Shown: positions 1 through 64,000 of the stretch, one piece after another
How positions within the stretch are numbered: position 1 is the first letter of the stretch
Layout of the letters: each line of letters opens with the position of its first letter
Source: a bacterium
GTDB lineage: Bacteria; Zhuqueibacterota; Zhuqueibacteria; Residuimicrobiales; Krinioviventaceae
Assembly: GCA_963674595.2 (NCBI GenBank)
Contig: CAXXFV010000015.1
Location: 316,692 to 380,691, forward strand
Reading direction: 5' to 3'
Length of the DNA: 64,000 nt
Translations under genes and position numbers: made by a program
The notes under the pieces: model-generated
Told to the model about the DNA's origin: nothing
Database searches by the model: none
What the model saw: the letters and a program-made list of their open reading frames with translations, nothing else

Positions 1-2
1 TT

Positions 3-602
3 ACCACATCAGATGCCTCGTTGCCGGTAGAGCTTTCTCTCTTTACCGCCGAACAGCAGGGCGCGTCTGTGCGGCTTGAATGGACCACAGAAAGTGAACG
101 AGATAATGCCGGGTTTGAAATTCAACGTTCGTGGAATGATAATAACTGGAAAACCATCGCTTCCTACAAAACCCATTCGGCATTGGTCGGGCAGGGCACC
201 ACATCATCGCGAACCGAATACACTTTTACTGATATATCTGCCGACGCTGACGTTTTGTATTATCGTTTACGGGATGTTCATATCAACGGATCAGCGGGAA
301 AGTGGACGGAAACAAAGATTGTTCGAAATAATTTGCCGCAGCAGTTTGTGTTACATGATGCTTATCCCAATCCTTTTAATCCACAGACAAATATTGATTT
401 TGAACTGCCGGAAAAATGTAATGTGTGTATAAAAATATTTAACGTTAAAGGTCAATGTGTGGAAGACTTGGCGGAACAGTCCTTTGACGCGGGCGTTCAC
501 TCTGTTGTGTGGACGGCTGTGGACCAACCCAGCGGATTGTATTTCATCCATTTACAGGCCGGAGGATTCAAGGCTGTACGCAGTGTTGTGCTTTTGAAAT
601 AA
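3..602 (+). CDS. 3' part of a secreted protein with DASLPVEL linker, Ig-like domain and T9SS type-A-like (YPNPFNP) C-terminal sorting domain; open at the window start
   Basis: Frame is open from base 3 (TTSDASLPVELS...). Contains WTTESERDNAGF and YPNPFNPQT...PSGLYF motifs. Close paralog of the 3' half of 9951..11027. Confidence 0.85.
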   Translation, partial: TTSDASLPVELSLFTAEQQGASVRLEWTTESERDNAGFEIQRSWNDNNWKTIASYKTHSALVGQGTTSSRTEYTFTDISADADVLYYRLRDVHINGSAGKWTETKIVRNNLPQQFVLHDAYPNPFNPQTNIDFELPEKCNVCIKIFNVKGQCVEDLAEQSFDAGVHSVVWTAVDQPSGLYFIHLQAGGFKAVRSVVLLK

Positions 603-670
603 TTTGATAATAGAATAAAATTCATAAACAGGTTTTTATTCGTATTTATCTGTCTGTGATGAATATATTT

Positions 671-709
671 AAACGCTGACAGGACTTAAAATCGTGTCAG
701 CGTTTTTTT
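671..709 (+). terminator. Rho-independent terminator
   Basis: AAACGCTGACA...TGTCAGCGTTT stem followed by a T-run, downstream of the stop at 602. Confidence 0.7.
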
Positions 710-781
710 ATAAATAATATGTTTAAAAAGTAATGCTTTTTTGTTATATTAGTTTTAATTTTCCTGCCAATATAAACATTT

Positions 782-3652
782 TTGTCAATGTTTAATCGCC
801 TGAGGAATAAATTGACCCGATTTCATCGATTATTGTACTATAGCCTGATTCTTTTTATGGTGGTTTTTTCAAGATCAACTTTTTGTTACAGCACGTTGAT
901 GAGCGAACCCGGTAAAAATTCGAAAACATCAGATGAAATATACAATATCGAGACCGGTTGGCAGTATCGCACAGGTGATTCTCCACAGGATTCAAATGGT
1001 CGGTTAACCTGGCTGGATGATAGTCTTGATTCCAGTGCATGGACATCTGTGGACAAGTTCAGCGATATACCTGTTTCAGGATATAAAAGTCTATGGGTAC
1101 GAACCCGTCTTCCGGATATTAAAGTTTTTAACTCGGCGCTCTATTTTCCAAGTGTACGGCAAATAGTTCAAATTTACTTGAATGGACAGCAAATTTATCA
1201 ATTTGGCGATTTCACAACCAAAGATAAAGACCACTTTGTGGGCTGGCGTATTATGCTTGTGCGTTTGCCCGAAGATTATGCTGATGGTATTCTCTGTTTC
1301 CGAATCTGGTCCAGCGGATCTACTATTGGTCTCAATCAGCCTCTCCGGCTTGTTTCGGCAAATGTTGTCTTAACTGACTTGTTCTTAAGAGATGCTGATG
1401 AAATTATTGTTGCGCCGCTTTTTATTATTCTTGGTTTTGTGCTGCTGATTGTTTTTTTGTTTTTTCAGAGAAACAGGCTGTTGATAGGAATTGCTCTTTT
1501 TCTAATACCAATTGGTGTATTTACAGGCAGCAATTCTTACTTTCTTCTAGCCTTGATTGACAAGCCGTATCTTTTTTTTCTGCTGGATTTTTTCTCATTA
1601 ATGATTTGTCCCATTGGAGGCCTGTATCTTACAGAGCAGATTATTGTCAAAAATTTCAGGCCTGTTGTCAGGCGGCTTTGGCAGGCACACCTGATTTTGT
1701 TACTAATTTCAATAATATCCACAATTGTTTTTAAGAACCGCTTTACGGACTTGTTTTATCAGCTTTTTTTCATATTGAGTTCAGTGAGCACCATTATAAG
1801 TTTTATTTTGGTCATTAAGAGTTTACACAAAGGCAGGCGGGAGATAAAATTACTTTTTATCGGATTGATTATTTTTTACTTTTTTGGGGGCAGCGAAATT
1901 TTCCTGCACTATGTAATACATGTGTCATCACATGTTAATTTGCTTCATTTCGGTACCTTTGGTTTTGTTGTCTGTCTGGCCTGGATCGTCATCGACAGAT
2001 ACATTGACACCATTCGCCAGCAAGAGATTGCACAGGAAAAAGTTATCGAGTCGGAAAAAATTAAAGAAATCGACAGGATGAAATCCCGGTTTTTTGCCAA
2101 TATTTCCCATGAATTTCGCACGCCCCTGACATTGATTATGGGCACAGCCAAACAGATTTTGGAGACCTCGAAGGATAAAAGCATACGCACAAAATCTCAG
2201 CTACAGATAAAGAACGGAAGGCGACTGCTGAACCTGGTCAATGAACTACTGGAACTGTCCCGGATCGAAGCAGGACGTATGGATTTAAAAATCGAATTGA
2301 CGGATATATTGCCGCTGATAAAAGGGGTTTGCCACGCTTTTGAATCGTATGTATTGCATAATAAAATCGATATGGTTTTTGCATCAGATCTGGATACTGC
2401 CCTCATTTGGATTGATCGCGATAAAATAGAAAAAGTAGTGACCAATCTGGTTTCGAATGCCGTCAAGTTTACACATTCAGGCGGGCAGATCAAAATATCT
2501 GTTTCTCAATACGAGTGCCTGGAAATAAGGATAGCCGATACGGGTCCGGGAATTGCAGGTCAGCACCTTCCCCATGTTTTCGACCGTTTTTACCAGGTGG
2601 ACAATGAATATAGACAAGATCAGCAGGGGAGCGGCATTGGCCTTGCGTTGGCCCGTGAACTGGTACATTTGCATCATGGTGAGATTACCGCGCAAAGTGA
2701 AATCGGCAGTGGCAGCACATTCATCGTGCAGTTGCCGATAGGGCGTGAACACTTTTCAGAAGAAGAGTTGGCGGCTTTACCTTTAGTGCCTGCTTTAGAA
2801 CCTGATCCAGGGGCTTCAAGTTCAGCAGAATCTCTGACAATTGAGGAGATTAGCGAGGATGTTCCGAATGTGCGTGTCCGGCGTTCAAAGAAAAAGGGTG
2901 CACCCATCATCCTCATTACAGAGGACAATACCGACCTTCGTGCTTATATCCGTGATATAATAGAGGGGGAATACGAAATTCTGGAGGCCGGGGACGGGAA
3001 GGAAGGCTTTCAACAGGCAATTGAAAGCATACCGGATCTGGTGATCAGTGATGTGATGATGCCCAAAATGGACGGTTACCAGTTTTGTGAAAAACTAAAA
3101 ACAGATGAACGAACCAGTCACATCCCTGTGGTTTTGCTTACCGCCAGGTCGGACAGCGCCAGCAAAATAGAAGGCCTTACGCAGGGCGCCGACGACTATC
3201 TCACCAAACCCTTTGAACCGGATGAGCTGCAAGTGCGGGTTAAAAATCTTATTGAGCAGCGCCGCAAACTGCGCGAACGGTTCAGCAGACAGATTACCAC
3301 ATCTTTTGCGGATATTGCAGTTATGCCCGCAGATGAAAAATTTTTAAAACGTGCTGTGGATATTATCGAAATCCATCTTGATAATCCCGATTTAAGTGTA
3401 GACTGGCTCAGCAACAAGCTGGCTCTTTCACGCTCTCAATTGCATAGAAAAATTCATGCTCTCACCAATCAAACCGTTGTTGATTTCATCCGTACCATCC
3501 GTTTAAAACATGCTGTACAAATGCTGGAAGCCCGGACCGCCACCATATCTGAAATTGCCTACCAAACAGGTTTCGGCAGCCCGGATTATTTCAGACGTTG
3601 TTTTAAAAAGCAGTTTGGCATGTCTCCTTCTCAATACATTTCTCTCAAATAA
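782..3652 (+). CDS. Hybrid two-component sensor/regulator: periplasmic sugar-binding-like domain, 7TM (DISM-like), HisKA, HATPase, REC, AraC HTH
   Basis: H-box FANISHEFRTPLT; NLVSNAVKFT; DTGPGI; GSGIGLAL; REC DLVISDVMMPKMDG and DYLTKPF; AraC tail ISEIAYQTGFGSPDYFRRCFKKQFG; about 7 hydrophobic segments. Confidence 0.93.
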   Translation: MSMFNRLRNKLTRFHRLLYYSLILFMVVFSRSTFCYSTLMSEPGKNSKTSDEIYNIETGWQYRTGDSPQDSNGRLTWLDDSLDSSAWTSVDKFSDIPVSGYKSLWVRTRLPDIKVFNSALYFPSVRQIVQIYLNGQQIYQFGDFTTKDKDHFVGWRIMLVRLPEDYADGILCFRIWSSGSTIGLNQPLRLVSANVVLTDLFLRDADEIIVAPLFIILGFVLLIVFLFFQRNRLLIGIALFLIPIGVFTGSNSYFLLALIDKPYLFFLLDFFSLMICPIGGLYLTEQIIVKNFRPVVRRLWQAHLILLLISIISTIVFKNRFTDLFYQLFFILSSVSTIISFILVIKSLHKGRREIKLLFIGLIIFYFFGGSEIFLHYVIHVSSHVNLLHFGTFGFVVCLAWIVIDRYIDTIRQQEIAQEKVIESEKIKEIDRMKSRFFANISHEFRTPLTLIMGTAKQILETSKDKSIRTKSQLQIKNGRRLLNLVNELLELSRIEAGRMDLKIELTDILPLIKGVCHAFESYVLHNKIDMVFASDLDTALIWIDRDKIEKVVTNLVSNAVKFTHSGGQIKISVSQYECLEIRIADTGPGIAGQHLPHVFDRFYQVDNEYRQDQQGSGIGLALARELVHLHHGEITAQSEIGSGSTFIVQLPIGREHFSEEELAALPLVPALEPDPGASSSAESLTIEEISEDVPNVRVRRSKKKGAPIILITEDNTDLRAYIRDIIEGEYEILEAGDGKEGFQQAIESIPDLVISDVMMPKMDGYQFCEKLKTDERTSHIPVVLLTARSDSASKIEGLTQGADDYLTKPFEPDELQVRVKNLIEQRRKLRERFSRQITTSFADIAVMPADEKFLKRAVDIIEIHLDNPDLSVDWLSNKLALSRSQLHRKIHALTNQTVVDFIRTIRLKHAVQMLEARTATISEIAYQTGFGSPDYFRRCFKKQFGMSPSQYISLK

Positions 3653-3667
3653 TTTCTCTCAAATAAT
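3640..3667 (+). repeat. Exact 14-bp tandem repeat TTCTCTCAAATAAT x2 spanning the HTCS stop codon
   Basis: 3640-3653 and 3654-3667 are identical, with degenerate copies on either side. Confidence 0.8.
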
Positions 3668-3683
3668 TCCTCAAAAAAACAAA

Positions 3684-3716
3684 TGCGACATATGTTCTGC
3701 TTTTTGCGACATGTGT
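3684..3716 (+). promoter_or_regulatory. Putative AraC/HTCS operator: direct repeat TGCGACATRTGT with 21-bp period
   Basis: TGCGACATATGT at 3684 and TGCGACATGTGT at 3705, between the HTCS gene and the FISUMP operon. Confidence 0.65.
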
Positions 3717-3785
3717 GCTTGTTACCTTTTCTCAAAGATTTTTATATTGGGCCTTATTTTATTCTGTTAAATATTGAGGCAGTCT

Positions 3786-4742
3786 ATGAAATATGTAACC
3801 ATCCTTTTATTATTCCTGTCCATTTCAGTCCATTCTCAAGAAATGGTTGTTTCCAACGTTCGTATGGTACAACGAACCGACGGCAATTTTATGGTTGATA
3901 TAGTGTACGATTTAAGTTATACAGGGGAGAATATGATTGCTATCGCTGTTGAAGCATCGGCTGATAACGGGGCAACATGGGATTTAGAGTGTAAAAGCCT
4001 GACGGGTGATGCAGGTGGAAATATCACACCGGGTACAGACAAGCATGTCGTATGGGATTTTTATGCAGACAATCCAAATGTTTCAGGAAATCAATACAAA
4101 GTCCGTGTAACTGCCAGTGATGAGTACATGATGGGCAATGACGGAAAACTGTATAAAACCGTTCAAATCGGCAATCAGCTTTGGATGGCGGAGAATTTAA
4201 AAGAGACAGTGTACAGGAATGGCGACCCGATACCTGAAGAAACCAATGGTCGTGACTGGCCGTTTTTTACCTCCGGCGCACGTTGTTCTTATGACAACTC
4301 GGAGTCATTAGCTGAGATTTATGGATATCTGTATAACTGGTATGCAGCCGTTGATACCCGGCATATAGCGCCCGAGGGTTGGCATGTGCCTTCAGATGTG
4401 GAGTGGAATATTTTACGCTCTTATCTTGGGCCTAATAGTATTCATATTGGGGCTGGGGGCAAGATGAAAGAAACAGGAACCGTGCATTGGGGTTCTCCAA
4501 ATGATGGGGCTACAAACGAGAGCGGATTTACCGCACTTCCTGCGGGATATCGATTTGGTGAAGATACGGATTATACGGGGTTTTTTTCACAACTCCAAAA
4601 TTCTACCTATTACTGGAATTCAACAAGCAGCACTAGTGAAAATGTAGAGATGTTGTGTCAATATCACGCTATGTTGGAACATGTGTATAACCAAAAGACT
4701 TATGGCCTCTCTATACGTCTGATCAAAGACAAAGATGAATAA
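3786..4742 (+). CDS. Secreted Fib_succ_major (FISUMP) domain protein, copy 1, with N-terminal Ig-like domain
   Basis: Signal peptide ending VHS-Q; YKTVQIGNQLWMAENL, YGYLYNWYAA, PEGWHVPSDVEW, GFTALPAGYR, GLSIRLIKD. ATG at 3786 follows GAGG. Confidence 0.88.
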   Translation: MKYVTILLLFLSISVHSQEMVVSNVRMVQRTDGNFMVDIVYDLSYTGENMIAIAVEASADNGATWDLECKSLTGDAGGNITPGTDKHVVWDFYADNPNVSGNQYKVRVTASDEYMMGNDGKLYKTVQIGNQLWMAENLKETVYRNGDPIPEETNGRDWPFFTSGARCSYDNSESLAEIYGYLYNWYAAVDTRHIAPEGWHVPSDVEWNILRSYLGPNSIHIGAGGKMKETGTVHWGSPNDGATNESGFTALPAGYRFGEDTDYTGFFSQLQNSTYYWNSTSSTSENVEMLCQYHAMLEHVYNQKTYGLSIRLIKDKDE

Positions 4743-4779
4743 AGCGCTTGATAATATCATATGTAATTTAAGGAAACAC

Positions 4780-5748
4780 ATGAAATTTTTAATAACCGTA
4801 CCAACATTACTCTTGACCGCTGTCTGCCTGTTCGCCCAGGTTTCCAATGTTCGTGTGCAACAGCGCACCGACGGCAGTTTGATGGTAGATATTTATTACG
4901 ATTTCAGTAATCCCGTAGTTTTTGATATGGAAATTATGGGGATGCAAGCCTCTAATGACAACGGTGCAACCTGGGACCTGGACTGCGTTAGCCTGACCGG
5001 TGATATTGGCGCAGAGGTTACTTTTGGAACAGACAGGCATATTGTGTGGGACTTTTACGCGGATAATCCCGGTATGAGCGGTGACCAGTTCAAAGTTCGT
5101 CTTCTCTATTATTTATTTGACTTTATGATTGGCAACGACGGCACGGTATACAAAACCGTCAAGATCGGCGACCAGTGGTGGATGGCCGAGAATTTAAGAG
5201 AAACAAAATATAATAATGGTGTAGAAATACCGGTGATAACGGATGATTATGAATGGGAACATTGCTATAGCTTTAACAGAGCCGCGCGTTGTGTTTATAA
5301 TCATGACGAATCAAATGCAGATACCTATGGATACATTTATAATGGACACGCTGCAAACAACAGTAAAATTGCACCTGTTGGCTGGCACCTGGCGACTGAT
5401 GATGATTGGAAAGAGCTGGAAATGTTTATGGGGATGACTCAGGCTCAAGCTGATGAATTTGGAACTCGTGGTACTGACCAAGGCGCCAAATTAAAGTCAA
5501 TAACAAGCTGGGACTCAGGTAATGGCAATAATATAACCAGGTTTTCTGCCATACCAGGCGGCTATAGGTGGACTCGTGGTAATTTTTCCTCCTTGGGTGA
5601 GATGACTGTTTTTATATCCAGTTACATCACAGAGTATGTAAATAATAGTTTATGTTTTACTCGAAGGATTAAAGAAGGTGCGGATGGTATAGAAAGAATG
5701 TCTGAATTTTCAGTAATGGGTGGTTATATCCGCCTGGTTAAAGACTAA
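4780..5748 (+). CDS. Secreted FISUMP domain protein, copy 2
   Basis: AGGA RBS then ATG at 4780; LFA-QVSNVRVQQRTDG; YKTVKIGDQWWMAENL; ends GYIRLVKD. Confidence 0.88.
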   Translation: MKFLITVPTLLLTAVCLFAQVSNVRVQQRTDGSLMVDIYYDFSNPVVFDMEIMGMQASNDNGATWDLDCVSLTGDIGAEVTFGTDRHIVWDFYADNPGMSGDQFKVRLLYYLFDFMIGNDGTVYKTVKIGDQWWMAENLRETKYNNGVEIPVITDDYEWEHCYSFNRAARCVYNHDESNADTYGYIYNGHAANNSKIAPVGWHLATDDDWKELEMFMGMTQAQADEFGTRGTDQGAKLKSITSWDSGNGNNITRFSAIPGGYRWTRGNFSSLGEMTVFISSYITEYVNNSLCFTRRIKEGADGIERMSEFSVMGGYIRLVKD

Positions 5749-5783
5749 TGACGTGCTAGTTTTATATTGATATGAGGAAACAC

Positions 5784-6749
5784 ATGAAATTTTTAATAAC
5801 CGTAGGAACATTGCTTTTAACCATTGGCCCCCTGTTCGCACAGGTCTCCAACGTGCGTGTGCAGCAGCGCACAGATGGCTCTTTGATGGTGGATATTTGT
5901 TATGATTTTATCAATCCCAATGGCTATGACACCGAAATAGCAGTCATGGCCTCTAACGACAACGGCGTGACCTGGGAGTTAGCGTGTTCAAGCTCAAACC
6001 AGACCGGCGATGTGGGCGAAGACATTAGCGCTGGTACAGACAAGCACATTGTGTGGGACTTTTACGCGGACAATCCCAATACCAGCGGCAGCCAGTTCAA
6101 GGTCCGGGTCCTGTACTATTTCTATGATACCATGACCGGCAACGACGGCACGGTATACAAAACCGTCAAGATTGGCAACCAATGGTGGATGGCGGAAAAT
6201 TTAAGAGAAACTAAATACCGTGATGGGTCAGAAATAGTATTAGCAACTCATGATTGGATGTATAACGAAGACGCCGCAAGAGGCATAAGATGTATTTATA
6301 ACAACAATGAAAGTAATGCTGCAACGTATGGCTATTTGTACAATTGGTATGCCGCTGCCCAAAGTGGTATAGCCCCCGAAGGCTGGCATGTGCCAACGGA
6401 TGAGGAGTGGAACGTACTGGAAGCCTATTTAGAAATAGGGGCCCCGGATACTCAGGTTGGTGATTATAGTGGTTATAATGGTCAAGGCGCCAAATTCACG
6501 AGTGCTGAGTACTGGGATCGTAAACTGGATAATAATAGCCCCTACTTTAACATCAGCCGTTTTTCAGCAGTGCCCGGCGGTATGCGTTGGGATACAGGTG
6601 AGTTCAATGGAATAGATTATGATGCCAATTTTTGGACTGCAACAAGCCCTTCTAGAGACCGAGCGTGGTGCCGATCAGCAGCCACTTCGTATTACCACAA
6701 CGCCGTTAGCAAGTATCAAGGTTTTTCTATCCGCTTGGTCAAAGATTAA
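5784..6749 (+). CDS. Secreted FISUMP domain protein, copy 3
   Basis: GAGGA RBS; same N-domain; YGYLYNWYAA, PEGWHVPTDEEW, GFSIRLVKD. Confidence 0.88.
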   Translation: MKFLITVGTLLLTIGPLFAQVSNVRVQQRTDGSLMVDICYDFINPNGYDTEIAVMASNDNGVTWELACSSSNQTGDVGEDISAGTDKHIVWDFYADNPNTSGSQFKVRVLYYFYDTMTGNDGTVYKTVKIGNQWWMAENLRETKYRDGSEIVLATHDWMYNEDAARGIRCIYNNNESNAATYGYLYNWYAAAQSGIAPEGWHVPTDEEWNVLEAYLEIGAPDTQVGDYSGYNGQGAKFTSAEYWDRKLDNNSPYFNISRFSAVPGGMRWDTGEFNGIDYDANFWTATSPSRDRAWCRSAATSYYHNAVSKYQGFSIRLVKD

Positions 6750-6785
6750 TAACGTGCTTAATACTAATATAATATGAGGAAAAAC

Positions 6786-7777
6786 ATGAGATTTTCAACA
6801 ACCATATTATTATTGATTTTAATGATGGGATGCCTGTACGCCCAGGTCTCCAACGTGCGGGTGCAGCAGCGCACGGACGGTACTTTTATGGTTGATATCT
6901 GGTACGATTTTAACAACCCTCAAGGGTATGATAACGAAATCACGGTCAAAGCATCTGACGATAACGGCGCAAGCTGGAACCTGTACTGCATTAGCCTCAC
7001 CGGCGACCTGGGTGAGAACATTACCGCCGGCACAGACAAGCACATAGTGTGGGATTTTTATGCCGACAATCCCAATATGAGCGGCAGCCAGTTCAAAGTG
7101 TGTGTGCTTTATTCTTTTTATAGCACCATGACCGGCAATGACGGCACGGTCTACAAAACCGTCAAGATTGACGACCAGTGGTGGATGGCTGAAAATTTAA
7201 GAGAGACTCAATATCGTGATGGAACCAGCATAAAAGAAATAGCAGATAGTTTTTATTGGCCTCTCGGTTATTCAGGCCGGTGTGCATATGAAAACGTTGA
7301 AAGTAATGCTGATACGTATGGCTATTTATATAATTGGTATGCTTGTGACGATGACCACCAAATTGCCCCCCGGGCTGGCATATGCCAACAGATAGTGATT
7401 GGAAAGAACTGGAACGCTCCCTGGGCATGAGTGAAAGTAACGTGAATGCTACCTATAGGCCTGATAGCCGTGAAGGCAGTAAACTCGCCGGTCGTGCTGA
7501 TTTGTGGTGGGGAGGTGGTCTTTTGGAGACTGATGCCAACTTTGATGTTAGTGGTTTTTGCGCGGTGCCAGGCGGTTACCGCAACTACGATTATGAGGGT
7601 GATTTCACCCAAAAAAATTACAAGGCCCGTTTTTGGACCGCTTCGGAGGAAGATGAAATTCACATATATGACCCTTCTTACGCGTGGTATCGCGGGTTGG
7701 ACCATACGAATGCATATCTCCACCGTTCATATACCTATAAGGAGCATGGTTTTTCTATTCGCCTGGTCAAAGATTAA
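6786..7777 (+). pseudogene. FISUMP domain protein, copy 4, split by a 1-bp frameshift in a C6 run (7366-7371)
   Basis: ORFs 6774..7430 and 7382..7777 carry the N- and C-halves. Adding one C restores IAPPGWHMPTDSDW and a 993-nt gene. May be a sequencing error. Confidence 0.8.
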
Positions 7778-7830
7778 CCAATGATCATAAACAAAAATGT
7801 TATTAATTAACAACTAAAATAGAGGTTAAC

Positions 7831-9930
7831 ATGAAAAAAACATTTGTTCTTTTGGTATTATGTGTTTTGGCATGCGCCGGTACCATACTGGCGCAATCGG
7901 GAATGGCCGAATCAGGGGCGGTGTCTCTGACTTCCAGGCCTCCCGCTTCTGCGCCTGAATTGGTCGGTCCCAGATATCCCAATTATGAGCTGCTCTCTTG
8001 CCGGGCCCGGTTGATTTGGGAAAACATGGACCATGCCCTGACTTATAATGTTCAGATCGCGAATGATTTTGAATTTACTGACATTGTGGGAACATACACC
8101 AGCATAGAAGACACAATCTATGTTGCTGATCTGCCCGCAAACAGTACATGGTATCATTGGCGGGTCAGCGCCACCAACCGCGCCGGCACAGGCAGCTATG
8201 GTTATATACTACAATTTGAAACATCAGATATGACCAGCATCAACGTGGGCAGTTACGCCGCCCCAACCATGACCGATATTGACGCCGACGGCCTGCTGGA
8301 TATGCTGGTGGGCAATCATGACGGCACACTGACCCGTTATGAACAAACGGCCGTCAACTCGTTTTCATTAAATCTCATTGCTTCAAATTTTAGCGGTATT
8401 GATGTCGGTGTCGGCAGTTCCCCCACGGTTCTTGATCTCGATGGCGACGGCCTGCTGGACCTGATCATAGGCCGCGGTGACGGCACCCTGCAACACTATG
8501 AACAAGACAGCGAGCGTTCCACATCCTTTACCCTAGTCGGCGCCTTGAGCGGCATCGATGCGGGTTCCTGGTCCAAACCCACGTTTACTGATCTGGATTG
8601 GAATGACCACCTTGATCTGCTAATTGGCAACCAGGGCGGTACCATTTATCATTACGAACAGGACGCCCAGTATTCATCGTCCTTTACCCTGGTTAGCGAC
8701 AATTTCAATTCCATTGATGTTGGAAGGGAAGCCTCCCCTATGTTTTGTTTTTACAATACCGGAAGTACTATGGAGCTTTTTATAGGCAATGCACTCGGCA
8801 AGGTCCAGCTTTATCACCAGGGCTCCATTGCTTCACGTGTGTTTTCAATTGAAACCACGGATTGGAATGACATTGATGTTGGCGAAAGATCGGTACTGGC
8901 CCAAACCGACCTGGACGGTAATAACCGTGTTGACCTGTTGGTCGGAGGTGATGACGGGATCGTTGGTATTAGAAAAGGAGATACTTATCGTATCGATGTT
9001 TCCATGTCAACAGACCCTGCAGAAAACATAACCGCCACAACTGCTGAATTGGGCGGTGACTTTTCTAACTTTAATGCCGTACCGGTACAGCGACGCGGCG
9101 TTATTTACAGTACCACCAATCCGCCCGTTATGACGGACAACATGGTCTCCATGGGCAGTGTTGCGGGTATTTTTTCCGAAATAGTAAGCGGACTGACTCC
9201 CAATACCACCTATTACTATCGTACTTTTGGCACCAATTGTTACGGCACCTTTTATGGTTCGGTAAAGACCTTTGTTACCAATGATTGTCCCCATATTTGT
9301 GTCAAAGTTTTTTTACAAGGGCCCTATGATGCTGTTACGCACGCCATGCAAACGAATCTTTCAGGCAACATCCCGGCAATATCTCCTTACGCGGACAACC
9401 GCAATGCTGGCAGTATCCCGGAGGGTATTACTGACTGGGTTTACCTGGAATTACGTAACACAGCCGACGGCGAAGCGGTATACGGCCGCTCCTATCTTTT
9501 ACGCAACGACGGCTACCTTGCTGAAGATGACGGCACAGAGACGGATCTGAGCCTTGAAGACGCAGCCGAGGGTGACTATTACATCATCATCCGGCACCGC
9601 AACCATCTGGCCGTTGAAAGTGCGTCGGCACAGAGTTTGACTTCAACATTAACAACTTATGATTTCACTGTGAATGAGACAGTGGACTGTGATAAATATT
9701 ACGGCGGAGAGGCTGCTCTTTTGGAAAACGGTGACCCAAAAATTTATGGCATGTTTTGCGGAGATGCTAACGAAAACGGCAGTATCAATGCCACCGATTA
9801 TCTCAGTGTAAAGGGGCAAAACGGTGCTTCCGGGTATCATGCTCGTGACTGTAATATGAATGGAGATGTTAACGCCACCGACTATTTGTTTATCAAACCC
9901 AATAGCGGCAAGAGTACTCAAATCCCATAA
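7831..9930 (+). CDS. Secreted modular protein: FN3-like domain, five FG-GAP/VCBS-like repeats, FN3-like domain, conserved KVFLQGPY...HRNHL module and dockerin-like duplicated Ca-binding loops
   Basis: Repeats such as DVGVGSSPTVLDLDGDGLLDLIIG; GLTPNTTYYYR; GDANENGSINATDY and DCNMNGDVNATDY; signal peptide ending ILA-Q; no YPNPFNP CTD. Confidence 0.8.
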   Translation: MKKTFVLLVLCVLACAGTILAQSGMAESGAVSLTSRPPASAPELVGPRYPNYELLSCRARLIWENMDHALTYNVQIANDFEFTDIVGTYTSIEDTIYVADLPANSTWYHWRVSATNRAGTGSYGYILQFETSDMTSINVGSYAAPTMTDIDADGLLDMLVGNHDGTLTRYEQTAVNSFSLNLIASNFSGIDVGVGSSPTVLDLDGDGLLDLIIGRGDGTLQHYEQDSERSTSFTLVGALSGIDAGSWSKPTFTDLDWNDHLDLLIGNQGGTIYHYEQDAQYSSSFTLVSDNFNSIDVGREASPMFCFYNTGSTMELFIGNALGKVQLYHQGSIASRVFSIETTDWNDIDVGERSVLAQTDLDGNNRVDLLVGGDDGIVGIRKGDTYRIDVSMSTDPAENITATTAELGGDFSNFNAVPVQRRGVIYSTTNPPVMTDNMVSMGSVAGIFSEIVSGLTPNTTYYYRTFGTNCYGTFYGSVKTFVTNDCPHICVKVFLQGPYDAVTHAMQTNLSGNIPAISPYADNRNAGSIPEGITDWVYLELRNTADGEAVYGRSYLLRNDGYLAEDDGTETDLSLEDAAEGDYYIIIRHRNHLAVESASAQSLTSTLTTYDFTVNETVDCDKYYGGEAALLENGDPKIYGMFCGDANENGSINATDYLSVKGQNGASGYHARDCNMNGDVNATDYLFIKPNSGKSTQIP

Positions 9931-9950
9931 CTGGAAGAAAGGATAACAAC

Positions 9951-11027
9951 ATGAAGCGCTTTATACAGATTATACTATCACTTTTAATACTTGCCGGAAT
10001 TTCATGGGCCGGAGATGTTACTGTTTCTCTTTCAGGTACCAATCCGCTGTCAGTTAATATCAAGGGAACCAGCTCCAACCAGGAAGCCGGAAGCATCAGT
10101 ATCTACCTCTATTTTTGTGATGATGGTGTTGCTGATCTTTCAATCGATAATGTCAATGATGATCTGCTGGAATTAACCTGGGGATGGGGAAACACATTAC
10201 GTACCCAATCGATACAAACCGGATCATGGAGCAGAGGTGGACATACCTTTACCCGCCGGCTTTATTATGATAATGTTGATGTTGGTGATCAAAATGATTA
10301 CTGGACCACCGCAGGTATAAATGCCCTGGTCTGCACATTCACCACCCTGGGAAGCGGTCATGCCTACATTGAGGTTAACGGTGATGGACTGGCTGACTGG
10401 TCCGGTACGGCCCATAATGTGAGTTATGGTTCCCAGGACACGTCCCTGCCTGTGGAACTCGTCTCTTTCTCAGGCAGGCAGCAAGGAAGCTCCATTATAC
10501 TCGACTGGACCACGGAAAGCGAAACCGACAACCTGGGATTTGTTTTGGAACGCAAAAGCGACAATTTGGAGTGGACGACCATTGCTTCTTACAAAACCCA
10601 TTCTGCACTAGCCGGACAGGGTACCATATCGTCACGAACAGAATATACTTTTACTGACATGTTTACGGGCGCAAAAGTTTTATACTATCGTTTAAAAGAC
10701 GTTGATGTCAACGGCACTGCAGGTAAATGGACGGAAACAACAATTGTTCAAAATACTTTGCCGAATCAGTTTGTGTTATATGATGCTTATCCCAATCCTT
10801 TTAATCCACAAACGCGGATCGATTTTGAATTACCGGAAAGATGTGATGTATTTATCAAGATTTATAACCTACAGGGACAGTGTGTGGAAACCATCGCAGA
10901 ACAGTCATTTGACGCAGGTATCCACTCTGTAGTGTGGACGGCTTTGGACCAGCCCAGCGGATTGTATTTTATCCATTTACAGGCTGGTGCTTTCAAGGCT
11001 GTGCGCAATGTTGTGCTTTTGAAATAA
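9951..11027 (+). CDS. Secreted protein with an uncharacterised ~145-aa beta-rich N-domain (possibly cohesin-like), Ig-like domain and T9SS type-A-like CTD
   Basis: Signal peptide; DTSLPVELVSF linker; YPNPFNPQT CTD; starts 20 bp after the dockerin-like gene. Confidence 0.8.
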   Translation: MKRFIQIILSLLILAGISWAGDVTVSLSGTNPLSVNIKGTSSNQEAGSISIYLYFCDDGVADLSIDNVNDDLLELTWGWGNTLRTQSIQTGSWSRGGHTFTRRLYYDNVDVGDQNDYWTTAGINALVCTFTTLGSGHAYIEVNGDGLADWSGTAHNVSYGSQDTSLPVELVSFSGRQQGSSIILDWTTESETDNLGFVLERKSDNLEWTTIASYKTHSALAGQGTISSRTEYTFTDMFTGAKVLYYRLKDVDVNGTAGKWTETTIVQNTLPNQFVLYDAYPNPFNPQTRIDFELPERCDVFIKIYNLQGQCVETIAEQSFDAGIHSVVWTALDQPSGLYFIHLQAGAFKAVRNVVLLK

Positions 11028-11054
11028 GGGGAATTATAAGCCGATTAAGTAAAA

Positions 11055-11091
11055 TATGCACCATGGCAAAAGCTGTGGTGCATGTTGTTTT
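11055..11091 (+). terminator. Rho-independent terminator closing the FISUMP operon
   Basis: ATGCACCATGGC-AAAA-GCTGTGGTGCAT stem (with G-U pairs) followed by a T-rich tail. Confidence 0.7.
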
Positions 11092-11842
11092 AATTTTTAT
11101 CCAGTTTTATAAACACGGGGTGAAGCGAGCTGTTTCTTTTAAAAGTAATTTCACTTCAACACAAATTTTATAAAGGCAAAAACGGCAATATTAAGGCTTG
11201 TATGGATTTTTTTTGAAAATTGGTTGACTTTTCAGTCATAGGCGGTTAAATTATAGCTTGTAGATTTCCAATATATAAAAAGATTTCCGGGTAATATCAT
11301 ATTAAAGATTTTTTTAATCTGATTCTTTTATTTACTTTTTGGTTGACTTGCCCCGCCAATATGATTTAAAATCTCCAACTATTTCTTTATTTTTATTTGC
11401 ACCTGTTTGTAAACATACGATAATATTATATTTTTCTAAATTTGAAATAGCTTGTATAACTTTAGTTTTTATTCGAGTTATAAAAATACTAGTATATATT
11501 CGTATGGTTAGCCCACTCATTACCATTGGCGTTTTAGAAAAGATGAGTTTGGTGTAATCGGCAAGACACAATCCTCGCATAAGCAGATATGGCATTATGA
11601 TGATTTGTCTTTAGGCGGTTTAAAAGAGAATAATTGAACTAAGAAGAACGGAAGAAAAATTGCTGAATTTGAAAATATAGTAGCACAACAAAATAGAGGA
11701 ATAAAAGACCTTGAGAAAATAGCAAATGAAAATGTTTTCTTGCGACAAAAAATGGTTGACCTTTTAAAAATGAAAAATCAGGAGATAGAACCGGCTCAGA
11801 AATGAAAATTTTGTTGTCAGGTATAATATATTGGAGTAGACC

Positions 11843-14035
11843 ATGAAAAAATCGACCTATTTAGCTGTGATGTTACTAACCCTGGCCACAAGTGTCTTTG
11901 CGCAGTTGTCCGGAACGTACACGGTTGGTGCAGGGCAGGATTATGAAACCCTGACTGCAGCAGTAAGCGATCTGAATACGAACGGCGTTTCAGGTGCTGT
12001 TGTTTTTGAATTGACGGACGCCGGTTATGCCTCAGAAACATTCCCCATCACGATTAACGAAATAACAGGCGCAAGTTCTACAAACACCGTTACCATCCGT
12101 CCGGCAAGCGGTGTAACAACAGAAATAAGCGGTGACAGCGGCGGAGACAATACCAGCATTATAAAACTGTATGGTGCGGACTATATCATAATTGACGGCA
12201 GCAACAACGGTTCAACCAGCCGTGATCTTACCATTGAAAACACCAAAGTCGGTGCATGGAGCTCGACGATTTGGCTGGCAAGCTTAGGGGATGATCAGGG
12301 ATGCCACGATAATGTAATTAAAAACTGTATCCTTAGTTATGGAGCGCCAAGTTATACAGCCGCTGTTATCAATTTTTCCGGTTCGTCACATATGTGGACT
12401 GATTACGGTTATGATAATAATAATAATGTTATTGAAAACTACGAAATAAAAAAATGTCATACTGGTATTCGTTTATGTGCTATAAGTGCTGAAAAAAACA
12501 GCGCCAATATCATACGTAATAATCTGATCGGTTCCGGCAATTCCGGGGACTATATTGATGATGAAGGAATTTATTGTCTTCATCAGACCGATCTGGAAAT
12601 AACCGGGAATGAAATTTTTAATATAATTGATAATGGCCACGTAACGGGTATTTACATTGCCATCTGTTCATCAGTAACAGTCGCTAAAAATAAAATTCAC
12701 GACATTTACAGCACATATGAAGATTATCAAGTTCGTGGTATTTATTTTAACTCAAACGAAACAGATCCTGATTTAACAATCAGTAACAATATGATATGGC
12801 ATATAGCAAGTCAGGGTAATTGGGACGATGATGAAAACTATATGCCTGCAGGCATTTCTTTATATTCTTCAGCTATCACAACCGGGATCCGTCTCTATTT
12901 TAATTCAATCTACTTAACTGAAGATGTTGATAATGGTCTGAATGTATTTGATAACTTTTCATCAGCGCTGTTTATAGATGGGCCAACCGGAATTGATTGC
13001 AGAAATAATATTTTCCGCAACAGCCTGGGCGAGAAAACCGGATGTACCTTTTCGACGACCTGTTACGGGATTTATGTTAATCGATCCTCAAATCCATTTT
13101 CTGTTTGCGATAATAATATTTACTATGTAAACAGTACCAGCGATAATAATTATATCGCTAACGGGAATAGCACAAATTATTCCACCCTTTCAGCCTGGCA
13201 GGGATTTACCGGCGATGATGATAATTCGCTCAATTCAGAGCCTGACTTTACATCGGCGACAAATCTTGATCTGACGGAAAGTAACGATGCCGGAATAGCC
13301 ATCAGCGGATATTCTACGGATATCAATGGTGATCAACGGGCAGATCCTCCGGATATCGGAGCGGATGAAGAGGCATCGGTCGTCCGGTTGCAGGCAAAAG
13401 TCTTTCTTGAAGGAGCCTATTATGCCGACGGTGATACCATGTCCACAGCAGTGAACGATTCGATCCCGCTGACCTCGCCGTACACCGAAGACGCACGAAC
13501 CATTGACTCGGTTCCTGAGGACATTACCGACTGGATGCTGGTTCAGCTTCGTTTAATGGCGGAAGATACGAACGCCGTGGCTTCCAAAAGTGTTTTCCTG
13601 CGCAATGATGGCCGGATTGTAGGAGATGACGGCACTACCGAATACACTGAAATTGAAGCGGATTCCGGAAATTATTTCATTGTTGTTAAACACAGGAATC
13701 ATCTCGCTGTGATGAGTGACGAGGTACATACGCTCGGCGCAAGCAGTTCCTCTTTGTACGATTTTACGGTGAGTGATTCTGATACCTGTGACAGGTATTT
13801 TGGGAATGACGCCAAAGTGCTTGAGACAGGTGTTTATGGCATGTATACCGGAGATATTAATCAGGATGGTGAAATTACGACATCAGACTATACTCGATGG
13901 TATAATCAAGCCCGTATCGGTGCAAGTGGTTATAATACCTGTGATATAAATTTGGATAAAGACGTTACGACAACGGATTATACAAAGTGGTATAATAATG
14001 CCTGCATTGGCGCTTCGTCCCATGTGCCAAAATGA
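11843..14035 (+). CDS. Secreted right-handed beta-helix (pectin-lyase-like/NosD-like) protein with the same C-terminal KVFLEGAY...HRNHL + dockerin-like module
   Basis: LSGTYTVGAG..DY start; Asn-rich I.NN.I repeats; DINGDQRADPPDIGADE; GDINQDGEITTSDY and DINLDKDVTTTDY. Confidence 0.8.
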   Translation: MKKSTYLAVMLLTLATSVFAQLSGTYTVGAGQDYETLTAAVSDLNTNGVSGAVVFELTDAGYASETFPITINEITGASSTNTVTIRPASGVTTEISGDSGGDNTSIIKLYGADYIIIDGSNNGSTSRDLTIENTKVGAWSSTIWLASLGDDQGCHDNVIKNCILSYGAPSYTAAVINFSGSSHMWTDYGYDNNNNVIENYEIKKCHTGIRLCAISAEKNSANIIRNNLIGSGNSGDYIDDEGIYCLHQTDLEITGNEIFNIIDNGHVTGIYIAICSSVTVAKNKIHDIYSTYEDYQVRGIYFNSNETDPDLTISNNMIWHIASQGNWDDDENYMPAGISLYSSAITTGIRLYFNSIYLTEDVDNGLNVFDNFSSALFIDGPTGIDCRNNIFRNSLGEKTGCTFSTTCYGIYVNRSSNPFSVCDNNIYYVNSTSDNNYIANGNSTNYSTLSAWQGFTGDDDNSLNSEPDFTSATNLDLTESNDAGIAISGYSTDINGDQRADPPDIGADEEASVVRLQAKVFLEGAYYADGDTMSTAVNDSIPLTSPYTEDARTIDSVPEDITDWMLVQLRLMAEDTNAVASKSVFLRNDGRIVGDDGTTEYTEIEADSGNYFIVVKHRNHLAVMSDEVHTLGASSSSLYDFTVSDSDTCDRYFGNDAKVLETGVYGMYTGDINQDGEITTSDYTRWYNQARIGASGYNTCDINLDKDVTTTDYTKWYNNACIGASSHVPK

Positions 14036-14200
14036 TTTTTAGGGATTATATTTATTGAAAGGATGAAATTTCATTATACCTTTTTTATAGTTGAATTATT
14101 TTTAAGCGATTTTTCTGTGATTTGGGAAATAATCTCAAGGGTCCTCTGGTTTTATGCATTAATGTTCAAGTATAAATCTGAAAATCACAGAGGTATAATA

Positions 14201-14887
14201 ATGAATTTAAAAATTTCAAAATTAGCCGGATTCGGCTATCTGGCTATATTTATTACCGGTTTTTTTGCTAATTTTTTTGTTCTGGAACGGCTTGTTGATT
14301 TGGAGAATGCGTCCTTAACAGCAACTAATATTTTAGCAAATGAATTATTGTTCCGAACAGGTATATTTAGCTTTATTTTAATGGTTGTTTTTGATATTGT
14401 GCTGGCCTGGGCGCTTTATATTTTACTCAAACCTGTTGATAAAAACCTTTCATTACTTTCAGGGTGGTTGCGGCTGGTGAACAGCACTGTTTTCGGTGTT
14501 GCTTTGTACCATCTTTTCAGTATGTTGCGTGTTTTAAAAGGTGCCGGGTATCTGAAAGCGTTTGTTCCGGACCAGCTTCAGGCAATGGTTCTCATGTCAT
14601 TTAACAGTTTTAATGATACCTGGCTTGTGGGACTGGTGTTTTTCGGCTTGCATTTGTTGGCGCTTGGTTATTTAATCTTTAAATCCGGATATATTCCCCG
14701 GATTATTGGTGTTTTATTGGTAATCGCCGGATTTGGTTACCTGGCAGATAGTTTTGCCAACTTTATTCTTATTAATTATAATGACTATAAAAATGTTTTT
14801 CAGGCTGTTGTTATAATTCCCGGTGTGGTTGGAGAACTGTCACTGACATTCTGGCTTTTGTTTAAAGGCGTTAGAAACGAAAAGTAA
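14201..14887 (+). CDS. DUF4386-family integral membrane protein
   Basis: About 6-7 TM segments; LAGFGYL, LYILLKPVDKNLSLL, LIFKSGYIPRIIG, GELSLTFWLLFKG. Likely ATG at 14201 after GAGG. Confidence 0.75.
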   Translation: MNLKISKLAGFGYLAIFITGFFANFFVLERLVDLENASLTATNILANELLFRTGIFSFILMVVFDIVLAWALYILLKPVDKNLSLLSGWLRLVNSTVFGVALYHLFSMLRVLKGAGYLKAFVPDQLQAMVLMSFNSFNDTWLVGLVFFGLHLLALGYLIFKSGYIPRIIGVLLVIAGFGYLADSFANFILINYNDYKNVFQAVVIIPGVVGELSLTFWLLFKGVRNEK

Positions 14888-15091
14888 TTTACAATGGTTT
14901 TATCATAAGGAATATGTCCTGTTTCTGGCCCATAAATGACACAGTTACTAATGATTTTTTATACCATCAATTGATTTTTATTGAATTTAAGCACAATTTT
15001 TCGTTCGAATTCTCTTTTGGTTCAAGGCATTTTTTTTGCTATGTTTTTATGAATTCAATTGACAGCATAATATTATAGGAACGGAGAGAGT

Positions 15092-18000
15092 GTGAGAATG
15101 AAAAAGTTTGTCAAGACTATTGGTATAATTATTCTTTCGAGTGTGACATTTCTGCATGCGCAAACACGACCTTCTATGGTTGTAGATGAGCAAAATCATC
15201 CACTTTATTATAAAGGTATGGCGGTTGTTAAACTCGCCAAGCGCCCAAATGGGCCATCGTTGCAAAAGGGCGCCAAATCCACCGGTATGATGTCGGTAGA
15301 CAGAATTTTTTCAAAACACAGTGTTGATAAAATTGAAAAACATTTTCAACACAAACCCATTCCTGAGAATTCCTCATTACCCGATCTTTCACGCATTTAT
15401 ACGATACATTTTTCAGAAGATCAGAATGTGCTCAGTGTGGTCCGGGAACTGGAAAAAGACCCCAATGTAGAGTATGCCGAACCTGTGTCCGTAGATCGTT
15501 TGTTGGATGTTCCTGATGATTCGTTGTACAGCTCTCAAAGTTGGCTCAGGCAGATTTTTGCCGAAGAGGCCTGGGATATTCACAAGGGTGAGGATGGAGA
15601 TTCAACCGTTATTATTGGCGTTGTCGATACGGGTGTGGACTGGAAACATCCCGATTTGATAGACAATTTTTGGCACAATCTGGGAGAAGATGCAGATGGT
15701 GACGGCCATGTCTTCGAGTGGGACGGTAGTGAATGGAAGTTTGATCCTGATGACGAAAATGGTATTGATGACGACGGCAATGGTTATACAGACGATTTTG
15801 TGGGCTGGAATTTTTGTTCTTCTTATGATTTTTCCGGTGACGAGGGTAACGATCCCGGCGATCCTGCTGGCCATGGTACCCATGTGGCAGGTATTGCTGC
15901 AGGCGTTACCGGTAATGGTAAAGGGATTGCCAGTATTAGCTGGAACGTCAAACTTTTGGCCGCTGCCCATGCGATTTATTTACCGGATTTTGATGATTAT
16001 TATATACTTGATGGAGAAAAAGGCATTGTTTATCTGGCTGAAAACGGCGCTGACGTTATCAACGCGAGTTTCGGCGGAGGATACAGTCAGGCAAAACAGG
16101 ACGCTGTCGATTATGCACGGGCTCTGGGTAGTATTGTGGTAGCCGCAGCCGGGAATTCGGCTTCCGAGGAGCTGGAATATCCGGCTGCGTGTACCGGGGT
16201 GATAGGGGTGGGTAACTTAAAAGAGGATGATGTGTTATCCTCCTGGTCCAACCGTGGCGCCTATGTAGATGTCTGTGCGCCGGGAAATCAGATTTTAAGC
16301 ACCGTGCCGGACGGGCAATATGCAAGCAAATCAGGTACTTCTATGGCCAGTCCTTTAGTGGCCGGACTGTTGGGACTGATAAAATCGATGCATCCTGACT
16401 GGAGTTGTGACCAACTAGTCCTTCAACTATTGAGTACGGCAGATAATATCGATGCTTTAAATCCCGGTTTGGAGCATAAGCTGGGTGCCGGCCGTATTAA
16501 CGCCTATCGTGCTTTGACTGATTCGGGAGCAATCCTTCCTGCAGAATATCGATTGGCCTGGCATACGAACATAGTTTATCAGGGTGAGGATGGATCAAAG
16601 ATACCTAATCTTGGTCAGCGTGGATCGTTTACTTTTACAGTAGGTAATTATAGCTCCAGCACAAATGGCGAGCCTGTCACTTTTACCCTGTCAACAGAAG
16701 ACCCTGATATTGAAATAATTGAAGGCGAATTTTCAGAATACCTGAATCCGGAAGATGTTACAACTTTTACAGATGTTTTTAATATCCGTGTAAAAGAGGG
16801 TGCCAAGCCGCATGTTGCTGATTTTACTATAAGCGCTCAATCTGAGACGCCCATATATTCTAATGCCGGCAAGTCGTTCGATATACTCGTCGCTCCTTCA
16901 GGCATTTTGGTAATAGGATACGCAGAAGCTGACTTTATTGAAAGTTTTCTCAAGAACCAACAATTAGATGTACTCAGGTTAGATAGTGTCCCTGCAGACT
17001 TGACTGTCTTTGACGCCGTTTTTTTTACACAAAGTTATGGTATAACGCCGGAATTGGTCCGTAATTATCTTGAAAACGGTGGGCGTCTTTATGTACAGGA
17101 TTATGGTATTTTGAGTAATCTGGAAGAAGATATTTCACTGCCCGGTCTTTTTGGTCTGGACAGGGTTGAACAAGGCGAGACAATTATCCGTCCGAAATGT
17201 ATAATCGGGGGAGAGGAGAGTCTTGCACGTGATATGGTCTTTACAGGTACGGCACAGTCATTTGTGGACGCGTCGAATATTTATTACCCAAATGAGAATG
17301 GTACCTCTCTTTTACAAATTGAGGATTACGGTGTGGTGGGTGTTCAGGGACAGGGTGAATATGGACAGAAAACTGTTTGTCTTTCATATGATTTGTCGAA
17401 CTTGCTTGAGAATGCATCACCTTCAGGCCGACAGGCTTTGTTGGCGAGAATTCTCAATTTTTTTGATATTGAAACAAAAATGTTTACCGATTTTTCCTGT
17501 GAACGAACCAATGATTACGAGTCCTTTAATATACAGTTTAGAGATCTTTCCCTGGCATCCGGCGCCGAATTTGTGGATTCATGGGCCTGGGATTTTGACG
17601 GAGACGGGGTTACCGACTCTCAGGAAGCCAATCCATTGTGGACCTATACAAGTCCTGGTGTTTATGATGTGAGTTTGATTGTTTCCAAGGGTGCGGAGGT
17701 AGATACATTAGCCCGTGACTCGACTGTTACTATATATATAAACGGCGGTGGAATTACGTCGGTAGATTATGGTAGCGACATAAGTGTTCCCGGTGATTCG
17801 TCTATGGATCAGGCCCTTAACCGTGCTATGTCCATGGAATGTATGGTATGGCCCGATACGATGGCAATTGAAGAATTGGGCGGATGGTGGTTCCCTTTAT
17901 GGAATAAATCCGATGCTTTAATTTTATGCCTATATGATGATTTGAGTCTGGATATAGAGATTGAGCTTGAGGATGGATCATGGGATTATGTATATGCTGA

Positions 18001-18721
18001 CGTAGGTGCTGTTACTCCCAATACATGGAACCATATTGTTGTGACTTTTGACAGTGATTCGGGCAGGGTCATTCTTTATGTCAACGGACAGGAAATGGAC
18101 CGATATGAGCATGACGAACCCGGGGTTGCCCTTACAAAGGAGTACTCGTCACCCTTGAATGAGATGATTTCTTTCGGCGGAAGAGTGCCGGGCATTATGG
18201 ACGAGGTACGTCTCTGGGACCGGGCACTCTCTGATCAGGAAGTGAAAATGGGGATGAATAACACATTGACCGGTCAGGAACCCGGACTGGTTGCCTGGTG
18301 GCCCCTGGACGAAGGTTGCGGAGATTTGGCTATGGACAGGACAGAGCATGGGTATGTCGGTTATATCAGCAATATGAAAAGAGTTGAAGGATTCAAGCCT
18401 GCTGAGACATTGGTGCAGGAATCAGGTGACGAAACAGTACCATTGACTTTTGCCCTTGAACAGAATTATCCCAATCCGTTTAATCCTGCGACCGTGATCG
18501 GTTATTCTCTGCCTGAAAGAAAACAGGTTGTTATGACTATATATGATGTTCTCGGACGGCGTGTGCGGCAGCTTGTAAATCGAACAGAATCAGTCGGCAA
18601 GCATTCAGTCCTTTGGGACGCAACAGATGATTATGGCCAACGGGTCGCCACAGGTATTTATTTTTGTGAAATTCGTGCCGGCGAGTTTAGACAAAGCCGT
18701 AAAATGCTGCTAATGAAATAG
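15092..18721 (+). CDS. S8 subtilisin-family serine peptidase with PKD, LamG/ConA-like and FlgD-Ig/T9SS-type C-terminal domains
   Basis: Catalytic motifs VVDTG, HGTHVAG, GTSMASP; PKD WAWDFDGDG...PGVYDVSL; LamG WNHIVVTFD...MDEVRLWDRALS; NYPNPFNP. Confidence 0.92.
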   Translation: MRMKKFVKTIGIIILSSVTFLHAQTRPSMVVDEQNHPLYYKGMAVVKLAKRPNGPSLQKGAKSTGMMSVDRIFSKHSVDKIEKHFQHKPIPENSSLPDLSRIYTIHFSEDQNVLSVVRELEKDPNVEYAEPVSVDRLLDVPDDSLYSSQSWLRQIFAEEAWDIHKGEDGDSTVIIGVVDTGVDWKHPDLIDNFWHNLGEDADGDGHVFEWDGSEWKFDPDDENGIDDDGNGYTDDFVGWNFCSSYDFSGDEGNDPGDPAGHGTHVAGIAAGVTGNGKGIASISWNVKLLAAAHAIYLPDFDDYYILDGEKGIVYLAENGADVINASFGGGYSQAKQDAVDYARALGSIVVAAAGNSASEELEYPAACTGVIGVGNLKEDDVLSSWSNRGAYVDVCAPGNQILSTVPDGQYASKSGTSMASPLVAGLLGLIKSMHPDWSCDQLVLQLLSTADNIDALNPGLEHKLGAGRINAYRALTDSGAILPAEYRLAWHTNIVYQGEDGSKIPNLGQRGSFTFTVGNYSSSTNGEPVTFTLSTEDPDIEIIEGEFSEYLNPEDVTTFTDVFNIRVKEGAKPHVADFTISAQSETPIYSNAGKSFDILVAPSGILVIGYAEADFIESFLKNQQLDVLRLDSVPADLTVFDAVFFTQSYGITPELVRNYLENGGRLYVQDYGILSNLEEDISLPGLFGLDRVEQGETIIRPKCIIGGEESLARDMVFTGTAQSFVDASNIYYPNENGTSLLQIEDYGVVGVQGQGEYGQKTVCLSYDLSNLLENASPSGRQALLARILNFFDIETKMFTDFSCERTNDYESFNIQFRDLSLASGAEFVDSWAWDFDGDGVTDSQEANPLWTYTSPGVYDVSLIVSKGAEVDTLARDSTVTIYINGGGITSVDYGSDISVPGDSSMDQALNRAMSMECMVWPDTMAIEELGGWWFPLWNKSDALILCLYDDLSLDIEIELEDGSWDYVYADVGAVTPNTWNHIVVTFDSDSGRVILYVNGQEMDRYEHDEPGVALTKEYSSPLNEMISFGGRVPGIMDEVRLWDRALSDQEVKMGMNNTLTGQEPGLVAWWPLDEGCGDLAMDRTEHGYVGYISNMKRVEGFKPAETLVQESGDETVPLTFALEQNYPNPFNPATVIGYSLPERKQVVMTIYDVLGRRVRQLVNRTESVGKHSVLWDATDDYGQRVATGIYFCEIRAGEFRQSRKMLLMK

Positions 18722-18743
18722 AAAATATCATTCCCAAAAATGA

Positions 18744-18771
18744 GCAGGGATTCAAAATTTTGAATCCCTGC
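18744..18771. terminator. Perfect 28-bp palindrome after the S8 gene (probable terminator)
   Basis: GCAGGGATTCAAAA|TTTTGAATCCCTGC. Confidence 0.6.
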
Positions 18772-19128
18772 AATAATTTACCTTTTAAATTTTTCCAATA
18801 TACTGTAAAAAATTCTTGCGCTGGTTTTATATAATTTGTATTATACTTTTAACATCTGTAAAGAATTGATTTTTAAGACTATTTTTGTAGTTGGTCTATT
18901 TTATAAACACGGGGGTCAACGGCACAAACGAGGAAAAGATTGTTTCGGATTCAGAATCATACTCCTGTTGTCCCGATGACAAAATTTCTACAAAGGGTAA
19001 TGACGGCCTTGTTGTTGCCCCAAAATGCTTTCCAAATTTATCAACCTAAAAATATAATTATTCATATCGCTTAATAAATAAAAGATTTGTTCCAATAACA
19101 ATTTAAAACATAAAAAGGAGAAAAAGCC

Positions 19129-20079
19129 ATGTATAAAATATTTGGGTTCCTTATTTCCTTTTTAATAATTCCAGGTTGTCTTTTTTCTCAGGTGCAATCA
19201 GATTATAATCCTATGAACATCGGCAACTATTGGATTCAGCATACAAACACCCTTTTTGATGGATATAATCCAACAACCTTTAGAATGGAAATCGAAGGAA
19301 TTGACCTGATTAATGGAATAGAATATTTTAGGATGAAACAAGAACAGACAGTAGATGATGGTTCTAAAAAACCTTCTGTGTGGTATATTTGGACGGGTCA
19401 AAATTCTAAAGGTGGATTGTTGGGAGCTTTTGGCACCAGTTCCGATATAGATTCAGCATTTATTTATGATCCACCGGTTGTCTCGTTTCCAAAGGACGCA
19501 AATAGTATAGGCTATTCATGGAAATATTTTATGCCTGGTACGGGAAACGGTGGTCAAAATTTTTCCAATGAAATTATAAGTTACACGGAAACAGTCAAGG
19601 TGCCGAGTGGAGCATACAAAAATTGTATGAAAATCAGTACTATTATTACAGATACATCGGGAACAACAACCCAAACATATAACCATTATTATGCTCAGGG
19701 AGTTGGACAAATATTAAATGAAGGGTGGAGTTCCTGGGGAGGTGATTATAAATTTGAACTGACAGAGTATAATGTTCAAACCTCTGTAATTGTCGGAAAA
19801 TCATTAAATAATCCAGATAATTTTAAACTATGCCGGAACTATCCCAATCCGTTTAATCCAAAAACTGTTATTCAATACCAAATACCAAACTCGACAAATG
19901 TTTCGTTAAAAGTATATAATGTTCTTGGTAAAGAAATAGCTACTTTGGTTGACCAATACCAGTCCTTCGGAAATCACTCGATAAAATTTGATGCGACTAA
20001 TCTGCCATCGGGTATTTATTTCTATAAACTTAGGACCGCCGGCTACTTGGAAACGAAAAAGATGCTGCTTTGTAGATAA
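19129..20079 (+). CDS. Secreted hypothetical protein with T9SS type-A-like CTD
   Basis: Signal peptide LFS-Q; ETVKVPSGAYKNC and YYAQGVG motifs; NYPNPFNPKT...LPSGIYFY; AGGAG RBS. Confidence 0.8.
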   Translation: MYKIFGFLISFLIIPGCLFSQVQSDYNPMNIGNYWIQHTNTLFDGYNPTTFRMEIEGIDLINGIEYFRMKQEQTVDDGSKKPSVWYIWTGQNSKGGLLGAFGTSSDIDSAFIYDPPVVSFPKDANSIGYSWKYFMPGTGNGGQNFSNEIISYTETVKVPSGAYKNCMKISTIITDTSGTTTQTYNHYYAQGVGQILNEGWSSWGGDYKFELTEYNVQTSVIVGKSLNNPDNFKLCRNYPNPFNPKTVIQYQIPNSTNVSLKVYNVLGKEIATLVDQYQSFGNHSIKFDATNLPSGIYFYKLRTAGYLETKKMLLCR

Positions 20080-20191
20080 GTTGCTGGAGTGATATTATAA
20101 AGGCAGCATTAATTTCTTTTCCGGTTACCCCGGGGTACCATCTTTGAGCAAAAAACAATTTTCTGTCCTTAAAATAATCTTTAAACATTGT

Positions 20192-20220
20192 TTGACATAA
20201 ACGGGCCCAGTCCTTATATT
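20192..20220 (+). promoter_or_regulatory. sigma70-type promoter TTGACA-N17-TATATT
   Basis: TTGACA TAAACGGGCCCAGTCCT TATATT upstream of the HAD gene. Confidence 0.7.
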
Positions 20221-20324
20221 AGACCGTCCGATCAGGTTATTATATCCCCGGATGCTTAAAAACAATATGATGAATAAACACAACTATTTTGTAAACGCCT
20301 GTGCGTTTGTTTTCGGAGTATTTA

Positions 20325-21044
20325 ATGAAAGTACTTTTATTTGATTTTGATGGTACACTTGGCTATAGAGATGGAATGTGGACTGACACATTTTTTTCTT
20401 TATTAATAAAACACAATATCCATTCTATTGAAAAACGGGATTTGAGGCCTTTGCTAAATATCGGCTATACCTGGAGTTCCCCTGATTCACCGCATCGTGA
20501 TCTTTTTAAGGGAAAAACCTGGTGGGAATATTATGAGGATTATTTTTGTGAAATTTTGTCTCTTTTTGGAATTGGCGCACAGCAAAGTAAAAATATTGCA
20601 TCCGAATTTAGAGCGGAATATATGGATAAAACCAAATGGCACCTGTTTTCAGATATTCTTCCCCTGTTAAAAAAGAGTCAACAAAACGGCTTTACGAATA
20701 TAATCCTTTCAAATCACATTCCGGAACTGGAAACTATTGTTGATTATCTTGGTATATCCGAGCTGTTTTTCAAAATATATAGTTCAGGATTATTAGGGTA
20801 TGAAAAGCCGAACAAGGAAATCTTTAACCACGTTGTGAATGATCTGGGTATTGAAAGAAAAAACATCATCATGATTGGTGATAATTATCGGGCTGATATC
20901 GGTGGTGCTTTACGTTCACAAATAAAGGCAATTCTTGTGAGAAAGGAAAATGACAAAGACTATAGATGGTATTGCCAGGACTTTATACAACTGCCGGATG
21001 TTCTAAAAGAATTAGGTTTTGACATAACAGCGGCTGCGATTTAA
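20325..21044 (+). CDS. HAD-IA family hydrolase
   Basis: LFDFDGTL motif I; ILSN; EKP; MIGDNYRADIGGA. ATG at 20325 after GGAG. Confidence 0.88.
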   Translation: MKVLLFDFDGTLGYRDGMWTDTFFSLLIKHNIHSIEKRDLRPLLNIGYTWSSPDSPHRDLFKGKTWWEYYEDYFCEILSLFGIGAQQSKNIASEFRAEYMDKTKWHLFSDILPLLKKSQQNGFTNIILSNHIPELETIVDYLGISELFFKIYSSGLLGYEKPNKEIFNHVVNDLGIERKNIIMIGDNYRADIGGALRSQIKAILVRKENDKDYRWYCQDFIQLPDVLKELGFDITAAAI

Positions 21045-21113
21045 ATTGTTTATTGTTAGCCTGTAAGGCATTTTTATCGTTTTTTACCCGGTAAAAATAA
21101 ATTGAATCAATAT

Positions 21114-21142
21114 TTGACATAAATGGGTTCATTCCTTATATT
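21114..21142 (+). promoter_or_regulatory. sigma70-type promoter TTGACA-N17-TATATT, near-copy of 20192..20220
   Basis: TTGACA TAAATGGGTTCATTCCT TATATT. Confidence 0.7.
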
Positions 21143-21231
21143 AAAATGTCTCAGATAGCAAAGTTTGAGACGATATCTAACCTGTTATCGATAAGAGGGA
21201 AATCTTTGTTATAAACCAGCGGAGCAGATCT

Positions 21232-22521
21232 GTGAAATTGCTGTTGGTAAACCTGGAAAACAACAATAGTATAAAATACGATCGCTTACTAATTTTGTTT
21301 GGCATATTTTGGGCTTTCTTTATAACAATATCAAGGGCACTACGATGGCCTAACGATTGGGCGGAAGCACAATGGCTGATAAGTTATAAATTTGGTTTTG
21401 TAAAACGGGGATTACCGGGAACACTCATTGCACCTTTTGTTAATTTGGGTAGAATAAATAATAATGTAGATATTGTAATAAAAATAATATCAACAATCTT
21501 TCTTTTGCTTTTCTGTGCCGTGCTGCTCTGGATATGTTTACGAATTATTCAAAAATCACTTTTTAATATTTACAGTGTGCTGGTTGTTTTGATATTTTCA
21601 ACATCACCATTTGTTGTGATGAGCGCGCACTTGAACGGTTATTTTGATCATATTATTGTGATTTTAATTGTTTTTTCCTGTTGGGCATTATTTAATGGTA
21701 AAGTCTGGTTGATCTCAATAATACTTTCAACAGGCATACTTGTTCATGAAATCACTTTTTTGATTGGATTTCCGGTTGTCATTTTTCTTGCATTGGTTCA
21801 GTACATTAAAGAAACCAATAACTTGAATACAAAACAGTTGATAACCGGTTATTTCTCCCGTTATAAATTACTTTTTTTAATCCCCTCAGTTACACTGTTG
21901 ATTATTATTATCAACCAGACAATATTCATAGAACCTGCGGAATTAAAAATCCGGCTTGTAGCTTATTTAACACAATTCGATTTTATACAGGATAAAAGAA
22001 ACTTTGTCGTTCCGAACGCTTTTACGACTTCATTTTTTGCCTATTTCTCTCAACAGGGCCCCATGTTTATGCAACGCATAACAGACCTGACTCACCTACT
22101 GCATATCGGGTTACCCATAATTATTTTGTTACATTATGTTTGGCACAATCTTTCTGCCATTCGTTATAAAAAATTAATTTTTGGGGTTCTTGTTGCAATT
22201 ACACTATTACCCTTGTCGCTTCATGTTATCGCCTGCGATACAAGCCGGATTTGGTCATATCCGCTTTTGGTGGCGATGCTTTCACTGTGGGGAGTCACTG
22301 AAATTTTACCTGCCAATAATAATGTGGATAAAGAACCTTTCGTTTTTTATATCATCGGATTAATCCTTTTAATATCTCAGATATTTATATTAACACCGCT
22401 TATGGACGGTGCGCAGGAACAATATTCGAATGGGATGCGAATCATCCTTTATTCTCCGACATTCATAATTTTTACAATATTTATTTTACGTTATTATAAA
22501 TCGAAAAACAGCTCTTTTTAA
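21232..22521 (+). CDS. Polytopic membrane protein, possibly GT-C-like
   Basis: About 10 hydrophobic segments; WLISYKFGFVKRGLPG, LVHE and DTSRIW motifs. Confidence 0.6.
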   Translation: MKLLLVNLENNNSIKYDRLLILFGIFWAFFITISRALRWPNDWAEAQWLISYKFGFVKRGLPGTLIAPFVNLGRINNNVDIVIKIISTIFLLLFCAVLLWICLRIIQKSLFNIYSVLVVLIFSTSPFVVMSAHLNGYFDHIIVILIVFSCWALFNGKVWLISIILSTGILVHEITFLIGFPVVIFLALVQYIKETNNLNTKQLITGYFSRYKLLFLIPSVTLLIIIINQTIFIEPAELKIRLVAYLTQFDFIQDKRNFVVPNAFTTSFFAYFSQQGPMFMQRITDLTHLLHIGLPIIILLHYVWHNLSAIRYKKLIFGVLVAITLLPLSLHVIACDTSRIWSYPLLVAMLSLWGVTEILPANNNVDKEPFVFYIIGLILLISQIFILTPLMDGAQEQYSNGMRIILYSPTFIIFTIFILRYYKSKNSSF

Positions 22522-22596
22522 TATTTTTATATTATGTTTGCTAATTAACATTTAATATAAAATTTGTAAATGTAACTTGATTATAGACGGGACAAT

Positions 22597-24039
22597 ATGA
22601 TGAATATTGATATGAAAAAAATAAATACAACAAAAGTTGGATTGTTCGGAATTGGCCTTGATACATATTGGCCTCAATTCGAAGGATTGCTTGACAATTT
22701 AAAAGACTATCAAAATCAAATAAGAAAAAGATTTGAAAGTTTTGGAATTAATTTAGTAGACGCCGGGATGGTTGATAAGCCGGAAAAGGCCTGCGAAGCA
22801 GCAGATTTACTGAAAACTCATGATGTGGAAATTGTATTTCTTTATGTTTCAACTTATGCTTTGTCGTCAACCGTGCTGCCTGTTGCACAAAAATTAAAAG
22901 TCCCGGTCGTAATTCTTAACCTTCAACCGGTTGCGCAACTGGATTACAAGGCCTTTAACAGTTTGAACGATCGGGGTAAACAGACAGGAATTTGGCTGGA
23001 GCACTGCCAGGCTTGTTCTGTGCCTGAGATTGCATCGGTTTTCAATCGTGCCGGTATCCAATATGATATTGTCACCGGACATTTGCAGGATGATGATGCC
23101 TGGCGAGACATAAAAGCATGGACCGAGGCTGCTGCAACAGCGGCTGCTATAAGAGATAACCGCATGGGAATTTTAGGCCACTATTATAATGGAATGTTGG
23201 ATGTTTATACGGATATCACAAAACAATCTTCGGTTTTTGGTACCCACATTGAACTCATTGAAATGTGTGAATTAAAAAAGTATCGCGATCAGGTTACTAA
23301 AGAGCAAATCGCTGCCAAAATTGAGGAATTTAACAATACTTTTGACGTTTCAAAAGAGTGTGAAACGATTGAACTTGAACGTGCTGCACAGACGTCTGTG
23401 GCACTCGACAAATTAGTTGAAGCCAAAAAAATAGGCTCTATGGCTTATTATTACGAGGGTGAAGAAGGTAATGAATATGAAAATATAGTAACCTCGGTCA
23501 TTGCCGGCAATACTTTATTGACAGGTAAAAATATTCCCATTGCCGGGGAGTGTGAAGTGAAAAACGCACAGGCAATGAAAATCATGGCTGAATTTGGAGC
23601 TGGGGGTTCTTTTTCTGAATTTTATCTGATGGATTTCAAGGACGATGTTGTCTACCTGGGACATGATGGCCCTGCACATTACGCCATTGCACAGGAAAAG
23701 GTAAAATTGGTCCCATTACCGGTTTATCACGGCAAGCCTGGTAAAGGGCTTTCAATTCAGATGAATGTTAAAAATGGTCCGGTTACTTTACTTTCTGTGG
23801 TTGAGGGAAAAGACAACGTGTTCTTTTTATGTGCTGAAGGCTATGCAGTGGAGGGCCCTGTGCTTCAAATAGGCAATACTAACAGCCGTTACCGTTTTTC
23901 CATTGGCGCCAAAGCTTTTATGGATACATGGTCAAAGCAAGGCCCGGCACACCATTGCGCTATTGGTATAGGACATATTGCTAATAAAATTGAAAGGCTG
24001 GGGCAAATTTTAAATATAGATGTTGTTAAAATTTGTTGA
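22597..24039 (+). CDS. L-fucose/L-arabinose isomerase family protein
   Basis: GLFGIGLDTYWPQF; AGECEVK; LGHDGPAH; IGNTNSRY; GPAHHCAIGIGH. Confidence 0.85.
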   Translation: MMNIDMKKINTTKVGLFGIGLDTYWPQFEGLLDNLKDYQNQIRKRFESFGINLVDAGMVDKPEKACEAADLLKTHDVEIVFLYVSTYALSSTVLPVAQKLKVPVVILNLQPVAQLDYKAFNSLNDRGKQTGIWLEHCQACSVPEIASVFNRAGIQYDIVTGHLQDDDAWRDIKAWTEAAATAAAIRDNRMGILGHYYNGMLDVYTDITKQSSVFGTHIELIEMCELKKYRDQVTKEQIAAKIEEFNNTFDVSKECETIELERAAQTSVALDKLVEAKKIGSMAYYYEGEEGNEYENIVTSVIAGNTLLTGKNIPIAGECEVKNAQAMKIMAEFGAGGSFSEFYLMDFKDDVVYLGHDGPAHYAIAQEKVKLVPLPVYHGKPGKGLSIQMNVKNGPVTLLSVVEGKDNVFFLCAEGYAVEGPVLQIGNTNSRYRFSIGAKAFMDTWSKQGPAHHCAIGIGHIANKIERLGQILNIDVVKIC

Positions 24040-24277
24040 CAGACAATTTAATTATAATTTCACTATCCTTTTCTTGTCTTGCATTCGTTTTGGAAAGTTA
24101 TGCCGGCAAACTGGTAAGGCAATTTGGGCCATTAATTATCAAAGGAAATGGTTTGATTACATTTTAAATCCGGCAAGACATTACTCTCAAATATGGGGGA
24201 TCAATGATTCAATTAAAGATAATGAACAAAATCTTTTTCAATAATTGATAAATTCAAATTTAAAAAGGAGAGCTAAA

Positions 24278-24865
24278 TTGAAATCAAAAAAAGTATCTGT
24301 TATCGTATCTGGTCTGTTAATATTTTTGATGCTGAATTCTTGCGGTAAAAAAGATGAAAGCTCCAGCCAGGAAAATGCTGCACAGAAATCTTCCCAGTCA
24401 TCCGAGATGGCTGCTGCTGAAAAAGCAGGCGATACCGCAAAAGGAAAAATAGACGGGCAATTCATTACAGTAGATCAATTTAAATTTGTCATTCCCAAAG
24501 ACTGGAAAGGTGATAAGGATACCCAGGTGTGGTTCCCGGATACGGAAGATGCAAATAAACCTATTCCCGATCGCAGCCTCCATCATGGAGCACGGCCACT
24601 AATGGGCATTCCGTCTTTGGAAAAGGGGATACAAACTCATATCGGCTTGGAACCTGTTGATAAAAAGCCGGTAAAAGTGGGAAACATGCAGGGAATAATC
24701 TGCCAATGGCAGAGAGGAAGCTATAAGAGCATCGGGCTTTTTTTACTTGAAAAGAGCGCCGGGATGGATATTATGTATTTCTTTATCTGTCAGGCCCCGG
24801 CAACTTTGTTTGATCAGAATTTGGAAACCTATAAAAAAATTCTGGCGAGTGTTTCATTAAAATAA
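24278..24865 (+). CDS. Hypothetical lipoprotein
   Basis: AGGAG then TTG at 24278; lipobox LNS-C; low-complexity linker. Confidence 0.7.
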   Translation: MKSKKVSVIVSGLLIFLMLNSCGKKDESSSQENAAQKSSQSSEMAAAEKAGDTAKGKIDGQFITVDQFKFVIPKDWKGDKDTQVWFPDTEDANKPIPDRSLHHGARPLMGIPSLEKGIQTHIGLEPVDKKPVKVGNMQGIICQWQRGSYKSIGLFLLEKSAGMDIMYFFICQAPATLFDQNLETYKKILASVSLK

Positions 24866-24896
24866 AATACCCGTTTAAATTTTTGATTGTCAATTT

Positions 24897-24930
24897 TGCC
24901 GCCCAGAGAAACATCCGGGGCGGCATTTAT
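24897..24930 (+). terminator. Probable terminator
   Basis: TGCCGCCC...GGGCGGCA stem followed by an AT-rich tail. Confidence 0.55.
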
Positions 24931-25083
24931 ATTTTAGAAGCGGACCCAGCCGCAACGGATGAAATTCCTAAAAAATTAAAATTGCACTTGCTATTTTCAT
25001 CAATTGGGTTAAGTTGAATAAAGATAAGGTGTATTGCTAAAAAATCACCTTTATGTCATTATGACAAATCCGGAGGATGTAAA

Positions 25084-25536
25084 ATGTTATCAAAATTTTC
25101 TTCTGACAATGTTTTTAAATCTGCTGGTTTTTGGGGAGTACTATTGGCCCTTATTATTTTCTTACCGATTACAAGTTTTTCTTTAGAGATTACAATTGAT
25201 GTGGCGCCGAATGTTTTAAATTTGCAAAACAACGGGCAAGTGGTCACTATTCACACGGATATTGATTATCATCTTGTCCAGGCCTCAACTGTGTATCTGA
25301 ATGGTATTGCCATACAGAGTTACAAGTCCGACCTGCGTGGTAATTTTGTCGCCAAGTTCGACATTGAGGCGGTTAAAGGATTGCCGTTGGTTATTGATGG
25401 CTATAACACCCTTACAATGGAAGGTGTTACAACGACAAACGAAGAGTTTTTTGGTTCTCAGGATATTCTGGTTATCGACAAAAGCGCCGTTGTTAAAACC
25501 CGTAAAAGCGTTGATAAAAACCTATCACGCTATTGA
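25084..25536 (+). CDS. Small secreted hypothetical protein
   Basis: GGAGG RBS; hydrophobic N-terminus; beta-rich IDVAPNVLNL domain. Confidence 0.7.
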   Translation: MLSKFSSDNVFKSAGFWGVLLALIIFLPITSFSLEITIDVAPNVLNLQNNGQVVTIHTDIDYHLVQASTVYLNGIAIQSYKSDLRGNFVAKFDIEAVKGLPLVIDGYNTLTMEGVTTTNEEFFGSQDILVIDKSAVVKTRKSVDKNLSRY

Positions 25537-25602
25537 TTTTATTCTTTAGGGGCCATTCTGTAAAAGGGGATGATTTATTGGAATGTAAATTAGAGAAAAT
25601 TT

Positions 25603-25634
25603 AAGCCCTTTTTATTGTTTTAAAAAGGGCTTTT
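25603..25634 (+). terminator. Rho-independent terminator
   Basis: AAGCCCTTTTTA-TTGTTT-TAAAAAGGGCTT followed by TT. Confidence 0.65.
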
Positions 25635-25921
25635 GTTAATTGCATATAGGTTGCAAACTATGTGAATTAATTAGTAAACACTTGCCTGTAGATTATAAAC
25701 CATTAGGAATGATTGACATTAAAAAATGAATCTTGACTGTTTTGTTTGTTATAAAGATGGAATTTTGTAACACAAAAGGAAAACATTATTTACCTTGTCA
25801 ATTTGTTTAAAATTAATTTCTATTTCTAATTAGGATAATTTTGGTTATAATTTATAGGCAGATAAAATAGAAAACGTAAGAATAATAACTTGATGTATGT
25901 ATGAAATAACGTGGGATTTAA

Positions 25922-26701
25922 ATGGTACCAAAAAGTGAAAATACAACGCCTCGTCAATTAAATGTCGATCCATTGTACTCAAAAGGCGAGTATTTTTCTG
26001 ATACGCAAAGACATAGCCATGATGCTGCTTTCAAAGCAAATAATTTCCTAAAGCTGTTTTCAAAATTTGTAAAACAGAATAATATAGAAATCAACTCATT
26101 TGTTGATGTGGGCTGTGGTTCCGGTGATATTATTAAAATTATAGCAGATTCTTTAAATGCAAACAATTCTAATTTAATAAAATTCAAAGCCTATGATGTT
26201 TCACCTCATATTCAAAATATTAAAAATGAAGGTATTGAGTATATTAATGGAGATTTTTGCGAATCAGATGAATTTGTTGATGTTGTAACTTTGTTTGATG
26301 TCTTTGAGCATGTTCCTGACCCCATTGAGTTTATAAAAGCCGTTGCAAAGCGATGTAAAATTATTGGTTTTCATATACCGTTGGATAACTCAATCATGTT
26401 GGCTTTAAGGAACAAGTTCCGACATAAATTACGGACTGTCGGGCATTTACTTTTTATGGATACGGCTTTAGCTCTTAACTTATTGGCGTTATCAGGTCTC
26501 AAGGTGGTTGATTATGAGTACACTTTTGCTTTTTTAGCTCCATCCGGATATAGCACGATATTTGGAAAATTAATATTTCCTCTCCGATATTTGTTGGCAA
26601 AGATTAATCCATGGTTATTAAGCAAAACACTTGGAGGAGCCAGTCTTATTGTCCTGGCAATTACCGAAAAAGGTTTACATGAAATAAAACTCGATCATTA
26701 A
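25922..26701 (+). CDS. Class I SAM-dependent methyltransferase
   Basis: VDVGCGSG motif I; FDVFEHVPDP. Confidence 0.85.
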   Translation: MVPKSENTTPRQLNVDPLYSKGEYFSDTQRHSHDAAFKANNFLKLFSKFVKQNNIEINSFVDVGCGSGDIIKIIADSLNANNSNLIKFKAYDVSPHIQNIKNEGIEYINGDFCESDEFVDVVTLFDVFEHVPDPIEFIKAVAKRCKIIGFHIPLDNSIMLALRNKFRHKLRTVGHLLFMDTALALNLLALSGLKVVDYEYTFAFLAPSGYSTIFGKLIFPLRYLLAKINPWLLSKTLGGASLIVLAITEKGLHEIKLDH

Positions 26702-26754
26702 AATGATATTTTTTTTATAAAAATACCTAATGACTACCCTCTGTAAATATAAAA

Positions 26755-26789
26755 ACCCTTTTCGTACTAAACCAGATGACGAAAAGGGT
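26755..26789. terminator. Hairpin between convergent genes (probable bidirectional terminator)
   Basis: ACCCTTTTCGT...ACGAAAAGGGT. Confidence 0.6.
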
Positions 26790-26810
26790 ATATACTTAAA
26801 ATTATTTAAT

Positions 26811-27308
26811 TTATTCTGCCGGCTGCCCCATTGCTCTGTTTTTGCTTCTTTCAATGGATTGAAGTGCCAGATAACGGTCGCCAAATTTTTCCATATTGTC
26901 CGTTTCCTGATCAAATTGATCGTAATGGAGTTCTTCGTCTGCTACCAAATCTTCAAAAAGTTTTTTGGAAACAGAATCTGCATTGGCGGCACATTCATTG
27001 GCCCATTTATTATAATCCATAACACTGGATTGCTCCATTTGGCATGCTTTTTCCAGCATTTTTCCAACATCATGTATTTTTTCTACTGCTTCTGAATTTA
27101 CCATTTCAACTTCACCTTTTAAGAACAATATACGTTCAGCCAGGCGTTCCACGTGCAGCATCTCTTCAATGGCTGTTTTTTTGAACAAACCGGCCAAAAG
27201 ATCATATCCCTGATCGTCAAGGTGAAAATGAAAGTACATGTACTGATGAACAGCACTTAATTCATCAGCAACGGCTTTGTTAAGTAGCTCAATACTTTTT
27301 TCATGCAT
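26811..27308 (-). CDS. bfr: Bacterioferritin
   Basis: ELSAVHQY; IEEMLHVERLAERILFL; DEELH ferroxidase ligands; heme Met present. Confidence 0.9.
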   Translation of the reverse strand: MHEKSIELLNKAVADELSAVHQYMYFHFHLDDQGYDLLAGLFKKTAIEEMLHVERLAERILFLKGEVEMVNSEAVEKIHDVGKMLEKACQMEQSSVMDYNKWANECAANADSVSKKLFEDLVADEELHYDQFDQETDNMEKFGDRYLALQSIERSKNRAMGQPAE

Positions 27309-27346
27309 TGGTTAGATCTCCTGTTAATTGAATTTTTCTATTTTAA

Positions 27347-28450
27347 TTAGACATTGTCATAGGGTAACAGTGCATCATCGCCCTGGCGGTAGAAAAACTT
27401 TTTATACCACCATTTTGATCTAAAGTTGGTAATTGTTTTACTGATCATTGATTCCAGTTGTGTATTTAACACTTCAATTTCAAAAAAGGCCAGTTTTTTT
27501 TCTTTTGAAAGCGTATTCCCGCTATAAAATGCGTACAGAGGGGGAGTCTTTGCCACGTCAACATATTTCTTTCTTAAAGAAAAAATATTGGCGCCAAAAT
27601 ATCGAAAAATATGAAAAAGGTCCTTTAATGATACGACATAATGTTCACAAGAATCACATTTTTGAATATTAATTTTTCCAATAGAATAGGATAACTTTTT
27701 GTTAACACTGCCGCATGAAAGACATTCCAGTCCGTTTTGTAAAACGGGTTCTTTATAGCCTTCGAGAAACTGTTTCAGGTTTTTTCTAAAGGGAGAAACA
27801 GCCATTGTGTAATTTAAGAAAAAAACGATATTTTGGCGTAAAATGATAAAGAAAATCAGAAAAACCAGAAACGGGAAACTATTAAATATAATCAAATCAT
27901 ACACCCCATGCAACAAACTTGCATAGAGAAAAGCTAGTAACACAAATAAATAGTTGATGTTGATTTTTTTATAATAGTAAAAAGCAATGCCCATTACTGC
28001 GCTAAACATGATATGTGCCGGTGTGGTGATGAGCAACCGGGTTAATATTAAATAATTCATGTTTTGATAAGCGATGGCATAGGTATAATTTTCAATCAAT
28101 GAAAAACCAAGAGCGACACAACTGATATATATAATGCCGTCAATGGGTTCATTCATCTCTTTTTTAATAATAAAAAAACCGGCAAACAGGGCAAACAGTT
28201 TGGCAAATTCTTCCACAGGGCCTATGATAAACAGTGCACCGAGACTGTTTTCCAAAGCGACCGGATAAACGACATTCGTAAAAGCGTAAAACAGCAATGA
28301 TGTGATAATTGATACAAATCCTCCAAACAGGCCCAGAAAAAACATTTTCCAAAACGGTTCTTTTTCATAAATGTCGAATGATCGTAATAAAGCGATTCCC
28401 AAAACACCAAAGATAAATGAGAGCAGTACAAATAGCAGTTTTATATTCAT
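27347..28450 (-). CDS. prsW: PrsW-family intramembrane metalloprotease with C-terminal Cys-pair domain
   Basis: GPVEEFAK; ALGFSLIEN; PAH; LLHGVYD; CLSC...CDSC. Confidence 0.85.
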   Translation of the reverse strand: MNIKLLFVLLSFIFGVLGIALLRSFDIYEKEPFWKMFFLGLFGGFVSIITSLLFYAFTNVVYPVALENSLGALFIIGPVEEFAKLFALFAGFFIIKKEMNEPIDGIIYISCVALGFSLIENYTYAIAYQNMNYLILTRLLITTPAHIMFSAVMGIAFYYYKKININYLFVLLAFLYASLLHGVYDLIIFNSFPFLVFLIFFIILRQNIVFFLNYTMAVSPFRKNLKQFLEGYKEPVLQNGLECLSCGSVNKKLSYSIGKINIQKCDSCEHYVVSLKDLFHIFRYFGANIFSLRKKYVDVAKTPPLYAFYSGNTLSKEKKLAFFEIEVLNTQLESMISKTITNFRSKWWYKKFFYRQGDDALLPYDNV

Positions 28451-28481
28451 TTCAGGCCTTTTAAATCAGAGGGATGTTTAA

Positions 28482-29792
28482 TTAAAATTCCAGTGAACGT
28501 TTTAAAAGAGTAACAATTTCATCTTCAACCGATTCCGTAAAAGGAGCCGGCAGGAAAAATGCTTTATGCATATCGTGCCCTTCATAGCCGCCTTGTTTTC
28601 TAATTTCTTGCGACGGAATATAGCCGTCAACCGCATTGGTGTACCCCACAGTCATGGCATATTCTGTTTTTGTGAGGCTTCTTCCTAACGGGCCATAATG
28701 ACCGCACACTTCGCCTTCCATAAAAATGATTGAAAGAGTGTCGGCAATTTTCCATGTTGTGATATTATAGGGGATTTCTTTTATATCTTTTTTCATGCTC
28801 AACATCTGCCGTGCCCAGGCAGTTTCAAAATGGTGGCGGGGACTCTGAACCGCCCAGGTTTTTATTTGTGAATCTGTCGGTTTTTGTCCCAGCGTCAGCG
28901 AGCCATTCTGTTCATTACACATTATTTCCCCGGAAAGCGAAACAAACGGTTTGTTATTAATAGCCTCAATTATTGCCTTGGCCAGTTTTTCACCGCCTTC
29001 ACAGGCCTGGTTTGGATGGGCGGCAAATTGATATTCATTTTTATCATTTATAAATGCGACTTTGGCGTCTGCACCACAACCCATAATAAACATGACCTTG
29101 TATTGCGGATGTATTCGATTGATATACCGTCGCATGTATCCGGGATAATCCGGCGACCATTTTTGCATGTCCCCACCGGATGAGGTTGGATGACAGGCAT
29201 GACCGGTTATTATGATATGTTCGGATGTATTATGTCGTTCAATAAAAATTACAGGTGTATGGGCATCATAATGACCATCCGGGTTTGGGGCAAATTCAAT
29301 TTTTCCATCTTTACCGGGTTTACGGCGGTTGACACCGATTTTAACATCCGTTGCCTGATATTGCATGCGGGCCGGACCGCTGTTATTAACAGCAGTATCA
29401 ACAGCACTCAAAATTTTATCTTCCATTTCAAAAACATACCAGGGATTTATTGCACCGCATGACAATCCAATGGAATAGAGTGTTGCCGGTCCCCAATGGG
29501 TGTGGCTTGCACAACAGACAACATGCTGTTGCGGGATGTTGTATTTTTCAGAGATGGAATATTTTAGGGCGGCTGTTGTCGTTCTGTCAAAACCGATAAT
29601 ATCCGCTGTTATCCAAATCCATTCCTGCCGGTTTTGGTCTTTTAAATATAATACCTGGGAGATGAGTGGGAGTTCGGTCCCGTTTGCAATACGATCAACA
29701 CCGTATCCGGCCATTAAAGAGTGCCCCGGTTTTGGTGTTATTTCTATTTGCCCATAACCGGCTTGCAGGTCCCATTTTCTGTTTTCGTTCAT
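28482..29792 (-). CDS. Neutral/alkaline ceramidase-like amidohydrolase
   Basis: EITP..MAGYG; ASHTHWGP; HACHPT; SPDYPG; GCGAD; GYIPS..GGYEG. Confidence 0.75.
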   Translation of the reverse strand: MNENRKWDLQAGYGQIEITPKPGHSLMAGYGVDRIANGTELPLISQVLYLKDQNRQEWIWITADIIGFDRTTTAALKYSISEKYNIPQQHVVCCASHTHWGPATLYSIGLSCGAINPWYVFEMEDKILSAVDTAVNNSGPARMQYQATDVKIGVNRRKPGKDGKIEFAPNPDGHYDAHTPVIFIERHNTSEHIIITGHACHPTSSGGDMQKWSPDYPGYMRRYINRIHPQYKVMFIMGCGADAKVAFINDKNEYQFAAHPNQACEGGEKLAKAIIEAINNKPFVSLSGEIMCNEQNGSLTLGQKPTDSQIKTWAVQSPRHHFETAWARQMLSMKKDIKEIPYNITTWKIADTLSIIFMEGEVCGHYGPLGRSLTKTEYAMTVGYTNAVDGYIPSQEIRKQGGYEGHDMHKAFFLPAPFTESVEDEIVTLLKRSLEF

Positions 29793-29814
29793 AAAAGGTT
29801 CCGTAATATATTTT

Positions 29815-30213
29815 TTATTTGGAAGAATTGCGATTTTTCATTTCAAATCCCCTCAGCACAACATAAGCAATTAATGCAAAAATGAAAAAGATGAGCAGCA
29901 TCCAGGCGATACTTTGCAGGGTTTCAATAACAGTTCGATAGACTTCCAGCGTCCAGCGTTCCGATGTTAAAATTAAAGGTGAATCATCTCTCATTCTGGA
30001 GGTAATATAACGCTCCAGTTGATGAATACGAACACCCCCTGAAATGCCCACAACATAAATTGCGAAAACGATATAACGTTTCCAGGCTGTGGCAAGTTCT
30101 TCGGAAATAATTCGATTCAATATTGCTGAAATAGAAGTGTTAAAAAGCCGGGTCACTAAAAAAGAAACAAAAATGGCGATTGAAAACGTAACAATTAGCA
30201 GGGACAGGAACAT
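29815..30213 (-). CDS. Small conserved membrane protein
   Basis: Three hydrophobic segments; co-oriented with neighbours. Confidence 0.7.
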   Translation of the reverse strand: MFLSLLIVTFSIAIFVSFLVTRLFNTSISAILNRIISEELATAWKRYIVFAIYVVGISGGVRIHQLERYITSRMRDDSPLILTSERWTLEVYRTVIETLQSIAWMLLIFFIFALIAYVVLRGFEMKNRNSSK

Positions 30214-30238
30214 GATAAATTCCTCAGTCTTGTTTTAA

Positions 30239-30943
30239 TTATTGATAATGAATGCCGGGATATAACATTTGAATGCTTATAAAATGAATGTATGGAAATA
30301 TCACACTGAATATTTTCCAGGCGATAAAGATACTCAAAAATACAAGTCCTGGATGGCTAAAAAATGATCGCAGTTTTGCAGCCGTTTCATTTTTAACAAA
30401 TAAATAAATAATTGAGCCTCCGTCAAAACCCGGAAGTGGAAATAAATTAAAAAATAATAGGATCAAATTCAACGAAAATAGTATACTCACCAGGGTGGCT
30501 AAAAATTCCCCTGTTGGGCCTGCTGAGGATTGTACAATATGAGAAAAGTTTATAAAATCCGGCGGTTGAAAGATATTGATAAATATCCCGATACGAATGG
30601 CGAGTGTTGCGGCCAGCATCAGGGCGAGATTAGCGGCTGGTCCGGCAAGCGCCATTTTTGCTGATTTTTTAGGGTGGTCCATGGCCCATTGCAGATTATA
30701 GGGCGTACTTGCCCAACCGAACATCCAACCGGAGGTGAAAAAGACAAATATCGGCACGATGACGGTGCCGAGAATTTCACGTTTAATATGGGGAATGGGA
30801 TTGAGGCTGACCTGACCATGAAGGTAAGCTGTGTTGTCACCGAGTTTTAAACCTGCCCAGGCATGGGCCGCTTCATGGCAAACCAGGCTGAATAGAAAAA
30901 TGATATACCAAATAAACCCGGAAAGTACAAGTTCTGAATTCAA
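30239..30943 (-). CDS. Site-2 protease (peptidase M50)
   Basis: HEAAH; ALAGPAAN; FNLFPLPGFDG. Confidence 0.88.
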   Translation of the reverse strand: MNSELVLSGFIWYIIFLFSLVCHEAAHAWAGLKLGDNTAYLHGQVSLNPIPHIKREILGTVIVPIFVFFTSGWMFGWASTPYNLQWAMDHPKKSAKMALAGPAANLALMLAATLAIRIGIFINIFQPPDFINFSHIVQSSAGPTGEFLATLVSILFSLNLILLFFNLFPLPGFDGGSIIYLFVKNETAAKLRSFFSHPGLVFLSIFIAWKIFSVIFPYIHFISIQMLYPGIHYQ

Positions 30944-31000
30944 TATTAGGTCCCTTTATTGATTGAAAGGATTTGAGATTTCGATTAAAGATCAGATGGA

Positions 31001-31030
31001 AAACCGGCATGCAGGATAACATGCCGGTTT
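31001..31030 (-). terminator. Terminator downstream of the Ldh_2 gene
   Basis: AAACCGGCATG...CATGCCGGTTT. Confidence 0.65.
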
Positions 31031-31036
31031 AATGTT

Positions 31037-32149
31037 TTAAAACGGTATAGGAGTTGACAAACCATAATCTGCTTTAATTGTTTTCATGGTTTTTTGCAAG
31101 GTATCATTAATTTTGACACCTTTTTCCGGTATTTCCTGTTCTTTGTCATACTCTTTTTCGCCGGCTGTATAAATACGTTCAATTCCCGGAAGTTTGGTGC
31201 ATTTTCGCATTTCGCGGGCCATATTTCCGGTAATTGTTTTGAATTCATCAATGTCGATAAAACTGGAAATGTTAATAGCCATGAAAAAATGTCCCAGTTT
31301 GTTTGGCACTTTTTTACCGTTTTCATCAAAACCGGAAAGACCCCAGCAGAATGGACCGCCGCTGAACGCAGAAGAAAGAATTTCCACCATCATGGCCAAA
31401 CCATAGCCTTTGTAGCCTGACAAATCTTCACCGGCTCCGCCAAGAGGAAGCAAAGAAGCTGCTTTTGATGCAAACATGCCTAATAATTTTGTCGGGTCTG
31501 TTACATAATTTCCATCTCTGTCCATGGCCCAACCTTCGGGCATGGTTTTGCCGATTCGGTCATAAACTTCTACTTTACCGCGCTGGGTGATGGATGTCGC
31601 CATGTCCAGCAAAAAGGGACAGGGTTCGTCAGTCGGTACACCAAAAGCGATTGGATTTGTTCCGAACATGGGGTCATTGCTGAATGTCGGTGCAATAGAG
31701 GGACGCGCATTTGTGACCGCAAATCCTGCCATGTTTTCTTTAATTGCCATTAACGGATAATATCCGCAAATACCAAAATGCGTGCTGTTGCGAACGGATA
31801 CAGCAGCAATACCTGTTTTTTTTGCTTTTTCAATCGCCAGCTTCATGGCATGGTAAGAAACAACGTGTCCCATACCAAATTTAGCATCAATCAAGGCTGT
31901 CCCCGGTGTTTCCTTGAGGATTTCATACTTTGTTACCGGGGTTTGAACGCCGTCTTTAATAAAATTTAAATACATTTGCAGCCGACCGATTCCGTGTGAT
32001 TCGATTCCTCGCAGGTCCGAACTGATGAGAACATCAACAACGATATCGGCGTCATCATTGGGTACACCGGCTTTTAATAATGACTCTTTCATAAATGTTT
32101 TTAAATTATCAACAGAAATAATTACATCAGACATCTGGGCTTTCTCCAT
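31037..32149 (-). CDS. Ldh_2 (malate/L-lactate/sulfolactate dehydrogenase) family oxidoreductase
   Basis: DLRGIESHG; RNSTHFG; GTNPIAF; LDMATS; GYKGYGL. Confidence 0.9.
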   Translation of the reverse strand: MEKAQMSDVIISVDNLKTFMKESLLKAGVPNDDADIVVDVLISSDLRGIESHGIGRLQMYLNFIKDGVQTPVTKYEILKETPGTALIDAKFGMGHVVSYHAMKLAIEKAKKTGIAAVSVRNSTHFGICGYYPLMAIKENMAGFAVTNARPSIAPTFSNDPMFGTNPIAFGVPTDEPCPFLLDMATSITQRGKVEVYDRIGKTMPEGWAMDRDGNYVTDPTKLLGMFASKAASLLPLGGAGEDLSGYKGYGLAMMVEILSSAFSGGPFCWGLSGFDENGKKVPNKLGHFFMAINISSFIDIDEFKTITGNMAREMRKCTKLPGIERIYTAGEKEYDKEQEIPEKGVKINDTLQKTMKTIKADYGLSTPIPF

Positions 32150-32193
32150 ATATAGTAAATGTTTATGTTAAATGTTTAAATTGTCTTTTGTTA

Positions 32194-35013
32194 TTACTTT
32201 TTCTTTTTTGCTTTTTCCTTTTCCTGCTGTTCCAGCCACTCCTGATATTTTGCTGCACGTTCTGTTCGTAAAATAGCAGGATTATCCAGCGGTGGGGTGT
32301 CATTAACTTTGTCCCATTTAAATTCTTTATCATAAGGGTCTAAAGCCTTTTGCGGATCAAAAAGTACCGGGTCCACCGGAAGGGCAGAGTAAGGTTCGAT
32401 ATTCAGAGGTTCATCTGTAAAACAGTCTGAAAGGTCATTTGTGCAGGCGTCATATTGATTTAATGGCGGTAAATCGAGAATTAAAAATATGGTTTTAATA
32501 ATACTGGCAATACTGGTATGGGTTTTTGAAACATATCCGGGTTTTGCATAAGGGCTGAGGACCATACAAAGACTACGGTGTGCGTCCACATGGTCAAGAC
32601 CGCCCTGAGCATCGTCTTCGGTAATAAAAATTGCCATATTTTGCCAGAATGGAGAGTTGCTGAGCATTTCAATAACCCGCCCCAATGCCAGGTCGTTATC
32701 ACTCATATAGGATTCATAAAAGGGATAGCCATCATCCGGTCTGGGACTGCTGGCATGGTCGTTCGGCAGCATCATAGTAATGACCTGAGGAAAGGGTTCC
32801 TTGCCGCTTAGCCAGCGTTGATTAAATTCTTCTTCAAACATGTCAACACGAAACTGGTCCGGTATATTTGTATTATATGTTGCAAACATACGGGAAGTAC
32901 GTTCAAAAAGAGGTCTGGGCATCGGATAATTGATAGTCATTTGAATACCGGTATATTTATGATGTTGTTCTTCATAGGAACCGGCAAACTCGAATCCCAA
33001 TCCATAGTTCCAAAAAGTTATATCGTTTCGATCAAAATGTTCCCACATACCACCGGCTTCGTTATAATCTTCCGGATAAATTGCGCCGGATGCACCGACA
33101 AATCCAAGTCTTCCTTTAGCATTAGGAGATTGTCCCCTTTTGCCACGGCCATAGTGAGCTGAAACAGATGTTTCAACCCATTCGTTCGGATAAACCCCTA
33201 CAAGCCAGCGATGGCCGTCGGCTGAATGATCGGAATCGCAATAGAAATTATCGCTAATGGTAAATCGTTTTGCTAATGCCAGGTGGTTCGGCATGGCGAC
33301 AACATTTTTTGCAACAGCGCCATTTTTTATATTTTTAAAGGTCCTTGGAACCGTATATCGGCATAATGATGAATCGCCCAGGCCGTTTTCCAACGCACCA
33401 AATACTTCATCATAGGTGCGGTTTTCTTTGGTGATATAGACAATATGTTTAATCGGACTTTTACGAATGCCATTCACAGGTGGAACAGGGTTCTTTCCTT
33501 TAATATGATTGCTGTTGACGGCAGTCATGACCACATTATTTTCAATGACTTTTTGTGTGAGTTTTTTAATTTGTTTGTCCGAAGGCATATCAATTATAGA
33601 AATAACACCTCTCATAAGATGCCCGACGTTTGAAGGATCGCCTGGTTTGTGGTTTTTACCGGCATTTGGACCAGCGCCCCAGCCTTTTGCATTGGCTATG
33701 TACAGTTTTTTACCGTCATCAGAAACAGCCAGTTTACTGGGGAACCAGCCGGTTGGAATATGGCCAATAATGTTGTGGGTTTTGGTATTGATGACAGCTA
33801 CAGCATTAATACCGGATTCCGCTACAAATAATTTTTCACCATCCGGACTTAGCGCTAAACCAAAGGGAATAACACCGCGTAAATGTTTTAACCTGTCTTG
33901 CCAGTAAAGATTAATATCTTTGATAACCGTATTGGTTTGTGCGTTAATTAATGTAATGCTGTCGTTGTTGCCGTTGCTGACATATACATATTTATCGGAA
34001 GCGACAATAGAATTGGGACTGCTGCCGCCTACTGCCGGAATATTTTCCAGTTTTTCTCCAACCAGATGGCCGGTTTTTACTTTGGCTGTTACCTTGGCTT
34101 CCAATGGATTTTCAACATTAACAGTCCAGACAGAAAAGGATTCCGGCACATTTGGATCACCGAGCCCGGGAACCTCCTTACCTTCAACCGTAGTGCCTTC
34201 GACCATTTCTTTTGTATTATAACCAAAGGCGGGGAATTTTATTGTCGTTGAATCGGGTTTGTTGCGGTCAAAACCTTTTATAAAAGAGTATTCAAACATC
34301 CCGACATTGGCTACGTAAATCTTTTTTTCATCCGGGGACAAAGCAATACCAAATGGATAACGTCCGACCGGGACATTTTTAATAACCTGTTTTTTGTTGA
34401 CATCCAGGATAATCATTCTGAAATTTGCCTGATCAACAGCGTAAATTATGCTTCCGTCCTTTGTCATAAACAGGTCGCCGATATAACCGTCCACAAAACG
34501 ACCATCGGAAAAGTCACCGTTTAAATCAATTTCTCCGATTTTTTGATCTGTATTCAAATCAAAAATCATTATAGCGCCGCCACCGCCGGAGGAGGCGTAC
34601 AGCGTTTGGTTGTCCGGGGCGATTGCCAGTCCCATAAACACCGATTCCAAAATACCGGAGCGTTCTTCGCCTTTTTCCGGAATCCGCGAGACGTTAGGTT
34701 TTTCATTCTTCAAATCGGAAATAATGGACAGGGAAAACGGGAACGTTCCACTGTTTGCCGTAACTAGTATGTTGTTATCAGGACTTAGAATCAATCCATA
34801 GGGGTGTGGTGCCACCCGGATTTGTTTGCCGATCGGGGTTACAATACGTCCGTTGGGGATGATCGCCGTGTTATCTGATTTGATTTCAGTATATTGGTCA
34901 CCCGAAGGTGCGGATAAAATATATTTTTTTTCGGGTATTAATTTTTGACAATTTATAAAAACGATTACCGTCAGGCAACCCGTTAATATTATATTTAATA
35001 ATGATTTTGTCAT
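32194..35013 (-). CDS. YncE/YVTN beta-propeller fused to an alkaline phosphatase/phosphoesterase-family domain; probable lipoprotein
   Basis: PVGRYPFGIALSPD repeats; KENRTYDEVFG; SADGH; PNDH; EDDAQGGLDHVDAHRS. Confidence 0.85.
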   Translation of the reverse strand: MTKSLLNIILTGCLTVIVFINCQKLIPEKKYILSAPSGDQYTEIKSDNTAIIPNGRIVTPIGKQIRVAPHPYGLILSPDNNILVTANSGTFPFSLSIISDLKNEKPNVSRIPEKGEERSGILESVFMGLAIAPDNQTLYASSGGGGAIMIFDLNTDQKIGEIDLNGDFSDGRFVDGYIGDLFMTKDGSIIYAVDQANFRMIILDVNKKQVIKNVPVGRYPFGIALSPDEKKIYVANVGMFEYSFIKGFDRNKPDSTTIKFPAFGYNTKEMVEGTTVEGKEVPGLGDPNVPESFSVWTVNVENPLEAKVTAKVKTGHLVGEKLENIPAVGGSSPNSIVASDKYVYVSNGNNDSITLINAQTNTVIKDINLYWQDRLKHLRGVIPFGLALSPDGEKLFVAESGINAVAVINTKTHNIIGHIPTGWFPSKLAVSDDGKKLYIANAKGWGAGPNAGKNHKPGDPSNVGHLMRGVISIIDMPSDKQIKKLTQKVIENNVVMTAVNSNHIKGKNPVPPVNGIRKSPIKHIVYITKENRTYDEVFGALENGLGDSSLCRYTVPRTFKNIKNGAVAKNVVAMPNHLALAKRFTISDNFYCDSDHSADGHRWLVGVYPNEWVETSVSAHYGRGKRGQSPNAKGRLGFVGASGAIYPEDYNEAGGMWEHFDRNDITFWNYGLGFEFAGSYEEQHHKYTGIQMTINYPMPRPLFERTSRMFATYNTNIPDQFRVDMFEEEFNQRWLSGKEPFPQVITMMLPNDHASSPRPDDGYPFYESYMSDNDLALGRVIEMLSNSPFWQNMAIFITEDDAQGGLDHVDAHRSLCMVLSPYAKPGYVSKTHTSIASIIKTIFLILDLPPLNQYDACTNDLSDCFTDEPLNIEPYSALPVDPVLFDPQKALDPYDKEFKWDKVNDTPPLDNPAILRTERAAKYQEWLEQQEKEKAKKKK

Positions 35014-35045
35014 TATGTGCTCCCATACTATTTTATAAACTGAAT

Positions 35046-35849
35046 TTAATCTAATTGTAATTTATACCGCAACTGGTCTAAATAGACGCCCTCTGTTTCA
35101 GCGCAATCATGATCTAATAACATTTTTGTTTCTACAAGTATTTCGTTTTCGTGTTCTTTAAAATCAGGATCATTGATGCTGACATCTTCATAATCATCGG
35201 CTATTTCTGTAATAAAATTTTCAGGAAAGGGTTTTGTCATCTTTTGGTTGTCAACTATAGACAAAATACGGTTTAAAATTTGAAACAACAATATTCTGCT
35301 GTTTTGCCATTTCCCTTCATTTCGCAGCAATCGTGATCGAATAAATAAAAGTTGCAGCAGTTCAACGAGTTCATCCGGATTTACTTTTTCGGTTTCAGGA
35401 TAATCAAGGATTTCTGCAACATCATTACACAGGGCTGTTTTTTCATCCATTCCTGGTGTTGTAACAAAAAAGCGACCGAGTTCCGGAAAAATTTCAATTA
35501 AATTCATCAAAATATCAACCAGTTCGTTTTTTTCCTTGAGCCGAATTGACTTTCGTAAAAGTTGATAGCTTGTGAATGTTTGAGGTTCATTTAACCAGGC
35601 CAAAAGTACTGCTGTTTGATGTTCACAGGGACTGTTGCCGGCATGACATGTACATTTGCCGAATAGTTGTTCTCCGTCAACAATCATTTCAATCCGATAG
35701 GCTGTATCGCTGCGTACCGTGGCCTGTAATCCGTAATTGGCTTGAAAACGATGTTTGACCTGTCCGTCTTGAAATAATTTTAAACCATTGCGATATTGAA
35801 CATCATTTGCAAAGGTTTTTACATCGAGTGGAGTAATACGTGATGGCAT
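35046..35849 (-). CDS. SWIM zinc-finger protein
   Basis: CTC...PCEH motif followed by a helical domain. Confidence 0.75.
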   Translation of the reverse strand: MPSRITPLDVKTFANDVQYRNGLKLFQDGQVKHRFQANYGLQATVRSDTAYRIEMIVDGEQLFGKCTCHAGNSPCEHQTAVLLAWLNEPQTFTSYQLLRKSIRLKEKNELVDILMNLIEIFPELGRFFVTTPGMDEKTALCNDVAEILDYPETEKVNPDELVELLQLLFIRSRLLRNEGKWQNSRILLFQILNRILSIVDNQKMTKPFPENFITEIADDYEDVSINDPDFKEHENEILVETKMLLDHDCAETEGVYLDQLRYKLQLD

Positions 35850-35874
35850 AGACGATACTCCGAAAATATGTAGG

Positions 35875-36678
35875 TTATATTATTTTTGCAATTATTGTGA
35901 CTAATTTTGCTAATGGAATAAAAACAAGCTGGGCTAAAACCGTTCCGGCAAAGCGGCTTGCAACCATAAGAACAACACATTTGTTAAAATATGCAGGACT
36001 ACATGTTCCTTCAAGGCAATCATCTGTCAGCAAAGAAAAAAACGGATCAATAAAAAGAACAAGCAGTACCGTTGATATACCTGTAATAATAGGGGCCAGG
36101 TTTCCTGCTGTCAGCCTTAGATTTTCGTTTATAAAAGCAGCATACATGGAAGAAAAGCTGCCGGTTGTTAATAAAGCAACAACAATAATATTAAGTAATA
36201 ACAGTTTTTTGGGAATTTTATTTAAATTTTTAAAATGTTCAATATTTTGGGAAGAAGGCGTTTTTAAATTGTTCTTTAAAAATTTTACACCAATTTTTGA
36301 AAAGCTGTGTAAAAATAATTTTGTAACAGACCTTTGCATGTTAAATTGTACAACAAGTTTTGATAATAACACCTGAAAGGTTGGAATTAAAAAAGCGCCA
36401 ATCAGGCTTCCTAAACTTGCGGCGGCAATAAGCAGGTGGAAAACAAGATCAATTTTCAAGTTTAAGGTTGTTAACAAATTGTTTTCAACAACCTTGGCTA
36501 AAAGGGGGGCTTGCAGGGAGTTTGCCGTTCTGGATGCAAGCATGAGAATGTTGAACAGTGCAAAAGAAAGTGCGATGCGTCCGGTTTTAATTCCGACAAG
36601 TCTGACGGAATAGGATAGCGTGCTGATCAGATGAATAATACATGTGAAACAGAATATAATGACCAGCCGCTCAGTCAT
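35875..36678 (-). CDS. amj: Lipid II flippase Amj family (DUF2837)
   Basis: IHLISTLSYSVRLVG; SRTANSLQAPLLAK; FIDP; SRFAGTVLAQ. Confidence 0.82.
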   Translation of the reverse strand: MTERLVIIFCFTCIIHLISTLSYSVRLVGIKTGRIALSFALFNILMLASRTANSLQAPLLAKVVENNLLTTLNLKIDLVFHLLIAAASLGSLIGAFLIPTFQVLLSKLVVQFNMQRSVTKLFLHSFSKIGVKFLKNNLKTPSSQNIEHFKNLNKIPKKLLLLNIIVVALLTTGSFSSMYAAFINENLRLTAGNLAPIITGISTVLLVLFIDPFFSLLTDDCLEGTCSPAYFNKCVVLMVASRFAGTVLAQLVFIPLAKLVTIIAKII

Positions 36679-36702
36679 AATTATGCACCGTGTTTTTAAA
36701 TA

Positions 36703-37356
36703 TTATTGGTTCTTTTTTGCTTCTTTGGCTTTTTGAACGATGGTTGAGATAACAACACTGCTTTGCGGATTGGATAAATTTTTCGGAAATTCAATATGTG
36801 AAGCTTCCAAAACAACAGATCCCTTATCATCGTGTAAAATGCCTGCAAAAGCATTGTCGGATGTTTCAATTTCTTTAAAACTGGACCAGGGTATAAATTC
36901 GTTTTTATTTAAAAATGACACCTTATCAAGGCCGATATTTTTACTTATAACTTCAATTCCGCAAAACGGTTTTACACCAACAAGACCTTTAGATGTAATT
37001 CGAAATTCAAGACCATGAATGACATTGTTGAAAAAGGAATTTATATTTCCAAAAATCAGTACGATAAAAAAGACAAAACGGGCAGCGTTTTGAGCCGTGT
37101 CCGGGTTTATTATGGGGGCTAAAACTATGGCTGTTAAAATTCCGCATACAAAGCTCCCTAAAAGCCAGGTTAGTATTTTTAACAGGAATCTGTTGACTGA
37201 TTTTGAACGCCAAATGAGCAGAGTTTCACCTGTTTCGGATTGCTTTATTTTTTTCCACATTTTCATTGAAATGATACTCCTATAAATCGCATTGAATTCC
37301 CCGTTTGCATGAGTCAGGCACAGCAAACAAATTTTAGAAATCATTTCAATATACAA
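36703..37356 (-). CDS. Hypothetical membrane protein (2 TM plus PH-like tail); true start probably downstream of 37356
   Basis: ORF with two hydrophobic segments. Confidence 0.55.
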   Translation of the reverse strand: MYIEMISKICLLCLTHANGEFNAIYRSIISMKMWKKIKQSETGETLLIWRSKSVNRFLLKILTWLLGSFVCGILTAIVLAPIINPDTAQNAARFVFFIVLIFGNINSFFNNVIHGLEFRITSKGLVGVKPFCGIEVISKNIGLDKVSFLNKNEFIPWSSFKEIETSDNAFAGILHDDKGSVVLEASHIEFPKNLSNPQSSVVISTIVQKAKEAKKNQ

Positions 37357-37430
37357 AAAAGGGGTTTACATTATCAAGGAAAATAATTGTTTGCAGAGTT
37401 GGAAAAGATTTTTGTGACACCCTTGTATTT

Positions 37431-38039
37431 TTATAGGAAGCGTATACAGGATTTAACAGCATAGATCCCGCGAATGACACAGGCTGCAACTGTTAAAAAG
37501 AGCAAAATATGAAACACGATTACCAGCCATTTTACATCATGGATGGAAAAGCTCCATATCGACAGACCCAATGTAAAAACCATGGCTTTTAGTATTGCAT
37601 AACTCGTACGACTTGGCGGTGATGCTACCAGCCACCAGCTTAGTTTCGATTTTATCATTGAAAAGGTTGTATGCCCCTGGGCAATGGCCACACTTTTAAA
37701 TCCATCGGTTAAAAATCCCCGAAGTAAAACCAAACACGCTATCCACAGAGGAATAATATGGAGATAGGCGAGAACCAGCCACAAAACGTTTTCCACGATT
37801 CTGTCGCCAACAATATCCAAAACACTTCCCAGTTGTGAGGAGCATTTTAGCTTACGGGCCAGATAGCCGTCCAGGCTGTCCATATAAAAAATGACCGGGA
37901 TAAGAGAAATTACAAGTATTCTAATCCATAAAATATCTGTTTTAATTAAAAAGACAACCAGAAAGAGGATGGCAATACGTGTAAACGTAATTATGTTTGC
38001 CGGTGTGGCAATTTTTTGTTTTGTTTTTTCGGTTTTCAT
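37431..38039 (-). CDS. CDP-alcohol phosphatidyltransferase (PgsA-like)
   Basis: ANIITFTRI; DSLDGYLAR...GSVLDIVGDR. Confidence 0.88.
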   Translation of the reverse strand: MKTEKTKQKIATPANIITFTRIAILFLVVFLIKTDILWIRILVISLIPVIFYMDSLDGYLARKLKCSSQLGSVLDIVGDRIVENVLWLVLAYLHIIPLWIACLVLLRGFLTDGFKSVAIAQGHTTFSMIKSKLSWWLVASPPSRTSYAILKAMVFTLGLSIWSFSIHDVKWLVIVFHILLFLTVAACVIRGIYAVKSCIRFL

Positions 38040-38047
38040 GCTTCCAC

Positions 38048-38707
38048 CTATACAGCTATTCCCAACCGACCGAATCCGGATATGAGTGAATAAAACATCT
38101 TTGAAGGTTTCCCGTTCGTTACAACATCGTGGTGAAGGATCGCTTCTTTCAGGTCTTGCGGAGTTTTTCCCATAAATTCGAGGTAACAGCTTCCCACTTC
38201 AAAAGGCGTATGTGCATCACTTCCGGCTGTTATCGGTGTGTTAAGCCGCTGTGCCAGGTTGGCCGCCATTTCGTTATCCCTGTTATTATAGGACCGGCCA
38301 TTTAATATTTCGATGGCAATATCCGTCCAGTTTGTAATTTCCGCAAAGGCATTAAATTCAACACGGCGTTCTGAAAAGGGATGGGCGATGGATACCAGCC
38401 CGTCCTGCTCTTTTACCTGGCTGATGACGTCTTGCAGGTCGTGTCCCTTTATTTTATCTTTTAAAAATGTACAGACAACTTCACCCACCAGTTTATTATT
38501 ATCGTATATTTTGATTTCCTGTCCGAATACAATTTCTACAGGATATTTTTTTGATAATTCGTTAAAATCCTTCCAACCGGCTGTTGTATCGTGATCTGTT
38601 ATGGCTATAATGTTGATATTTCGATCTGCTGCTGCCGCGAGTATGGATTCCGGTTTGGCAATAGCATCGTATGAATAAAAAGAATGTATATGTAAATCAG
38701 CTTTCAC
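38048..38707 (-). CDS. PHP-domain metal-dependent phosphoesterase
   Basis: DLHIHS; AITDHD; AHPF; GSDAH. Confidence 0.88.
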   Translation of the reverse strand: MKADLHIHSFYSYDAIAKPESILAAAADRNINIIAITDHDTTAGWKDFNELSKKYPVEIVFGQEIKIYDNNKLVGEVVCTFLKDKIKGHDLQDVISQVKEQDGLVSIAHPFSERRVEFNAFAEITNWTDIAIEILNGRSYNNRDNEMAANLAQRLNTPITAGSDAHTPFEVGSCYLEFMGKTPQDLKEAILHHDVVTNGKPSKMFYSLISGFGRLGIAV

Positions 38708-38861
38708 TTGGTTCTCCTGTTATTATCGTTCTATACAAATTTAATCAAATTGTATGCCACAAGTCATTATGCTATAAATAACAGGGTGGTGTTTTATGTG
38801 TTTTGATTTTTATGAATTTAGGGGAAGTGTGTTGTGAGAGAGATTTTGGTGAAAAGGGAAA

Positions 38862-38905
38862 AGGTGCCATAAAACACTTGCGCCTGCAAGAATTTTATGG
38901 CACTT
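38862..38905 (-). terminator. Terminator after the GWxTD gene
   Basis: GTGCCATAAAA...TTTTATGGCAC. Confidence 0.6.
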
Positions 38906-38907
38906 GA

Positions 38908-40182
38908 TTATTCTTCGCGAACAAGCCTGTACTCGCCGGTACCGCGTCGGTCTGAAAAAATGTAACGCCGGTTGATATCCTGATAATACCAGATTTCGGC
39001 AGCCGGCATATTCATTTGTGTCGGTTGCCGGTCCAGTTGGTCGGGTGGACCGTTTTTAATATAAATTCTACCACGATCAGTCATCCAGCCTTCGCGACCG
39101 CTTGCAACTTCGGTAAAATTTTTATTTGCAAAATCAATTCTAAAGAAAAATTCCTGTTTCAGTTCGTTTGCTGTTGTCTCGGGTGTGGGGTCTCGTTCTT
39201 TCCAAAACTCGTCATACAGTTTTTGCTGCTCATTTTCAGGCGCTTCCTGAATCTGGTCGATTGTTTTTTTATGGGCAATCAATCGCAATTGTTCGATGGC
39301 AACCTGTAAATTTGCTTTTTTTACTCCAAGGTTTGCCCAATGAACATTAAAGTTTTTATCCAATTCAACATGCTGATTACCCTGTTGTGCTCTTATCGTT
39401 AAATTATATTCTCCGGGTTTTGAAAGATATTGTTTAAACGATAAAATTTGAGGCAAAACATTATGCCCGGCGCTTCGAACCGTATTTTCCTGATAGATCA
39501 AATCGTCATGAGCGTTTTTAATTTTATAAAACAGATGAATGCTGTCTGAAGGTGTGGGATTATAAATTTCAAAATAACAGGCAAATGCGGAATTTATTTT
39601 GTTAAAAGTATTCATCAGGTTGGGTTGATATGTAATGCTGTCATTTTGTTCGTTAAAGGCATCAATAAAAACCAGGTCGCTTAATTGTAAACGATCTTTT
39701 GCAAAGGACTTGATTTCCAATTCGTCTTCTCTCATTATATTATGTTTTGCATCAGCATCTATGAGCCGCAGAACATAACGATATTTTCCGGGTTTTAATA
39801 ATGTGCTCAACATATGCTTGTGCTGCATTGTACGGTCATTTGTTTTTATAAATGAACCAACAGAAACCTTGTTTTTAACGTGCTGTTCTGTCAGTGCTTC
39901 ATTTTTTTTATTATAAATGATAAAGTTGATTTCATATTCTGCGTTATAACTGTTCTCATCTGTTTTTATAAAAGTGAGAATATCATTTACTAAGGAGATG
40001 TGAATATCCACCCGGGTTTGCGATTCATCTGTTGTGTCTGCGAACTGATATATATTATACAAAAATAATTCAGATCCAAACATACCGGAATGAGGACCAC
40101 CTGGTCCCATTGGGCCCCTTCTTTGTGCAAAAGAAGTTGAATAAATTATAAGAAACAGTAATAAAAATCGTAGTAATTTCAT
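38908..40182 (-). CDS. GWxTD domain-containing protein
   Basis: FWKERDPTPET; GWMTDRGRIYIKNGPPD; EIWYY; signal peptide. Confidence 0.88.
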   Translation of the reverse strand: MKLLRFLLLFLIIYSTSFAQRRGPMGPGGPHSGMFGSELFLYNIYQFADTTDESQTRVDIHISLVNDILTFIKTDENSYNAEYEINFIIYNKKNEALTEQHVKNKVSVGSFIKTNDRTMQHKHMLSTLLKPGKYRYVLRLIDADAKHNIMREDELEIKSFAKDRLQLSDLVFIDAFNEQNDSITYQPNLMNTFNKINSAFACYFEIYNPTPSDSIHLFYKIKNAHDDLIYQENTVRSAGHNVLPQILSFKQYLSKPGEYNLTIRAQQGNQHVELDKNFNVHWANLGVKKANLQVAIEQLRLIAHKKTIDQIQEAPENEQQKLYDEFWKERDPTPETTANELKQEFFFRIDFANKNFTEVASGREGWMTDRGRIYIKNGPPDQLDRQPTQMNMPAAEIWYYQDINRRYIFSDRRGTGEYRLVREE

Positions 40183-40202
40183 TTTAGCCTCGTAACCACA
40201 AG

Positions 40203-42047
40203 TTATTTTAAAACCGATAATACCTGAACGGCAATATCATACTTGCCTTTTGTAAAAGGCGGCATCAGATAAACTCCCTTTACCTGTTGCAAGTTTTTAA
40301 CATCGAGAATTGCCTGTTGAGCAATTTTAACGCCGAGGTCCCTGGCTTTGTGAATGTCGGCGGCGTTTTTCATATCGTTTGAAATGGCATCCGGCACATA
40401 AACACCGGGTACTTCGTTGTTTAAAAATTCAATGGTGCGGTAACTGATCAGCGGCATAATTCCTGCGATAAAAGGAACATTAACATTTTTCAGTTTATCA
40501 AAAAATTTCAATAACTGTTCAACGTCGAACAATGGTTGGGTTAAAATATATTCGGCACCGGCTTCAATTTTTTGTAAAAGCCGGTCTATTTCACGCTCCA
40601 AATCTTCAGCCCCCGGATTTGCACCAACACCAACGTGCCAGCCGGTTGGTTCTCCAATGGATTTCCCGGCAATGTCAATACCGTGGTTGAGATTTTGAAT
40701 AAAACGTGTCAATCCGATGGAATCAATGTCGAATACTGCTGTGGCATCCGGATAGTCGCCCAATTTTGGCGGATCACCTGTTAATGCCAGAATATTTTTC
40801 AGTCCTAATGCGTATGCTCCCAATAAATCGGATTGCATTCCCAGCAGATTACGGTCCCGGCAGCAATAATGCAGGATTGTTTCAACCGGAAGCGAACGTT
40901 CGATAAGTTGTGCCAAAGCAAGCGGCGACATTCTTGCCGAGGCTCGCGGTCCGTCCGGAATGTTTATGGCATCTACACCGAACCCGACCAGCTTTTTAAT
41001 TCCAGCCAAAACCTGTGAAGAATCTGTTCCTCTGGGTGACAAAACTTCAACAGATACGACAAACTTGTTGTTCATTCGGGCTGCCAAAGCGGATTTTTCT
41101 TCCCTGGGAACAGGTTGGACAGTAATTTCATTTTGCGGTGAATGAACGAGTTTAATGACTTTTTTTTGCGGCTGCAATGCTCTGACAGAGTTAACAATGG
41201 CTTTGATATGCTCCGGAGTTGTACCGCAACAACCGCCGATAATACGTGCGCCTGCCTGAATAAGGCGTTTGGCGTATTCCGCATGATATTCCGGTGTAGA
41301 CATGTAAAGATAACGTCCGTCAACAATTCGGGGGTTTCCTGCATTAGGCTGGGCCGAAATATATTTGGCACCTGCCTGCGCCATTTTTTCAATAACTTTA
41401 AGCATAAAGTGAGGCCCAACAGAACAGTTTGCACCGACTATATCTGCACCTGTTTCTAATAATGTCGTCACAACATCTCTGGGTTCAGCGCCAGGTAATG
41501 TTTTTCCGCCCTGATCAAAGGTCATTTGAGCAATAACAGGTTTATCCGAGATTTTTCGGATCGCCTGAATGGCCAGCACTAATTCATGAAGGTCCGAAAA
41601 AGTTTCCAATATAAACAGATCTATGTTTCCGGCTAAAAGTCCTTCGATCTGTTGTGTGAAAATATCGATGACCTGGTCATTTGCCAGTTTTCCCAAAGGT
41701 TGTACCGGCACACCCAACGGTCCGATTGCACCGGCAACATATAGCTGATCGCCGGCTGCTTGTTTTGCCAGTTCAGCACCGCGTTTGTTTATTTCAAATA
41801 CCTTGTCTTCAAGTCCGTGTGGTTTCAGCTTTATACTGGTGGCACCGAATGTATTTGTTTCCAGAATATCTGCCCGGGCATTAACATAAGCTTTGTGAAT
41901 GGTTGATACGATATCCGGGTTTGTTAAATTTAATTCATCAAAACATTTATTAATAAATATTCCATGATTGTAAAGCATTGTGCCCATCGCGCCGTCACAG
42001 ACGAGTATCGAATCATTCAGGGCTTGTAAAAACTCTTTTTTGTTCAA
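40203..42047 (-). CDS. yitJ: Bifunctional homocysteine S-methyltransferase / methylenetetrahydrofolate reductase
   Basis: DGAMGT; GANCSVGP; IGGCCGTTPEHI; CRDRNLLGMQSDLLG; TGDPPKLGDYP. Confidence 0.9.
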   Translation of the reverse strand: MNKKEFLQALNDSILVCDGAMGTMLYNHGIFINKCFDELNLTNPDIVSTIHKAYVNARADILETNTFGATSIKLKPHGLEDKVFEINKRGAELAKQAAGDQLYVAGAIGPLGVPVQPLGKLANDQVIDIFTQQIEGLLAGNIDLFILETFSDLHELVLAIQAIRKISDKPVIAQMTFDQGGKTLPGAEPRDVVTTLLETGADIVGANCSVGPHFMLKVIEKMAQAGAKYISAQPNAGNPRIVDGRYLYMSTPEYHAEYAKRLIQAGARIIGGCCGTTPEHIKAIVNSVRALQPQKKVIKLVHSPQNEITVQPVPREEKSALAARMNNKFVVSVEVLSPRGTDSSQVLAGIKKLVGFGVDAINIPDGPRASARMSPLALAQLIERSLPVETILHYCCRDRNLLGMQSDLLGAYALGLKNILALTGDPPKLGDYPDATAVFDIDSIGLTRFIQNLNHGIDIAGKSIGEPTGWHVGVGANPGAEDLEREIDRLLQKIEAGAEYILTQPLFDVEQLLKFFDKLKNVNVPFIAGIMPLISYRTIEFLNNEVPGVYVPDAISNDMKNAADIHKARDLGVKIAQQAILDVKNLQQVKGVYLMPPFTKGKYDIAVQVLSVLK

Positions 42048-42076
42048 AATACCTCAATCTAATAATTCGTTATGTT

Positions 42077-45000
42077 TTAAAAATCAGCTCCAAGAGACCA
42101 GAGAACAATTGGTGATTTTTCTGTATGATAAAAATCCGTCGGCCACGCTAAATCGAGTCGAAGCAGGAAAATTCCAAGGTTCACTCGCGGACCAAATCCA
42201 ATACTTGCATAGGCATCAAATCCGTCAATTCCGTTATCAACATTTAATTGAGGTATGTTATTGGGACTTTTTACAAAGGGTTTAAAAACAGCGTCCCGTT
42301 CCCAGGCAACGCCTACATCAACAAATAAGGCACCGCCGATTTCATAAAATTCAAGCGGCAAGGGGAATCCCATTTTTAAATGATGAACAAGCGGAAAACG
42401 GAATTCAATGTTTGATAATAAATAACGGGTCCCTTCAAGACCATAATAATAAGCGCCACGCAAGGGCATTTCAAATGATGCAAAATAAATTTCTTCAATG
42501 TTATTAACGCGGATACCGCCGTCGTATTTATAATTGATCCAGTTTGACAAACCGCCGACAAAAAACTTTTGCGGATTTCTACCTAAACTGATACCGCCCG
42601 CACCGCGCAGAGCAATAATATAGTTTCTTGTAAGGCGGTGATAGGAACGCCAGTCAGCCCGAATCGTTGTAAACTGTATGCCCTTGTCACCTAATTTTGG
42701 GCTTGAAGTTATGCCTATGGCATATCGTTTACCGTTTGTCGGACCCGTATATCCCCAGATAGTTGTGTCCTTTGTATAGGTTAAATTGTTCAGAACAAAG
42801 AACCTGTTTCTCGGGGAAATCCAGCCATTGTCAATATAATAATCTATTTCATCATCGGGCCGGTCCATATAGGTGCGGCTGATACCCATCAATGCAAGAC
42901 CATAACTGAGGCGTGTATATCTGTTAAACGGATTACTCATGTGAAAACTAATACCGTAATTACGATCTCTTACCCATCCTAAAGAATTGGAGTAAAAGAA
43001 ATAGGCATTATGATAGACACCGACACCATAGTCGATTTTTTTAGGTAAATACAAATAGGTTGCCGCATAGTCAGCATTTCGGAAATCGCCGAACAGATTA
43101 AGGGCAAGGTTGATACGATGGTCGCCCATAACGTCGGATAAAAGTATGTTGGTATATCCCTGTGTTCCAAAAAATTGGTTATAGCCGACCGATCCATAGA
43201 CAAGATCGGGAGAAAATTTTACTTGATACTCATGTACTTTAAATTCACCTGTCGGCAGTGCATAATCGGCTGAATCGAGAAAAACCTGTTTGTGTTTCTG
43301 TGCCAATTCGGCATTTTTAAAATCTTCATCAAAAATAAAATTACGATACTTTTTCTTGTTTTTATCAAAGGCTAATTGGCCCTCTGAGGGTAAAACAGAT
43401 TCGTCAGCAACCTGTGTTTCGGCTTCTTTTTGCTCCCTTAAACTTTTGATATAGTGTGTTTCCTCAACTTCCACGGAACCGGGTTCTATTTCCAGAGGAT
43501 TTTTTAACAAATAGACATCATAACCGGCATAGTAAAATGAAGAAAAAGCCAGACGGTTTGCTTTACCGCCCCATGTGGGTAAAAAGGCACCTGTTAAAAC
43601 ATTGGTTATGGGCCATTCCTCGCTTGTTTCCATGTTTTTTATATAGATATTGCTGACACCGGAACGGTCACTTGAAAAGGTAATATATTTGCCGTCCGGT
43701 GAATAGACCGGTGAACGTTCCAGGAATTCTGTTCCTGTTATTTTTTTCAAACCTGTTCCATCTGTATTGATTTCATAGATATCATAGTTTTTCATATTAA
43801 TATCGGTTGGTTTGAAATTTTCGGGAATTGTGTCAATATAATCACCGCGATCACTGGAAAAGATGAGTTTTTTACCATCCGGAGACCAGGCCGGTTCTGT
43901 ATCGCTAAACATATCACTGGTAACTTTGAAAAGTTTGTCCTTATCTATGTTATAGATATAAATATCACTAAGGCCTTTTTTAATACCCATAAAAGCTATT
44001 TTATTTTCAACAGGGCTCCAGGTAGGATTGTAAATACCATCAAAGCCGAGATCATAACTTTGAATAATTTTTTCTTTTTTTATGTCTACAATATGGAGTT
44101 GGTCTTCGGCACCGGCTTTTGCTGAAAAGACCAGTTTTTTATCATCCGGGCTCCAACTTATGCCGCGTCCGCGAAGCCAATGCAGCTCTTCGAGATTTCC
44201 GGCCCTTTGCCCTCTGACAACTTTTTTTAAAATTTTTCTGTCAATAGAACTGGCGATATATATATCAAAATAATCTTCCTTGTCCGATAAAAATGCTATT
44301 TTATCACCTTTATTGCTCATCGAGGGACTGGTATTTACAAAGCTGTGTTCTTTTAAATGTTCTGTAATTCGTTCGGCAATTTCTTCCGGTTGTTTTCGGT
44401 CAGCAATATCGGGCCAGTATTTTCTTTTTAAATATAAATGCCATCTTTTTGTCAGTTCTTTTGTGTCTATTCCTATTGATTTGTCTAATCCTCTTTCAAC
44501 ACTTTTGTTGAGTTTAACTTTACCTAATAATTCGCCGACTTTTTCATCACCATATCGTTCGGCAATATAATTCCAAACAGACTGACCTCCTTTATAGGCC
44601 ATAAAACCATATAAATAATCAACGGGTGGCAGGTAATCATTTAGTGTCGCGTCTCGCATAAACATGTCACTTTCAATGTCCCAGCCTCGGCTTTCATATT
44701 CTGCCAATCCTTCAACAAACCATAAAGGTAACTGAAGTTGAGTGAGACCTGTTATAATAGACTGGGCGCCGGCACCATATATCATTTGCAGCATTACGGC
44801 GTGGGTCAGTTCGTGATGAATTACATGACGAAATTTTTCCCATTCACCTTCATAGGGAATGACAACACGGTTTTTGAAAAATTCGGTAAAACCACCGACA
44901 GACTCTTCCGGCGGACTCAGGTCGACATTTGTCTGACCAAAATCATTGTGACTGTTGTATACAATCAATTTAATACGGTCTACAAGGTCGTAACGAAAAT

Positions 45001-45223
45001 CCTTTCTTAATTGTTGATAGCTTTCCTCGGCAACTTGAGCTACAAATGTGGCAACACCTTTACCGCCATCTGTAAAATATATATCAAAATGCTCAGATTG
45101 GATATACTGCCAATTAAATTCCGAATATTGGAGCTTGTTTTTTCCAAAAAACTGAGCATTCAGAGTATTGCTAAACGCACATAATAAAAAAGTTATGAAT
45201 GCCATATATTTTAAAAATTTCAT
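42077..45223 (-). CDS. Omp85/BamA-family barrel fused to an N-terminal peptidase-MA-like domain and TolB-like PD40 propeller
   Basis: FGKNKLQY; HELTH...WFVEGLAEY; PAWSPDGKKLIFSSDR repeats; PLRG; C-terminal LGADF. Confidence 0.85.
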   Translation of the reverse strand: MKFLKYMAFITFLLCAFSNTLNAQFFGKNKLQYSEFNWQYIQSEHFDIYFTDGGKGVATFVAQVAEESYQQLRKDFRYDLVDRIKLIVYNSHNDFGQTNVDLSPPEESVGGFTEFFKNRVVIPYEGEWEKFRHVIHHELTHAVMLQMIYGAGAQSIITGLTQLQLPLWFVEGLAEYESRGWDIESDMFMRDATLNDYLPPVDYLYGFMAYKGGQSVWNYIAERYGDEKVGELLGKVKLNKSVERGLDKSIGIDTKELTKRWHLYLKRKYWPDIADRKQPEEIAERITEHLKEHSFVNTSPSMSNKGDKIAFLSDKEDYFDIYIASSIDRKILKKVVRGQRAGNLEELHWLRGRGISWSPDDKKLVFSAKAGAEDQLHIVDIKKEKIIQSYDLGFDGIYNPTWSPVENKIAFMGIKKGLSDIYIYNIDKDKLFKVTSDMFSDTEPAWSPDGKKLIFSSDRGDYIDTIPENFKPTDINMKNYDIYEINTDGTGLKKITGTEFLERSPVYSPDGKYITFSSDRSGVSNIYIKNMETSEEWPITNVLTGAFLPTWGGKANRLAFSSFYYAGYDVYLLKNPLEIEPGSVEVEETHYIKSLREQKEAETQVADESVLPSEGQLAFDKNKKKYRNFIFDEDFKNAELAQKHKQVFLDSADYALPTGEFKVHEYQVKFSPDLVYGSVGYNQFFGTQGYTNILLSDVMGDHRINLALNLFGDFRNADYAATYLYLPKKIDYGVGVYHNAYFFYSNSLGWVRDRNYGISFHMSNPFNRYTRLSYGLALMGISRTYMDRPDDEIDYYIDNGWISPRNRFFVLNNLTYTKDTTIWGYTGPTNGKRYAIGITSSPKLGDKGIQFTTIRADWRSYHRLTRNYIIALRGAGGISLGRNPQKFFVGGLSNWINYKYDGGIRVNNIEEIYFASFEMPLRGAYYYGLEGTRYLLSNIEFRFPLVHHLKMGFPLPLEFYEIGGALFVDVGVAWERDAVFKPFVKSPNNIPQLNVDNGIDGFDAYASIGFGPRVNLGIFLLRLDLAWPTDFYHTEKSPIVLWSLGADF

Positions 45224-45510
45224 GTAAAAGCTCCTTTGCTTAATGTTTTAGCAAATGTCCCAATTGTTTTAACACTTGAATAACCCAAAAATTGCTTGAA
45301 TTATTCACAATAATAATACTTGAAATTAAAATCAAGTACTAAAAATTAATCGTATAATCCGTTATAATAAACGTAAATAATGTAACGATTTTTTGTTTAA
45401 TCTTGTTCCTAAAATTAAAATAATAGAAATATTTCCTTGGAATATCTGTGTTGAGTTTTTATTATATACACAAAATAACATCGGTTTATTATATAATTAC
45501 GGAGCAAAAT

Positions 45511-46371
45511 GTGATAAAAAAAGTGTTTATACAAATTGGATTCTGGGTACTGGCATTTATAATCACTGTTGCCTCGGCTGTTTATCAGAGAAAAACAGGA
45601 CCGACCTACCCGATAACGGATACCCAAAAATGGGGTGATTTGCATGTCAGCTATGAGCTGTTACGAAGTCATGGCGGTACAGGAGATCAACCGGTAAAAA
45701 TATCTGTTTCAGATTCTGCTGTTCAGGGAGATTTGGTCTATCGTCGTTATAACACGAATGACAATTGGACGCGGGTAAAAATGGATAGAACGGCGGATAC
45801 ATTGTCGGCTGCCTTACCGCATCAACCCCCGGCCGGTAAACTCGAATATCATATTGAATTGTTCAATCAAAATGAAACATGTATGATACCTGATAAAGAA
45901 AATGTTGTGACACGTTTTAAAGGACAAGTGCCCGGGCGTGTTCTCTTGCCGCATATCCTTTTTATTTTTCTTGGAATGCTGTTTTCGACGCGCACCGCAA
46001 TTGAAGCTTTTAGAAAAGATGGTAAAACAAAATGGCTTTCCATTTTTACACTTTTATTATTACTTCTTGGCGGTATGATATTCGGGCCGATTGTACAAAA
46101 ATACGCATTCGGCGCTTATTGGACAGGCTTTCCCTATGGTACGGATTTAACGGACAATAAAACGTTGATTGCTTTTATCGCCTGGATTATAGCTGTTGGC
46201 TTGATTTTGGGAAAGAAAAAATCACGAATTGCAGTTATCGGGGCGGCCATCGTCACCTTTGTTGTGTTTTTAATTCCCCACAGCATGCACGGTTCGGAAC
46301 TGGATTATTCCAAAATAGATGCGAAAGCTGTTCAATCTGATTCATTGGTGAACAGGAACCCGGATATGTAA
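45511..46371 (+). CDS. Conserved hypothetical membrane protein
   Basis: GGAG then GTG at 45511; YQRKTGPTYP; LPHQPPAGKLEY; four C-terminal TM segments. Confidence 0.7.
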   Translation: MIKKVFIQIGFWVLAFIITVASAVYQRKTGPTYPITDTQKWGDLHVSYELLRSHGGTGDQPVKISVSDSAVQGDLVYRRYNTNDNWTRVKMDRTADTLSAALPHQPPAGKLEYHIELFNQNETCMIPDKENVVTRFKGQVPGRVLLPHILFIFLGMLFSTRTAIEAFRKDGKTKWLSIFTLLLLLLGGMIFGPIVQKYAFGAYWTGFPYGTDLTDNKTLIAFIAWIIAVGLILGKKKSRIAVIGAAIVTFVVFLIPHSMHGSELDYSKIDAKAVQSDSLVNRNPDM

Positions 46372-46393
46372 TTTACCGGGTTCCCTTACAGTT

Positions 46394-47719
46394 CTATCTT
46401 AATGCTTTTAGAGATAAAAATTGTGAGCAAAGTTCAAGGTCTTTGGAAAAATCACCATAGGACATGATGAGGTGGGTCCCCATCAGGTTTTTTAAGATAT
46501 TTTGAACATTATTCAAGTTAACGCGAATTTGTGTATGGCAGGTTGGGGCTTTTGTAATACGGCTTGTTTTTCCGGTTTCTATCATCATTTCCGTTAAATT
46601 GTTACCGATTCGGGCAAGTGTGACCGTTTGTTCTTCGGGCAGACGAACTTCGGGGGAAACGCCTCTGCCGCTTTCATGGTGTCGTAACAATCTGTAGGAA
46701 AGCTCTGCACCACAGGCTTTACGCGGGGACGTGCAATGCACCATGTCGATATAATTTTCTTCGTAAATAATCGGATTAGCCATCCAGACAAAGTCGGCGC
46801 CAAGGGCTTTTAACAAATAAAGTGTAACAGCCGCTTCCAAATCTCCTTCACATGCTCCTACAGCATTCAGCGAATCGTTTAAATAACTGAGGGTCAAACA
46901 ACTGGTTGTATCAATATCCTGAATCATGGAAAAACAGGACATGGAAATACCGTCTGCCTGATGTTTTTCCAATAGTTTTTCAACACCGGCGATAACTTTG
47001 CTGGCGTCTTCGATGTCTTTATCTAAAAGTCCTTCAACAGAGGAGCTTTTTGACTTCCAGTCTTTGGCCTTTGATTGAAAACCCGCTTGCTGTAAATTTT
47101 GCATTTCCTGATAAACGGTATCACGGGTAACCGGAATTACCTCAACACCCAGTGCGCTTTTAAATATTTTGGGGTCCCGGCAACTGTTTATTACCCACGG
47201 TTCTGTTTCGCCTATTTTTAATAATTTTGCATGTTTTAATCGCTGGCTTGCCTGCCAGGCCCGCATGTGTTGACGCAGGCTTTTTTCCGATCCGATCCAG
47301 AAAACAGGTTTTTTGTTCATGCGTAATTTTGCATAAAAATCCGTACAGGATGGATGGGCATTGGCTTCAAGGAGTTCCTGACTTTTTTCAAATGGCAGGT
47401 GCATTTCCGGAAGGTAAGCATTTACAATACCTACAAAACTAAAATGTTCGGCCATGGCCAGCATAAGCGGTTGCACACCGCCGCTCATGGGTAAAAACAA
47501 AGCAAGTTCATTTTTTGTGGCTGCTTTAATTTTTTCTATATCATTTTCATTTGTTGCCAAATAAAAATTGAGAATTTTAGCGTCCTGTTCAGGTAAGGCC
47601 TGCCTGAGAGAAGAGCTTAATGACTGGAAAGAATCGTTAATCTTTTCAGGATTCGGCCAGTAGGAGGGAGACGCAAAGAAAATAACATGCGTCGGAAAAG
47701 AACGGGAAAGTGTATTCAT
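46394..47719 (-). CDS. L-fucose isomerase-like (FucI/AraA C-terminal superfamily) protein
   Basis: ACEGD; WMANP; HCT; CHTQ; GTHLIMSYGD. Confidence 0.75.
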   Translation of the reverse strand: MNTLSRSFPTHVIFFASPSYWPNPEKINDSFQSLSSSLRQALPEQDAKILNFYLATNENDIEKIKAATKNELALFLPMSGGVQPLMLAMAEHFSFVGIVNAYLPEMHLPFEKSQELLEANAHPSCTDFYAKLRMNKKPVFWIGSEKSLRQHMRAWQASQRLKHAKLLKIGETEPWVINSCRDPKIFKSALGVEVIPVTRDTVYQEMQNLQQAGFQSKAKDWKSKSSSVEGLLDKDIEDASKVIAGVEKLLEKHQADGISMSCFSMIQDIDTTSCLTLSYLNDSLNAVGACEGDLEAAVTLYLLKALGADFVWMANPIIYEENYIDMVHCTSPRKACGAELSYRLLRHHESGRGVSPEVRLPEEQTVTLARIGNNLTEMMIETGKTSRITKAPTCHTQIRVNLNNVQNILKNLMGTHLIMSYGDFSKDLELCSQFLSLKALR

Positions 47720-47866
47720 TTCAACCTTTCAAGTAAATTTTATTTGTATTGTTTATCAATATAAAAGGTAACAAAATTTACTGTTTATTACAAGATTTGG
47801 CTTTGCCGGTAAACGCCGTTTAAATGCAATCTGCTGAATGAATACACTGTTTTCGTATTTATGGTG

Positions 47867-50311
47867 CTACGGATGTTGTATGACGGGTAATTTTGAGTCT
47901 ATTTTTACACGATATGAATAATCTATCGGTACCCGAATTTTATAATAAAGATTGCCGTCCTGTTTCCACCATTTTAAATAAACAACATCCTTTCCAACCG
48001 GGATCGAACCTTCGCACCAGTTTAAATCAAGGTCGGTAATTTTAACCTGGACATTTTTATTAACAGGATCAATTTCATAAATGCCCAGCACATCTCTGTA
48101 TAAAACATGGTTAATATAGGATGCAAACCCATGATTGCAGCTAGCTTTTTGACTCATGTGTTCCCAAAACGTGCCTGTTCGCAACGCCATGTCTAAAAAA
48201 TAATCTTTGACCTCTTTTAATAACTGCGCTGTTTTGCCATATCTGGATAAAAGCTCCATTCTCAGATAATTGCCGATAAATGCATTGGCAAAATGTACAT
48301 CCGGGAAAGCATTGGTGCTTTTACGGTCCGGACCGAATTTTTCGCATAATGTTTTCCAAAGTTCCGGTTGTGATTCGGGTGTAACAATTCCAAAAAAGAA
48401 GGCGTAATATTGGCACACTTCAGTGAAATTTGAGGTGGTAACCAGATCCTTTCCCTGGCGTTCAGCATTATCGCAGAAAAAATCGCCTTTAAAGGATTGT
48501 TGAAAAATGGTATTGATTATTTTTTCCGCTTTTTGTTCATATTCCGGCATGTTGTATAAACGGGAGGCTGTTTTTAGGGTGGCGGCATACAACATATTGC
48601 TCGGATAATTTACATCCTGAACAAAGTCATTTGCCTTTGACCATTCTACAAAAACCCAGCTTTCCAGGTTTTCCAGCAGGCCGTCTTTGTTTTCAAACTT
48701 TGTAAAATAGTCCAACAGATCAATTACACGATTTTTTAAAGAGGCAATTAATTGCTTGTCTCCGTTTCTGTATTTATACTCTTCCAGTTGAATAACAAAC
48801 CACATGGCCCAGTTGGGAATAAAGACACCGTCATAATGATCTGCCGGATAACACATGGGAAGCATGCCTTTTGGCAGATGTTCAAAGGTCTTGGGAAGCG
48901 CAAAATTTTCGATAAAATTGGTTTCTGTGGTGATATTTCGGCACAGGTCAAAAGCGACTTTTGAGCTGAAATAGCTGTCACAAAGCCAGCCGGCCCTTTC
49001 ACGGGACGGACAGTCCATAAAAATATCAATGACATTTTGACGAAATGTTTGTACACCGGCTTGAAATAAAATGTTCAATTCGTGGTCGCTGGCTGAAAAC
49101 CGGGCGATTTTTGTATCCGGATTGGCATATTCGCGAAGATATATGTTATTTATCCTAACCGATCCCTGCAAACAGGAGGCTTTAATATACCGCATGGTAT
49201 AGGGTTCAAAGGATTCAAACTGGTAAATTCCCGGTTCTAAATAAAGAGGGATGATATTGGCACATCCCAAACGTCTGAAATTGACGTCACCGTTTGTTAG
49301 AATTTCATCAAAAGAGAGGTATAATAATGATGCTTCTTTACATTCAACCGTTATACCCGGGAATCCTGATAAATTTGTCCCCAAATCAAAAATGCTGAAT
49401 TGATTAATGTCCAGTTTACAGTCTAGTGCCGGTGTTGAAATGGGTTTGTCGATTGTTTTAACAGTGGAACGATAGTTTTCAAGTTCTATAGTCGGAATAA
49501 TTTCCAGTTCATCTTCTTCATATCCCTTTAATTTTTCGCTGATTTTGGTTAAGGAACGGTCTTTCCAATATATGTCTAAATATATCTCTTCAAGTGTACC
49601 TTTGGCTGAATGCCATAGTACCGGTTTTTTTACAAAATCCGGATAAGGAATTCGGCGTGGGATCAGGTTTTTTGCCGGTAATATGTCGCACTCTGTCTCA
49701 AAATTTGAAATACCTTTTATTCGCCAGTCGGCATATTCGGGAGATAATTTATAGACTTCCATAAACGGACGCTGAAAGCTAAAACGTTGTACTTTTTGAA
49801 GACGTTCCGTTAATATATGTGCCTTAATTTTTTCACCTGTTCCTGCTGTAGAAGCCAGCACCTTGCCGTTGTCTGTAATTTCCGCCTGTAAAAACGAAGG
49901 CTGGTCCAGAACATAGTAGCTGTTGCTGTTATAACCGGCTACTTCTACAGCGATATGGTTGGTGCCGTTTTTTAAATTGGTTAACGTCCATTCATCAACC
50001 CGGAAATAGCCATGCGGACCACGGGCCGGTCCGTGGCCTAAAAATGTTCCGTTGACAAAAATTCTGTATAATGTAGAGGCGGCAATTGTAATGACTGGAT
50101 TGGAATTTTGATCGAATTGAATTTCTGTATAAAAACCGGTGATAACATTCATCTCTGTATCGCGGCCTTTGGGCCAGACGGGTTTTGCTGTCTGGAAATA
50201 TTGTGATGGCGTTTTCATTTCTTGAGGACCTTGATTAATGGGTTGAGCACTGCTGGTATCGGTATAATGAAAAACCAAGAGTGCCGTAAACAAAACGAAA
50301 TATTTGCTCAT
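47867..50311 (-). CDS. Alpha-L-rhamnosidase (GH78-like)
   Basis: YRIFVNG..GPAR; MDCPSRERAGWLCD; GTFWE; SCNHGF; signal peptide. Confidence 0.85.
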   Translation of the reverse strand: MSKYFVLFTALLVFHYTDTSSAQPINQGPQEMKTPSQYFQTAKPVWPKGRDTEMNVITGFYTEIQFDQNSNPVITIAASTLYRIFVNGTFLGHGPARGPHGYFRVDEWTLTNLKNGTNHIAVEVAGYNSNSYYVLDQPSFLQAEITDNGKVLASTAGTGEKIKAHILTERLQKVQRFSFQRPFMEVYKLSPEYADWRIKGISNFETECDILPAKNLIPRRIPYPDFVKKPVLWHSAKGTLEEIYLDIYWKDRSLTKISEKLKGYEEDELEIIPTIELENYRSTVKTIDKPISTPALDCKLDINQFSIFDLGTNLSGFPGITVECKEASLLYLSFDEILTNGDVNFRRLGCANIIPLYLEPGIYQFESFEPYTMRYIKASCLQGSVRINNIYLREYANPDTKIARFSASDHELNILFQAGVQTFRQNVIDIFMDCPSRERAGWLCDSYFSSKVAFDLCRNITTETNFIENFALPKTFEHLPKGMLPMCYPADHYDGVFIPNWAMWFVIQLEEYKYRNGDKQLIASLKNRVIDLLDYFTKFENKDGLLENLESWVFVEWSKANDFVQDVNYPSNMLYAATLKTASRLYNMPEYEQKAEKIINTIFQQSFKGDFFCDNAERQGKDLVTTSNFTEVCQYYAFFFGIVTPESQPELWKTLCEKFGPDRKSTNAFPDVHFANAFIGNYLRMELLSRYGKTAQLLKEVKDYFLDMALRTGTFWEHMSQKASCNHGFASYINHVLYRDVLGIYEIDPVNKNVQVKITDLDLNWCEGSIPVGKDVVYLKWWKQDGNLYYKIRVPIDYSYRVKIDSKLPVIQHP

Positions 50312-50353
50312 GCCTGATCTCCAAAAGGTTTTATCAATATGGGGGAAAATGTT

Positions 50354-50812
50354 TTAGGAATATTCAGCCAGTTCCAGAATAACACCGTCGGGATCATAGA
50401 AATAAACCAGGGATTTTTCTCCTTTTTGATGTTTTACTGTGGACGATGGGACCTTGACAGGATCGCTTAAAAAACGCACGTTTGCTTTTTCCAGTTTGGC
50501 GGTTGCTTTTTTGATGTCATCAACCTGAAATGCCACGTGTCTGATACCTGTGGTATTTGCTAATGAATTTGCCGGGATGGATTGGCCTTCCGGTGATTTA
50601 TAACATAATAACTCAATTCGTACATTGGCGTTCGGTGGCTCTAAAAAAACAACATCGGCTGTGACGTTTTTCAGATTGACGACCTTATCGATCCATTCTC
50701 CCTGTAAAACTGCCTGGCGGGTCACACGAAAACCCAACAGTTCCGTGTAAAAAGTCACAGATTTTTGCAAATCCGATACGACAATATTTAAATGATCAAT
50801 TTGTTTTATCAA
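50354..50812 (-). CDS. VOC/glyoxalase family protein
   Basis: IDHLNIVVSDL; RHVAFQVDD; YFYDPDGVILEL. Confidence 0.88.
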   Translation of the reverse strand: MIKQIDHLNIVVSDLQKSVTFYTELLGFRVTRQAVLQGEWIDKVVNLKNVTADVVFLEPPNANVRIELLCYKSPEGQSIPANSLANTTGIRHVAFQVDDIKKATAKLEKANVRFLSDPVKVPSSTVKHQKGEKSLVYFYDPDGVILELAEYS

Positions 50813-50838
50813 AATTTTTCTTCCATGTCTTGTAATTG

Positions 50839-51653
50839 TTAACTTTTAATAGCGCCTGCTGTTATGCCCTGAATGAATTGTTTTGTGGCAAACAGAAAGA
50901 TAATTATTAATGGGAGCGACGCTATGGTATATCCGGCAAACAGCTCTCCAAAATTCGTATATCCGGTTGCATAGGCTGTTGCGAAACGCATAATACCTAC
51001 TGTAAGGACCGTAACGCTTTCATCCGTGGTCGTTACCAGCGGCCAGATAAAATTATTCCATACTGCCAGGGAACTGACAATGGCAACAATACCAAAAACC
51101 GGCCGGCTCATGGCCGTGCCGATGTACCAGAATTGCTGAAAATATCCGGCGCCGTCAATGCGAGCGGATTCGAATAATTCTTCCGGCAGTGATTGAAAAA
51201 AGTTGTGAAAAATATAAATAGAAAGTACCTGACCGCCGGAGATATAGGGCAAAATCATAACCCAGAATGTATTTAACAGGTTTAGATTTTTAACCACCAT
51301 AAATGAGGGAACTAGTGTCAGCACCCAGGGAACCATCATAAGCACAATAATGCCGTAATATAATATTCTTTTGCCGGGAAAATTAAACCTGGCAAAAACA
51401 AAACCGGTCAACGCTCCCAGGAAAACAATTCCTGAAACAGAAACAAGGGTTACAAAAATACTGTTCCAGATGTATTTGGATATGGTGGAATAAACCTCCG
51501 TATAGTTTTCTAAATGAAGCGGCCATGTTGGAAGCCAAAAGGAATGGTAAAACTGGAACAGTGATTTAAATGATGAAAAAATCATATACACAAACGGAAA
51601 GAATGTTAAAACAATAAAAAAAGTAAATAATAACCGAAAGAGTATTTTTTCAT
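50839..51653 (-). CDS. Carbohydrate ABC transporter permease (MalG-like); 5' end frameshifted
   Basis: ELFESARIDGAG EAA motif; WNNFIWP. Likely ATG at 51653 is out of frame with ORF 50839..51591. Confidence 0.8.
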
Positions 51654-51654
51654 T

Positions 51655-52560
51655 TTATTTCCAACATGGTTCTATTTTGCTGGAATTCCTGTTCTGTTTA
51701 AAAAATTTATTGCTGAGTATGGTAAAAATGAGCATCATAATAAACAACACAACACCGATTGAACAGGCATATCCCATTCGATTATAGGTAAAGCCGCTGA
51801 AAAACATATACAAACCGGTAGCATTGTCTCGTAGCCGGGCCGCCGTCACCGGTTAATACGTAGACAATTTCAAAACCCTGTAAAACGGAAATGATGGTTA
51901 ATACAAACAACAATTTGACCTGTGATAAAATAAGCGGCAGATGTATTTTAAAAAAATATGCCAAAATTTAGCGCCGTCAATCATGGCCGATTCCATTAAT
52001 GACGTGGGTATATTGTTTAATCCGGCATAGTAAACCAGAATATTAAATCCAATTGCAAATGGAAATCCGACAAAGGCTATAGCTGTCAACGCTGTTTTTG
52101 GGTGACTCAGCCATCCGTAAATCCATTCCGGTTTGCCGATGGCTTCCAGAAAAGCTGTTAAAATACCGGCATCCGAATAAATATATTTCCACAACACCCA
52201 AATAACAACAGCGGAATAAGCATGGGGATGACGAAAAGAATACGTAAAAAATAGTTCCATTTTGATTTTACGGCGTATATCATTTCCGCACGATTAAAGG
52301 AATGGTCATATTCACGATAATAATAAAAATCAAAAGTTTGCTTCATGTTGAGCATACTTTTTAAAAACACAGGGTCACGGAAAAGTTCTTTAAAATTTGC
52401 CAAACCAATAAAAGCCGATTTTCCGCCGATGTCCCATTCAAAAAACGAGCGCAAAACCGCCAGAAATGCCGGATAATAGTTAAAAATTATCAAGAATATA
52501 AAGGTTGGGGCAATTAATCCATATAACGGAAAATACCTATTGAATTGTCGCCGCCCGTTT
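51655..52560 (-). pseudogene. Carbohydrate ABC permease (MalF-like), broken into four frames
   Basis: Fragments NYYPAF..FIGLANF, YYAGLNNIPTSLMESAMIDGA, HLPLI..YVLT.DGGP and RMGYACSIG occur in different frames; 5' boundary approximate. Confidence 0.75.
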
Positions 52561-53725
52561 TCCTGCCATTTTTTTTCATATTCTGAAAGTCCATTTTTCA
52601 GTGTTTATTTTTTCATTAAAATAGCTGCTAAAATTGTTTTCGATATATATTAAATAACCTTCTAAAGAAATTCCGTCATTCAGATAAAGGTCCATCATTC
52701 GGGTCCAGTTGGATTTTGTGCCTGGCATCAAAACTTTCCATCCATTTTACGGCGCAATATCTTCTTTTAAATATTTCATTAAAAGGTTCAAGCTCTTTCA
52801 ACACGTTAACATCTTTAACATTCGGCAGCATCATTTTTGCTTCATTAATACTTTTTCGATATTTTGCGGGGCTGTTAGAACATTAAAAAGTCAACGACCT
52901 GTTCCAGGTGATTATAAATTAGTGCAGAATTGGTTACATGCAGTTGTACGGCAGATCCTCCGATAACAGAGGCTTGTACGCCGACTGCAAATTTTGATGT
53001 TTCTTTGGTTATGGGCGGCAAGTAAAAAATACCCCATTCAAAGTCAATATACGGATCAAGTGTTAATCTTCGGGTAAACCAGCTTCCATCCCAAACCATG
53101 GCTGCACGTTGACTGAGAAAAAGTCTTGCAGAATCTGTGTTTTTCATTTCTTTTGACCAGTACTTGCGCCACTGTTTTAGCAGTTTGGTTGTTTCCACCC
53201 ATCGTGGATCATTTCGTGTAAAATACCCTTTTTGAAAAAGAAACGCCAGTTCCTGAATCGTCAGGTAATGTGTCATATATTCAGATTGGCTCTCCATGGA
53301 TTCTTCAACGTCCAGCTTTTCGATAATATCATAATACAGCATGTCAAAAATAACATCCAGTCCCCAGTTGGCCACCAGATTTGGTGAGGACGCCAACGGG
53401 TGTGATGTATGGGGCAGCCAGTTTTTCCTGGAGTAACATAAACTCCTGCCAGGTTTTAGGGACCCTGAGGTTATATTTTTTAAACAGATCTTTGTTATAA
53501 AATATGGCTGTTTCAACAATGTCCATAGACAAACAATAGAGTTTTCCATTTGGGGCGCGTTTTGCATTGACCAAAGCGAGGTTGAGAAAAGAATCCATCC
53601 ATCGTGTGTTGTCTTTTATGTATGGATTGGGACGTTCCAAAAATTCATCCAGCGGAATATACCACCCTTTTGGAATATCCTGCCAGGTAATTTCAGCATT
53701 TTGGGCGATAACGTCCGGCGCAATT
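52560..53725 (-). pseudogene. Sugar ABC solute-binding protein, frameshifted and 5'-truncated
   Basis: IAPDVI..IPLDEFLERPNPY..IFYNKDLFKKY..PKTWQEF and LFLSQRAAMVWDGSW..FEWGIFYLPP lie in different frames; no signal peptide or N-terminus; boundaries approximate. Confidence 0.75.
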
Positions 53726-53841
53726 CTTGAACACTCCAAGGCGGCATATGCAAATGCCTGGTCATTAGTTATGGAGCAACTGTTAAGAGCGAGATAACCT
53801 TTTGGATTTCTACCCTTTGTCGAGAGGACTAAATTCGTTTT

Positions 53842-54066
53842 ATGGCAAAAATGAGAAAATGCCGGATTCTTATCACCGGTGCGGACGGCTTTATCGGCTC
53901 CCATTTGACTGAAGTGCTTCTGACCAAAGGCGCAACGGTCAGTGCCTTCAAGCGGTACAATTCCTTCAACAACTGGGGTCGGTTGGAAGTGATTCCGTCC
54001 CGTGAAAACCTCGAAGTGGTGCGCGGTGACATTCTGCTTCCCCATTTTTGCAAGATAAATTGCTAA
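53842..54066 (+). pseudogene. N-terminal fragment of an NAD-dependent 4,6-dehydratase (LegB-like)
   Basis: ILITGADGFIGSHLTE...YNSFNNWGRLE...GDI, then a stop after about 74 aa. Confidence 0.7.
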
Positions 54067-54338
54067 ATTTATTCCGGAATGGACCATTTTGCTCAATTTC
54101 CCTGAAATTCAAAGGTCTGGAGTATGAAACGTAGAAGCTGGTGGGAATCGGAGAAAATATGCTGACAAAGCGCCAACATTATGCTTTACGCTTTCAAAAC
54201 AAACTATGAACTCATTCGAGACAATGTTGAAGCATGGTTCCAGCGTTGAGCCGGCAAAATGGAAGCTGTAAAAAACGCAACAAAACCCGTCAAAAAGGAA
54301 TTCTGTTGATGAGCAGCCCATGTGAGAGGCAGCGACTT

Positions 54339-55511
54339 ATGAAAATGAAACCCAAAAAGACCATTTCTTATGGACACCAGTGGATTGATGAGACCGATAT
54401 TGAGCAAGTCTCAAAAGCCCTGAGGGCTGATTTTATAACCACCGGACCCGTGGCTGAGGAATTCGAGAATGATTTGTGCGAGTTGACTGGAGCAAAGCAC
54501 GCGATCGTATGTTCAAATGGTACAACGGCACTTCATTTGGCCTGTCTGGCGCTAGGAATTGATGAGAATTCCTTGGGTGTCACTTCTCCAATTACCTTTT
54601 TGGCTTCTGCCAATTGCGTCGAGTTTTGCAATGGTCGTGTGGATTTCATCGATATCGACCCTCACACTTTATGCCTTTCTCCTGAAAGGTTGGAAGAATA
54701 CTGTGAACAAACGGCTGTTCCTGATGTTTTAATCCCTGTGGATTTTGCAGGTGTTCCGGCTGATCTCCCTTCAATAAGGGACTTGTCGCATAAATACGGC
54801 TTCAAAATTATTGAGGATGCTGCTCATTCAATCGGTACAACCTACACCCATAATGATAAACTTTTTCATTGCGGAGGATGTGCACATACAGACCTATCGA
54901 TTTTTTCTTTTCATCCCGTTAAAACGATCACCACCGGTGAAGGTGGGGCTGTTTTGACAAACGATGATGCCATGGCCGATAGAATAAGACGAATGCGAAG
55001 TCATGGCGTGATGAGGCACTCGGATTTACTCGGTCGAAATGATGGCCCCTGGTACTATGAGATGGGTGAACTAAATTTCAACTGCCGTATAACGGATTTT
55101 CAATGCGCATTGGGAAGATCGCAATTGAAAAAGCTACCAAGCTTTAAGCGCCGCAGAAAGGAAATTGTAGAACGCTACAATGCCGCCTTCAGTAATAATC
55201 CAGCCTTAATCACACCGGAAGAGTTTAAAAACGCCTCTCCATGTTACCATCTCTATCCTCTCCAATTTAGAGGAGGAAAAGCAGATAGATACAGAGTGTT
55301 TTCCAGCTTGGCTGGTACCCGGATTTTCTGCCAAATCCATTATATTCCGGTTTACTGGCAACCTTATTACAATAACAAATATGGTTACCCCATTGGAAAA
55401 TGTCCGGAAGCTGAAAACTATTATGCCAGGTGCCTTAGCCTTCCCTTGTACCCCGCCTTGAATGACGATGAAGTTGATTTTATCATCCAGAGGGTTCTTG
55501 AATTCCTGTGA
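54339..55511 (+). CDS. pseC: UDP-4-amino-4,6-dideoxy-N-acetyl-beta-L-altrosamine transaminase (DegT family)
   Basis: ISYGHQWIDE; SNGTTALHLA; EDAAHSIG; FSFHPVKTITTGEGG; WYYEM; context next to pseB. Confidence 0.88.
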   Translation: MKMKPKKTISYGHQWIDETDIEQVSKALRADFITTGPVAEEFENDLCELTGAKHAIVCSNGTTALHLACLALGIDENSLGVTSPITFLASANCVEFCNGRVDFIDIDPHTLCLSPERLEEYCEQTAVPDVLIPVDFAGVPADLPSIRDLSHKYGFKIIEDAAHSIGTTYTHNDKLFHCGGCAHTDLSIFSFHPVKTITTGEGGAVLTNDDAMADRIRRMRSHGVMRHSDLLGRNDGPWYYEMGELNFNCRITDFQCALGRSQLKKLPSFKRRRKEIVERYNAAFSNNPALITPEEFKNASPCYHLYPLQFRGGKADRYRVFSSLAGTRIFCQIHYIPVYWQPYYNNKYGYPIGKCPEAENYYARCLSLPLYPALNDDEVDFIIQRVLEFL

Positions 55512-55598
55512 TTTTCGGATGATGGGGATTTGGTATGTTGAAAGGTGATCCCTTTGGCCGGGGCGTAACGAGTTTGATTAGGAACTTACCCAAAATCC

Positions 55599-56078
55599 AT
55601 GATTTCAGGGCACTTCAGGCTGCTAAATTGGCTCAATAGAAGAAAGCGGTTTTCTATGCTCAAAGACAAATACCGACTTGAAACCCTTCCCCTTACGGAA
55701 GAATTTCTGCGCGAAAAGCGTCTTATTCAGGAAAGGGGAGAACTTGTGCTTCTATCTGACGGTGAAGAGATTCGGCACATTACGTTTTTTACACTTAAAC
55801 CTGGCCCAGGTTATTTCAGGGGCGGCCACTATCATCGGAAAAAATCTGAAAGTTTTTACCTTATATCCGGGCATGCCCGGTTGCACCTGGTGGAGGTTGA
55901 AACAGGTGAAGAATCGGAAATCGATGTCTTTCCAGGCCAAAGGGTGACGATTTTTTCCATGTGTGCACACAAATTCAAAGCCATAAGCGAGGTGCATGTC
56001 ATTGAATATTATTCAAAGCCCTTCGATCTGTCGGACGACATCCGGTTTGAAGGCTTTAAAGGGGGGAAAGAATGTTGA
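55599..56078 (+). CDS. Cupin (WxcM/FdtA-like sugar isomerase) protein
   Basis: ERGEL; RGGHYHRKKSESF; AHKF. Confidence 0.7.
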   Translation: MISGHFRLLNWLNRRKRFSMLKDKYRLETLPLTEEFLREKRLIQERGELVLLSDGEEIRHITFFTLKPGPGYFRGGHYHRKKSESFYLISGHARLHLVEVETGEESEIDVFPGQRVTIFSMCAHKFKAISEVHVIEYYSKPFDLSDDIRFEGFKGGKEC

Positions 56079-57058
56079 ATAACAAAAACGTCCTTATTAC
56101 CGGCGGCACAGGGTCATTTGGGAAAAAAGCCGCCGAAATCATCTTAAGACGCTTTCAGCCCAACAAGCTCATCATTTTCAGCCGAGACGAACTCAAGCAA
56201 TTTGAGATGGCGCAGCAATTCCCACACACTACCTACCCCTGCCTCCGTTACTTTATCGGCGACGTCCGGGATAAAGAACGGCTGGATCGGGCGTTTCAGG
56301 GGGTGGATTACGTGATTCACGCCGCAGCCCTGAAACAGGTTCCGGCTGCGGAGTACAATCCCTTTGAGGCGGTGAAGACCAACATCCTCGGCGCCCAGAA
56401 CGTGATCAACGTGGCCATAGACAAAAAGATCAAACGGGTGATTGCACTCAGCACGGACAAAGCGGCCAATCCCATTAACCTCTATGGGGCAACTAAGCTT
56501 TGTTCGGATAAGCTTTTTATTGCCGGTAATGCCTATGTCGGCCGCGACCACACCCGTTTCGGAGTCGTTCGGTATGGTAATGTGCTGGGCAGTCGCGGAA
56601 GCGTGATCCCCTTTTTCCTCGAGATGCGAGAGACAGGTGTCCTTCCCATTACCGATTCTCGTATGACGCGATTTTGGATTACGTTGGAAAAGGGAGTGGA
56701 TTTTGTTCTTCAATCTCTGGAAAGGATGGTAGGTGGAGAAATTTTTGTTCCCAAGATCCCCAGCATGACCATTGTAGACCTGGCCCAGGCCGTTGCTCCG
56801 GAGTGCAAAACTGAAATAGTCGGCATCAGGCCAGGAGAAAAATTGCACGAGGTGATGGTGCCCAAAGACGATGCCCGAAACACTGCCGAATTTTCGGATC
56901 ATTATGTGATAAAACCGCAGTTCCGGTACTTCGACCGACGTTTCAACAATAGCGATTCAAAATCGGTCGCGGATGATTTTGAATACAATTCTGGCACCAA
57001 TCCTTGGAGGCTAAGTATTGAGGAAATGCAGAAGATGATACAAGAATTGAGAGTATAG
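56072..57058 (+). CDS. pseB: UDP-N-acetylglucosamine 4,6-dehydratase (inverting)
   Basis: ITGGTGSFG; FSRDELKQ; HAAALKQVPAAEYNP; STDKAANPINLYGATK; GIRPGEKLHE. Confidence 0.95.
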   Translation: MLNNKNVLITGGTGSFGKKAAEIILRRFQPNKLIIFSRDELKQFEMAQQFPHTTYPCLRYFIGDVRDKERLDRAFQGVDYVIHAAALKQVPAAEYNPFEAVKTNILGAQNVINVAIDKKIKRVIALSTDKAANPINLYGATKLCSDKLFIAGNAYVGRDHTRFGVVRYGNVLGSRGSVIPFFLEMRETGVLPITDSRMTRFWITLEKGVDFVLQSLERMVGGEIFVPKIPSMTIVDLAQAVAPECKTEIVGIRPGEKLHEVMVPKDDARNTAEFSDHYVIKPQFRYFDRRFNNSDSKSVADDFEYNSGTNPWRLSIEEMQKMIQELRV

Positions 57059-57377
57059 TTTTCATTATTCCGATCTACTTTATTGAATAAGGGCATTGGG
57101 CTAATCGTTTAAAATTCGCATCACGCCATTTGATAGTTTTCTGAATCTACGGGGCTGGCAAACCTGTACAACCTTGCAGAAAAAGTATGCAGAGGATTCT
57201 TAGCCGCGAAGGATGACTTGGTCTAAGCAGAAATATTTGAACTTGACATTTTTTGAGAACTGATGCGATGAGGGGTTTTTCATGCACGGGAATTGCCCCG
57301 GCCAATTTATTCCCAATCATCTCATTAACTCTTTGTCAAAAGTGCTTTTACAAACATCATTTTTTTAGAGGTTATCC

Positions 57378-58073
57378 ATGAATGTTGCGATTATCCCCGC
57401 GCGTGGCGGTAGCAAGCGCATCCCCAAGAAAAACATCCGGTTGTTTTGTGGAAAGCCCATGGTAGCATGGCCCATTGATTCTGCAAGGCAGTCGGGTCTG
57501 TTTGAGCGGATCATCGTATCCACAGATTCCGAGGAAATCGCCCAAATTTCCAGAGATTGTGGAGCGGAGACACCCTTCATGCGGCCTGCGCAATTGTCCG
57601 ATGACTATACGGCTACAAGGCTGGTTATAAACCATGCCATCGGTCAGATCACAAAGCGATATGCTCGGCCCGACCATGTTTGCTGTATATATCCAACTGC
57701 TCCGTTTGTAAGCCCTTCGGATTTGAAAAAGGCATTCGAATTATTGAATAAAATGGATTGCCAGTTTGTATTTACGGCCACAAGTTTTCCTTATCCCATC
57801 CAACGGGCTTTTAAGCTGACGCATGGTGGTCGGCCTGAGATGTTCTTCCCGGAGTTTCGGCAAACAAGGTCGCAGGATTTAGAAGAAGCGTTCCATGATG
57901 CAGGCCAGTTTTACTTCGGAAAAACGCAGGCCTTTCTGGATGACATCCCAACATTCTCTCATGCATCTATACCTTTTATTCTGCCCCGCTACAGGGTCCA
58001 TGACATAGACACACAAGATGACTGGGACTATGCTGAGCTTGTATTCAATGCCTCTACCAGCATGAGAGAATGA
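57378..58073 (+). CDS. pseF: Pseudaminic acid cytidylyltransferase
   Basis: IIPARGGSKRIPKKNI; CCIYPTAPF; RSQDLEEAFHDAGQFY; DIDT. Confidence 0.9.
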   Translation: MNVAIIPARGGSKRIPKKNIRLFCGKPMVAWPIDSARQSGLFERIIVSTDSEEIAQISRDCGAETPFMRPAQLSDDYTATRLVINHAIGQITKRYARPDHVCCIYPTAPFVSPSDLKKAFELLNKMDCQFVFTATSFPYPIQRAFKLTHGGRPEMFFPEFRQTRSQDLEEAFHDAGQFYFGKTQAFLDDIPTFSHASIPFILPRYRVHDIDTQDDWDYAELVFNASTSMRE

Positions 58074-58145
58074 AGTAACCAGTATGATTGTTTTTGCCTC
58101 CAGTAATGGGCCGCACAAGCCAGCTTTGAGTCAGTCCTTGAAGGA

Positions 58146-58492
58146 GTGATGAAATTGGCTGCAAAAAGGAACAAGGGGCGTAATTTCACTGCCGATATTC
58201 AACTGATCGGTATGCCCTATCATTTTGCTGTGAGATTCAAAGACACGGGAAAGCTCCGTTCTTTCGACCTGCTTTCTGTTTTTCAGCAGGAGCCGATTCG
58301 TTGGGGCGTGCTGATGCTCGGTGTCCGTAATTTCTGTCTGGCTCACACAGAAAAAGACATCGCCGAAACCCTGGAGGCCTATTCAAAGGCATTTCAATCT
58401 CGGTCAAAGAAGCTATCAACACTGATTCCTTATCGGGGATTCTAATGGGAAAAAAGTTTTTTTCGATTTTCAAAAGAGACAGCTCCCGTTAA
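58146..58492 (+). pseudogene. C-terminal remnant of a glutamate-1-semialdehyde-aminomutase-like (class III) aminotransferase
   Basis: FQQE.IRWGVL...NFCLAHTEKDIAETLEA; continues in another frame (EAINTDSLSGILMGKKFFSIFKR); no N-terminal or PLP-lysine region. Confidence 0.6.
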
Positions 58493-58493
58493 C

Positions 58494-59546
58494 ATGCGAA
58501 AAGTTGTTTTCAGGGTTGATGCTGGCGGAGAGCTCGGCTTTGGTCATGCCGTCCGGAGCATTTCGGTGGCCCGATATTTGAAGGAATTTTTTGAGATTGA
58601 GAGCCTATTTGTTTCGCGATACCATCCGAAACTCGAAGAAAAATACACACACGGAAAGATCGATCACTGTTTTACGTGTGAGGTTGCCGAAGAAACAATT
58701 CTAAATGAAATTCGCATGAATTATTCCGGACAGGTCCTATTCATTGATAAACTCTATCCCTACAGTCGAGAGACTATCCAGAGTATTAATCAAAATCTTC
58801 ATGTTATCATGTTCCACAATGATTGCGACGGTATGTTTGAGAGCGACTATGCGATCTTTCCGGCAGCTCACCTGCCTTCGGCCCTCATCAACAGCGACAG
58901 ATGGAAGGATTCAAGCGCGAATCTACTATATGGCCCGGATTATGTTATCATTAATGACACCGTTAAGCGGTTTCTTTCTCAACAGACTGTGCGTGTCGGG
59001 CAAATCCAAAGCATGGCTATTACGACGGGGTCCAGTGATCCAAAAGGTATGCTGCTTCAATTAATACGCTGGCTGAATGAAAGTGATGTAGTTGTTAATG
59101 TCAACGCCTTGGTAGGTTTTGATTTCAGTGGAAGGCGCGAGTTAAACAAATTGATGCCCTTTTTGAAGCCTTCGATTAATGTCAGGAACTTTAATTTCAC
59201 AGACCTTTTTGCGGCCAAGCTGGCTGTTGCCGCCTTCGGTGTAACGGCATATGAATTGATTTATGCGGGTGTTCCTTTGCTGACAATCGGTCATATTCCC
59301 AAGAATGCCTTGGGTAGTAGGATACTTCAGAAGCGTTACGGCTGCAACCACCATTTGGGCTGGCTGGAAAAGCTGACTAAAGCTGAATTCATTTCTGCAG
59401 TTAGGCGCCTGTGGTATGATCCGGGGGCGCTCTCCGCCATGCAGCAGAAGCAAAGCGGGCTTATCGATGGAAATGGCTTGTCACGTATTGGAAATATTTT
59501 ATATGATCTTTGCAAAGAGAGAATCTACTCGTTGCCGATTGCGTGA
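58494..59546 (+). CDS. pseG: PseG/SpsG-like UDP-sugar hydrolase (GT-B fold)
   Basis: VFRVDAGGELGFGHAVRS; LYGPDYVII; ITTGSSDP; AFGVTAYEL; IDGNGLSRI. Confidence 0.75.
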   Translation: MRKVVFRVDAGGELGFGHAVRSISVARYLKEFFEIESLFVSRYHPKLEEKYTHGKIDHCFTCEVAEETILNEIRMNYSGQVLFIDKLYPYSRETIQSINQNLHVIMFHNDCDGMFESDYAIFPAAHLPSALINSDRWKDSSANLLYGPDYVIINDTVKRFLSQQTVRVGQIQSMAITTGSSDPKGMLLQLIRWLNESDVVVNVNALVGFDFSGRRELNKLMPFLKPSINVRNFNFTDLFAAKLAVAAFGVTAYELIYAGVPLLTIGHIPKNALGSRILQKRYGCNHHLGWLEKLTKAEFISAVRRLWYDPGALSAMQQKQSGLIDGNGLSRIGNILYDLCKERIYSLPIA

Positions 59547-59568
59547 ACATTAAAGGAGAGGCGCATCC

Positions 59569-60024
59569 ATGAAAAATGTTGACCCGTATTATAGAAAACT
59601 CGGTGATTTTAAGAAGGGGCAGGTTTTTAGTCATTATCCGCACAAAACAGTTCTGGAAAGCGATAACAACCTGTTTTGTCTTCTAACCATGAACCATCAC
59701 CCTATTCACAGTGATGTTGAATTCGCCGAAAAGAGCCAGCATGGCAAAATTCTCGTAGTTGGGACATATATTTTGAGCCTTGTTGTGGGGATGTCGGTGC
59801 CTGATATTTCGGGTGCTGCGATTTCGAACCTTGAATATGAAAGGATTACGCACGATGGCCCGGTATTCATCGGTGATACGATTAGAGCAGAATCGGTGAT
59901 CTTGGACGTTAGACGTTCTAAGAGCAAACCCGATCGTGGCATTGTCTATGTTGAGACAGTTGCTTATAATCAACGGGACGAAAAGATCTTGACCCTGAGG
60001 CGCCGAGTATTGATACCGGTATAA
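59569..60024 (+). CDS. MaoC-family (R)-specific enoyl-CoA hydratase/dehydratase
   Basis: ESDNNLFCLLTMNHHPIH; PVFIGDTI; SKSKPDRGIV. Confidence 0.88.
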   Translation: MKNVDPYYRKLGDFKKGQVFSHYPHKTVLESDNNLFCLLTMNHHPIHSDVEFAEKSQHGKILVVGTYILSLVVGMSVPDISGAAISNLEYERITHDGPVFIGDTIRAESVILDVRRSKSKPDRGIVYVETVAYNQRDEKILTLRRRVLIPV

Positions 60025-60063
60025 TTCGGAAATCGCTGTCATACAAATTGGTAGGAGGGGAAT

Positions 60064-60984
60064 ATGAGAAAACTAGATCATGAAACATTAATTATTCGTT
60101 CTTTTCTATTCGTACCTGGGCATATTGAAAAAATGCTTGTGAAAGCATCAGAATCGATTGCAGACTGTGTTGCCTTATGCCTTGAGGACGCGGTCCCCTA
60201 TGAGAAAAAGGAAACAGCGCGGAAAACCATTCGGAAAGTGCTTTCGGAAGGCATGTTTAGCGAGATAACCGTTTTTGTCCGCATAAATCCATTGGATACC
60301 GGCCTTACCCTCAAAGACTTGGAAGGTGTTGCATGCAAAGAGCTTGATGGATTTGTCTATCCCATGGCCTACGAACCGGACGACATCAAAAAATTTGATG
60401 CGCAATTGAGTCTGATGGAGGCGCACTTGGGCCTTCGTAGAGGGCATTTTTCCATTATCGTTCTAATTGAAACCCCACAAGCTGTTTTAAGAGCTTTCGA
60501 GATTGCAAACGCCTCTGATCGAGTAGTGGGTCTTCTTTTTGGGTGTGAAGATTATATGGCCGAAATGCAATCCCGTTACTCTAAAGAGGAAATGTCTCTG
60601 TTCACGCCGCGGTCATTGGTAGCGATGGCAGCACGGGCTGCCGGCGTCGAGCCCATTGATACTCCTTACGTGCGGGTTTATGATCTGGAAGGATTGCGAA
60701 GATTTGCGACCCTGGGTCGAGATTTAGGAATGTCCGGTATGTTGGTTATGTCTCCGAGACAGATTGATATTGTGCATGATTGTTACACACCTGATCAGGA
60801 AGAAATCGCCTATGCTTCTGAAGTCGTACAGTCGGCCAAAAAAGCCAAAGAAGAGGGCAGAGGGATTGTAATGGTGAATAATAAATTTGTTTCTCCTCCG
60901 ACGGTCAAACAGTCGGAGAAATTGATAGAACGGGTGGCAGCCATCGACAGTCTGGAGGCAGCCAGGAAGCAGGGATCCCAATGA
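60064..60984 (+). CDS. CitE/HpcH-family CoA-ester lyase (malyl/citramalyl-CoA lyase-like)
   Basis: RSFLFVPG; LEDAVP; VRINP; LIETP; FGCEDY; IDTPY; SPRQI. Confidence 0.88.
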   Translation: MRKLDHETLIIRSFLFVPGHIEKMLVKASESIADCVALCLEDAVPYEKKETARKTIRKVLSEGMFSEITVFVRINPLDTGLTLKDLEGVACKELDGFVYPMAYEPDDIKKFDAQLSLMEAHLGLRRGHFSIIVLIETPQAVLRAFEIANASDRVVGLLFGCEDYMAEMQSRYSKEEMSLFTPRSLVAMAARAAGVEPIDTPYVRVYDLEGLRRFATLGRDLGMSGMLVMSPRQIDIVHDCYTPDQEEIAYASEVVQSAKKAKEEGRGIVMVNNKFVSPPTVKQSEKLIERVAAIDSLEAARKQGSQ

Positions 60985-61637
60985 AAAACCTTGTCATTAT
61001 CGGTGGGATGGGAAATGGAACGGTGGTGGCATCAACCGTTGAGGATATCAATGATATCAACAAAGCATGGAGAATTATCGGATTTCTCAACGATTTCGAG
61101 ACAGAGCCCATCAACGAGTATCCGATTTTGGGCAAAATCGATAAAGAGGTTGCCCATCAACTGATCGAGGAGCGCAATGCGTATTTTTTCTATACATTGA
61201 TTTCAACCAAACTGAACCATAAGTTCATACATAAGTTGACAGATCTTGAAATACCCCCCGAACGTTTTGCCACTTTGATTCATCCCAGCGCAGTTGTCTC
61301 GAAGTTTGCAGAAATCGGTAACGGAGTATGCATACAACCGCTCGTGAGTGTCGGACCCAATGTGAAAATAGGTAATCATATTCAAATTTACGCCCAATGT
61401 TTGGTGGGGCACAATGCTGTTTTGGATGATTATAGCTATGTGGCCAATAACTCATGCATTGGTGCCCATGTTCATATGAAAAAAGGTGCCTATCTGGGAA
61501 CTAACTGCAGCCTCCTTGAAAACGTTACAATTGGCGAATGGGCACTTGTAGGAATCGGGGCGGTTGTTCTAAAGGATGTTCCAGCTTATACAAAGGTGGT
61601 GGGGAATCCAGCTAGAATCATCGGCAACGTTGAGTGA
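60981..61637 (+). CDS. NeuD/PglD-family left-handed beta-helix acyltransferase
   Basis: LVIIGGMGNG; TLIHPSAVVS; VGHN; hexapeptide repeats; VVGNPAR. Confidence 0.88.
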   Translation: MKNLVIIGGMGNGTVVASTVEDINDINKAWRIIGFLNDFETEPINEYPILGKIDKEVAHQLIEERNAYFFYTLISTKLNHKFIHKLTDLEIPPERFATLIHPSAVVSKFAEIGNGVCIQPLVSVGPNVKIGNHIQIYAQCLVGHNAVLDDYSYVANNSCIGAHVHMKKGAYLGTNCSLLENVTIGEWALVGIGAVVLKDVPAYTKVVGNPARIIGNVE

Positions 61638-61742
61638 CAGGTTCCTTATCTATTTGAGATTTCGGCTGCTAGTATTTGTAAGGAAATCAAAATTTTAAAG
61701 CAGTTAACTCATAAAGATTCAAGAGTAAAGATGGATTAAGTT

Positions 61743-62786
61743 ATGTATCTGGAAAAACATTGCATTAGTCTTCAGAGCGAGCCTTTCATTATCGCCGAGA
61801 TGTCGGGTAATCATAACCATTCTCTCGCTCGTGCCCTAGAAATGGTGGAGGCAGTGGCCGAAACAGGTGCCCATGCCCTGAAATTGCAGACCTACACTGC
61901 CGACACGATGACGTTGGATCTGGCCGAGGGAGAATTTTTTATAGACGACCCCAATAGCCTGTGGAAAGGGCAGGCTTTGTACAGCCTTTATCAAAAGGCG
62001 CATACACCATGGGAGTGGCATGAACCCATCTTCAAACGTGCGCGGGAACTGGGTTTGATTGCCTTCAGCAGTGCGTTTGATGAAACGGCGGTTGATTTCC
62101 TGGAGTCTCTGAACGTGCCCTGCTACAAGGTCGCCTCTTTTGAGAACACGGACATTCCCCTGATCCGCAAGATTGCAGCCACCGGAAAACCCATTATCGT
62201 TTCCACTGGGATGGCAACAGCTGCTGAACTGGATGAATCCGTTCATGCTGCGCGTGCAGAAGGCTGTAAGGATATTGTATTGCTTAAGTGCACAAGTACA
62301 TACCCAGCATCGCCTGAGAATTCAAATCTTCTTACCATCCCTCACATGCGGGACCTATTTAATTGTGAGATGGGCTTGTCGGATCATACGATGGGAATTG
62401 GTGTTGCGGTCGCTGCAATAGTTTTCGGTGCAACAGTTATGGAAAAACATTTTACGCTGTCAAGGAAGGACGGAGGTGTGGATGCGGCTTTTTCCCTTGA
62501 GCCCGGTGAAATGAAACAATTGGTCGAGGAAACGAAAAGGGCCTGGCAGGCCCTTGGCCAGATCAGTTATGGGCCCAGCGACGGAGAACAAAAATCTCGA
62601 ATGCGTCGGCGTTCTATTTATATTGTTAAGGATATGCAATATGGAGAGTCCTTTACGACTAAAAACCTGCGACGAATCCGTCCCGGCCACGGTCTTCCAC
62701 CGAAGTACTACGATATGCTTATTGGCCGAAAGGTAAAGAAAGCGGTTAAACGGGGTACGCCGATGAGCTGGGATTTGGTCGCCTAA
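61743..62786 (+). CDS. pseI: Pseudaminic acid synthase
   Basis: IIAEMSGNHN; KLQTYTADT; AHTPWEWH; KVASFE; GLSDHT; EKHFTL; C-terminal SAF domain. Confidence 0.93.
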   Translation: MYLEKHCISLQSEPFIIAEMSGNHNHSLARALEMVEAVAETGAHALKLQTYTADTMTLDLAEGEFFIDDPNSLWKGQALYSLYQKAHTPWEWHEPIFKRARELGLIAFSSAFDETAVDFLESLNVPCYKVASFENTDIPLIRKIAATGKPIIVSTGMATAAELDESVHAARAEGCKDIVLLKCTSTYPASPENSNLLTIPHMRDLFNCEMGLSDHTMGIGVAVAAIVFGATVMEKHFTLSRKDGGVDAAFSLEPGEMKQLVEETKRAWQALGQISYGPSDGEQKSRMRRRSIYIVKDMQYGESFTTKNLRRIRPGHGLPPKYYDMLIGRKVKKAVKRGTPMSWDLVA

Positions 62787-62898
62787 AAGAATAATGAAAA
62801 AAAGTGGACTAATAAGCGAAGAGGAAAAACTTGGCAGAAATATTGTGGATTTATATCAGAGAAGCATTTTCGGAAAGGTCTCGAAGTCTGAAATCGAT

Positions 62899-63018
62899 TT
62901 TGACAAACCGCCTACCGCTGCCAAGCTTCAAGACTATGAAGCTTTGCTGCCCGGGAATATTACCCCAAAGCAACTGGACCTTCCACGACTGGTGGAGTGC
63001 GGTTAACAAGGCGCTTAC
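62899..63018 (+). mobile_element. IS66-family remnant: TnpC C-terminus plus right inverted repeat
   Basis: FDKPPTAAKLQDYEALLPGN resembles the IS66 TnpC end. Sequence ends ...GGCGCTTAC at 63018 (reverse complement GTAAGCGCC, the IS66 terminus). Confidence 0.7.
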
Positions 63019-63020
63019 GA

Positions 63021-64000
63021 ATGTTGTTTAAAGATATCTTTTCAATAATTCAACATATCGAAAGTAACCTTGACGTTGCTAACTTCAAGCTTGCTGGAAT
63101 ACACGTATGGCCACATTTGCGCAACCGTTTAGTTGGTGGATTGGTTTCCGAGGCGGAAAACCCAAGTTTGCAGGGTCACGGCCACTCTGAAAGAATCTTA
63201 AAAAAGGCAAGTCTGCTACCTTCCGGTCTCTTGAATTTGATCAGGGCTCTGAGTGTGGACACAGTCTCAGGGCATGGAAAGAAGCGAGGAGCCGATATCG
63301 TTTTTTTGTCCAACTCTACCAGAAGGACCCTTAGACTTCCTTCAGGGTGGTATGATATTCTTATAGATCCAATAATCGACTATCTTGAGAGTAAGGGGAT
63401 CTCACATTTTACTTTTGAAAATACGCAGACACTGCAACCTGTCTATCCAAAATACAGAGTGGTTAGATCTGCCCTCCCAAGCTCGGTTCTGGCATATGCA
63501 TTTTCTGTTTTTAACCTGAGTTGGTATAAGCCGCCGAAGGAGTTTGAAAGATGTTTTAAGGATTATAAAGAGCTGCTTTATGCCCAAGGTTTATCAACTC
63601 ACATTGTTAGCAGGCGTAGCCTGCTAATTGAGTTTCTTTATATAAGACACCTAAGCAGTTTCTACAAAAGACAGATTAAGAAAATAGATCCCAGGTTGAT
63701 CGTTGTTGTGGGTTACTATGGTTATGTTGGAATGGCGTTATGTTATGCTTCCAGAGTTCTTGGAATAATTAGTGCTGATATACAGCACGGCGTGCAGGGA
63801 AAGTACCACCCGGCGTACGGATCTTTCTTTATGATTCCCAGTCAAGGATTTAATACGATGCCGAATGTCTTTTTGACCTGGTCGGAAAAAGAGCGTGATT
63901 CTATACAGACCTGGACAAAAAAGACCCAAAATATACGAGCCATTGCGACGTGCAACCCTTTTCTGCAGAAATTTCTATCGGATAATGCCCTTTCAATGTA
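63021..64000 (+). CDS. Surface-polysaccharide protein, probable GT-B/nonulosonate transferase-like; runs off the window (absent from the ORF track)
   Basis: Manual translation is open to the end: MLFKDIFSIIQHIE...WPHLR...GYYGYVGMALCYA..LGIISADIQHGVQGKYHPAY...PNVFLTWS. Confidence 0.75.
   Translation, partial: MLFKDIFSIIQHIESNLDVANFKLAGIHVWPHLRNRLVGGLVSEAENPSLQGHGHSERILKKASLLPSGLLNLIRALSVDTVSGHGKKRGADIVFLSNSTRRTLRLPSGWYDILIDPIIDYLESKGISHFTFENTQTLQPVYPKYRVVRSALPSSVLAYAFSVFNLSWYKPPKEFERCFKDYKELLYAQGLSTHIVSRRSLLIEFLYIRHLSSFYKRQIKKIDPRLIVVVGYYGYVGMALCYASRVLGIISADIQHGVQGKYHPAYGSFFMIPSQGFNTMPNVFLTWSEKERDSIQTWTKKTQNIRAIATCNPFLQKFLSDNALSM

Follow-up and report, generated by a model that had tools for sequence, protein, structure and literature searches.

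A putative three-tier surface lectin array built on a cryptic cohesin-fold anchor with a T9SS sorting domain

Introduction

T9SS cargo is currently recognized by its C-terminal domain (CTD). The locus described here raises the question of what happens to secreted proteins that lack a CTD and are encoded beside a protein that has one. The window, that is, the whole stretch of 64,000 nucleotides that was analyzed, contains six consecutive genes for secreted proteins, the last of which has a CTD. A preliminary description of this DNA had proposed that the products form a chain of FISUMP tip, scaffold and anchor on the cell surface. In this study, we assessed the proposal by profile scans, structure models and comparison with 166 other genomes of the phylum.

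Results

The six co-oriented genes lie between a regulator gene and a terminator-like hairpin (Table 1), tightly spaced as had been described: the intergenic gaps are, in operon order, 37, 23, 24, 53 and 20 nt, and the regulator gene ends 133 nt upstream of the first gene. The hairpin is the sole strong intergenic one of its kind, and the short gaps together with this single terminal signal and no strong internal terminator argue, at the level of sequence, for an operon. Inspection of the translations agreed with the earlier claim of signal peptides, a signal-peptide-like N-terminus being seen on all six products. Profile scans matched no catalytic family in any of them, and Pfam matched neither a cellulosome enzyme nor a carbohydrate-binding module.

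Table 1. Features of the operon and its surroundings (window coordinates)
Feature	Position	Strand	Evidence or detail
Hybrid two-component sensor/regulator	782..3652	+	Pfam: 7TMR-DISM membrane sensor, HisKA, HATPase, receiver (REC), AraC HTH
F1: signal peptide, Ig-like F_Ig, FISUMP (C-type-lectin-like), no CTD	3786..4742	+	Fib_succ_major E 2.9e-43; TIGR02145 124 bits
F2: architecture as F1	4780..5748	+	ORF open from 4735; signal peptide from 4780
F3: architecture as F1	5772..6749	+	AF2 model, pLDDT 79.4
F4: fourth paralog, two frames (6774-7430 and 7382-7777)	6774..7777	+	ORFs, Pfam
C6G3 homopolymer run, site of F4 frame shift (1 nt)	7366..7374	+	Sequence
Scaffold 7831, 699 aa: signal peptide, S_N, FG-GAP propeller, Ig-like middle, C-terminal beta domain, dockerin	7831..9930	+	
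S_N: conserved mature N-terminal peptide (S..G.LTS.PP..P.L) and FN3; candidate F_Ig socket	7897..8250	+	Alignment A9
FG-GAP beta-propeller region, residues about 136-395	8236..9015	+	FG-GAP_3 50.5 bits, FG-GAP 45.1 bits
Conserved pre-dockerin beta domain (P..SPY..R..P..DW..L.LR ... RHRNH)	9316..9735	+	Alignments A3, A4
Two-repeat dockerin	9736..9927	+	Both loops D-x-N-x-N-G-x-[IV]-N-A-T-D, then YL
Anchor 9951, 358 aa: signal peptide, cohesin-fold domain, FN3-like domain, type A T9SS CTD	9951..11027	+	AF2 model, pLDDT 83.4
Cryptic cohesin-fold domain, residues 21-168	10011..10454	+	Fold search
T9SS type A C-terminal sorting domain	10788..11024	+	Por_Secre_tail, TIGR04183
Terminator-like hairpin closing the operon	11053..11086	+	15-bp stem, T-rich tail
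Separate 730-aa secreted protein with a like tail of another dockerin subtype (EITTSDYTRWYN)	11843..14035	+	Context; no cohesin-type gene adjoining

The regulator joins sensor, HisKA, HATPase, receiver and AraC-type HTH domains in a single protein and is, by its Pfam matches, a hybrid two-component regulator. Orthologues with 71-72% identity are equally placed ahead of FISUMP genes in the two closest relatives (L093 and L094), and the position is kept in part in four further loci (L053, L054, L096 and L097). Judging from its position, the regulator would control the operon, and its 7TMR-DISM sensor kinase suggests that expression tracks an external, probably carbohydrate, signal.

The first four genes belong to the FISUMP family (PF09603/TIGR02145). 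With a profile cut-off of 33.9 bits, F1-F3 reach 140-149 bits (Fib_succ_major, E from 3e-43 to 1e-40), whereas the two halves of F4, aligned to positions 1-67 and 72-187 of the profile, reach 60.8 and 63.6. Four tips had been counted in the preliminary description; F4, however, is a pseudogene frameshifted at the C6G3 run, where contigs from four runs of four studies (X1, X3, X4 and X5; low depth, 2.4-4.5) have no indel, and only three FISUMP proteins are intact. Identity among the paralogs drops along the protein, from 58-75% in the Ig-like domain to 54-64% in the first and 25-35% in the last half of the FISUMP domain. The shared N-terminal Ig-like domain therefore stands, whereas the supposedly distinct C-terminal domains are all Fib_succ_major with a diverged last half. 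In the F3 model, an Ig-like sandwich (residues 26-118; 4iyk_A, Z 6.3) precedes a C-type-lectin/FGE fold (residues 117-325; 2y3c_A, Z 9.3, rmsd 3.5, 152 aa; 5hha_B, Z 9.2). The labels "adhesin" and "swappable tips" that these proteins had received are interpretations.

The product of the fifth gene, 7831, has the modules ascribed to it. Besides the FG-GAP matches, Pfam gives a weak FN3 match, while S_N orthologues in small anchors exceed the Pfam fn3 cut-off. Dockerin_1 reaches 27.7 bits (cut-off 22.9) at residues 644-689, and both putative calcium loops (DANENGSINATD and DCNMNGDVNATD) have D/N at positions 1, 3, 5, 9 and 12, which by sequence makes the tail a type I dockerin (PF00404). Among orthologous tails, 13 of 13 conserve the loops, and the motif N[AS]TDY recurs in the two repeats of every one of these sequences. 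The beta domain in front of the dockerin matched no Pfam family. Seven paralogous tails of this kind occur in the same genome, some of them on enzymes (an S8 protease and a GDSL lipase).

Neither F1-F4 nor 7831 gave a T9SS CTD match in Pfam, and 9951, with its YPNPFNP motif, is the sole product of the six to have one, in line with the earlier claim. Its CTD scores 33.0 bits with Por_Secre_tail (PF18962; cut-off 27) and 36.6 with TIGR04183 (cut-off 23), and its fold matches 8qb1_A (Z 10.5) and 6za2_B (Z 10.4). The genome also encodes the T9SS sortase PorU (879.7 bits, cut-off 420), from which the machinery was judged, and 9951 is classed as a type A cargo of this system.

The remainder of 9951 revealed an unexpected fold. 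When the model was compared with 48,161 PDB chains in a search independent of Foldseek, the best ten matches were all cohesins, aligned to residues 21-170 with Z 11.1-12.0 against a usual background of 7-8 (rmsd 2.6-3.6, 121-133 residues aligned); the match with 1ohz_A has Z 12.0 and rmsd 2.6 over 126/140 aa. The seventh-ranked Foldseek match, 2w1n, is a cohesin-FN3 double module. By this match the model has the cohesin jelly roll, a nine-stranded beta-sandwich, and from the fold by itself the N-terminal domain is predicted to be a cohesin. Pfam Cohesin (PF00963) did not match the region in the whole-genome scan (E <= 1) or in hmmscan of residues 21-175 (E <= 10), and hhalign gave the 9951-family profile a probability of 0.2% against the six Pfam cohesins that the genome also encodes. 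Among 1.84 billion representatives, a search with this cohesin type retrieved only 24 relatives, none of which links the family to canonical cohesins.

The lack of a sequence link to cohesins favors the view that nothing is assembled and that the six proteins are secreted independently under a common regulator. In that case, the tail of 7831 would be a dockerin-like end piece that is calcium-stabilized or binds a ligand, and 9951 would have a cohesin-like but generic beta-sandwich that serves some other role. Beta-sandwiches of cohesin-like shape need not bind dockerins; operon neighbors often do not bind each other, and neighboring genes may share a function without physical contact. Dockerin-like modules without cohesin partners are, moreover, reportedly common and widespread (Peer et al. 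2009). However, the structural matches lie well above the background, and the gene order is strict: in 14 of 14 loci (the window and 13 others, L050-L062, from 10 genomes), a gene for a cohesin-FN3-T9SS-CTD protein directly follows, on the same strand, a gene with the beta-domain-plus-dockerin tail. The distance between the two ranges from an overlap to 462 nt in L050-L062, and the order holds despite dockerin-tailed proteins whose heads vary from 162 to 1315 aa. The cohesin type of 9951 and dockerins sharing 50% identity or more with that of 7831 each occur in 10 of the 166 other genomes, and nine genomes have both. The window's own genome has exactly one of each. Two other dockerin-tailed genes in it, of other subtypes, each precede a gene for a protein of about 380 aa, in which an N-terminal domain stands between the signal peptide and FN3, with a CTD at the end. 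We regard independent secretion as improbable and the dockerin-cohesin link between 7831 and 9951 as probably real.

The upper link concerns F_Ig, the Ig-like domain of the FISUMP proteins, which is present in 41 of 167 genomes. Outside the window's own genome, a gene with S_N adjoins the F_Ig gene in 23 of 24 loci (12 of 13 genomes). As for the lower link, many of the counted loci belong to related genomes, two congeneric ones supplying 10 of the 24. In 21 of these 23 loci, S_N is carried by a protein of 235-360 aa with a T9SS CTD at its end, and in the other two by a 7831-like protein. Of the best 30 S_N matches in the phylum, 23 are no more than about 1.1 kb away from an F_Ig match. F_Ig loci outside the phylum were found in Bacteroidota (all records being MAG or SAG), Fibrobacteraceae and Melioribacteraceae; in 8 of 12, an immediate neighbor of the F_Ig gene is a small gene whose product ends in a CTD or CTD-like region. 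The cargo of 21 F_Ig proteins ranges from one to three FISUMP domains through FGE-sulfatase with FISUMP to a beta-helix. Gene order thus suggests that F_Ig and S_N form a pair, and we give this link nearly an even chance of being real. The literature searched yielded no description of it.

Tethering might instead stop at 7831, held by 9951 through dockerin and cohesin, with the FISUMP proteins soluble or periplasmic, co-expressed and not bound to 7831; S_N and F_Ig would then be neighbors because of a common substrate or joint production. The lower link draws on a known interaction type and the upper one on gene order, and domains of the FN3 and Ig-like kinds, which often serve as stalks, are not known to have an affinity for each other. 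Across the loci compared, both the dockerin/cohesin-CTD and the F_Ig/S_N pairs are conserved, and a FISUMP gene is present in only 1 of the 13 cohesin loci outside the window's own genome. F_Ig is nevertheless unusually conserved for a spacer, with a mean column identity of 60% over 24 sequences, far above the conservation of its different cargos. It is restricted to CTD-less proteins (a T9SS CTD was found on 0 of 21 scanned), and it keeps its specific neighbor within the phylum and in others. The S_N peptide motif is likewise limited to F_Ig neighbors, occurring in 2 of the 10,365 ORFs of the window's genome, both next to F_Ig genes. Tethering of 7831 alone is accordingly rather unlikely in our judgment.

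The tail of 7831, F_Ig or both could also be an export signal read by a secretion or attachment machine, such as an alternative T9SS signal, and the small neighboring CTD proteins would then be dedicated export helpers rather than surface sockets. All seven paralogs in the genome have the tail strictly at the C-terminus, where it stands in for a CTD on the S8 protease, the GDSL lipase and FG-GAP proteins; F_Ig mostly sits right behind the signal peptide, and type B CTD cargos depend on a helper encoded by a neighboring gene. Cellulosomal enzymes, however, also bear their dockerins C-terminally. The position of F_Ig is variable, since in Fibrobacteraceae it lies at the C-terminus of an S8 subtilase, and the cohesin fold of the partner suits docking better than export help. 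We consider an export signal very unlikely.

Discussion

We propose that the operon encodes a regulator-controlled surface lectin array of three tiers held together non-covalently. In the third tier, the type A CTD would route 9951 through the T9SS and fix it to the surface, as known for the family, where an FN3 stalk would present its one cohesin-fold domain, which is strongly diverged. The CTD-less 7831 would form the second tier by plugging its C-terminal two-repeat calcium-loop dockerin into this cohesin, and the three intact CTD-less FISUMP proteins would form the first by docking F_Ig on S_N. In most relatives, where the carrier of S_N is itself a small T9SS-CTD protein, the system would have two tiers; in this genome and two related ones, S_N appears to have moved to a dockerin-tailed FG-GAP protein, adding a tier. 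The chain as first described has comparative support because 9951 has a cohesin fold, the dockerin gene precedes the cohesin-CTD gene in 14 of 14 loci and F_Ig lies beside S_N in 23 of 24. On the other hand, all tiers are found in one operon only here. L093 and L094, which share the regulator-FISUMP-7831-like operon, have no 9951-type cohesin gene at that place; the next CTD genes there encode GLUG-repeat, PMP-repeat or laminin-G proteins, and the cohesin genes lie elsewhere in the genome. The whole chain from FISUMP tip through 7831 to 9951 is therefore put forward tentatively, at somewhat less than an even chance.

The CTD-less parts might associate with their partner while still in the periplasm and be carried out with it via the T9SS, or leave by another route and dock outside; both are speculative. 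No route that takes CTD-less proteins across the outer membrane together with T9SS cargo is known to us, and the literature searched contained nothing on such export or on hitchhiker export for this system. The T9SS moves folded proteins through the SprA pore (PMC9251779), and piggyback export of signal-less subunits is described for the Tat pathway (PMC4273604). By analogy with Tat hitchhiking, a protein lacking the signal would exit bound to a signal-bearing partner in the first of the two possible routes.

The nearest known systems are clostridial type I cohesin-dockerin pairs (1OHZ, 4DH2, 3UL4), which include single-cohesin surface anchors. There too, a C-terminal two-repeat calcium-loop dockerin sits on secreted proteins and its partner on a surface-fixed protein, and the domain of 9951 shares the cohesin fold of all three structures (Z 11.5-12.0). 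Dual-binding dockerins have near-identical recognition segments in both repeats, and the 7831 dockerin resembles the clostridial ones in this respect. Its beta domain and dockerin together may be analogous to an X-module-dockerin dyad. Unlike in the clostridial pairs, the cohesin of 9951 lacks sequence similarity to Pfam Cohesin, each anchor has one cohesin, the operon is devoid of cellulosome enzymes and carbohydrate-binding modules, and attachment would rely on a T9SS CTD, in a diderm, instead of an SLH domain or sortase signal. The system is not a cellulosome, having one cohesin-fold domain in 9951 and six products without a catalytic family.

The preliminary description knew of no account of such an arrangement, which was too wide a statement. 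For 'Ca. Stygibacter', a Cloacimonadota MAG, PMC8542988 predicts a cellulosome-like complex in which a scaffoldin with tandem cohesins and a T9SS CTD is joined by dockerin-bearing enzymes. As here, the proposal concerns an FCB-group bacterium, places cohesins on a CTD-bearing surface protein and dockerins on CTD-less ones, and is drawn from sequence. That scaffoldin has 3,755 aa, many Pfam-recognizable cohesins, CBMs and enzymatic cargo, whereas the present system would have a 358-aa anchor with one cryptic cohesin in a fixed gene pair with the dockerin protein, non-enzymatic cargo and an extra F_Ig/S_N docking tier on top.

More widely, F_Ig and S_N might be an undescribed plug-and-socket pair of the FCB group with CTD-less passengers, stacked in this operon on a cryptic cohesin-dockerin pair, a reading that is possible though doubtful. 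The groups included in it are KSB1-like bacteria, Bacteroidota, Fibrobacteraceae and Ignavibacteriota-like bacteria. A small T9SS-CTD protein would present the peptide and FN3, and the 90-aa Ig-like tag would mark a CTD-less protein of any function, the cargos named being lectin, FGE-like, beta-helix and S8 protease. T9SS cargo would in that case include CTD-less proteins that exit and remain on the surface as passengers.

If the links hold, many FCB surface proteins are missed by the CTD rule, to which they are invisible because they ride on a partner. Cohesin-dockerin assembly would then extend from the enzyme complexes of Gram-positive cellulose degraders to regulated lectin-like display in diderms, and small orthogonal docking modules for surface display would become available. 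The analysis yields a cohesin family missed by profiles, a dockerin subtype matched one-to-one with it here and a 90-aa tag, F_Ig, with a candidate socket, S_N. The last two also occur in Bacteroidota, some species of which are genetically tractable.

The targets of diversity-generating retroelements (DGRs) are reported to include FISUMP domains (PMC4159848 and PMC5758913). The FISUMP domain of F3 has the same fold as the DGR variable proteins TvpA (2Y3C; 2y3c_A, Z 9.3), TaqVP (5VF4; 5vf4_A, Z 6.7) and Mtd (1YU0; 1yu0_A, Z 6.5), which vary in the C-terminal half, where F1-F4 also differ most. A blastn search of the whole genome with the last 300 nt of F1-F4 returned no template-repeat-like copy elsewhere, which speaks against DGR variable proteins; the matches were the genes themselves, a 39-nt match (87%) between the 3' ends of F3 and F4, and three short ones of about 72-84% identity to other contigs (C26, C27). 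Unlike in DGR systems, FISUMP diversity in this operon comes from tandem paralogs rather than from retroelement mutagenesis.

Results

The genes between the hybrid regulator and the terminator-like hairpin share one orientation and form a real and ordered set (Table), with intergenic gaps of 37, 23, 24, 53 and 20 nt in order. Every product has a signal-peptide-like start, as judged by eye from the sequence. Each of the four FISUMP genes (F1-F4) encodes a signal peptide, a domain of ~95 aa (F_Ig) and a FISUMP domain, which in F1-F3 matched Fib_succ_major at E 1e-40 to 3e-43 in the Pfam scan. In the 699-aa scaffold protein (7831), the same scan matched FN3 weakly, recognised FG-GAP repeats and detected Dockerin_1 above the cut-off at the C-terminal end. 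Within the set, a T9SS type A C-terminal sorting domain (CTD) was found by Pfam/NCBIfam scanning in the 358-aa anchor protein (9951) alone. The preliminary description of these genes was therefore sound overall, except that one of its four tips is a pseudogene and that the C-terminal domains it took to differ between the FISUMP paralogs all belong to the FISUMP family, diverged in their last half. The paralogs are 58-75% identical over the Ig-like domain and 54-64% over the initial half of the FISUMP domain, falling to 25-35% over its last half.

Table. Features of the gene set and of other loci mentioned (window coordinates unless a contig or locus is named; G000, own genome)
Feature	Position	Content
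672-aa protein	3-602 (G000:C15:315275-317293)	legume-lectin domain, Ig-like domain, CTD
Hybrid two-component regulator	782-3652	7TMR-DISM, HisKA, HATPase, receiver, AraC HTH (Pfam); upstream of F1
F1	3786-4742	FISUMP gene
F2	4780-5748	FISUMP gene
F3	5772-6749	FISUMP gene
F4	6774-7777	FISUMP gene, frameshifted; ORFs 6774-7430 and 7382-7777
7831	7831-9930	scaffold gene
9951	9951-11027	anchor gene
Terminator-like hairpin	11053-11086	15-bp stem; downstream operon boundary
11843	11843-14035	730-aa secreted protein
316-aa protein	19129-20079	CTD
357-aa FISUMP protein	L034:8551-9624 (G000:C15, 3 kb upstream of window)	FN3 replacing F_Ig
Dockerin-tailed locus L025	G000:C29:213465-216847	
Dockerin-tailed locus L026	G000:C23:187749-193111	
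Locus of the 714-aa ORF (L002, L009)	G000:C25:59129-59851	cohesin, dockerin

The frame of F4 shifts in a C6G3 run at 7366-7374, and of the two resulting ORFs, one matches the front portion of the FISUMP profile and the other its back portion. An assembly error is unlikely to be the cause: covering contigs from four runs of four studies reported no indel at this site, albeit at a low depth of 2.4-4.5. F4 thus looks like a real pseudogene, since the contigs of all four studies show the same state. An additional 1-nt deletion at 7568 was seen in one run (depth 2.4). Contigs from two runs (X4 and X5) contained joints from 6707 to 7746, skipping 1038 nt, and from 7777 back to 5760 (array 5760-7777). 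These joints, with sides of just 32 letters, weakly hint at FISUMP arrays with other copy numbers or at ambiguity in the assembly of paralogs.

The lectin domains of the paralogs diverge most in the half in which proteins of this fold vary, and FISUMP domains are reportedly listed in DGR surveys. No DGR-like template repeat for the variable lectin ends was present in the genome, which speaks against a DGR origin; the FISUMP diversity is therefore attributed to tandem paralogs.

No Pfam family matched residues 21-168 of the anchor protein. The family is small: a word-indexed search retrieved 28 proteins, all with an identity of 50% or more and an unchanged domain architecture, and an exhaustive profile search of 1.84 billion representatives found 24 at E <= 0.001, 17 of them at E <= 1e-10. 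The AlphaFold2 model of the anchor, built with 23 sequences, had a pLDDT of 83.4. Foldseek with the whole chain returned mostly FN3 repeats, the cohesin-FN3 double module 2w1n being at rank 7. In a full structural comparison with VIA-align, ranks 1-10 of 48,161 PDB chains over model residues 21-170 were all cohesins, led by 1ohz_A (Z 12.0, rmsd 2.6, 126/140 aa), 6kgc_A (11.7) and 3kcp_A (11.7) and ending with 5lxv_C (Z 11.1), against a stated background of Z 7-8. Structural comparison of the model also showed residues 167-268 to be FN3-like and matched residues 272-358 to solved T9SS CTDs. The sequence shows no link to cohesins: hhalign gave a probability of 0.2% against the six Pfam-recognisable cohesins of the same genome. 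"Cohesin" refers here to a fold and not to family membership: unlike members of the Cohesin family, the domain fails the sequence test, and its cohesin fold is that of the model.

The 672-aa protein encoded before the regulator has an FN3-like domain and a CTD that are 67% and 83% identical to those of the anchor, while other CTDs of the genome reach at most 45%. These identities suggest a recent copy of the stalk-plus-anchor module.

The final ~200 aa of the scaffold consist of a conserved beta domain without a Pfam family, followed by the dockerin, the loops of which are DANENGSINATD and DCNMNGDVNATD. This tail ends seven proteins of the genome, and their heads vary: one is an S8 subtilase, one combines a GDSL lipase with FG-GAP/ASPIC and one has FG-GAP/ASPIC alone, while others are an Ig-like protein, a 730-aa head that Pfam does not recognise (11843) and a small protein of 324 aa. 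Directly after three of the seven tail genes lies a gene for a 358-380-aa protein with a signal peptide, an N-terminal domain, FN3 and a CTD.

The 9951-type domain occurs in 11 of the 167 genomes of the phylum, the present one included. In 13 of 13 other loci with this domain, a tail gene is located directly upstream on the same strand, and the heads of these dockerin proteins range from 162 to 1315 aa; the sole cohesin gene without a directly preceding dockerin gene is the second member of a tandem pair. Both dockerin repeats of all 13 cohesin-paired tails contain N[AS]TDY, which is replaced by EITTxDYTxWYN in the other tails of the genome studied here. Ten other genomes encode dockerins that share 50% identity or more with the 7831 dockerin, and 10 other genomes have the cohesin type; nine genomes are common to both sets. 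G096 (79% complete) has the dockerin only, and G107 has the cohesin only, at a contig end. The genome itself holds one 9951-type cohesin and one dockerin of the 7831 subtype. This pairing suggests that the dockerin of 7831 binds the cohesin-fold domain of 9951. A complex prediction for residues 21-170 of 9951, the 7831 dockerin and two calcium ions, run without control pairs, gave scores of 0.12 and 0.05 (mark 0.32), which weigh neither for nor against binding. A FISUMP gene was present in only one of the 13 cohesin loci.

Other dockerin-tailed genes of the genome were also observed. The 730-aa protein of 11843 has the same tail type with another dockerin subtype; no cohesin-type gene adjoins it, and genes for a DUF4386 membrane protein, a 1209-aa S8-like CTD protein and the 316-aa CTD protein lie downstream. 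At L025 and L026, the tail genes (Ig-like protein; S8 subtilase and 324-aa protein) are directly followed by a gene for a ~380-aa protein with a signal peptide, an N-terminal domain, FN3 and a CTD. By BLAST, the N-terminal domains of these small CTD proteins are unlike that of 9951. In the ESM Atlas, the sole named family in their near clusters was Cohesin (13-14% of members), and the scores for this assignment, 0.87-0.88 and so under 0.9, make it a lead only.

In the model of F3 (17 sequences, pLDDT 79.4), residues 26-118 form an Ig-like sandwich, with Z about 6 against known domains of this kind such as 4iyk_A, and residues 117-325 adopt a C-type-lectin/FGE fold resembling TvpA (2y3c_A, Z 9.3, rmsd 3.5, 152 aa), PvdO (Z 9.2), an FGE paralogue (7.6) and Mtd (6.5). 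A PDB sequence search with F3 gave one match only, at E 0.52. F_Ig had no Pfam or NCBIfam match in any protein scanned. It is present in 41 of the 167 genomes of the phylum and is strongly conserved (mean column identity 60%, 18 invariant positions in 24 sequences). The cargo behind it varies: some proteins have one to three FISUMP domains, others an FGE-sulfatase domain together with FISUMP, others a beta-helix, and some no recognisable domain. None of 21 F_Ig proteins scanned carried a CTD.

The scaffold begins with a conserved mature N-terminal peptide (S..G.LTS.PP..P.L) and an FN3 domain, together termed S_N. An S_N gene is adjacent to the F_Ig gene in 23 of 24 loci from 13 other genomes (the 23 represent 12 genomes), and these loci are not independent, as 10 of the 24 come from two congeneric genomes. 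In 21 of them, S_N is part of a protein of 235-360 aa with a T9SS CTD at its end, encoded upstream of the F_Ig gene in 19 of the 21. In the FISUMP operons of the closest relatives (L093 and L094), S_N is on 7831-like dockerin-tailed proteins behind the same regulator (71-72% identity). The sole locus without an S_N neighbour (L115) has a HAMP/PAS protein in its place. FN3-like relatives are widespread (112 of 167 genomes; two unpublished genomes enter this count and no other result). Of the best 30 S_N matches, however, 23 lie no more than about 1.1 kb from an F_Ig match. Among the 10,365 ORFs of the genome, the peptide motif is confined to two: 7831 and an FN3-FN3-CTD protein of 340 aa, encoded on contig 13 beside the only other F_Ig gene of that genome.

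The pattern was also seen outside the phylum, where 12 F_Ig loci were considered after one had been dropped as a duplicate of L116. In eight of the 12, the F_Ig gene has as its direct neighbour a small gene whose product ends in a CTD or a CTD-like stretch: three in Bacteroidota (FN3 + CTD), four in Fibrobacteraceae and one in Melioribacteraceae. One Calditrichaceae locus has such a gene nearby, not directly beside F_Ig, and in three of the 12 it is missing or the locus is cut.

F_Ig and S_N are a candidate new docking pair, and F_Ig of F1-F3 may bind S_N of 7831. A rival reading, in which one T9SS cargo has been split into the small S_N-CTD gene and the F_Ig gene, was rejected, as each product has its own signal peptide.

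Several variants of F_Ig and FISUMP proteins were seen. In four Fibrobacteraceae loci (L144, L145, L148 and L149), F_Ig is at the C-terminus of a 694-892-aa protein (S8 subtilase in L145), still encoded beside a small protein with a FlgD_ig/CTD-like end. In loci L103 and L108 (genomes G085 and G084), a single small S_N-CTD gene precedes an array for three or four giant proteins of 963-1323 aa, every one of which combines F_Ig with an FGE-sulfatase domain and two or three FISUMP domains. The gene for the 357-aa FISUMP protein upstream of the window has genes for an AraC regulator and a thioredoxin-like protein as neighbours.

Discussion

A whole chain from lectin tip through scaffold to anchor is the best-supported reading of this gene set, held tentatively at somewhat less than an even chance. 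The anchor would be exported by the T9SS, PorU being present in the genome, and attached to the cell surface; its cohesin-fold domain would receive the dockerin of 7831, and F_Ig of F1-F3 would dock on S_N of 7831. The analysis established the domain composition, both conserved gene pairs, the restriction of the CTD to the anchor and, at the level of models, the cohesin and lectin folds. Against the chain, the cohesin of 9951 is a match by fold and not by sequence, FISUMP genes accompany just one of the 13 cohesin loci, the next CTD genes after the 7831-like genes in L093 and L094 encode GLUG, PMP-repeat or laminin-G proteins, and the products of neighbouring genes need not touch.

The common form of the system would have two tiers, a small S_N-CTD anchor and F_Ig cargo. 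Here, and likewise in two genomes from a related genus, S_N has shifted to a dockerin-tailed FG-GAP protein. The present genome alone encodes the matching cohesin anchor in that same operon, so that all three tiers lie together.

How the CTD-less parts would leave the cell is a matter of speculation. They could bind their partner in the periplasm and exit as passengers, which is conceivable because the T9SS moves folded proteins through a wide pore, according to PMC9251779; if they did not, another route would be needed. No piggyback or hitchhiking export via the T9SS was found in the literature searched.

The predicted lower link (7831/9951) would resemble, in its mode of action, a type I cohesin-dockerin pair in which the surface anchor bears a single cohesin. 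Unlike a cellulosome, the gene set has one cohesin-fold domain and no enzymes in the operon. It was initially thought that no comparable arrangement had been described. However, a scaffoldin with cohesins and a T9SS CTD, together with dockerin enzymes, has been inferred in Cloacimonadota MAGs (PMC8542988), the one relevant paper found on dockerin or cohesin combined with the T9SS. The F_Ig/S_N pairing was not described in the literature found on cohesin/dockerin with T9SS, DGR/FISUMP or hitchhiker export, the pairing being nameless and hence not directly searchable. On the favoured reading, the gene set would be a novel form of cohesin-dockerin surface display, combined with the candidate docking pair F_Ig/S_N.

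The genome also encodes seven Pfam-recognisable cohesins. The 714-aa ORF on contig 25 combines a cohesin with the best dockerin match of the genome (49.1 bits) and looks like an adaptor. Two Pfam cohesin proteins, on contig 23 (2411 aa) and contig 4 (482 aa), carry a T9SS CTD.

Follow-up and report, generated by a model that had tools for sequence, protein, structure and literature searches.

The last 10 kb of the window, the 64,000-nucleotide stretch of DNA analysed here, carries a pseudaminic acid (Pse) cluster, probably gained by horizontal transfer, in which a gene trio of MaoC, CitE-like and LbH (left-handed beta-helix) type is rather likely to replace the GNAT enzyme PseH functionally, the predicted product being CMP-Pse5Ac7(acyl) with a C4-C6 dicarboxylic acyl group. 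Signs of such a transfer are the absence of an orthologue of the cluster in 40 relatives (best identity 36%) and its differing G+C content (45.9%, against 40.0% in the rest of the window). All ORFs of the cluster lie on the + strand:

54234..55511, +: PseC, UDP-4-amino-4,6-dideoxy-N-acetyl-beta-L-altrosamine transaminase (TIGR03588 438.6 bits, cut-off 423.5; Pfam DegT_DnrJ_EryC1)
55599..56078, +: small cupin protein, role unknown (Pfam Polysacc_synt_C 42.5 bits, cut-off 28.7)
56072..57058, +: PseB, inverting UDP-GlcNAc 4,6-dehydratase (TIGR03589 532.9 bits, cut-off 407.75)
57378..58073, +: PseF, CMP-pseudaminic acid synthetase (TIGR03584 328.8 bits, cut-off 205.7)
58146..58445, +: class-III aminotransferase C-terminal remnant, 99 aa (NF004856 positions 344-418 of 450 only)
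58494..59546, +: divergent PseG-like UDP-sugar hydrolase, GT-B fold (TIGR03590 64.6 bits, below the 153.55 cut-off)
59569..60024, +: MaoC-type hot-dog hydratase/dehydratase, mesaconyl/itaconyl-CoA hydratase kind (Pfam MaoC_dehydratas 68.6 bits)
60064..60984, +: atypical CitE-like CoA-ester lyase homologue without the lid aspartate (Ser277) (Pfam HpcH_HpaI 143.3 bits)
60981..61637, +: PglD/NeuD/VioB-type LbH sugar N-acyltransferase, in the place of PseH (Pfam PglD_N and Hexapep)
61743..62786, +: PseI, pseudaminic acid synthase (TIGR03586 500.9 bits, cut-off 340.25)
62997..63998, +: unknown ORF, 3′ open at the contig end (no Pfam or NCBIfam match)

Families were assigned from NCBIfam scores relative to the curated cut-offs, together with Pfam. 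The sequence-only reading had named pseC, pseB, pseF, a pseG-like gene and pseI; all five were recovered, PseC, PseB, PseF and PseI above their cut-offs and the PseG-like protein below its own. The trio was indeed located between the pseG-like gene and pseI, in the order pseF, PseG-like, MaoC, CitE-like, LbH and pseI, and the CitE-like stop and LbH start share the ATGA overlap noted there (60981-60984). AGGAG-type ribosome-binding sites precede the MaoC and CitE-like genes. This arrangement is far beyond what chance would produce, as many independent loci carry the same set of genes.

The lack of a pseH, previously noted for the window alone, extended to the whole genome (6.6 Mb, 37 contigs, 97.56% complete), in which a six-frame search returned seven matches at E ≤ 0.01, none of them on the contig of the window and none above the PseH cut-off of 93.1 bits. 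The best match (44.9 bits, contig C19) was rejected as rather a RimJ (54.3 bits with the RimJ model); it is flanked by a REP-type transposase-like ORF and one unscanned ORF, not by sugar genes. The last base of the window is also the last base of the contig, approximately 1 kb 3′ of pseI, so a pseH could possibly lie in unassembled DNA beyond it. Consistent with the genome-wide result, the sole other testable genome whose trio lies within a Pse cluster, that of a Pelagibacteraceae single cell (1.1 Mb), gave no PseH match at E ≤ 0.001, and none was found at E ≤ 1e-12 among 68 ORFs of 10 metagenome loci with the PseG-like subfamily.

The alignment of the PseG-like protein to TIGR03590 spans positions 2-267 of 280. 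A profile of 25 relatives matched a single PDB entry, PseG 3hbm (E 2e-5), in an alignment that includes the N-terminal G-x-G-H stretch. The AF2 model (pLDDT 91.2) superimposed on MurG 1f0k with Z 25.4 and on Campylobacter jejuni PseG 3hbn_A with Z 22.0 (rmsd 3.6 Å over 273/282 residues), the latter ranking third of 48,161 chains. The subfamily is rare, with 31 relatives at 33-63% identity among approximately 5.8 billion non-redundant proteins in a word-indexed search of limited sensitivity.

The MaoC protein scored 54.9 bits with Pfam MC_hydratase, and its best NCBIfam match was RipB/Ich (128.5 bits, cut-off 340). Its closest solved structures are the mesaconyl-CoA/beta-methylmalyl-CoA (de)hydratases 4e3e and 8hgn; the active-site motif TMNHHPIH, of the dicarboxylyl-CoA hydratase type and invariant in 12/12 module MaoC proteins aligned, corresponds to YQNTARVH and FQNTAKVH of their chains and shares with them an Asn where the generic MaoC structure 1q6w has Asp. 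A hydratase of the mesaconyl/itaconyl-CoA type points to a C4-C6 dicarboxylic acyl group.

The CitE-like protein scored 201.4 bits with citE (cut-off 443.4) and 123.8 bits with RipC/Ccl (cut-off 375); the closest PDB entries were malyl-CoA lyase 5ugr, CLYBL 5vxc, CitE 1sgj and RipC 3qll. It keeps E41, D42, R73, E136 and D163, of which the last four are kept, alignment gaps aside, across 120 + 19 CitE-like sequences, and E41 in 111/120 and 19/19. Ser277, however, aligns with an Asp of all four compared structures. Throughout the module-linked clade the position of this lid Asp is taken by Ser, Gly or Ala with Pro-Pro next to it on the C-terminal side, whereas 11/11 non-module paralogues keep the Asp. 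According to the malyl-CoA lyase structure paper, the lid aspartate is conserved across the CitE-like superfamily and is the proposed catalytic residue that takes or gives the alpha-proton of the acyl-CoA. A clade lacking it thus cannot simply be credited with malyl- or citramalyl-CoA lyase chemistry, and the protein may be devoid of the assumed condensation activity altogether. A source of glyoxylate in most carriers of the module is also doubtful. Together with the scores far below the equivalog cut-offs, this makes the analogy with Mcl/Mch or Ccl/Ich weaker than the sequence-only reading had supposed.

The LbH protein scored 156.5 bits with TIGR03570 (NeuD/PglB/VioB), just under the cut-off of 160.8; among solved structures VioB 7txp is the closest. 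In 14 metagenome loci the LbH protein encoded next to the PseG-like gene shares 60-71% identity with it (41% in L108), compared with 30-41% for the LbH proteins of module loci that lack Pse genes.

The trio is no peculiarity of this genome; it recurs in sugar-coat clusters of many phyla. In 27 genome loci (L010-L036) chosen by a CitE homologue of at least 42% identity, MaoC adjoins CitE in every case, and an N-acyltransferase abuts the pair in 24: 17 are AAC(3)-like and directly downstream (assigned by Pfam in three loci, the remainder by 50-90% identity to those) and seven are LbH and directly upstream. Two of the other three loci are cut by a contig end, and in one no acyltransferase was found. 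These counts support a conserved three-gene unit, and since two unrelated acyltransferase folds share one enzyme pair, the pair would make the acyl donor. DegT aminotransferases and other sugar genes are present in most of these loci. In L012 and L016 the pair is accompanied by a UDP-sugar dehydrogenase (L012), a GFO/IDH/MocA oxidoreductase, a DegT aminotransferase and an asparagine-synthase-type gene (L016), as would be expected for a sugar of the GlcNAc3N(acyl)A(N) type if the pathway is assigned correctly. In Pse clusters the pair travels with LbH and the divergent PseG: 11 of 26 metagenome loci selected by the PseG-like subfamily (at least 30% identity) hold the full trio, and six hold a partial trio cut by contig ends or IS elements. 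The subfamily also occurs without the trio, in L103, L114 and L124, each of which extends 3 kb or more to either side. One of 401 sampled Bacteroidota genomes had an LbH match at E ≤ 1e-50, again following MaoC, CitE2 and CitE. A literature search found no published description of the module.

By family membership, PseB and PseC produce UDP-4-amino-4,6-dideoxy-beta-L-AltNAc. The CitE-like protein is proposed to condense a CoA-bound unit of two or three carbons with a 2-oxo acid (pyruvate, oxaloacetate or glyoxylate), and MaoC to interconvert the resulting beta-hydroxy-dicarboxylyl-CoA and its enoyl form. LbH would then transfer the acyl group to the 4-amino group of the sugar, and the PseG-like hydrolase would remove UDP from the bulkier product. 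PseI and PseF, again by family, catalyse condensation with PEP and CMP activation. The most likely reading of the gene content is that the MaoC-CitE pair supplies a non-acetyl acyl-CoA, giving Pse5Ac7(acyl); the side group that the trio makes and transfers is probably larger and acidic, with malyl/fumaryl, citramalyl/itaconyl/mesaconyl or similar groups as candidates to replace the 7-N-acetyl. We know of no malyl or similar Pse. The earlier idea that the trio makes and transfers a hydroxy-dicarboxylic or enoyl group is partly supported: the unit is conserved and malyl amino sugars offer a precedent, but the lyase analogy is weakened.

A simpler model, in which LbH acts as a non-GNAT acetyltransferase in place of PseH, leading to ordinary Pse5Ac7Ac, and MaoC and CitE serve another purpose or are passengers, is unlikely but the strongest of the alternatives. 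The family is annotated as acetyltransferases, the closest solved relatives (VioB, PerB and PglD) are acetyl-CoA users by their entry names, homologues are named 'acetyltransferase EpsM' in their sources, and a CitE-like protein without the proposed catalytic residue could be inactive as a lyase. Evidence against this model comes from the pair abutting acyltransferases of two unrelated folds in 24/27 genome loci, from the overlap of the CitE-like and LbH genes and from a PseG of a distinct subfamily; moreover, conservation of the other CitE-like active-site residues and of the invariant MaoC motif argues for selection on catalysis. MaoC enzymes include (R)-specific enoyl-CoA hydratases, and hydration of crotonyl-CoA by MaoC would yield an (R)-3-hydroxybutanoyl group, as in the Pse5Ac7RHb of Acinetobacter baumannii K42-type capsules. 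This is less probable still: it leaves the strictly co-occurring CitE-like gene (27/27) unexplained, and MaoC most resembles hydratases that act on dicarboxylic CoA esters, sharing the Asn of 4e3e and 8hgn. The A. baumannii capsule database paper (PMC9676051) does list this non-acetyl N-acyl group for Pse, and there the psaABCGHF module needs no MaoC or CitE-like gene.

The 58146..58445 remnant, from a glutamate-1-semialdehyde-aminomutase-like aminotransferase, is probably a pseudogene. Full-length aminotransferases of its kind lie directly upstream of the PseG-like gene in L103, L110, L115 and L120, while in L104 a few genes separate the two; identity of the remnant to L103 and L107 was 58-66% (tblastn). 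The remnant, the fragmented transporter ORFs just upstream of the cluster, the differing G+C content and the absence of the cluster from every relative examined would also suit a decaying, non-functional remnant of a transferred island. We regard this as very improbable given that the ten other genes are open, at family-model lengths where a model matches, and tightly spaced with ribosome-binding sites.

Two further ORFs accompany the pathway. The small cupin gene overlaps the pseB start by 7 nt; its product fell below the Cupin_2 cut-off, weakly matched the C-terminal part of WbcJ (E 3e-8) and, in the PDB, matched only generic cupins, and no counterpart was found in any fetched locus. For ORF 62997..63998, the nearest named ESM Atlas cluster was 'LIC12162 family transferase' (score 0.88, where a match above 0.9 counts as more than a lead), and a transferase for the activated sugar is suggested as a lead only.

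The canonical Pse pathway of C. jejuni and Helicobacter pylori proceeds through PseB-PseC-PseH-PseG-PseI-PseF. The present cluster shares with it PseB, PseC, PseI and PseF above cut-offs and a PseG-like GT-B hydrolase, but has LbH, MaoC and CitE-like proteins instead of a GNAT PseH and a PseG of a separate subfamily. Ich/Ccl (RipB/RipC) of itaconate degradation and Mch/Mcl of the 3-hydroxypropionate bi-cycle and ethylmalonyl-CoA pathway likewise combine a hydratase of the MaoC family and a TIM-barrel enzyme of the CitE family, and provide the best curated-family and PDB matches of the pair here. Unlike them, the module proteins score far under the equivalog cut-offs, the lid Asp is replaced in the module clade, and the genes reside in glycan clusters rather than catabolic operons; no CoA transferase was seen in annotated module loci. 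The anthrose operon antABCD of Bacillus anthracis and B. cereus encodes an enoyl-CoA hydratase, an aminotransferase and the LbH N-acyltransferase AntD. It offers a parallel in which a hydratase-made hydroxyacyl-CoA is placed by LbH on a 4-amino-6-deoxy sugar, although its hydratase is of a different family without a CitE-like partner, its sugar is a dTDP-hexose and not a nonulosonate precursor, and its acyl group is monocarboxylic.

PMC9676051 lists PsaG/PsaH in place of PsaD/PsaE in psaABCGHF for Pse5Ac7(R-3-hydroxybutanoyl) in A. baumannii. A 7-N-acyl group other than acetyl is there accompanied by a joint exchange of the PseG and PseH equivalents, a precedent for the suggestion that PseG co-varies with that group. 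That module has no genes for making the acyl-CoA, whereas two extra enzymes are present here and a dicarboxylic group is predicted. Finally, PMC3210612 describes amino sugars with an N-(4-malyl) group from Pseudoalteromonas rubra, Vibrio vulnificus and Shewanella algae, as well as malic acid in amide linkage from Flavobacterium psychrophilum. The literature searched linked no gene to these malyl groups, which show that hydroxy-dicarboxylic N-acyl groups do occur on bacterial amino sugars.

The Pse (pseudaminic acid) gene cluster runs up to the last base of the window, which is also the end of contig C15, in a genome of 6.6 Mb that was assembled in 37 contigs and is 97.56% complete. Every gene from position 54234 to the window end lies on the plus strand, and the G+C content of the cluster is 45.9%, compared with 40.0% in the remainder of the window. 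Domain calls were based on the curated cut-offs of Pfam and NCBIfam, and in four of the six pathway tests (PseB, PseC, PseI and PseF) the cut-off was exceeded. Five features separate pseF from pseI: an aminotransferase remnant followed by genes for a PseG-like protein, a MaoC hydratase, a CitE-like protein and a left-handed beta-helix (LbH) acyltransferase.

Pse enzymes of the cluster and features between pseF and pseI. Coordinates are window positions; scores are followed by the cut-off in parentheses.
PseC aminotransferase: TIGR03588, 438.6 bits (423.5, NCBIfam)
PseB, inverting 4,6-dehydratase: TIGR03589, 532.9 bits (407.75)
PseF cytidylyltransferase: TIGR03584, 328.8 bits (205.7)
PseI synthase: TIGR03586, 500.9 bits (340.25)
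58146-58445, plus strand: class-III aminotransferase remnant, 99 aa
58494-59546, plus strand: PseG-like protein, TIGR03590, 64.6 bits (153.55)
59569-60024, plus strand: MaoC hydratase, PF01575
60064-60984, plus strand: CitE-like protein, PF03328
60981-61637, plus strand: LbH acyltransferase of the PglD/NeuD type, PF17836 and Hexapep

The stop codon of the CitE-like gene overlaps the start codon of the LbH gene in an ATGA at 60981-60984, and AGGAG Shine-Dalgarno-like motifs are located 5′ of the MaoC and CitE-like genes. The sequence-only reading had described a Pse cluster containing MaoC, CitE-like and LbH genes, an ATGA overlap and no pseH, and this account of the gene content was correct in every particular. 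The cluster works like a Pse pathway in which the acylation step has probably been replaced, and is part of a widespread putative sugar N-acylation module.

Searching the whole genome in six frames with the model of PseH, the canonical GNAT N-acetyltransferase of the pathway, returned seven matches at E ≤ 0.01, none of which was over the 93.1-bit cut-off or on contig C15. Matches to this model, all below the cut-off, were also found in 14 of 14 control genomes, as is usual for generic GNATs. The best match in the genome (44.9 bits) was a GNAT at the start of contig C19, which was rejected as the missing PseH because its RimJ score was higher (54.3 versus 44.9 bits) and sugar genes were not adjacent; its neighbours are a REP-type transposase-like ORF and another ORF (labels read from translations). 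A pseH in unassembled DNA past the end of contig C15 is possible because the window ends where the contig does. The proposed lack of pseH therefore stands insofar as nothing in the assembled genome scores over the cut-off, but the contig end leaves an assembly gap beside the cluster. A survey for joint occurrence of the three genes and absence of pseH, suggested along with that proposal, agreed with it: a Pelagibacteraceae single-cell genome carrying the trio (locus L063) gave no PseH match at E ≤ 0.001 (a 1.1 Mb genome that may be partial), and none was found at E ≤ 1e-12 among 68 ORFs of 10 metagenome loci with a PseG-like gene, a scan that mostly left out ORFs already placed by tblastn as PseB, PseC, PseG-like or PseI.

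The protein in the place of PseG is read as probably a true but divergent PseG, on the basis of sequence profiles and a predicted structure. TIGR03590 aligned over model positions 2-267 of 280 with its sub-cut-off 64.6 bits, and Pfam gave no match. A shared-word search of approximately 5.8 billion non-redundant proteins, which undercounts, yielded 31 relatives at 33-63% identity; remoter matches were PseF-PseG fusions, several of them named 'SpsF' by their sources. When a profile of 25 PseG-like members was compared with the PDB, the sole match was Campylobacter jejuni PseG (3hbm, E 2e-5), the alignment covering the N-terminal G-x-G-H stretch. The AlphaFold2 model (pLDDT 91.2) has a GT-B fold and aligned with MurG at Z 25.4 and with PseG 3hbn_A at Z 22.0 (rmsd 3.6 Å, 273 of 282 residues), 3hbn_A being rank 3 of the 48,161 chains in the wide VIA-align search. 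Foldseek against the PDB gave many GT-B glycosyltransferases, PseG not being among the matches listed.

The same arrangement recurs at other Pse loci. In L063 the order is PseG-like, MaoC, CitE and LbH, with PseC, PseI, PseF and PseB close by. A metagenome scan with the PseG-like profile produced 41 loci, 26 of them with a PseG-like protein at least 30% identical to that of the window. The full trio was located next to the PseG-like gene in 11 of these 26, usually in the order MaoC-CitE-LbH-PseG-PseI, and a partial trio, interrupted by a contig end or IS elements, in six. The trio was not seen in the remaining nine, of which three (L103, L114 and L124) have 3 kb or more of sequence on either side; a gene for a FabH-like ketosynthase is present instead in L103 and L114. 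These ketosynthase loci suggest another acyl-supply system for Pse, and the PseG-like subfamily therefore goes with non-standard acylation generally, most often with the trio.

The FabH-like ketosynthase III genes near PseG-like genes are at L113:9078-10251, L114:4358-5531 and L103:11434-12411. In L113 and L114 the ketosynthase gene lies between the PseG-like gene and pseI and is followed by a 101-aa ORF; in L103 it is downstream of the other two. L113 has both the ketosynthase III and the MaoC-CitE-LbH trio. The 99-aa ORF between pseF and the PseG-like gene of the window corresponds to the C-terminal fifth of a glutamate-1-semialdehyde-aminomutase-like class-III aminotransferase, the gene having been deleted down to a stub. 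In four metagenome loci a full-length counterpart lies immediately upstream of the PseG-like gene, and in L104 a few genes separate the two; an extra N-terminal domain of roughly 240 aa is fused to some of these proteins.

Full-length class-III aminotransferase genes in metagenome loci with a PseG-like gene.
L103:5924-7993, directly upstream of the PseG-like gene
L104:2961-4259, a few genes upstream
L110:1515-3545, directly upstream
L115:5523-6851, directly upstream
L120:5955-7979, directly upstream

The module extends well beyond Pse clusters. More than 1,000 homologues of the CitE-like protein were found, the best 120 at 54-100% identity and from widely differing bacteria, among them Desulfocicer, Desulfotignum, Desulfuromonas and Bacteroidota; Desulfuromonas acetoxidans is one cultured species with such a homologue. 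When one genome per species was scanned, 80 loci were kept, and in 27 of them (L010-L036) the CitE is at least 42% identical to that of the window. MaoC adjoins CitE in all 27. An AAC(3)-like N-acyltransferase is encoded directly downstream of the pair in 17 (PF02522 was confirmed in L012, L016 and L030, and the others are 50-90% identical to those), LbH is directly upstream in seven, a contig end falls within about 0.5 kb in two, and one (L036) had no acyltransferase by the queries used. The surrounding genes encode DegT aminotransferases, nucleotidyltransferases, flippases and glycosyltransferases, and the hosts, by record titles, include Thermodesulfobacteriota, Pseudomonadota, Bacteroidota, Chloroflexota, Zixibacteria, Ignavibacteria, Krumholzibacteriia, LCP-89 and Victivallales, among others. 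In a sample of 401 Bacteroidota genomes there was one LbH match at E ≤ 1e-50, where LbH stands after MaoC, a second CitE-like gene and CitE; named LbH homologues are from Aquimarina rubra and Flexithrix dorotheae. Cultured carriers of the AAC(3)-like type are Carboxylicivirga sp. A043, Thermophagus xiamenensis DSM 19012 and Anaerophaga thermohalophila.

The window LbH shared 60-71% identity with its counterparts in 14 Pse-linked loci (41% with that of L108) and 30-41% with those of module loci lacking Pse genes. The window CitE-like protein, in turn, belongs to the clade characteristic of non-Pse loci, at 46-74% identity, and shared only 38-44% identity with CitE from most Pse-linked loci. Because LbH is closest to Pse-linked loci while the CitE-like protein groups with the non-Pse clade, parts of the module have, judging from these identities, evidently been reshuffled. 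No CitE orthologue was found in 40 genomes from the same family and order as the window, which gave a paralogue of 31-36% identity only; a paralogue of the 36% type is also present in the window's own genome, on contig C16. The module is mobile and was acquired in this genome, since its hosts are so diverse, none of the 40 relatives has an orthologue and the G+C content differs from that of the rest of the window.

A distant second CitE-like paralogue, 20-24% identical to that of the window, is located beside MaoC in six module loci, and the window lacks one. In three of the six, Glu occupies the lid position and Asp or Glu replaces the catalytic Arg (the corresponding residues of the window protein are described below).

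Second CitE-like paralogues beside MaoC.
L104:5582-6394
L108:887-1708
L112:1231-2013
L118:3503-4345
L119:1803-2600
L142:8249-9076

Several neighbouring features were also recorded. A stand-alone cupin of 159 aa is encoded at 55599-56078 (plus strand), between pseC and pseB; Polysacc_synt_C was above the Pfam cut-off, a weak match was to the C-terminal part of WbcJ, and PDB comparison returned generic cupins only. WbcJ is a reductase acting on the same kind of 4-keto sugar as the PseB product, and the cupin could alter the stereochemistry of a PseB-type intermediate; no counterpart was present in any other locus fetched. At the contig end, an ORF at 62997-63998 (plus strand, at least 334 aa, cut by the contig end) had no Pfam or NCBIfam family; its nearest named ESM Atlas cluster was the 'LIC12162 family transferase', at a sub-threshold score of 0.88, a lead that it may be a transferase using a CMP-sugar. 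Directly upstream of the cluster, at 50839-54096 (minus strand), four ORFs, two of which overlap each other, lie in a stretch where G+C falls to 36-38% and have the appearance of disrupted genes bordering the inserted cluster; two match only parts of an ABC-transporter permease family, one matches part of a solute-binding-protein family and one is without a family match. Elsewhere in the window are four tandem Fib_succ_major-domain paralogues (3774-7430, plus strand), a T9SS sorting domain protein (19129-20079) and a GWxTD-domain protein (38908-40182), domain features that suggest a host in the Fibrobacteres-Chlorobi-Bacteroidetes group.

The CitE-like protein matched PF03328 (HpcH/HpaI) at 143.3 bits and scored below the cut-off of every equivalog: citE, 201.4 versus 443.4; RipC/Ccl, 123.8 versus 375; and haloarchaeal Mcl, 64.1 versus 500. 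The Glu-Asp pair (E41, D42), the catalytic Arg (R73) and the Mg2+ ligands (E136, D163) are retained, and are also conserved in the CitE-like clade. In the available text of a structural study of malyl-CoA lyases, the lid Asp (MCLR Asp299, MCLC Asp318) is described as conserved in the entire superfamily except for the malyl-CoA thioesterase clade, which has Glu at this position, and is proposed to take or give the α-proton of the acyl-CoA (PMC3832036). Here the residue is Ser277, which was opposite the Asp of the [IV]-D motif in alignments with all four PDB structures compared (malyl-CoA lyase 5ugr, CLYBL 5vxc, CitE 1sgj and RipC 3qll); counting 36 residues on from the linker (Y241-T-P243 here, F263-T-P265 in the Rhodobacter enzyme) also leads to Asp299. 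The position was occupied by Ser in 117 of 120 close homologues (Ala in one, gaps in two), and by Gly (14), Ser (3) or Ala (2) in 19 CitE sequences of module loci; throughout the module-linked clade Pro-Pro comes after this small residue. Asp was present in all 11 paralogues of 31-38% identity, which come from loci with no acyltransferase found beside CitE; a MaoC-like gene is nevertheless next to it in two of them, L044 and L054. A quick maximum-likelihood tree of 60 sequences placed the Asp-bearing paralogues on one side of a branch with SH-aLRT support of 100, which fits, and does not prove, a single loss of the lid Asp, the tree being unrooted.

A second difference is at residue 39, which is Cys in the window protein where the superfamily has Asp. 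The equivalent MCLR Asp42 hydrogen-bonds the catalytic Arg, according to the same partial text (PMC3832036). This position was Cys in 66 and Asp in 51 of the 120 close homologues, and Asp in all 19 locus sequences. The protein was not filed as a malyl- or citramalyl-CoA lyase because the defining lid Asp is missing, and with this residue lost the textbook condensation course cannot be assumed. Tolerance of Ser, Gly and Ala alike would fit a small lid residue that serves room rather than chemistry.

MaoC and LbH fit their superfamilies, to judge from profile scores, and neither reaches an equivalog. The MaoC domain (PF01575) scored 68.6 bits; the closest curated family was RipB/Ich (128.5 bits, below the cut-off of 340), and the score for 2-methylfumaryl-CoA hydratase was 54.6 against a cut-off of 560. 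The closest solved structures were the mesaconyl-CoA and β-methylmalyl-CoA (de)hydratases 4e3e and 8hgn, whose motifs YQNTARVH and FQNTAKVH aligned with TMNHHPIH. Asn42 aligned with the Asn of both, whereas the generic MaoC structure 1q6w has Asp there, the catalytic Asp of PhaJ-type enzymes. The TMNHHPIH motif, including H47, the conserved His of hydratases, was invariant in the 12 module MaoCs aligned. These alignments place MaoC among the hydratases of dicarboxylic rather than fatty-acyl CoA esters. LbH scored 30.9 bits for the PglD-type N-terminal domain PF17836 (cut-off 23.4), 53.3 bits for Hexapep and 156.5 bits for TIGR03570 (NeuD/PglB/VioB), just under the cut-off of 160.8, and VioB 7txp aligned over residues 1-216.

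In the model of the pathway, PseB, PseC, PseI and PseF perform their usual steps, as their family membership shows. MaoC and the CitE-like protein are predicted to make the acyl-CoA donor, because the pair is conserved in linkage to two unrelated acyltransferase families, and LbH would move the acyl group onto the 4-amino nitrogen of the UDP-sugar, which ends up as N7 in Pse. The divergent PseG-like enzyme would then process a bulkier sugar, as suggested by its co-variation with the module and a precedent in Acinetobacter baumannii, where PsaG/PsaH stand in place of PsaD/PsaE in the module that the available text lists for Pse5Ac7(3-hydroxybutanoyl) (PMC9676051).

No CoA ligase or CoA transferase was present in the annotated loci, and the sole two-enzyme route from a common CoA ester would therefore begin by condensing it with a 2-oxo acid and end with dehydration, and is predicted to give an acyl group that is either hydroxy-dicarboxylic or the corresponding enoyl. 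Natural occurrence of N-(4-malyl) amino sugars is described in the available part of PMC3210612, and in our reading of that part the malyl amide sits at the carboxyl that bears the thioester in malyl-CoA; Vibrio vulnificus, Pseudoalteromonas rubra and Shewanella algae have such N-malyl sugars. In L012 and L016 the pair is joined to gene sets fitting a 2,3-diamino uronic acid, a class of sugar on which malyl occurs in Pseudoalteromonas and Vibrio. Malyl would require glyoxylate as the condensation partner, and against this counts the scarcity of isocitrate lyase, which was clear in one of five carrier genomes tested (the SAR11 cell), with a partial 42-bit match only in the window's own genome and none in three other carriers, some of which are perhaps incomplete. 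Pyruvate and oxaloacetate are universally available, and with either as partner the product would be a citramalyl, itaconyl, mesaconyl or citryl-type group. The strict presence of MaoC points to a role for the dehydrated form, or for the two forms in equilibrium. Malyl as the outright name of the acyl group was thus rejected as unsupported, since it would also leave MaoC without a role. The broader expectation of a hydroxy-dicarboxylic or enoyl group from the sequence-only reading is favored by a MaoC of dicarboxylic type and the lack of a CoA ligase, but the malyl option it included is not supported as an outright identity.

In the Asp-less CitE-like clade, malonyl-CoA might condense with a 2-oxo acid in a reaction driven by decarboxylation, in which, speculatively, loss of CO2 from malonyl-CoA would form the enolate without a base. 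The most far-reaching proposal is that this clade performs non-canonical chemistry and, with MaoC as its obligate partner, supplies the sugar N-acyltransferases of many phyla with a dicarboxylic acyl-CoA that is anionic or a Michael acceptor, here giving an undescribed 7-N-dicarboxylyl Pse; taken whole, we consider it rather unlikely.

Pse and other nonulosonic acids decorate flagella, capsules and O-antigens, and their N-acyl groups set antigenicity and likely affect phage recognition. If the model is true, a carboxylated or unsaturated acyl group would be a new charge or reactive handle on the cell surface, the PseG-like and PglD-type proteins would be new subfamilies with altered substrate scope, and glyco-engineers would gain enzymes leading to modified CMP-nonulosonates. 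In the full-text literature searched, whose coverage excludes most subscription journals, MaoC/CitE-type genes were not linked to Pse or sugar N-acylation. MaoC and the Asp-less CitE-like protein together appear to be a portable acyl-donor module serving two unrelated acyltransferase families in many phyla, and its reaction may be other than that of the textbook lyases, because the residue proposed as catalytic in those enzymes is absent from it.
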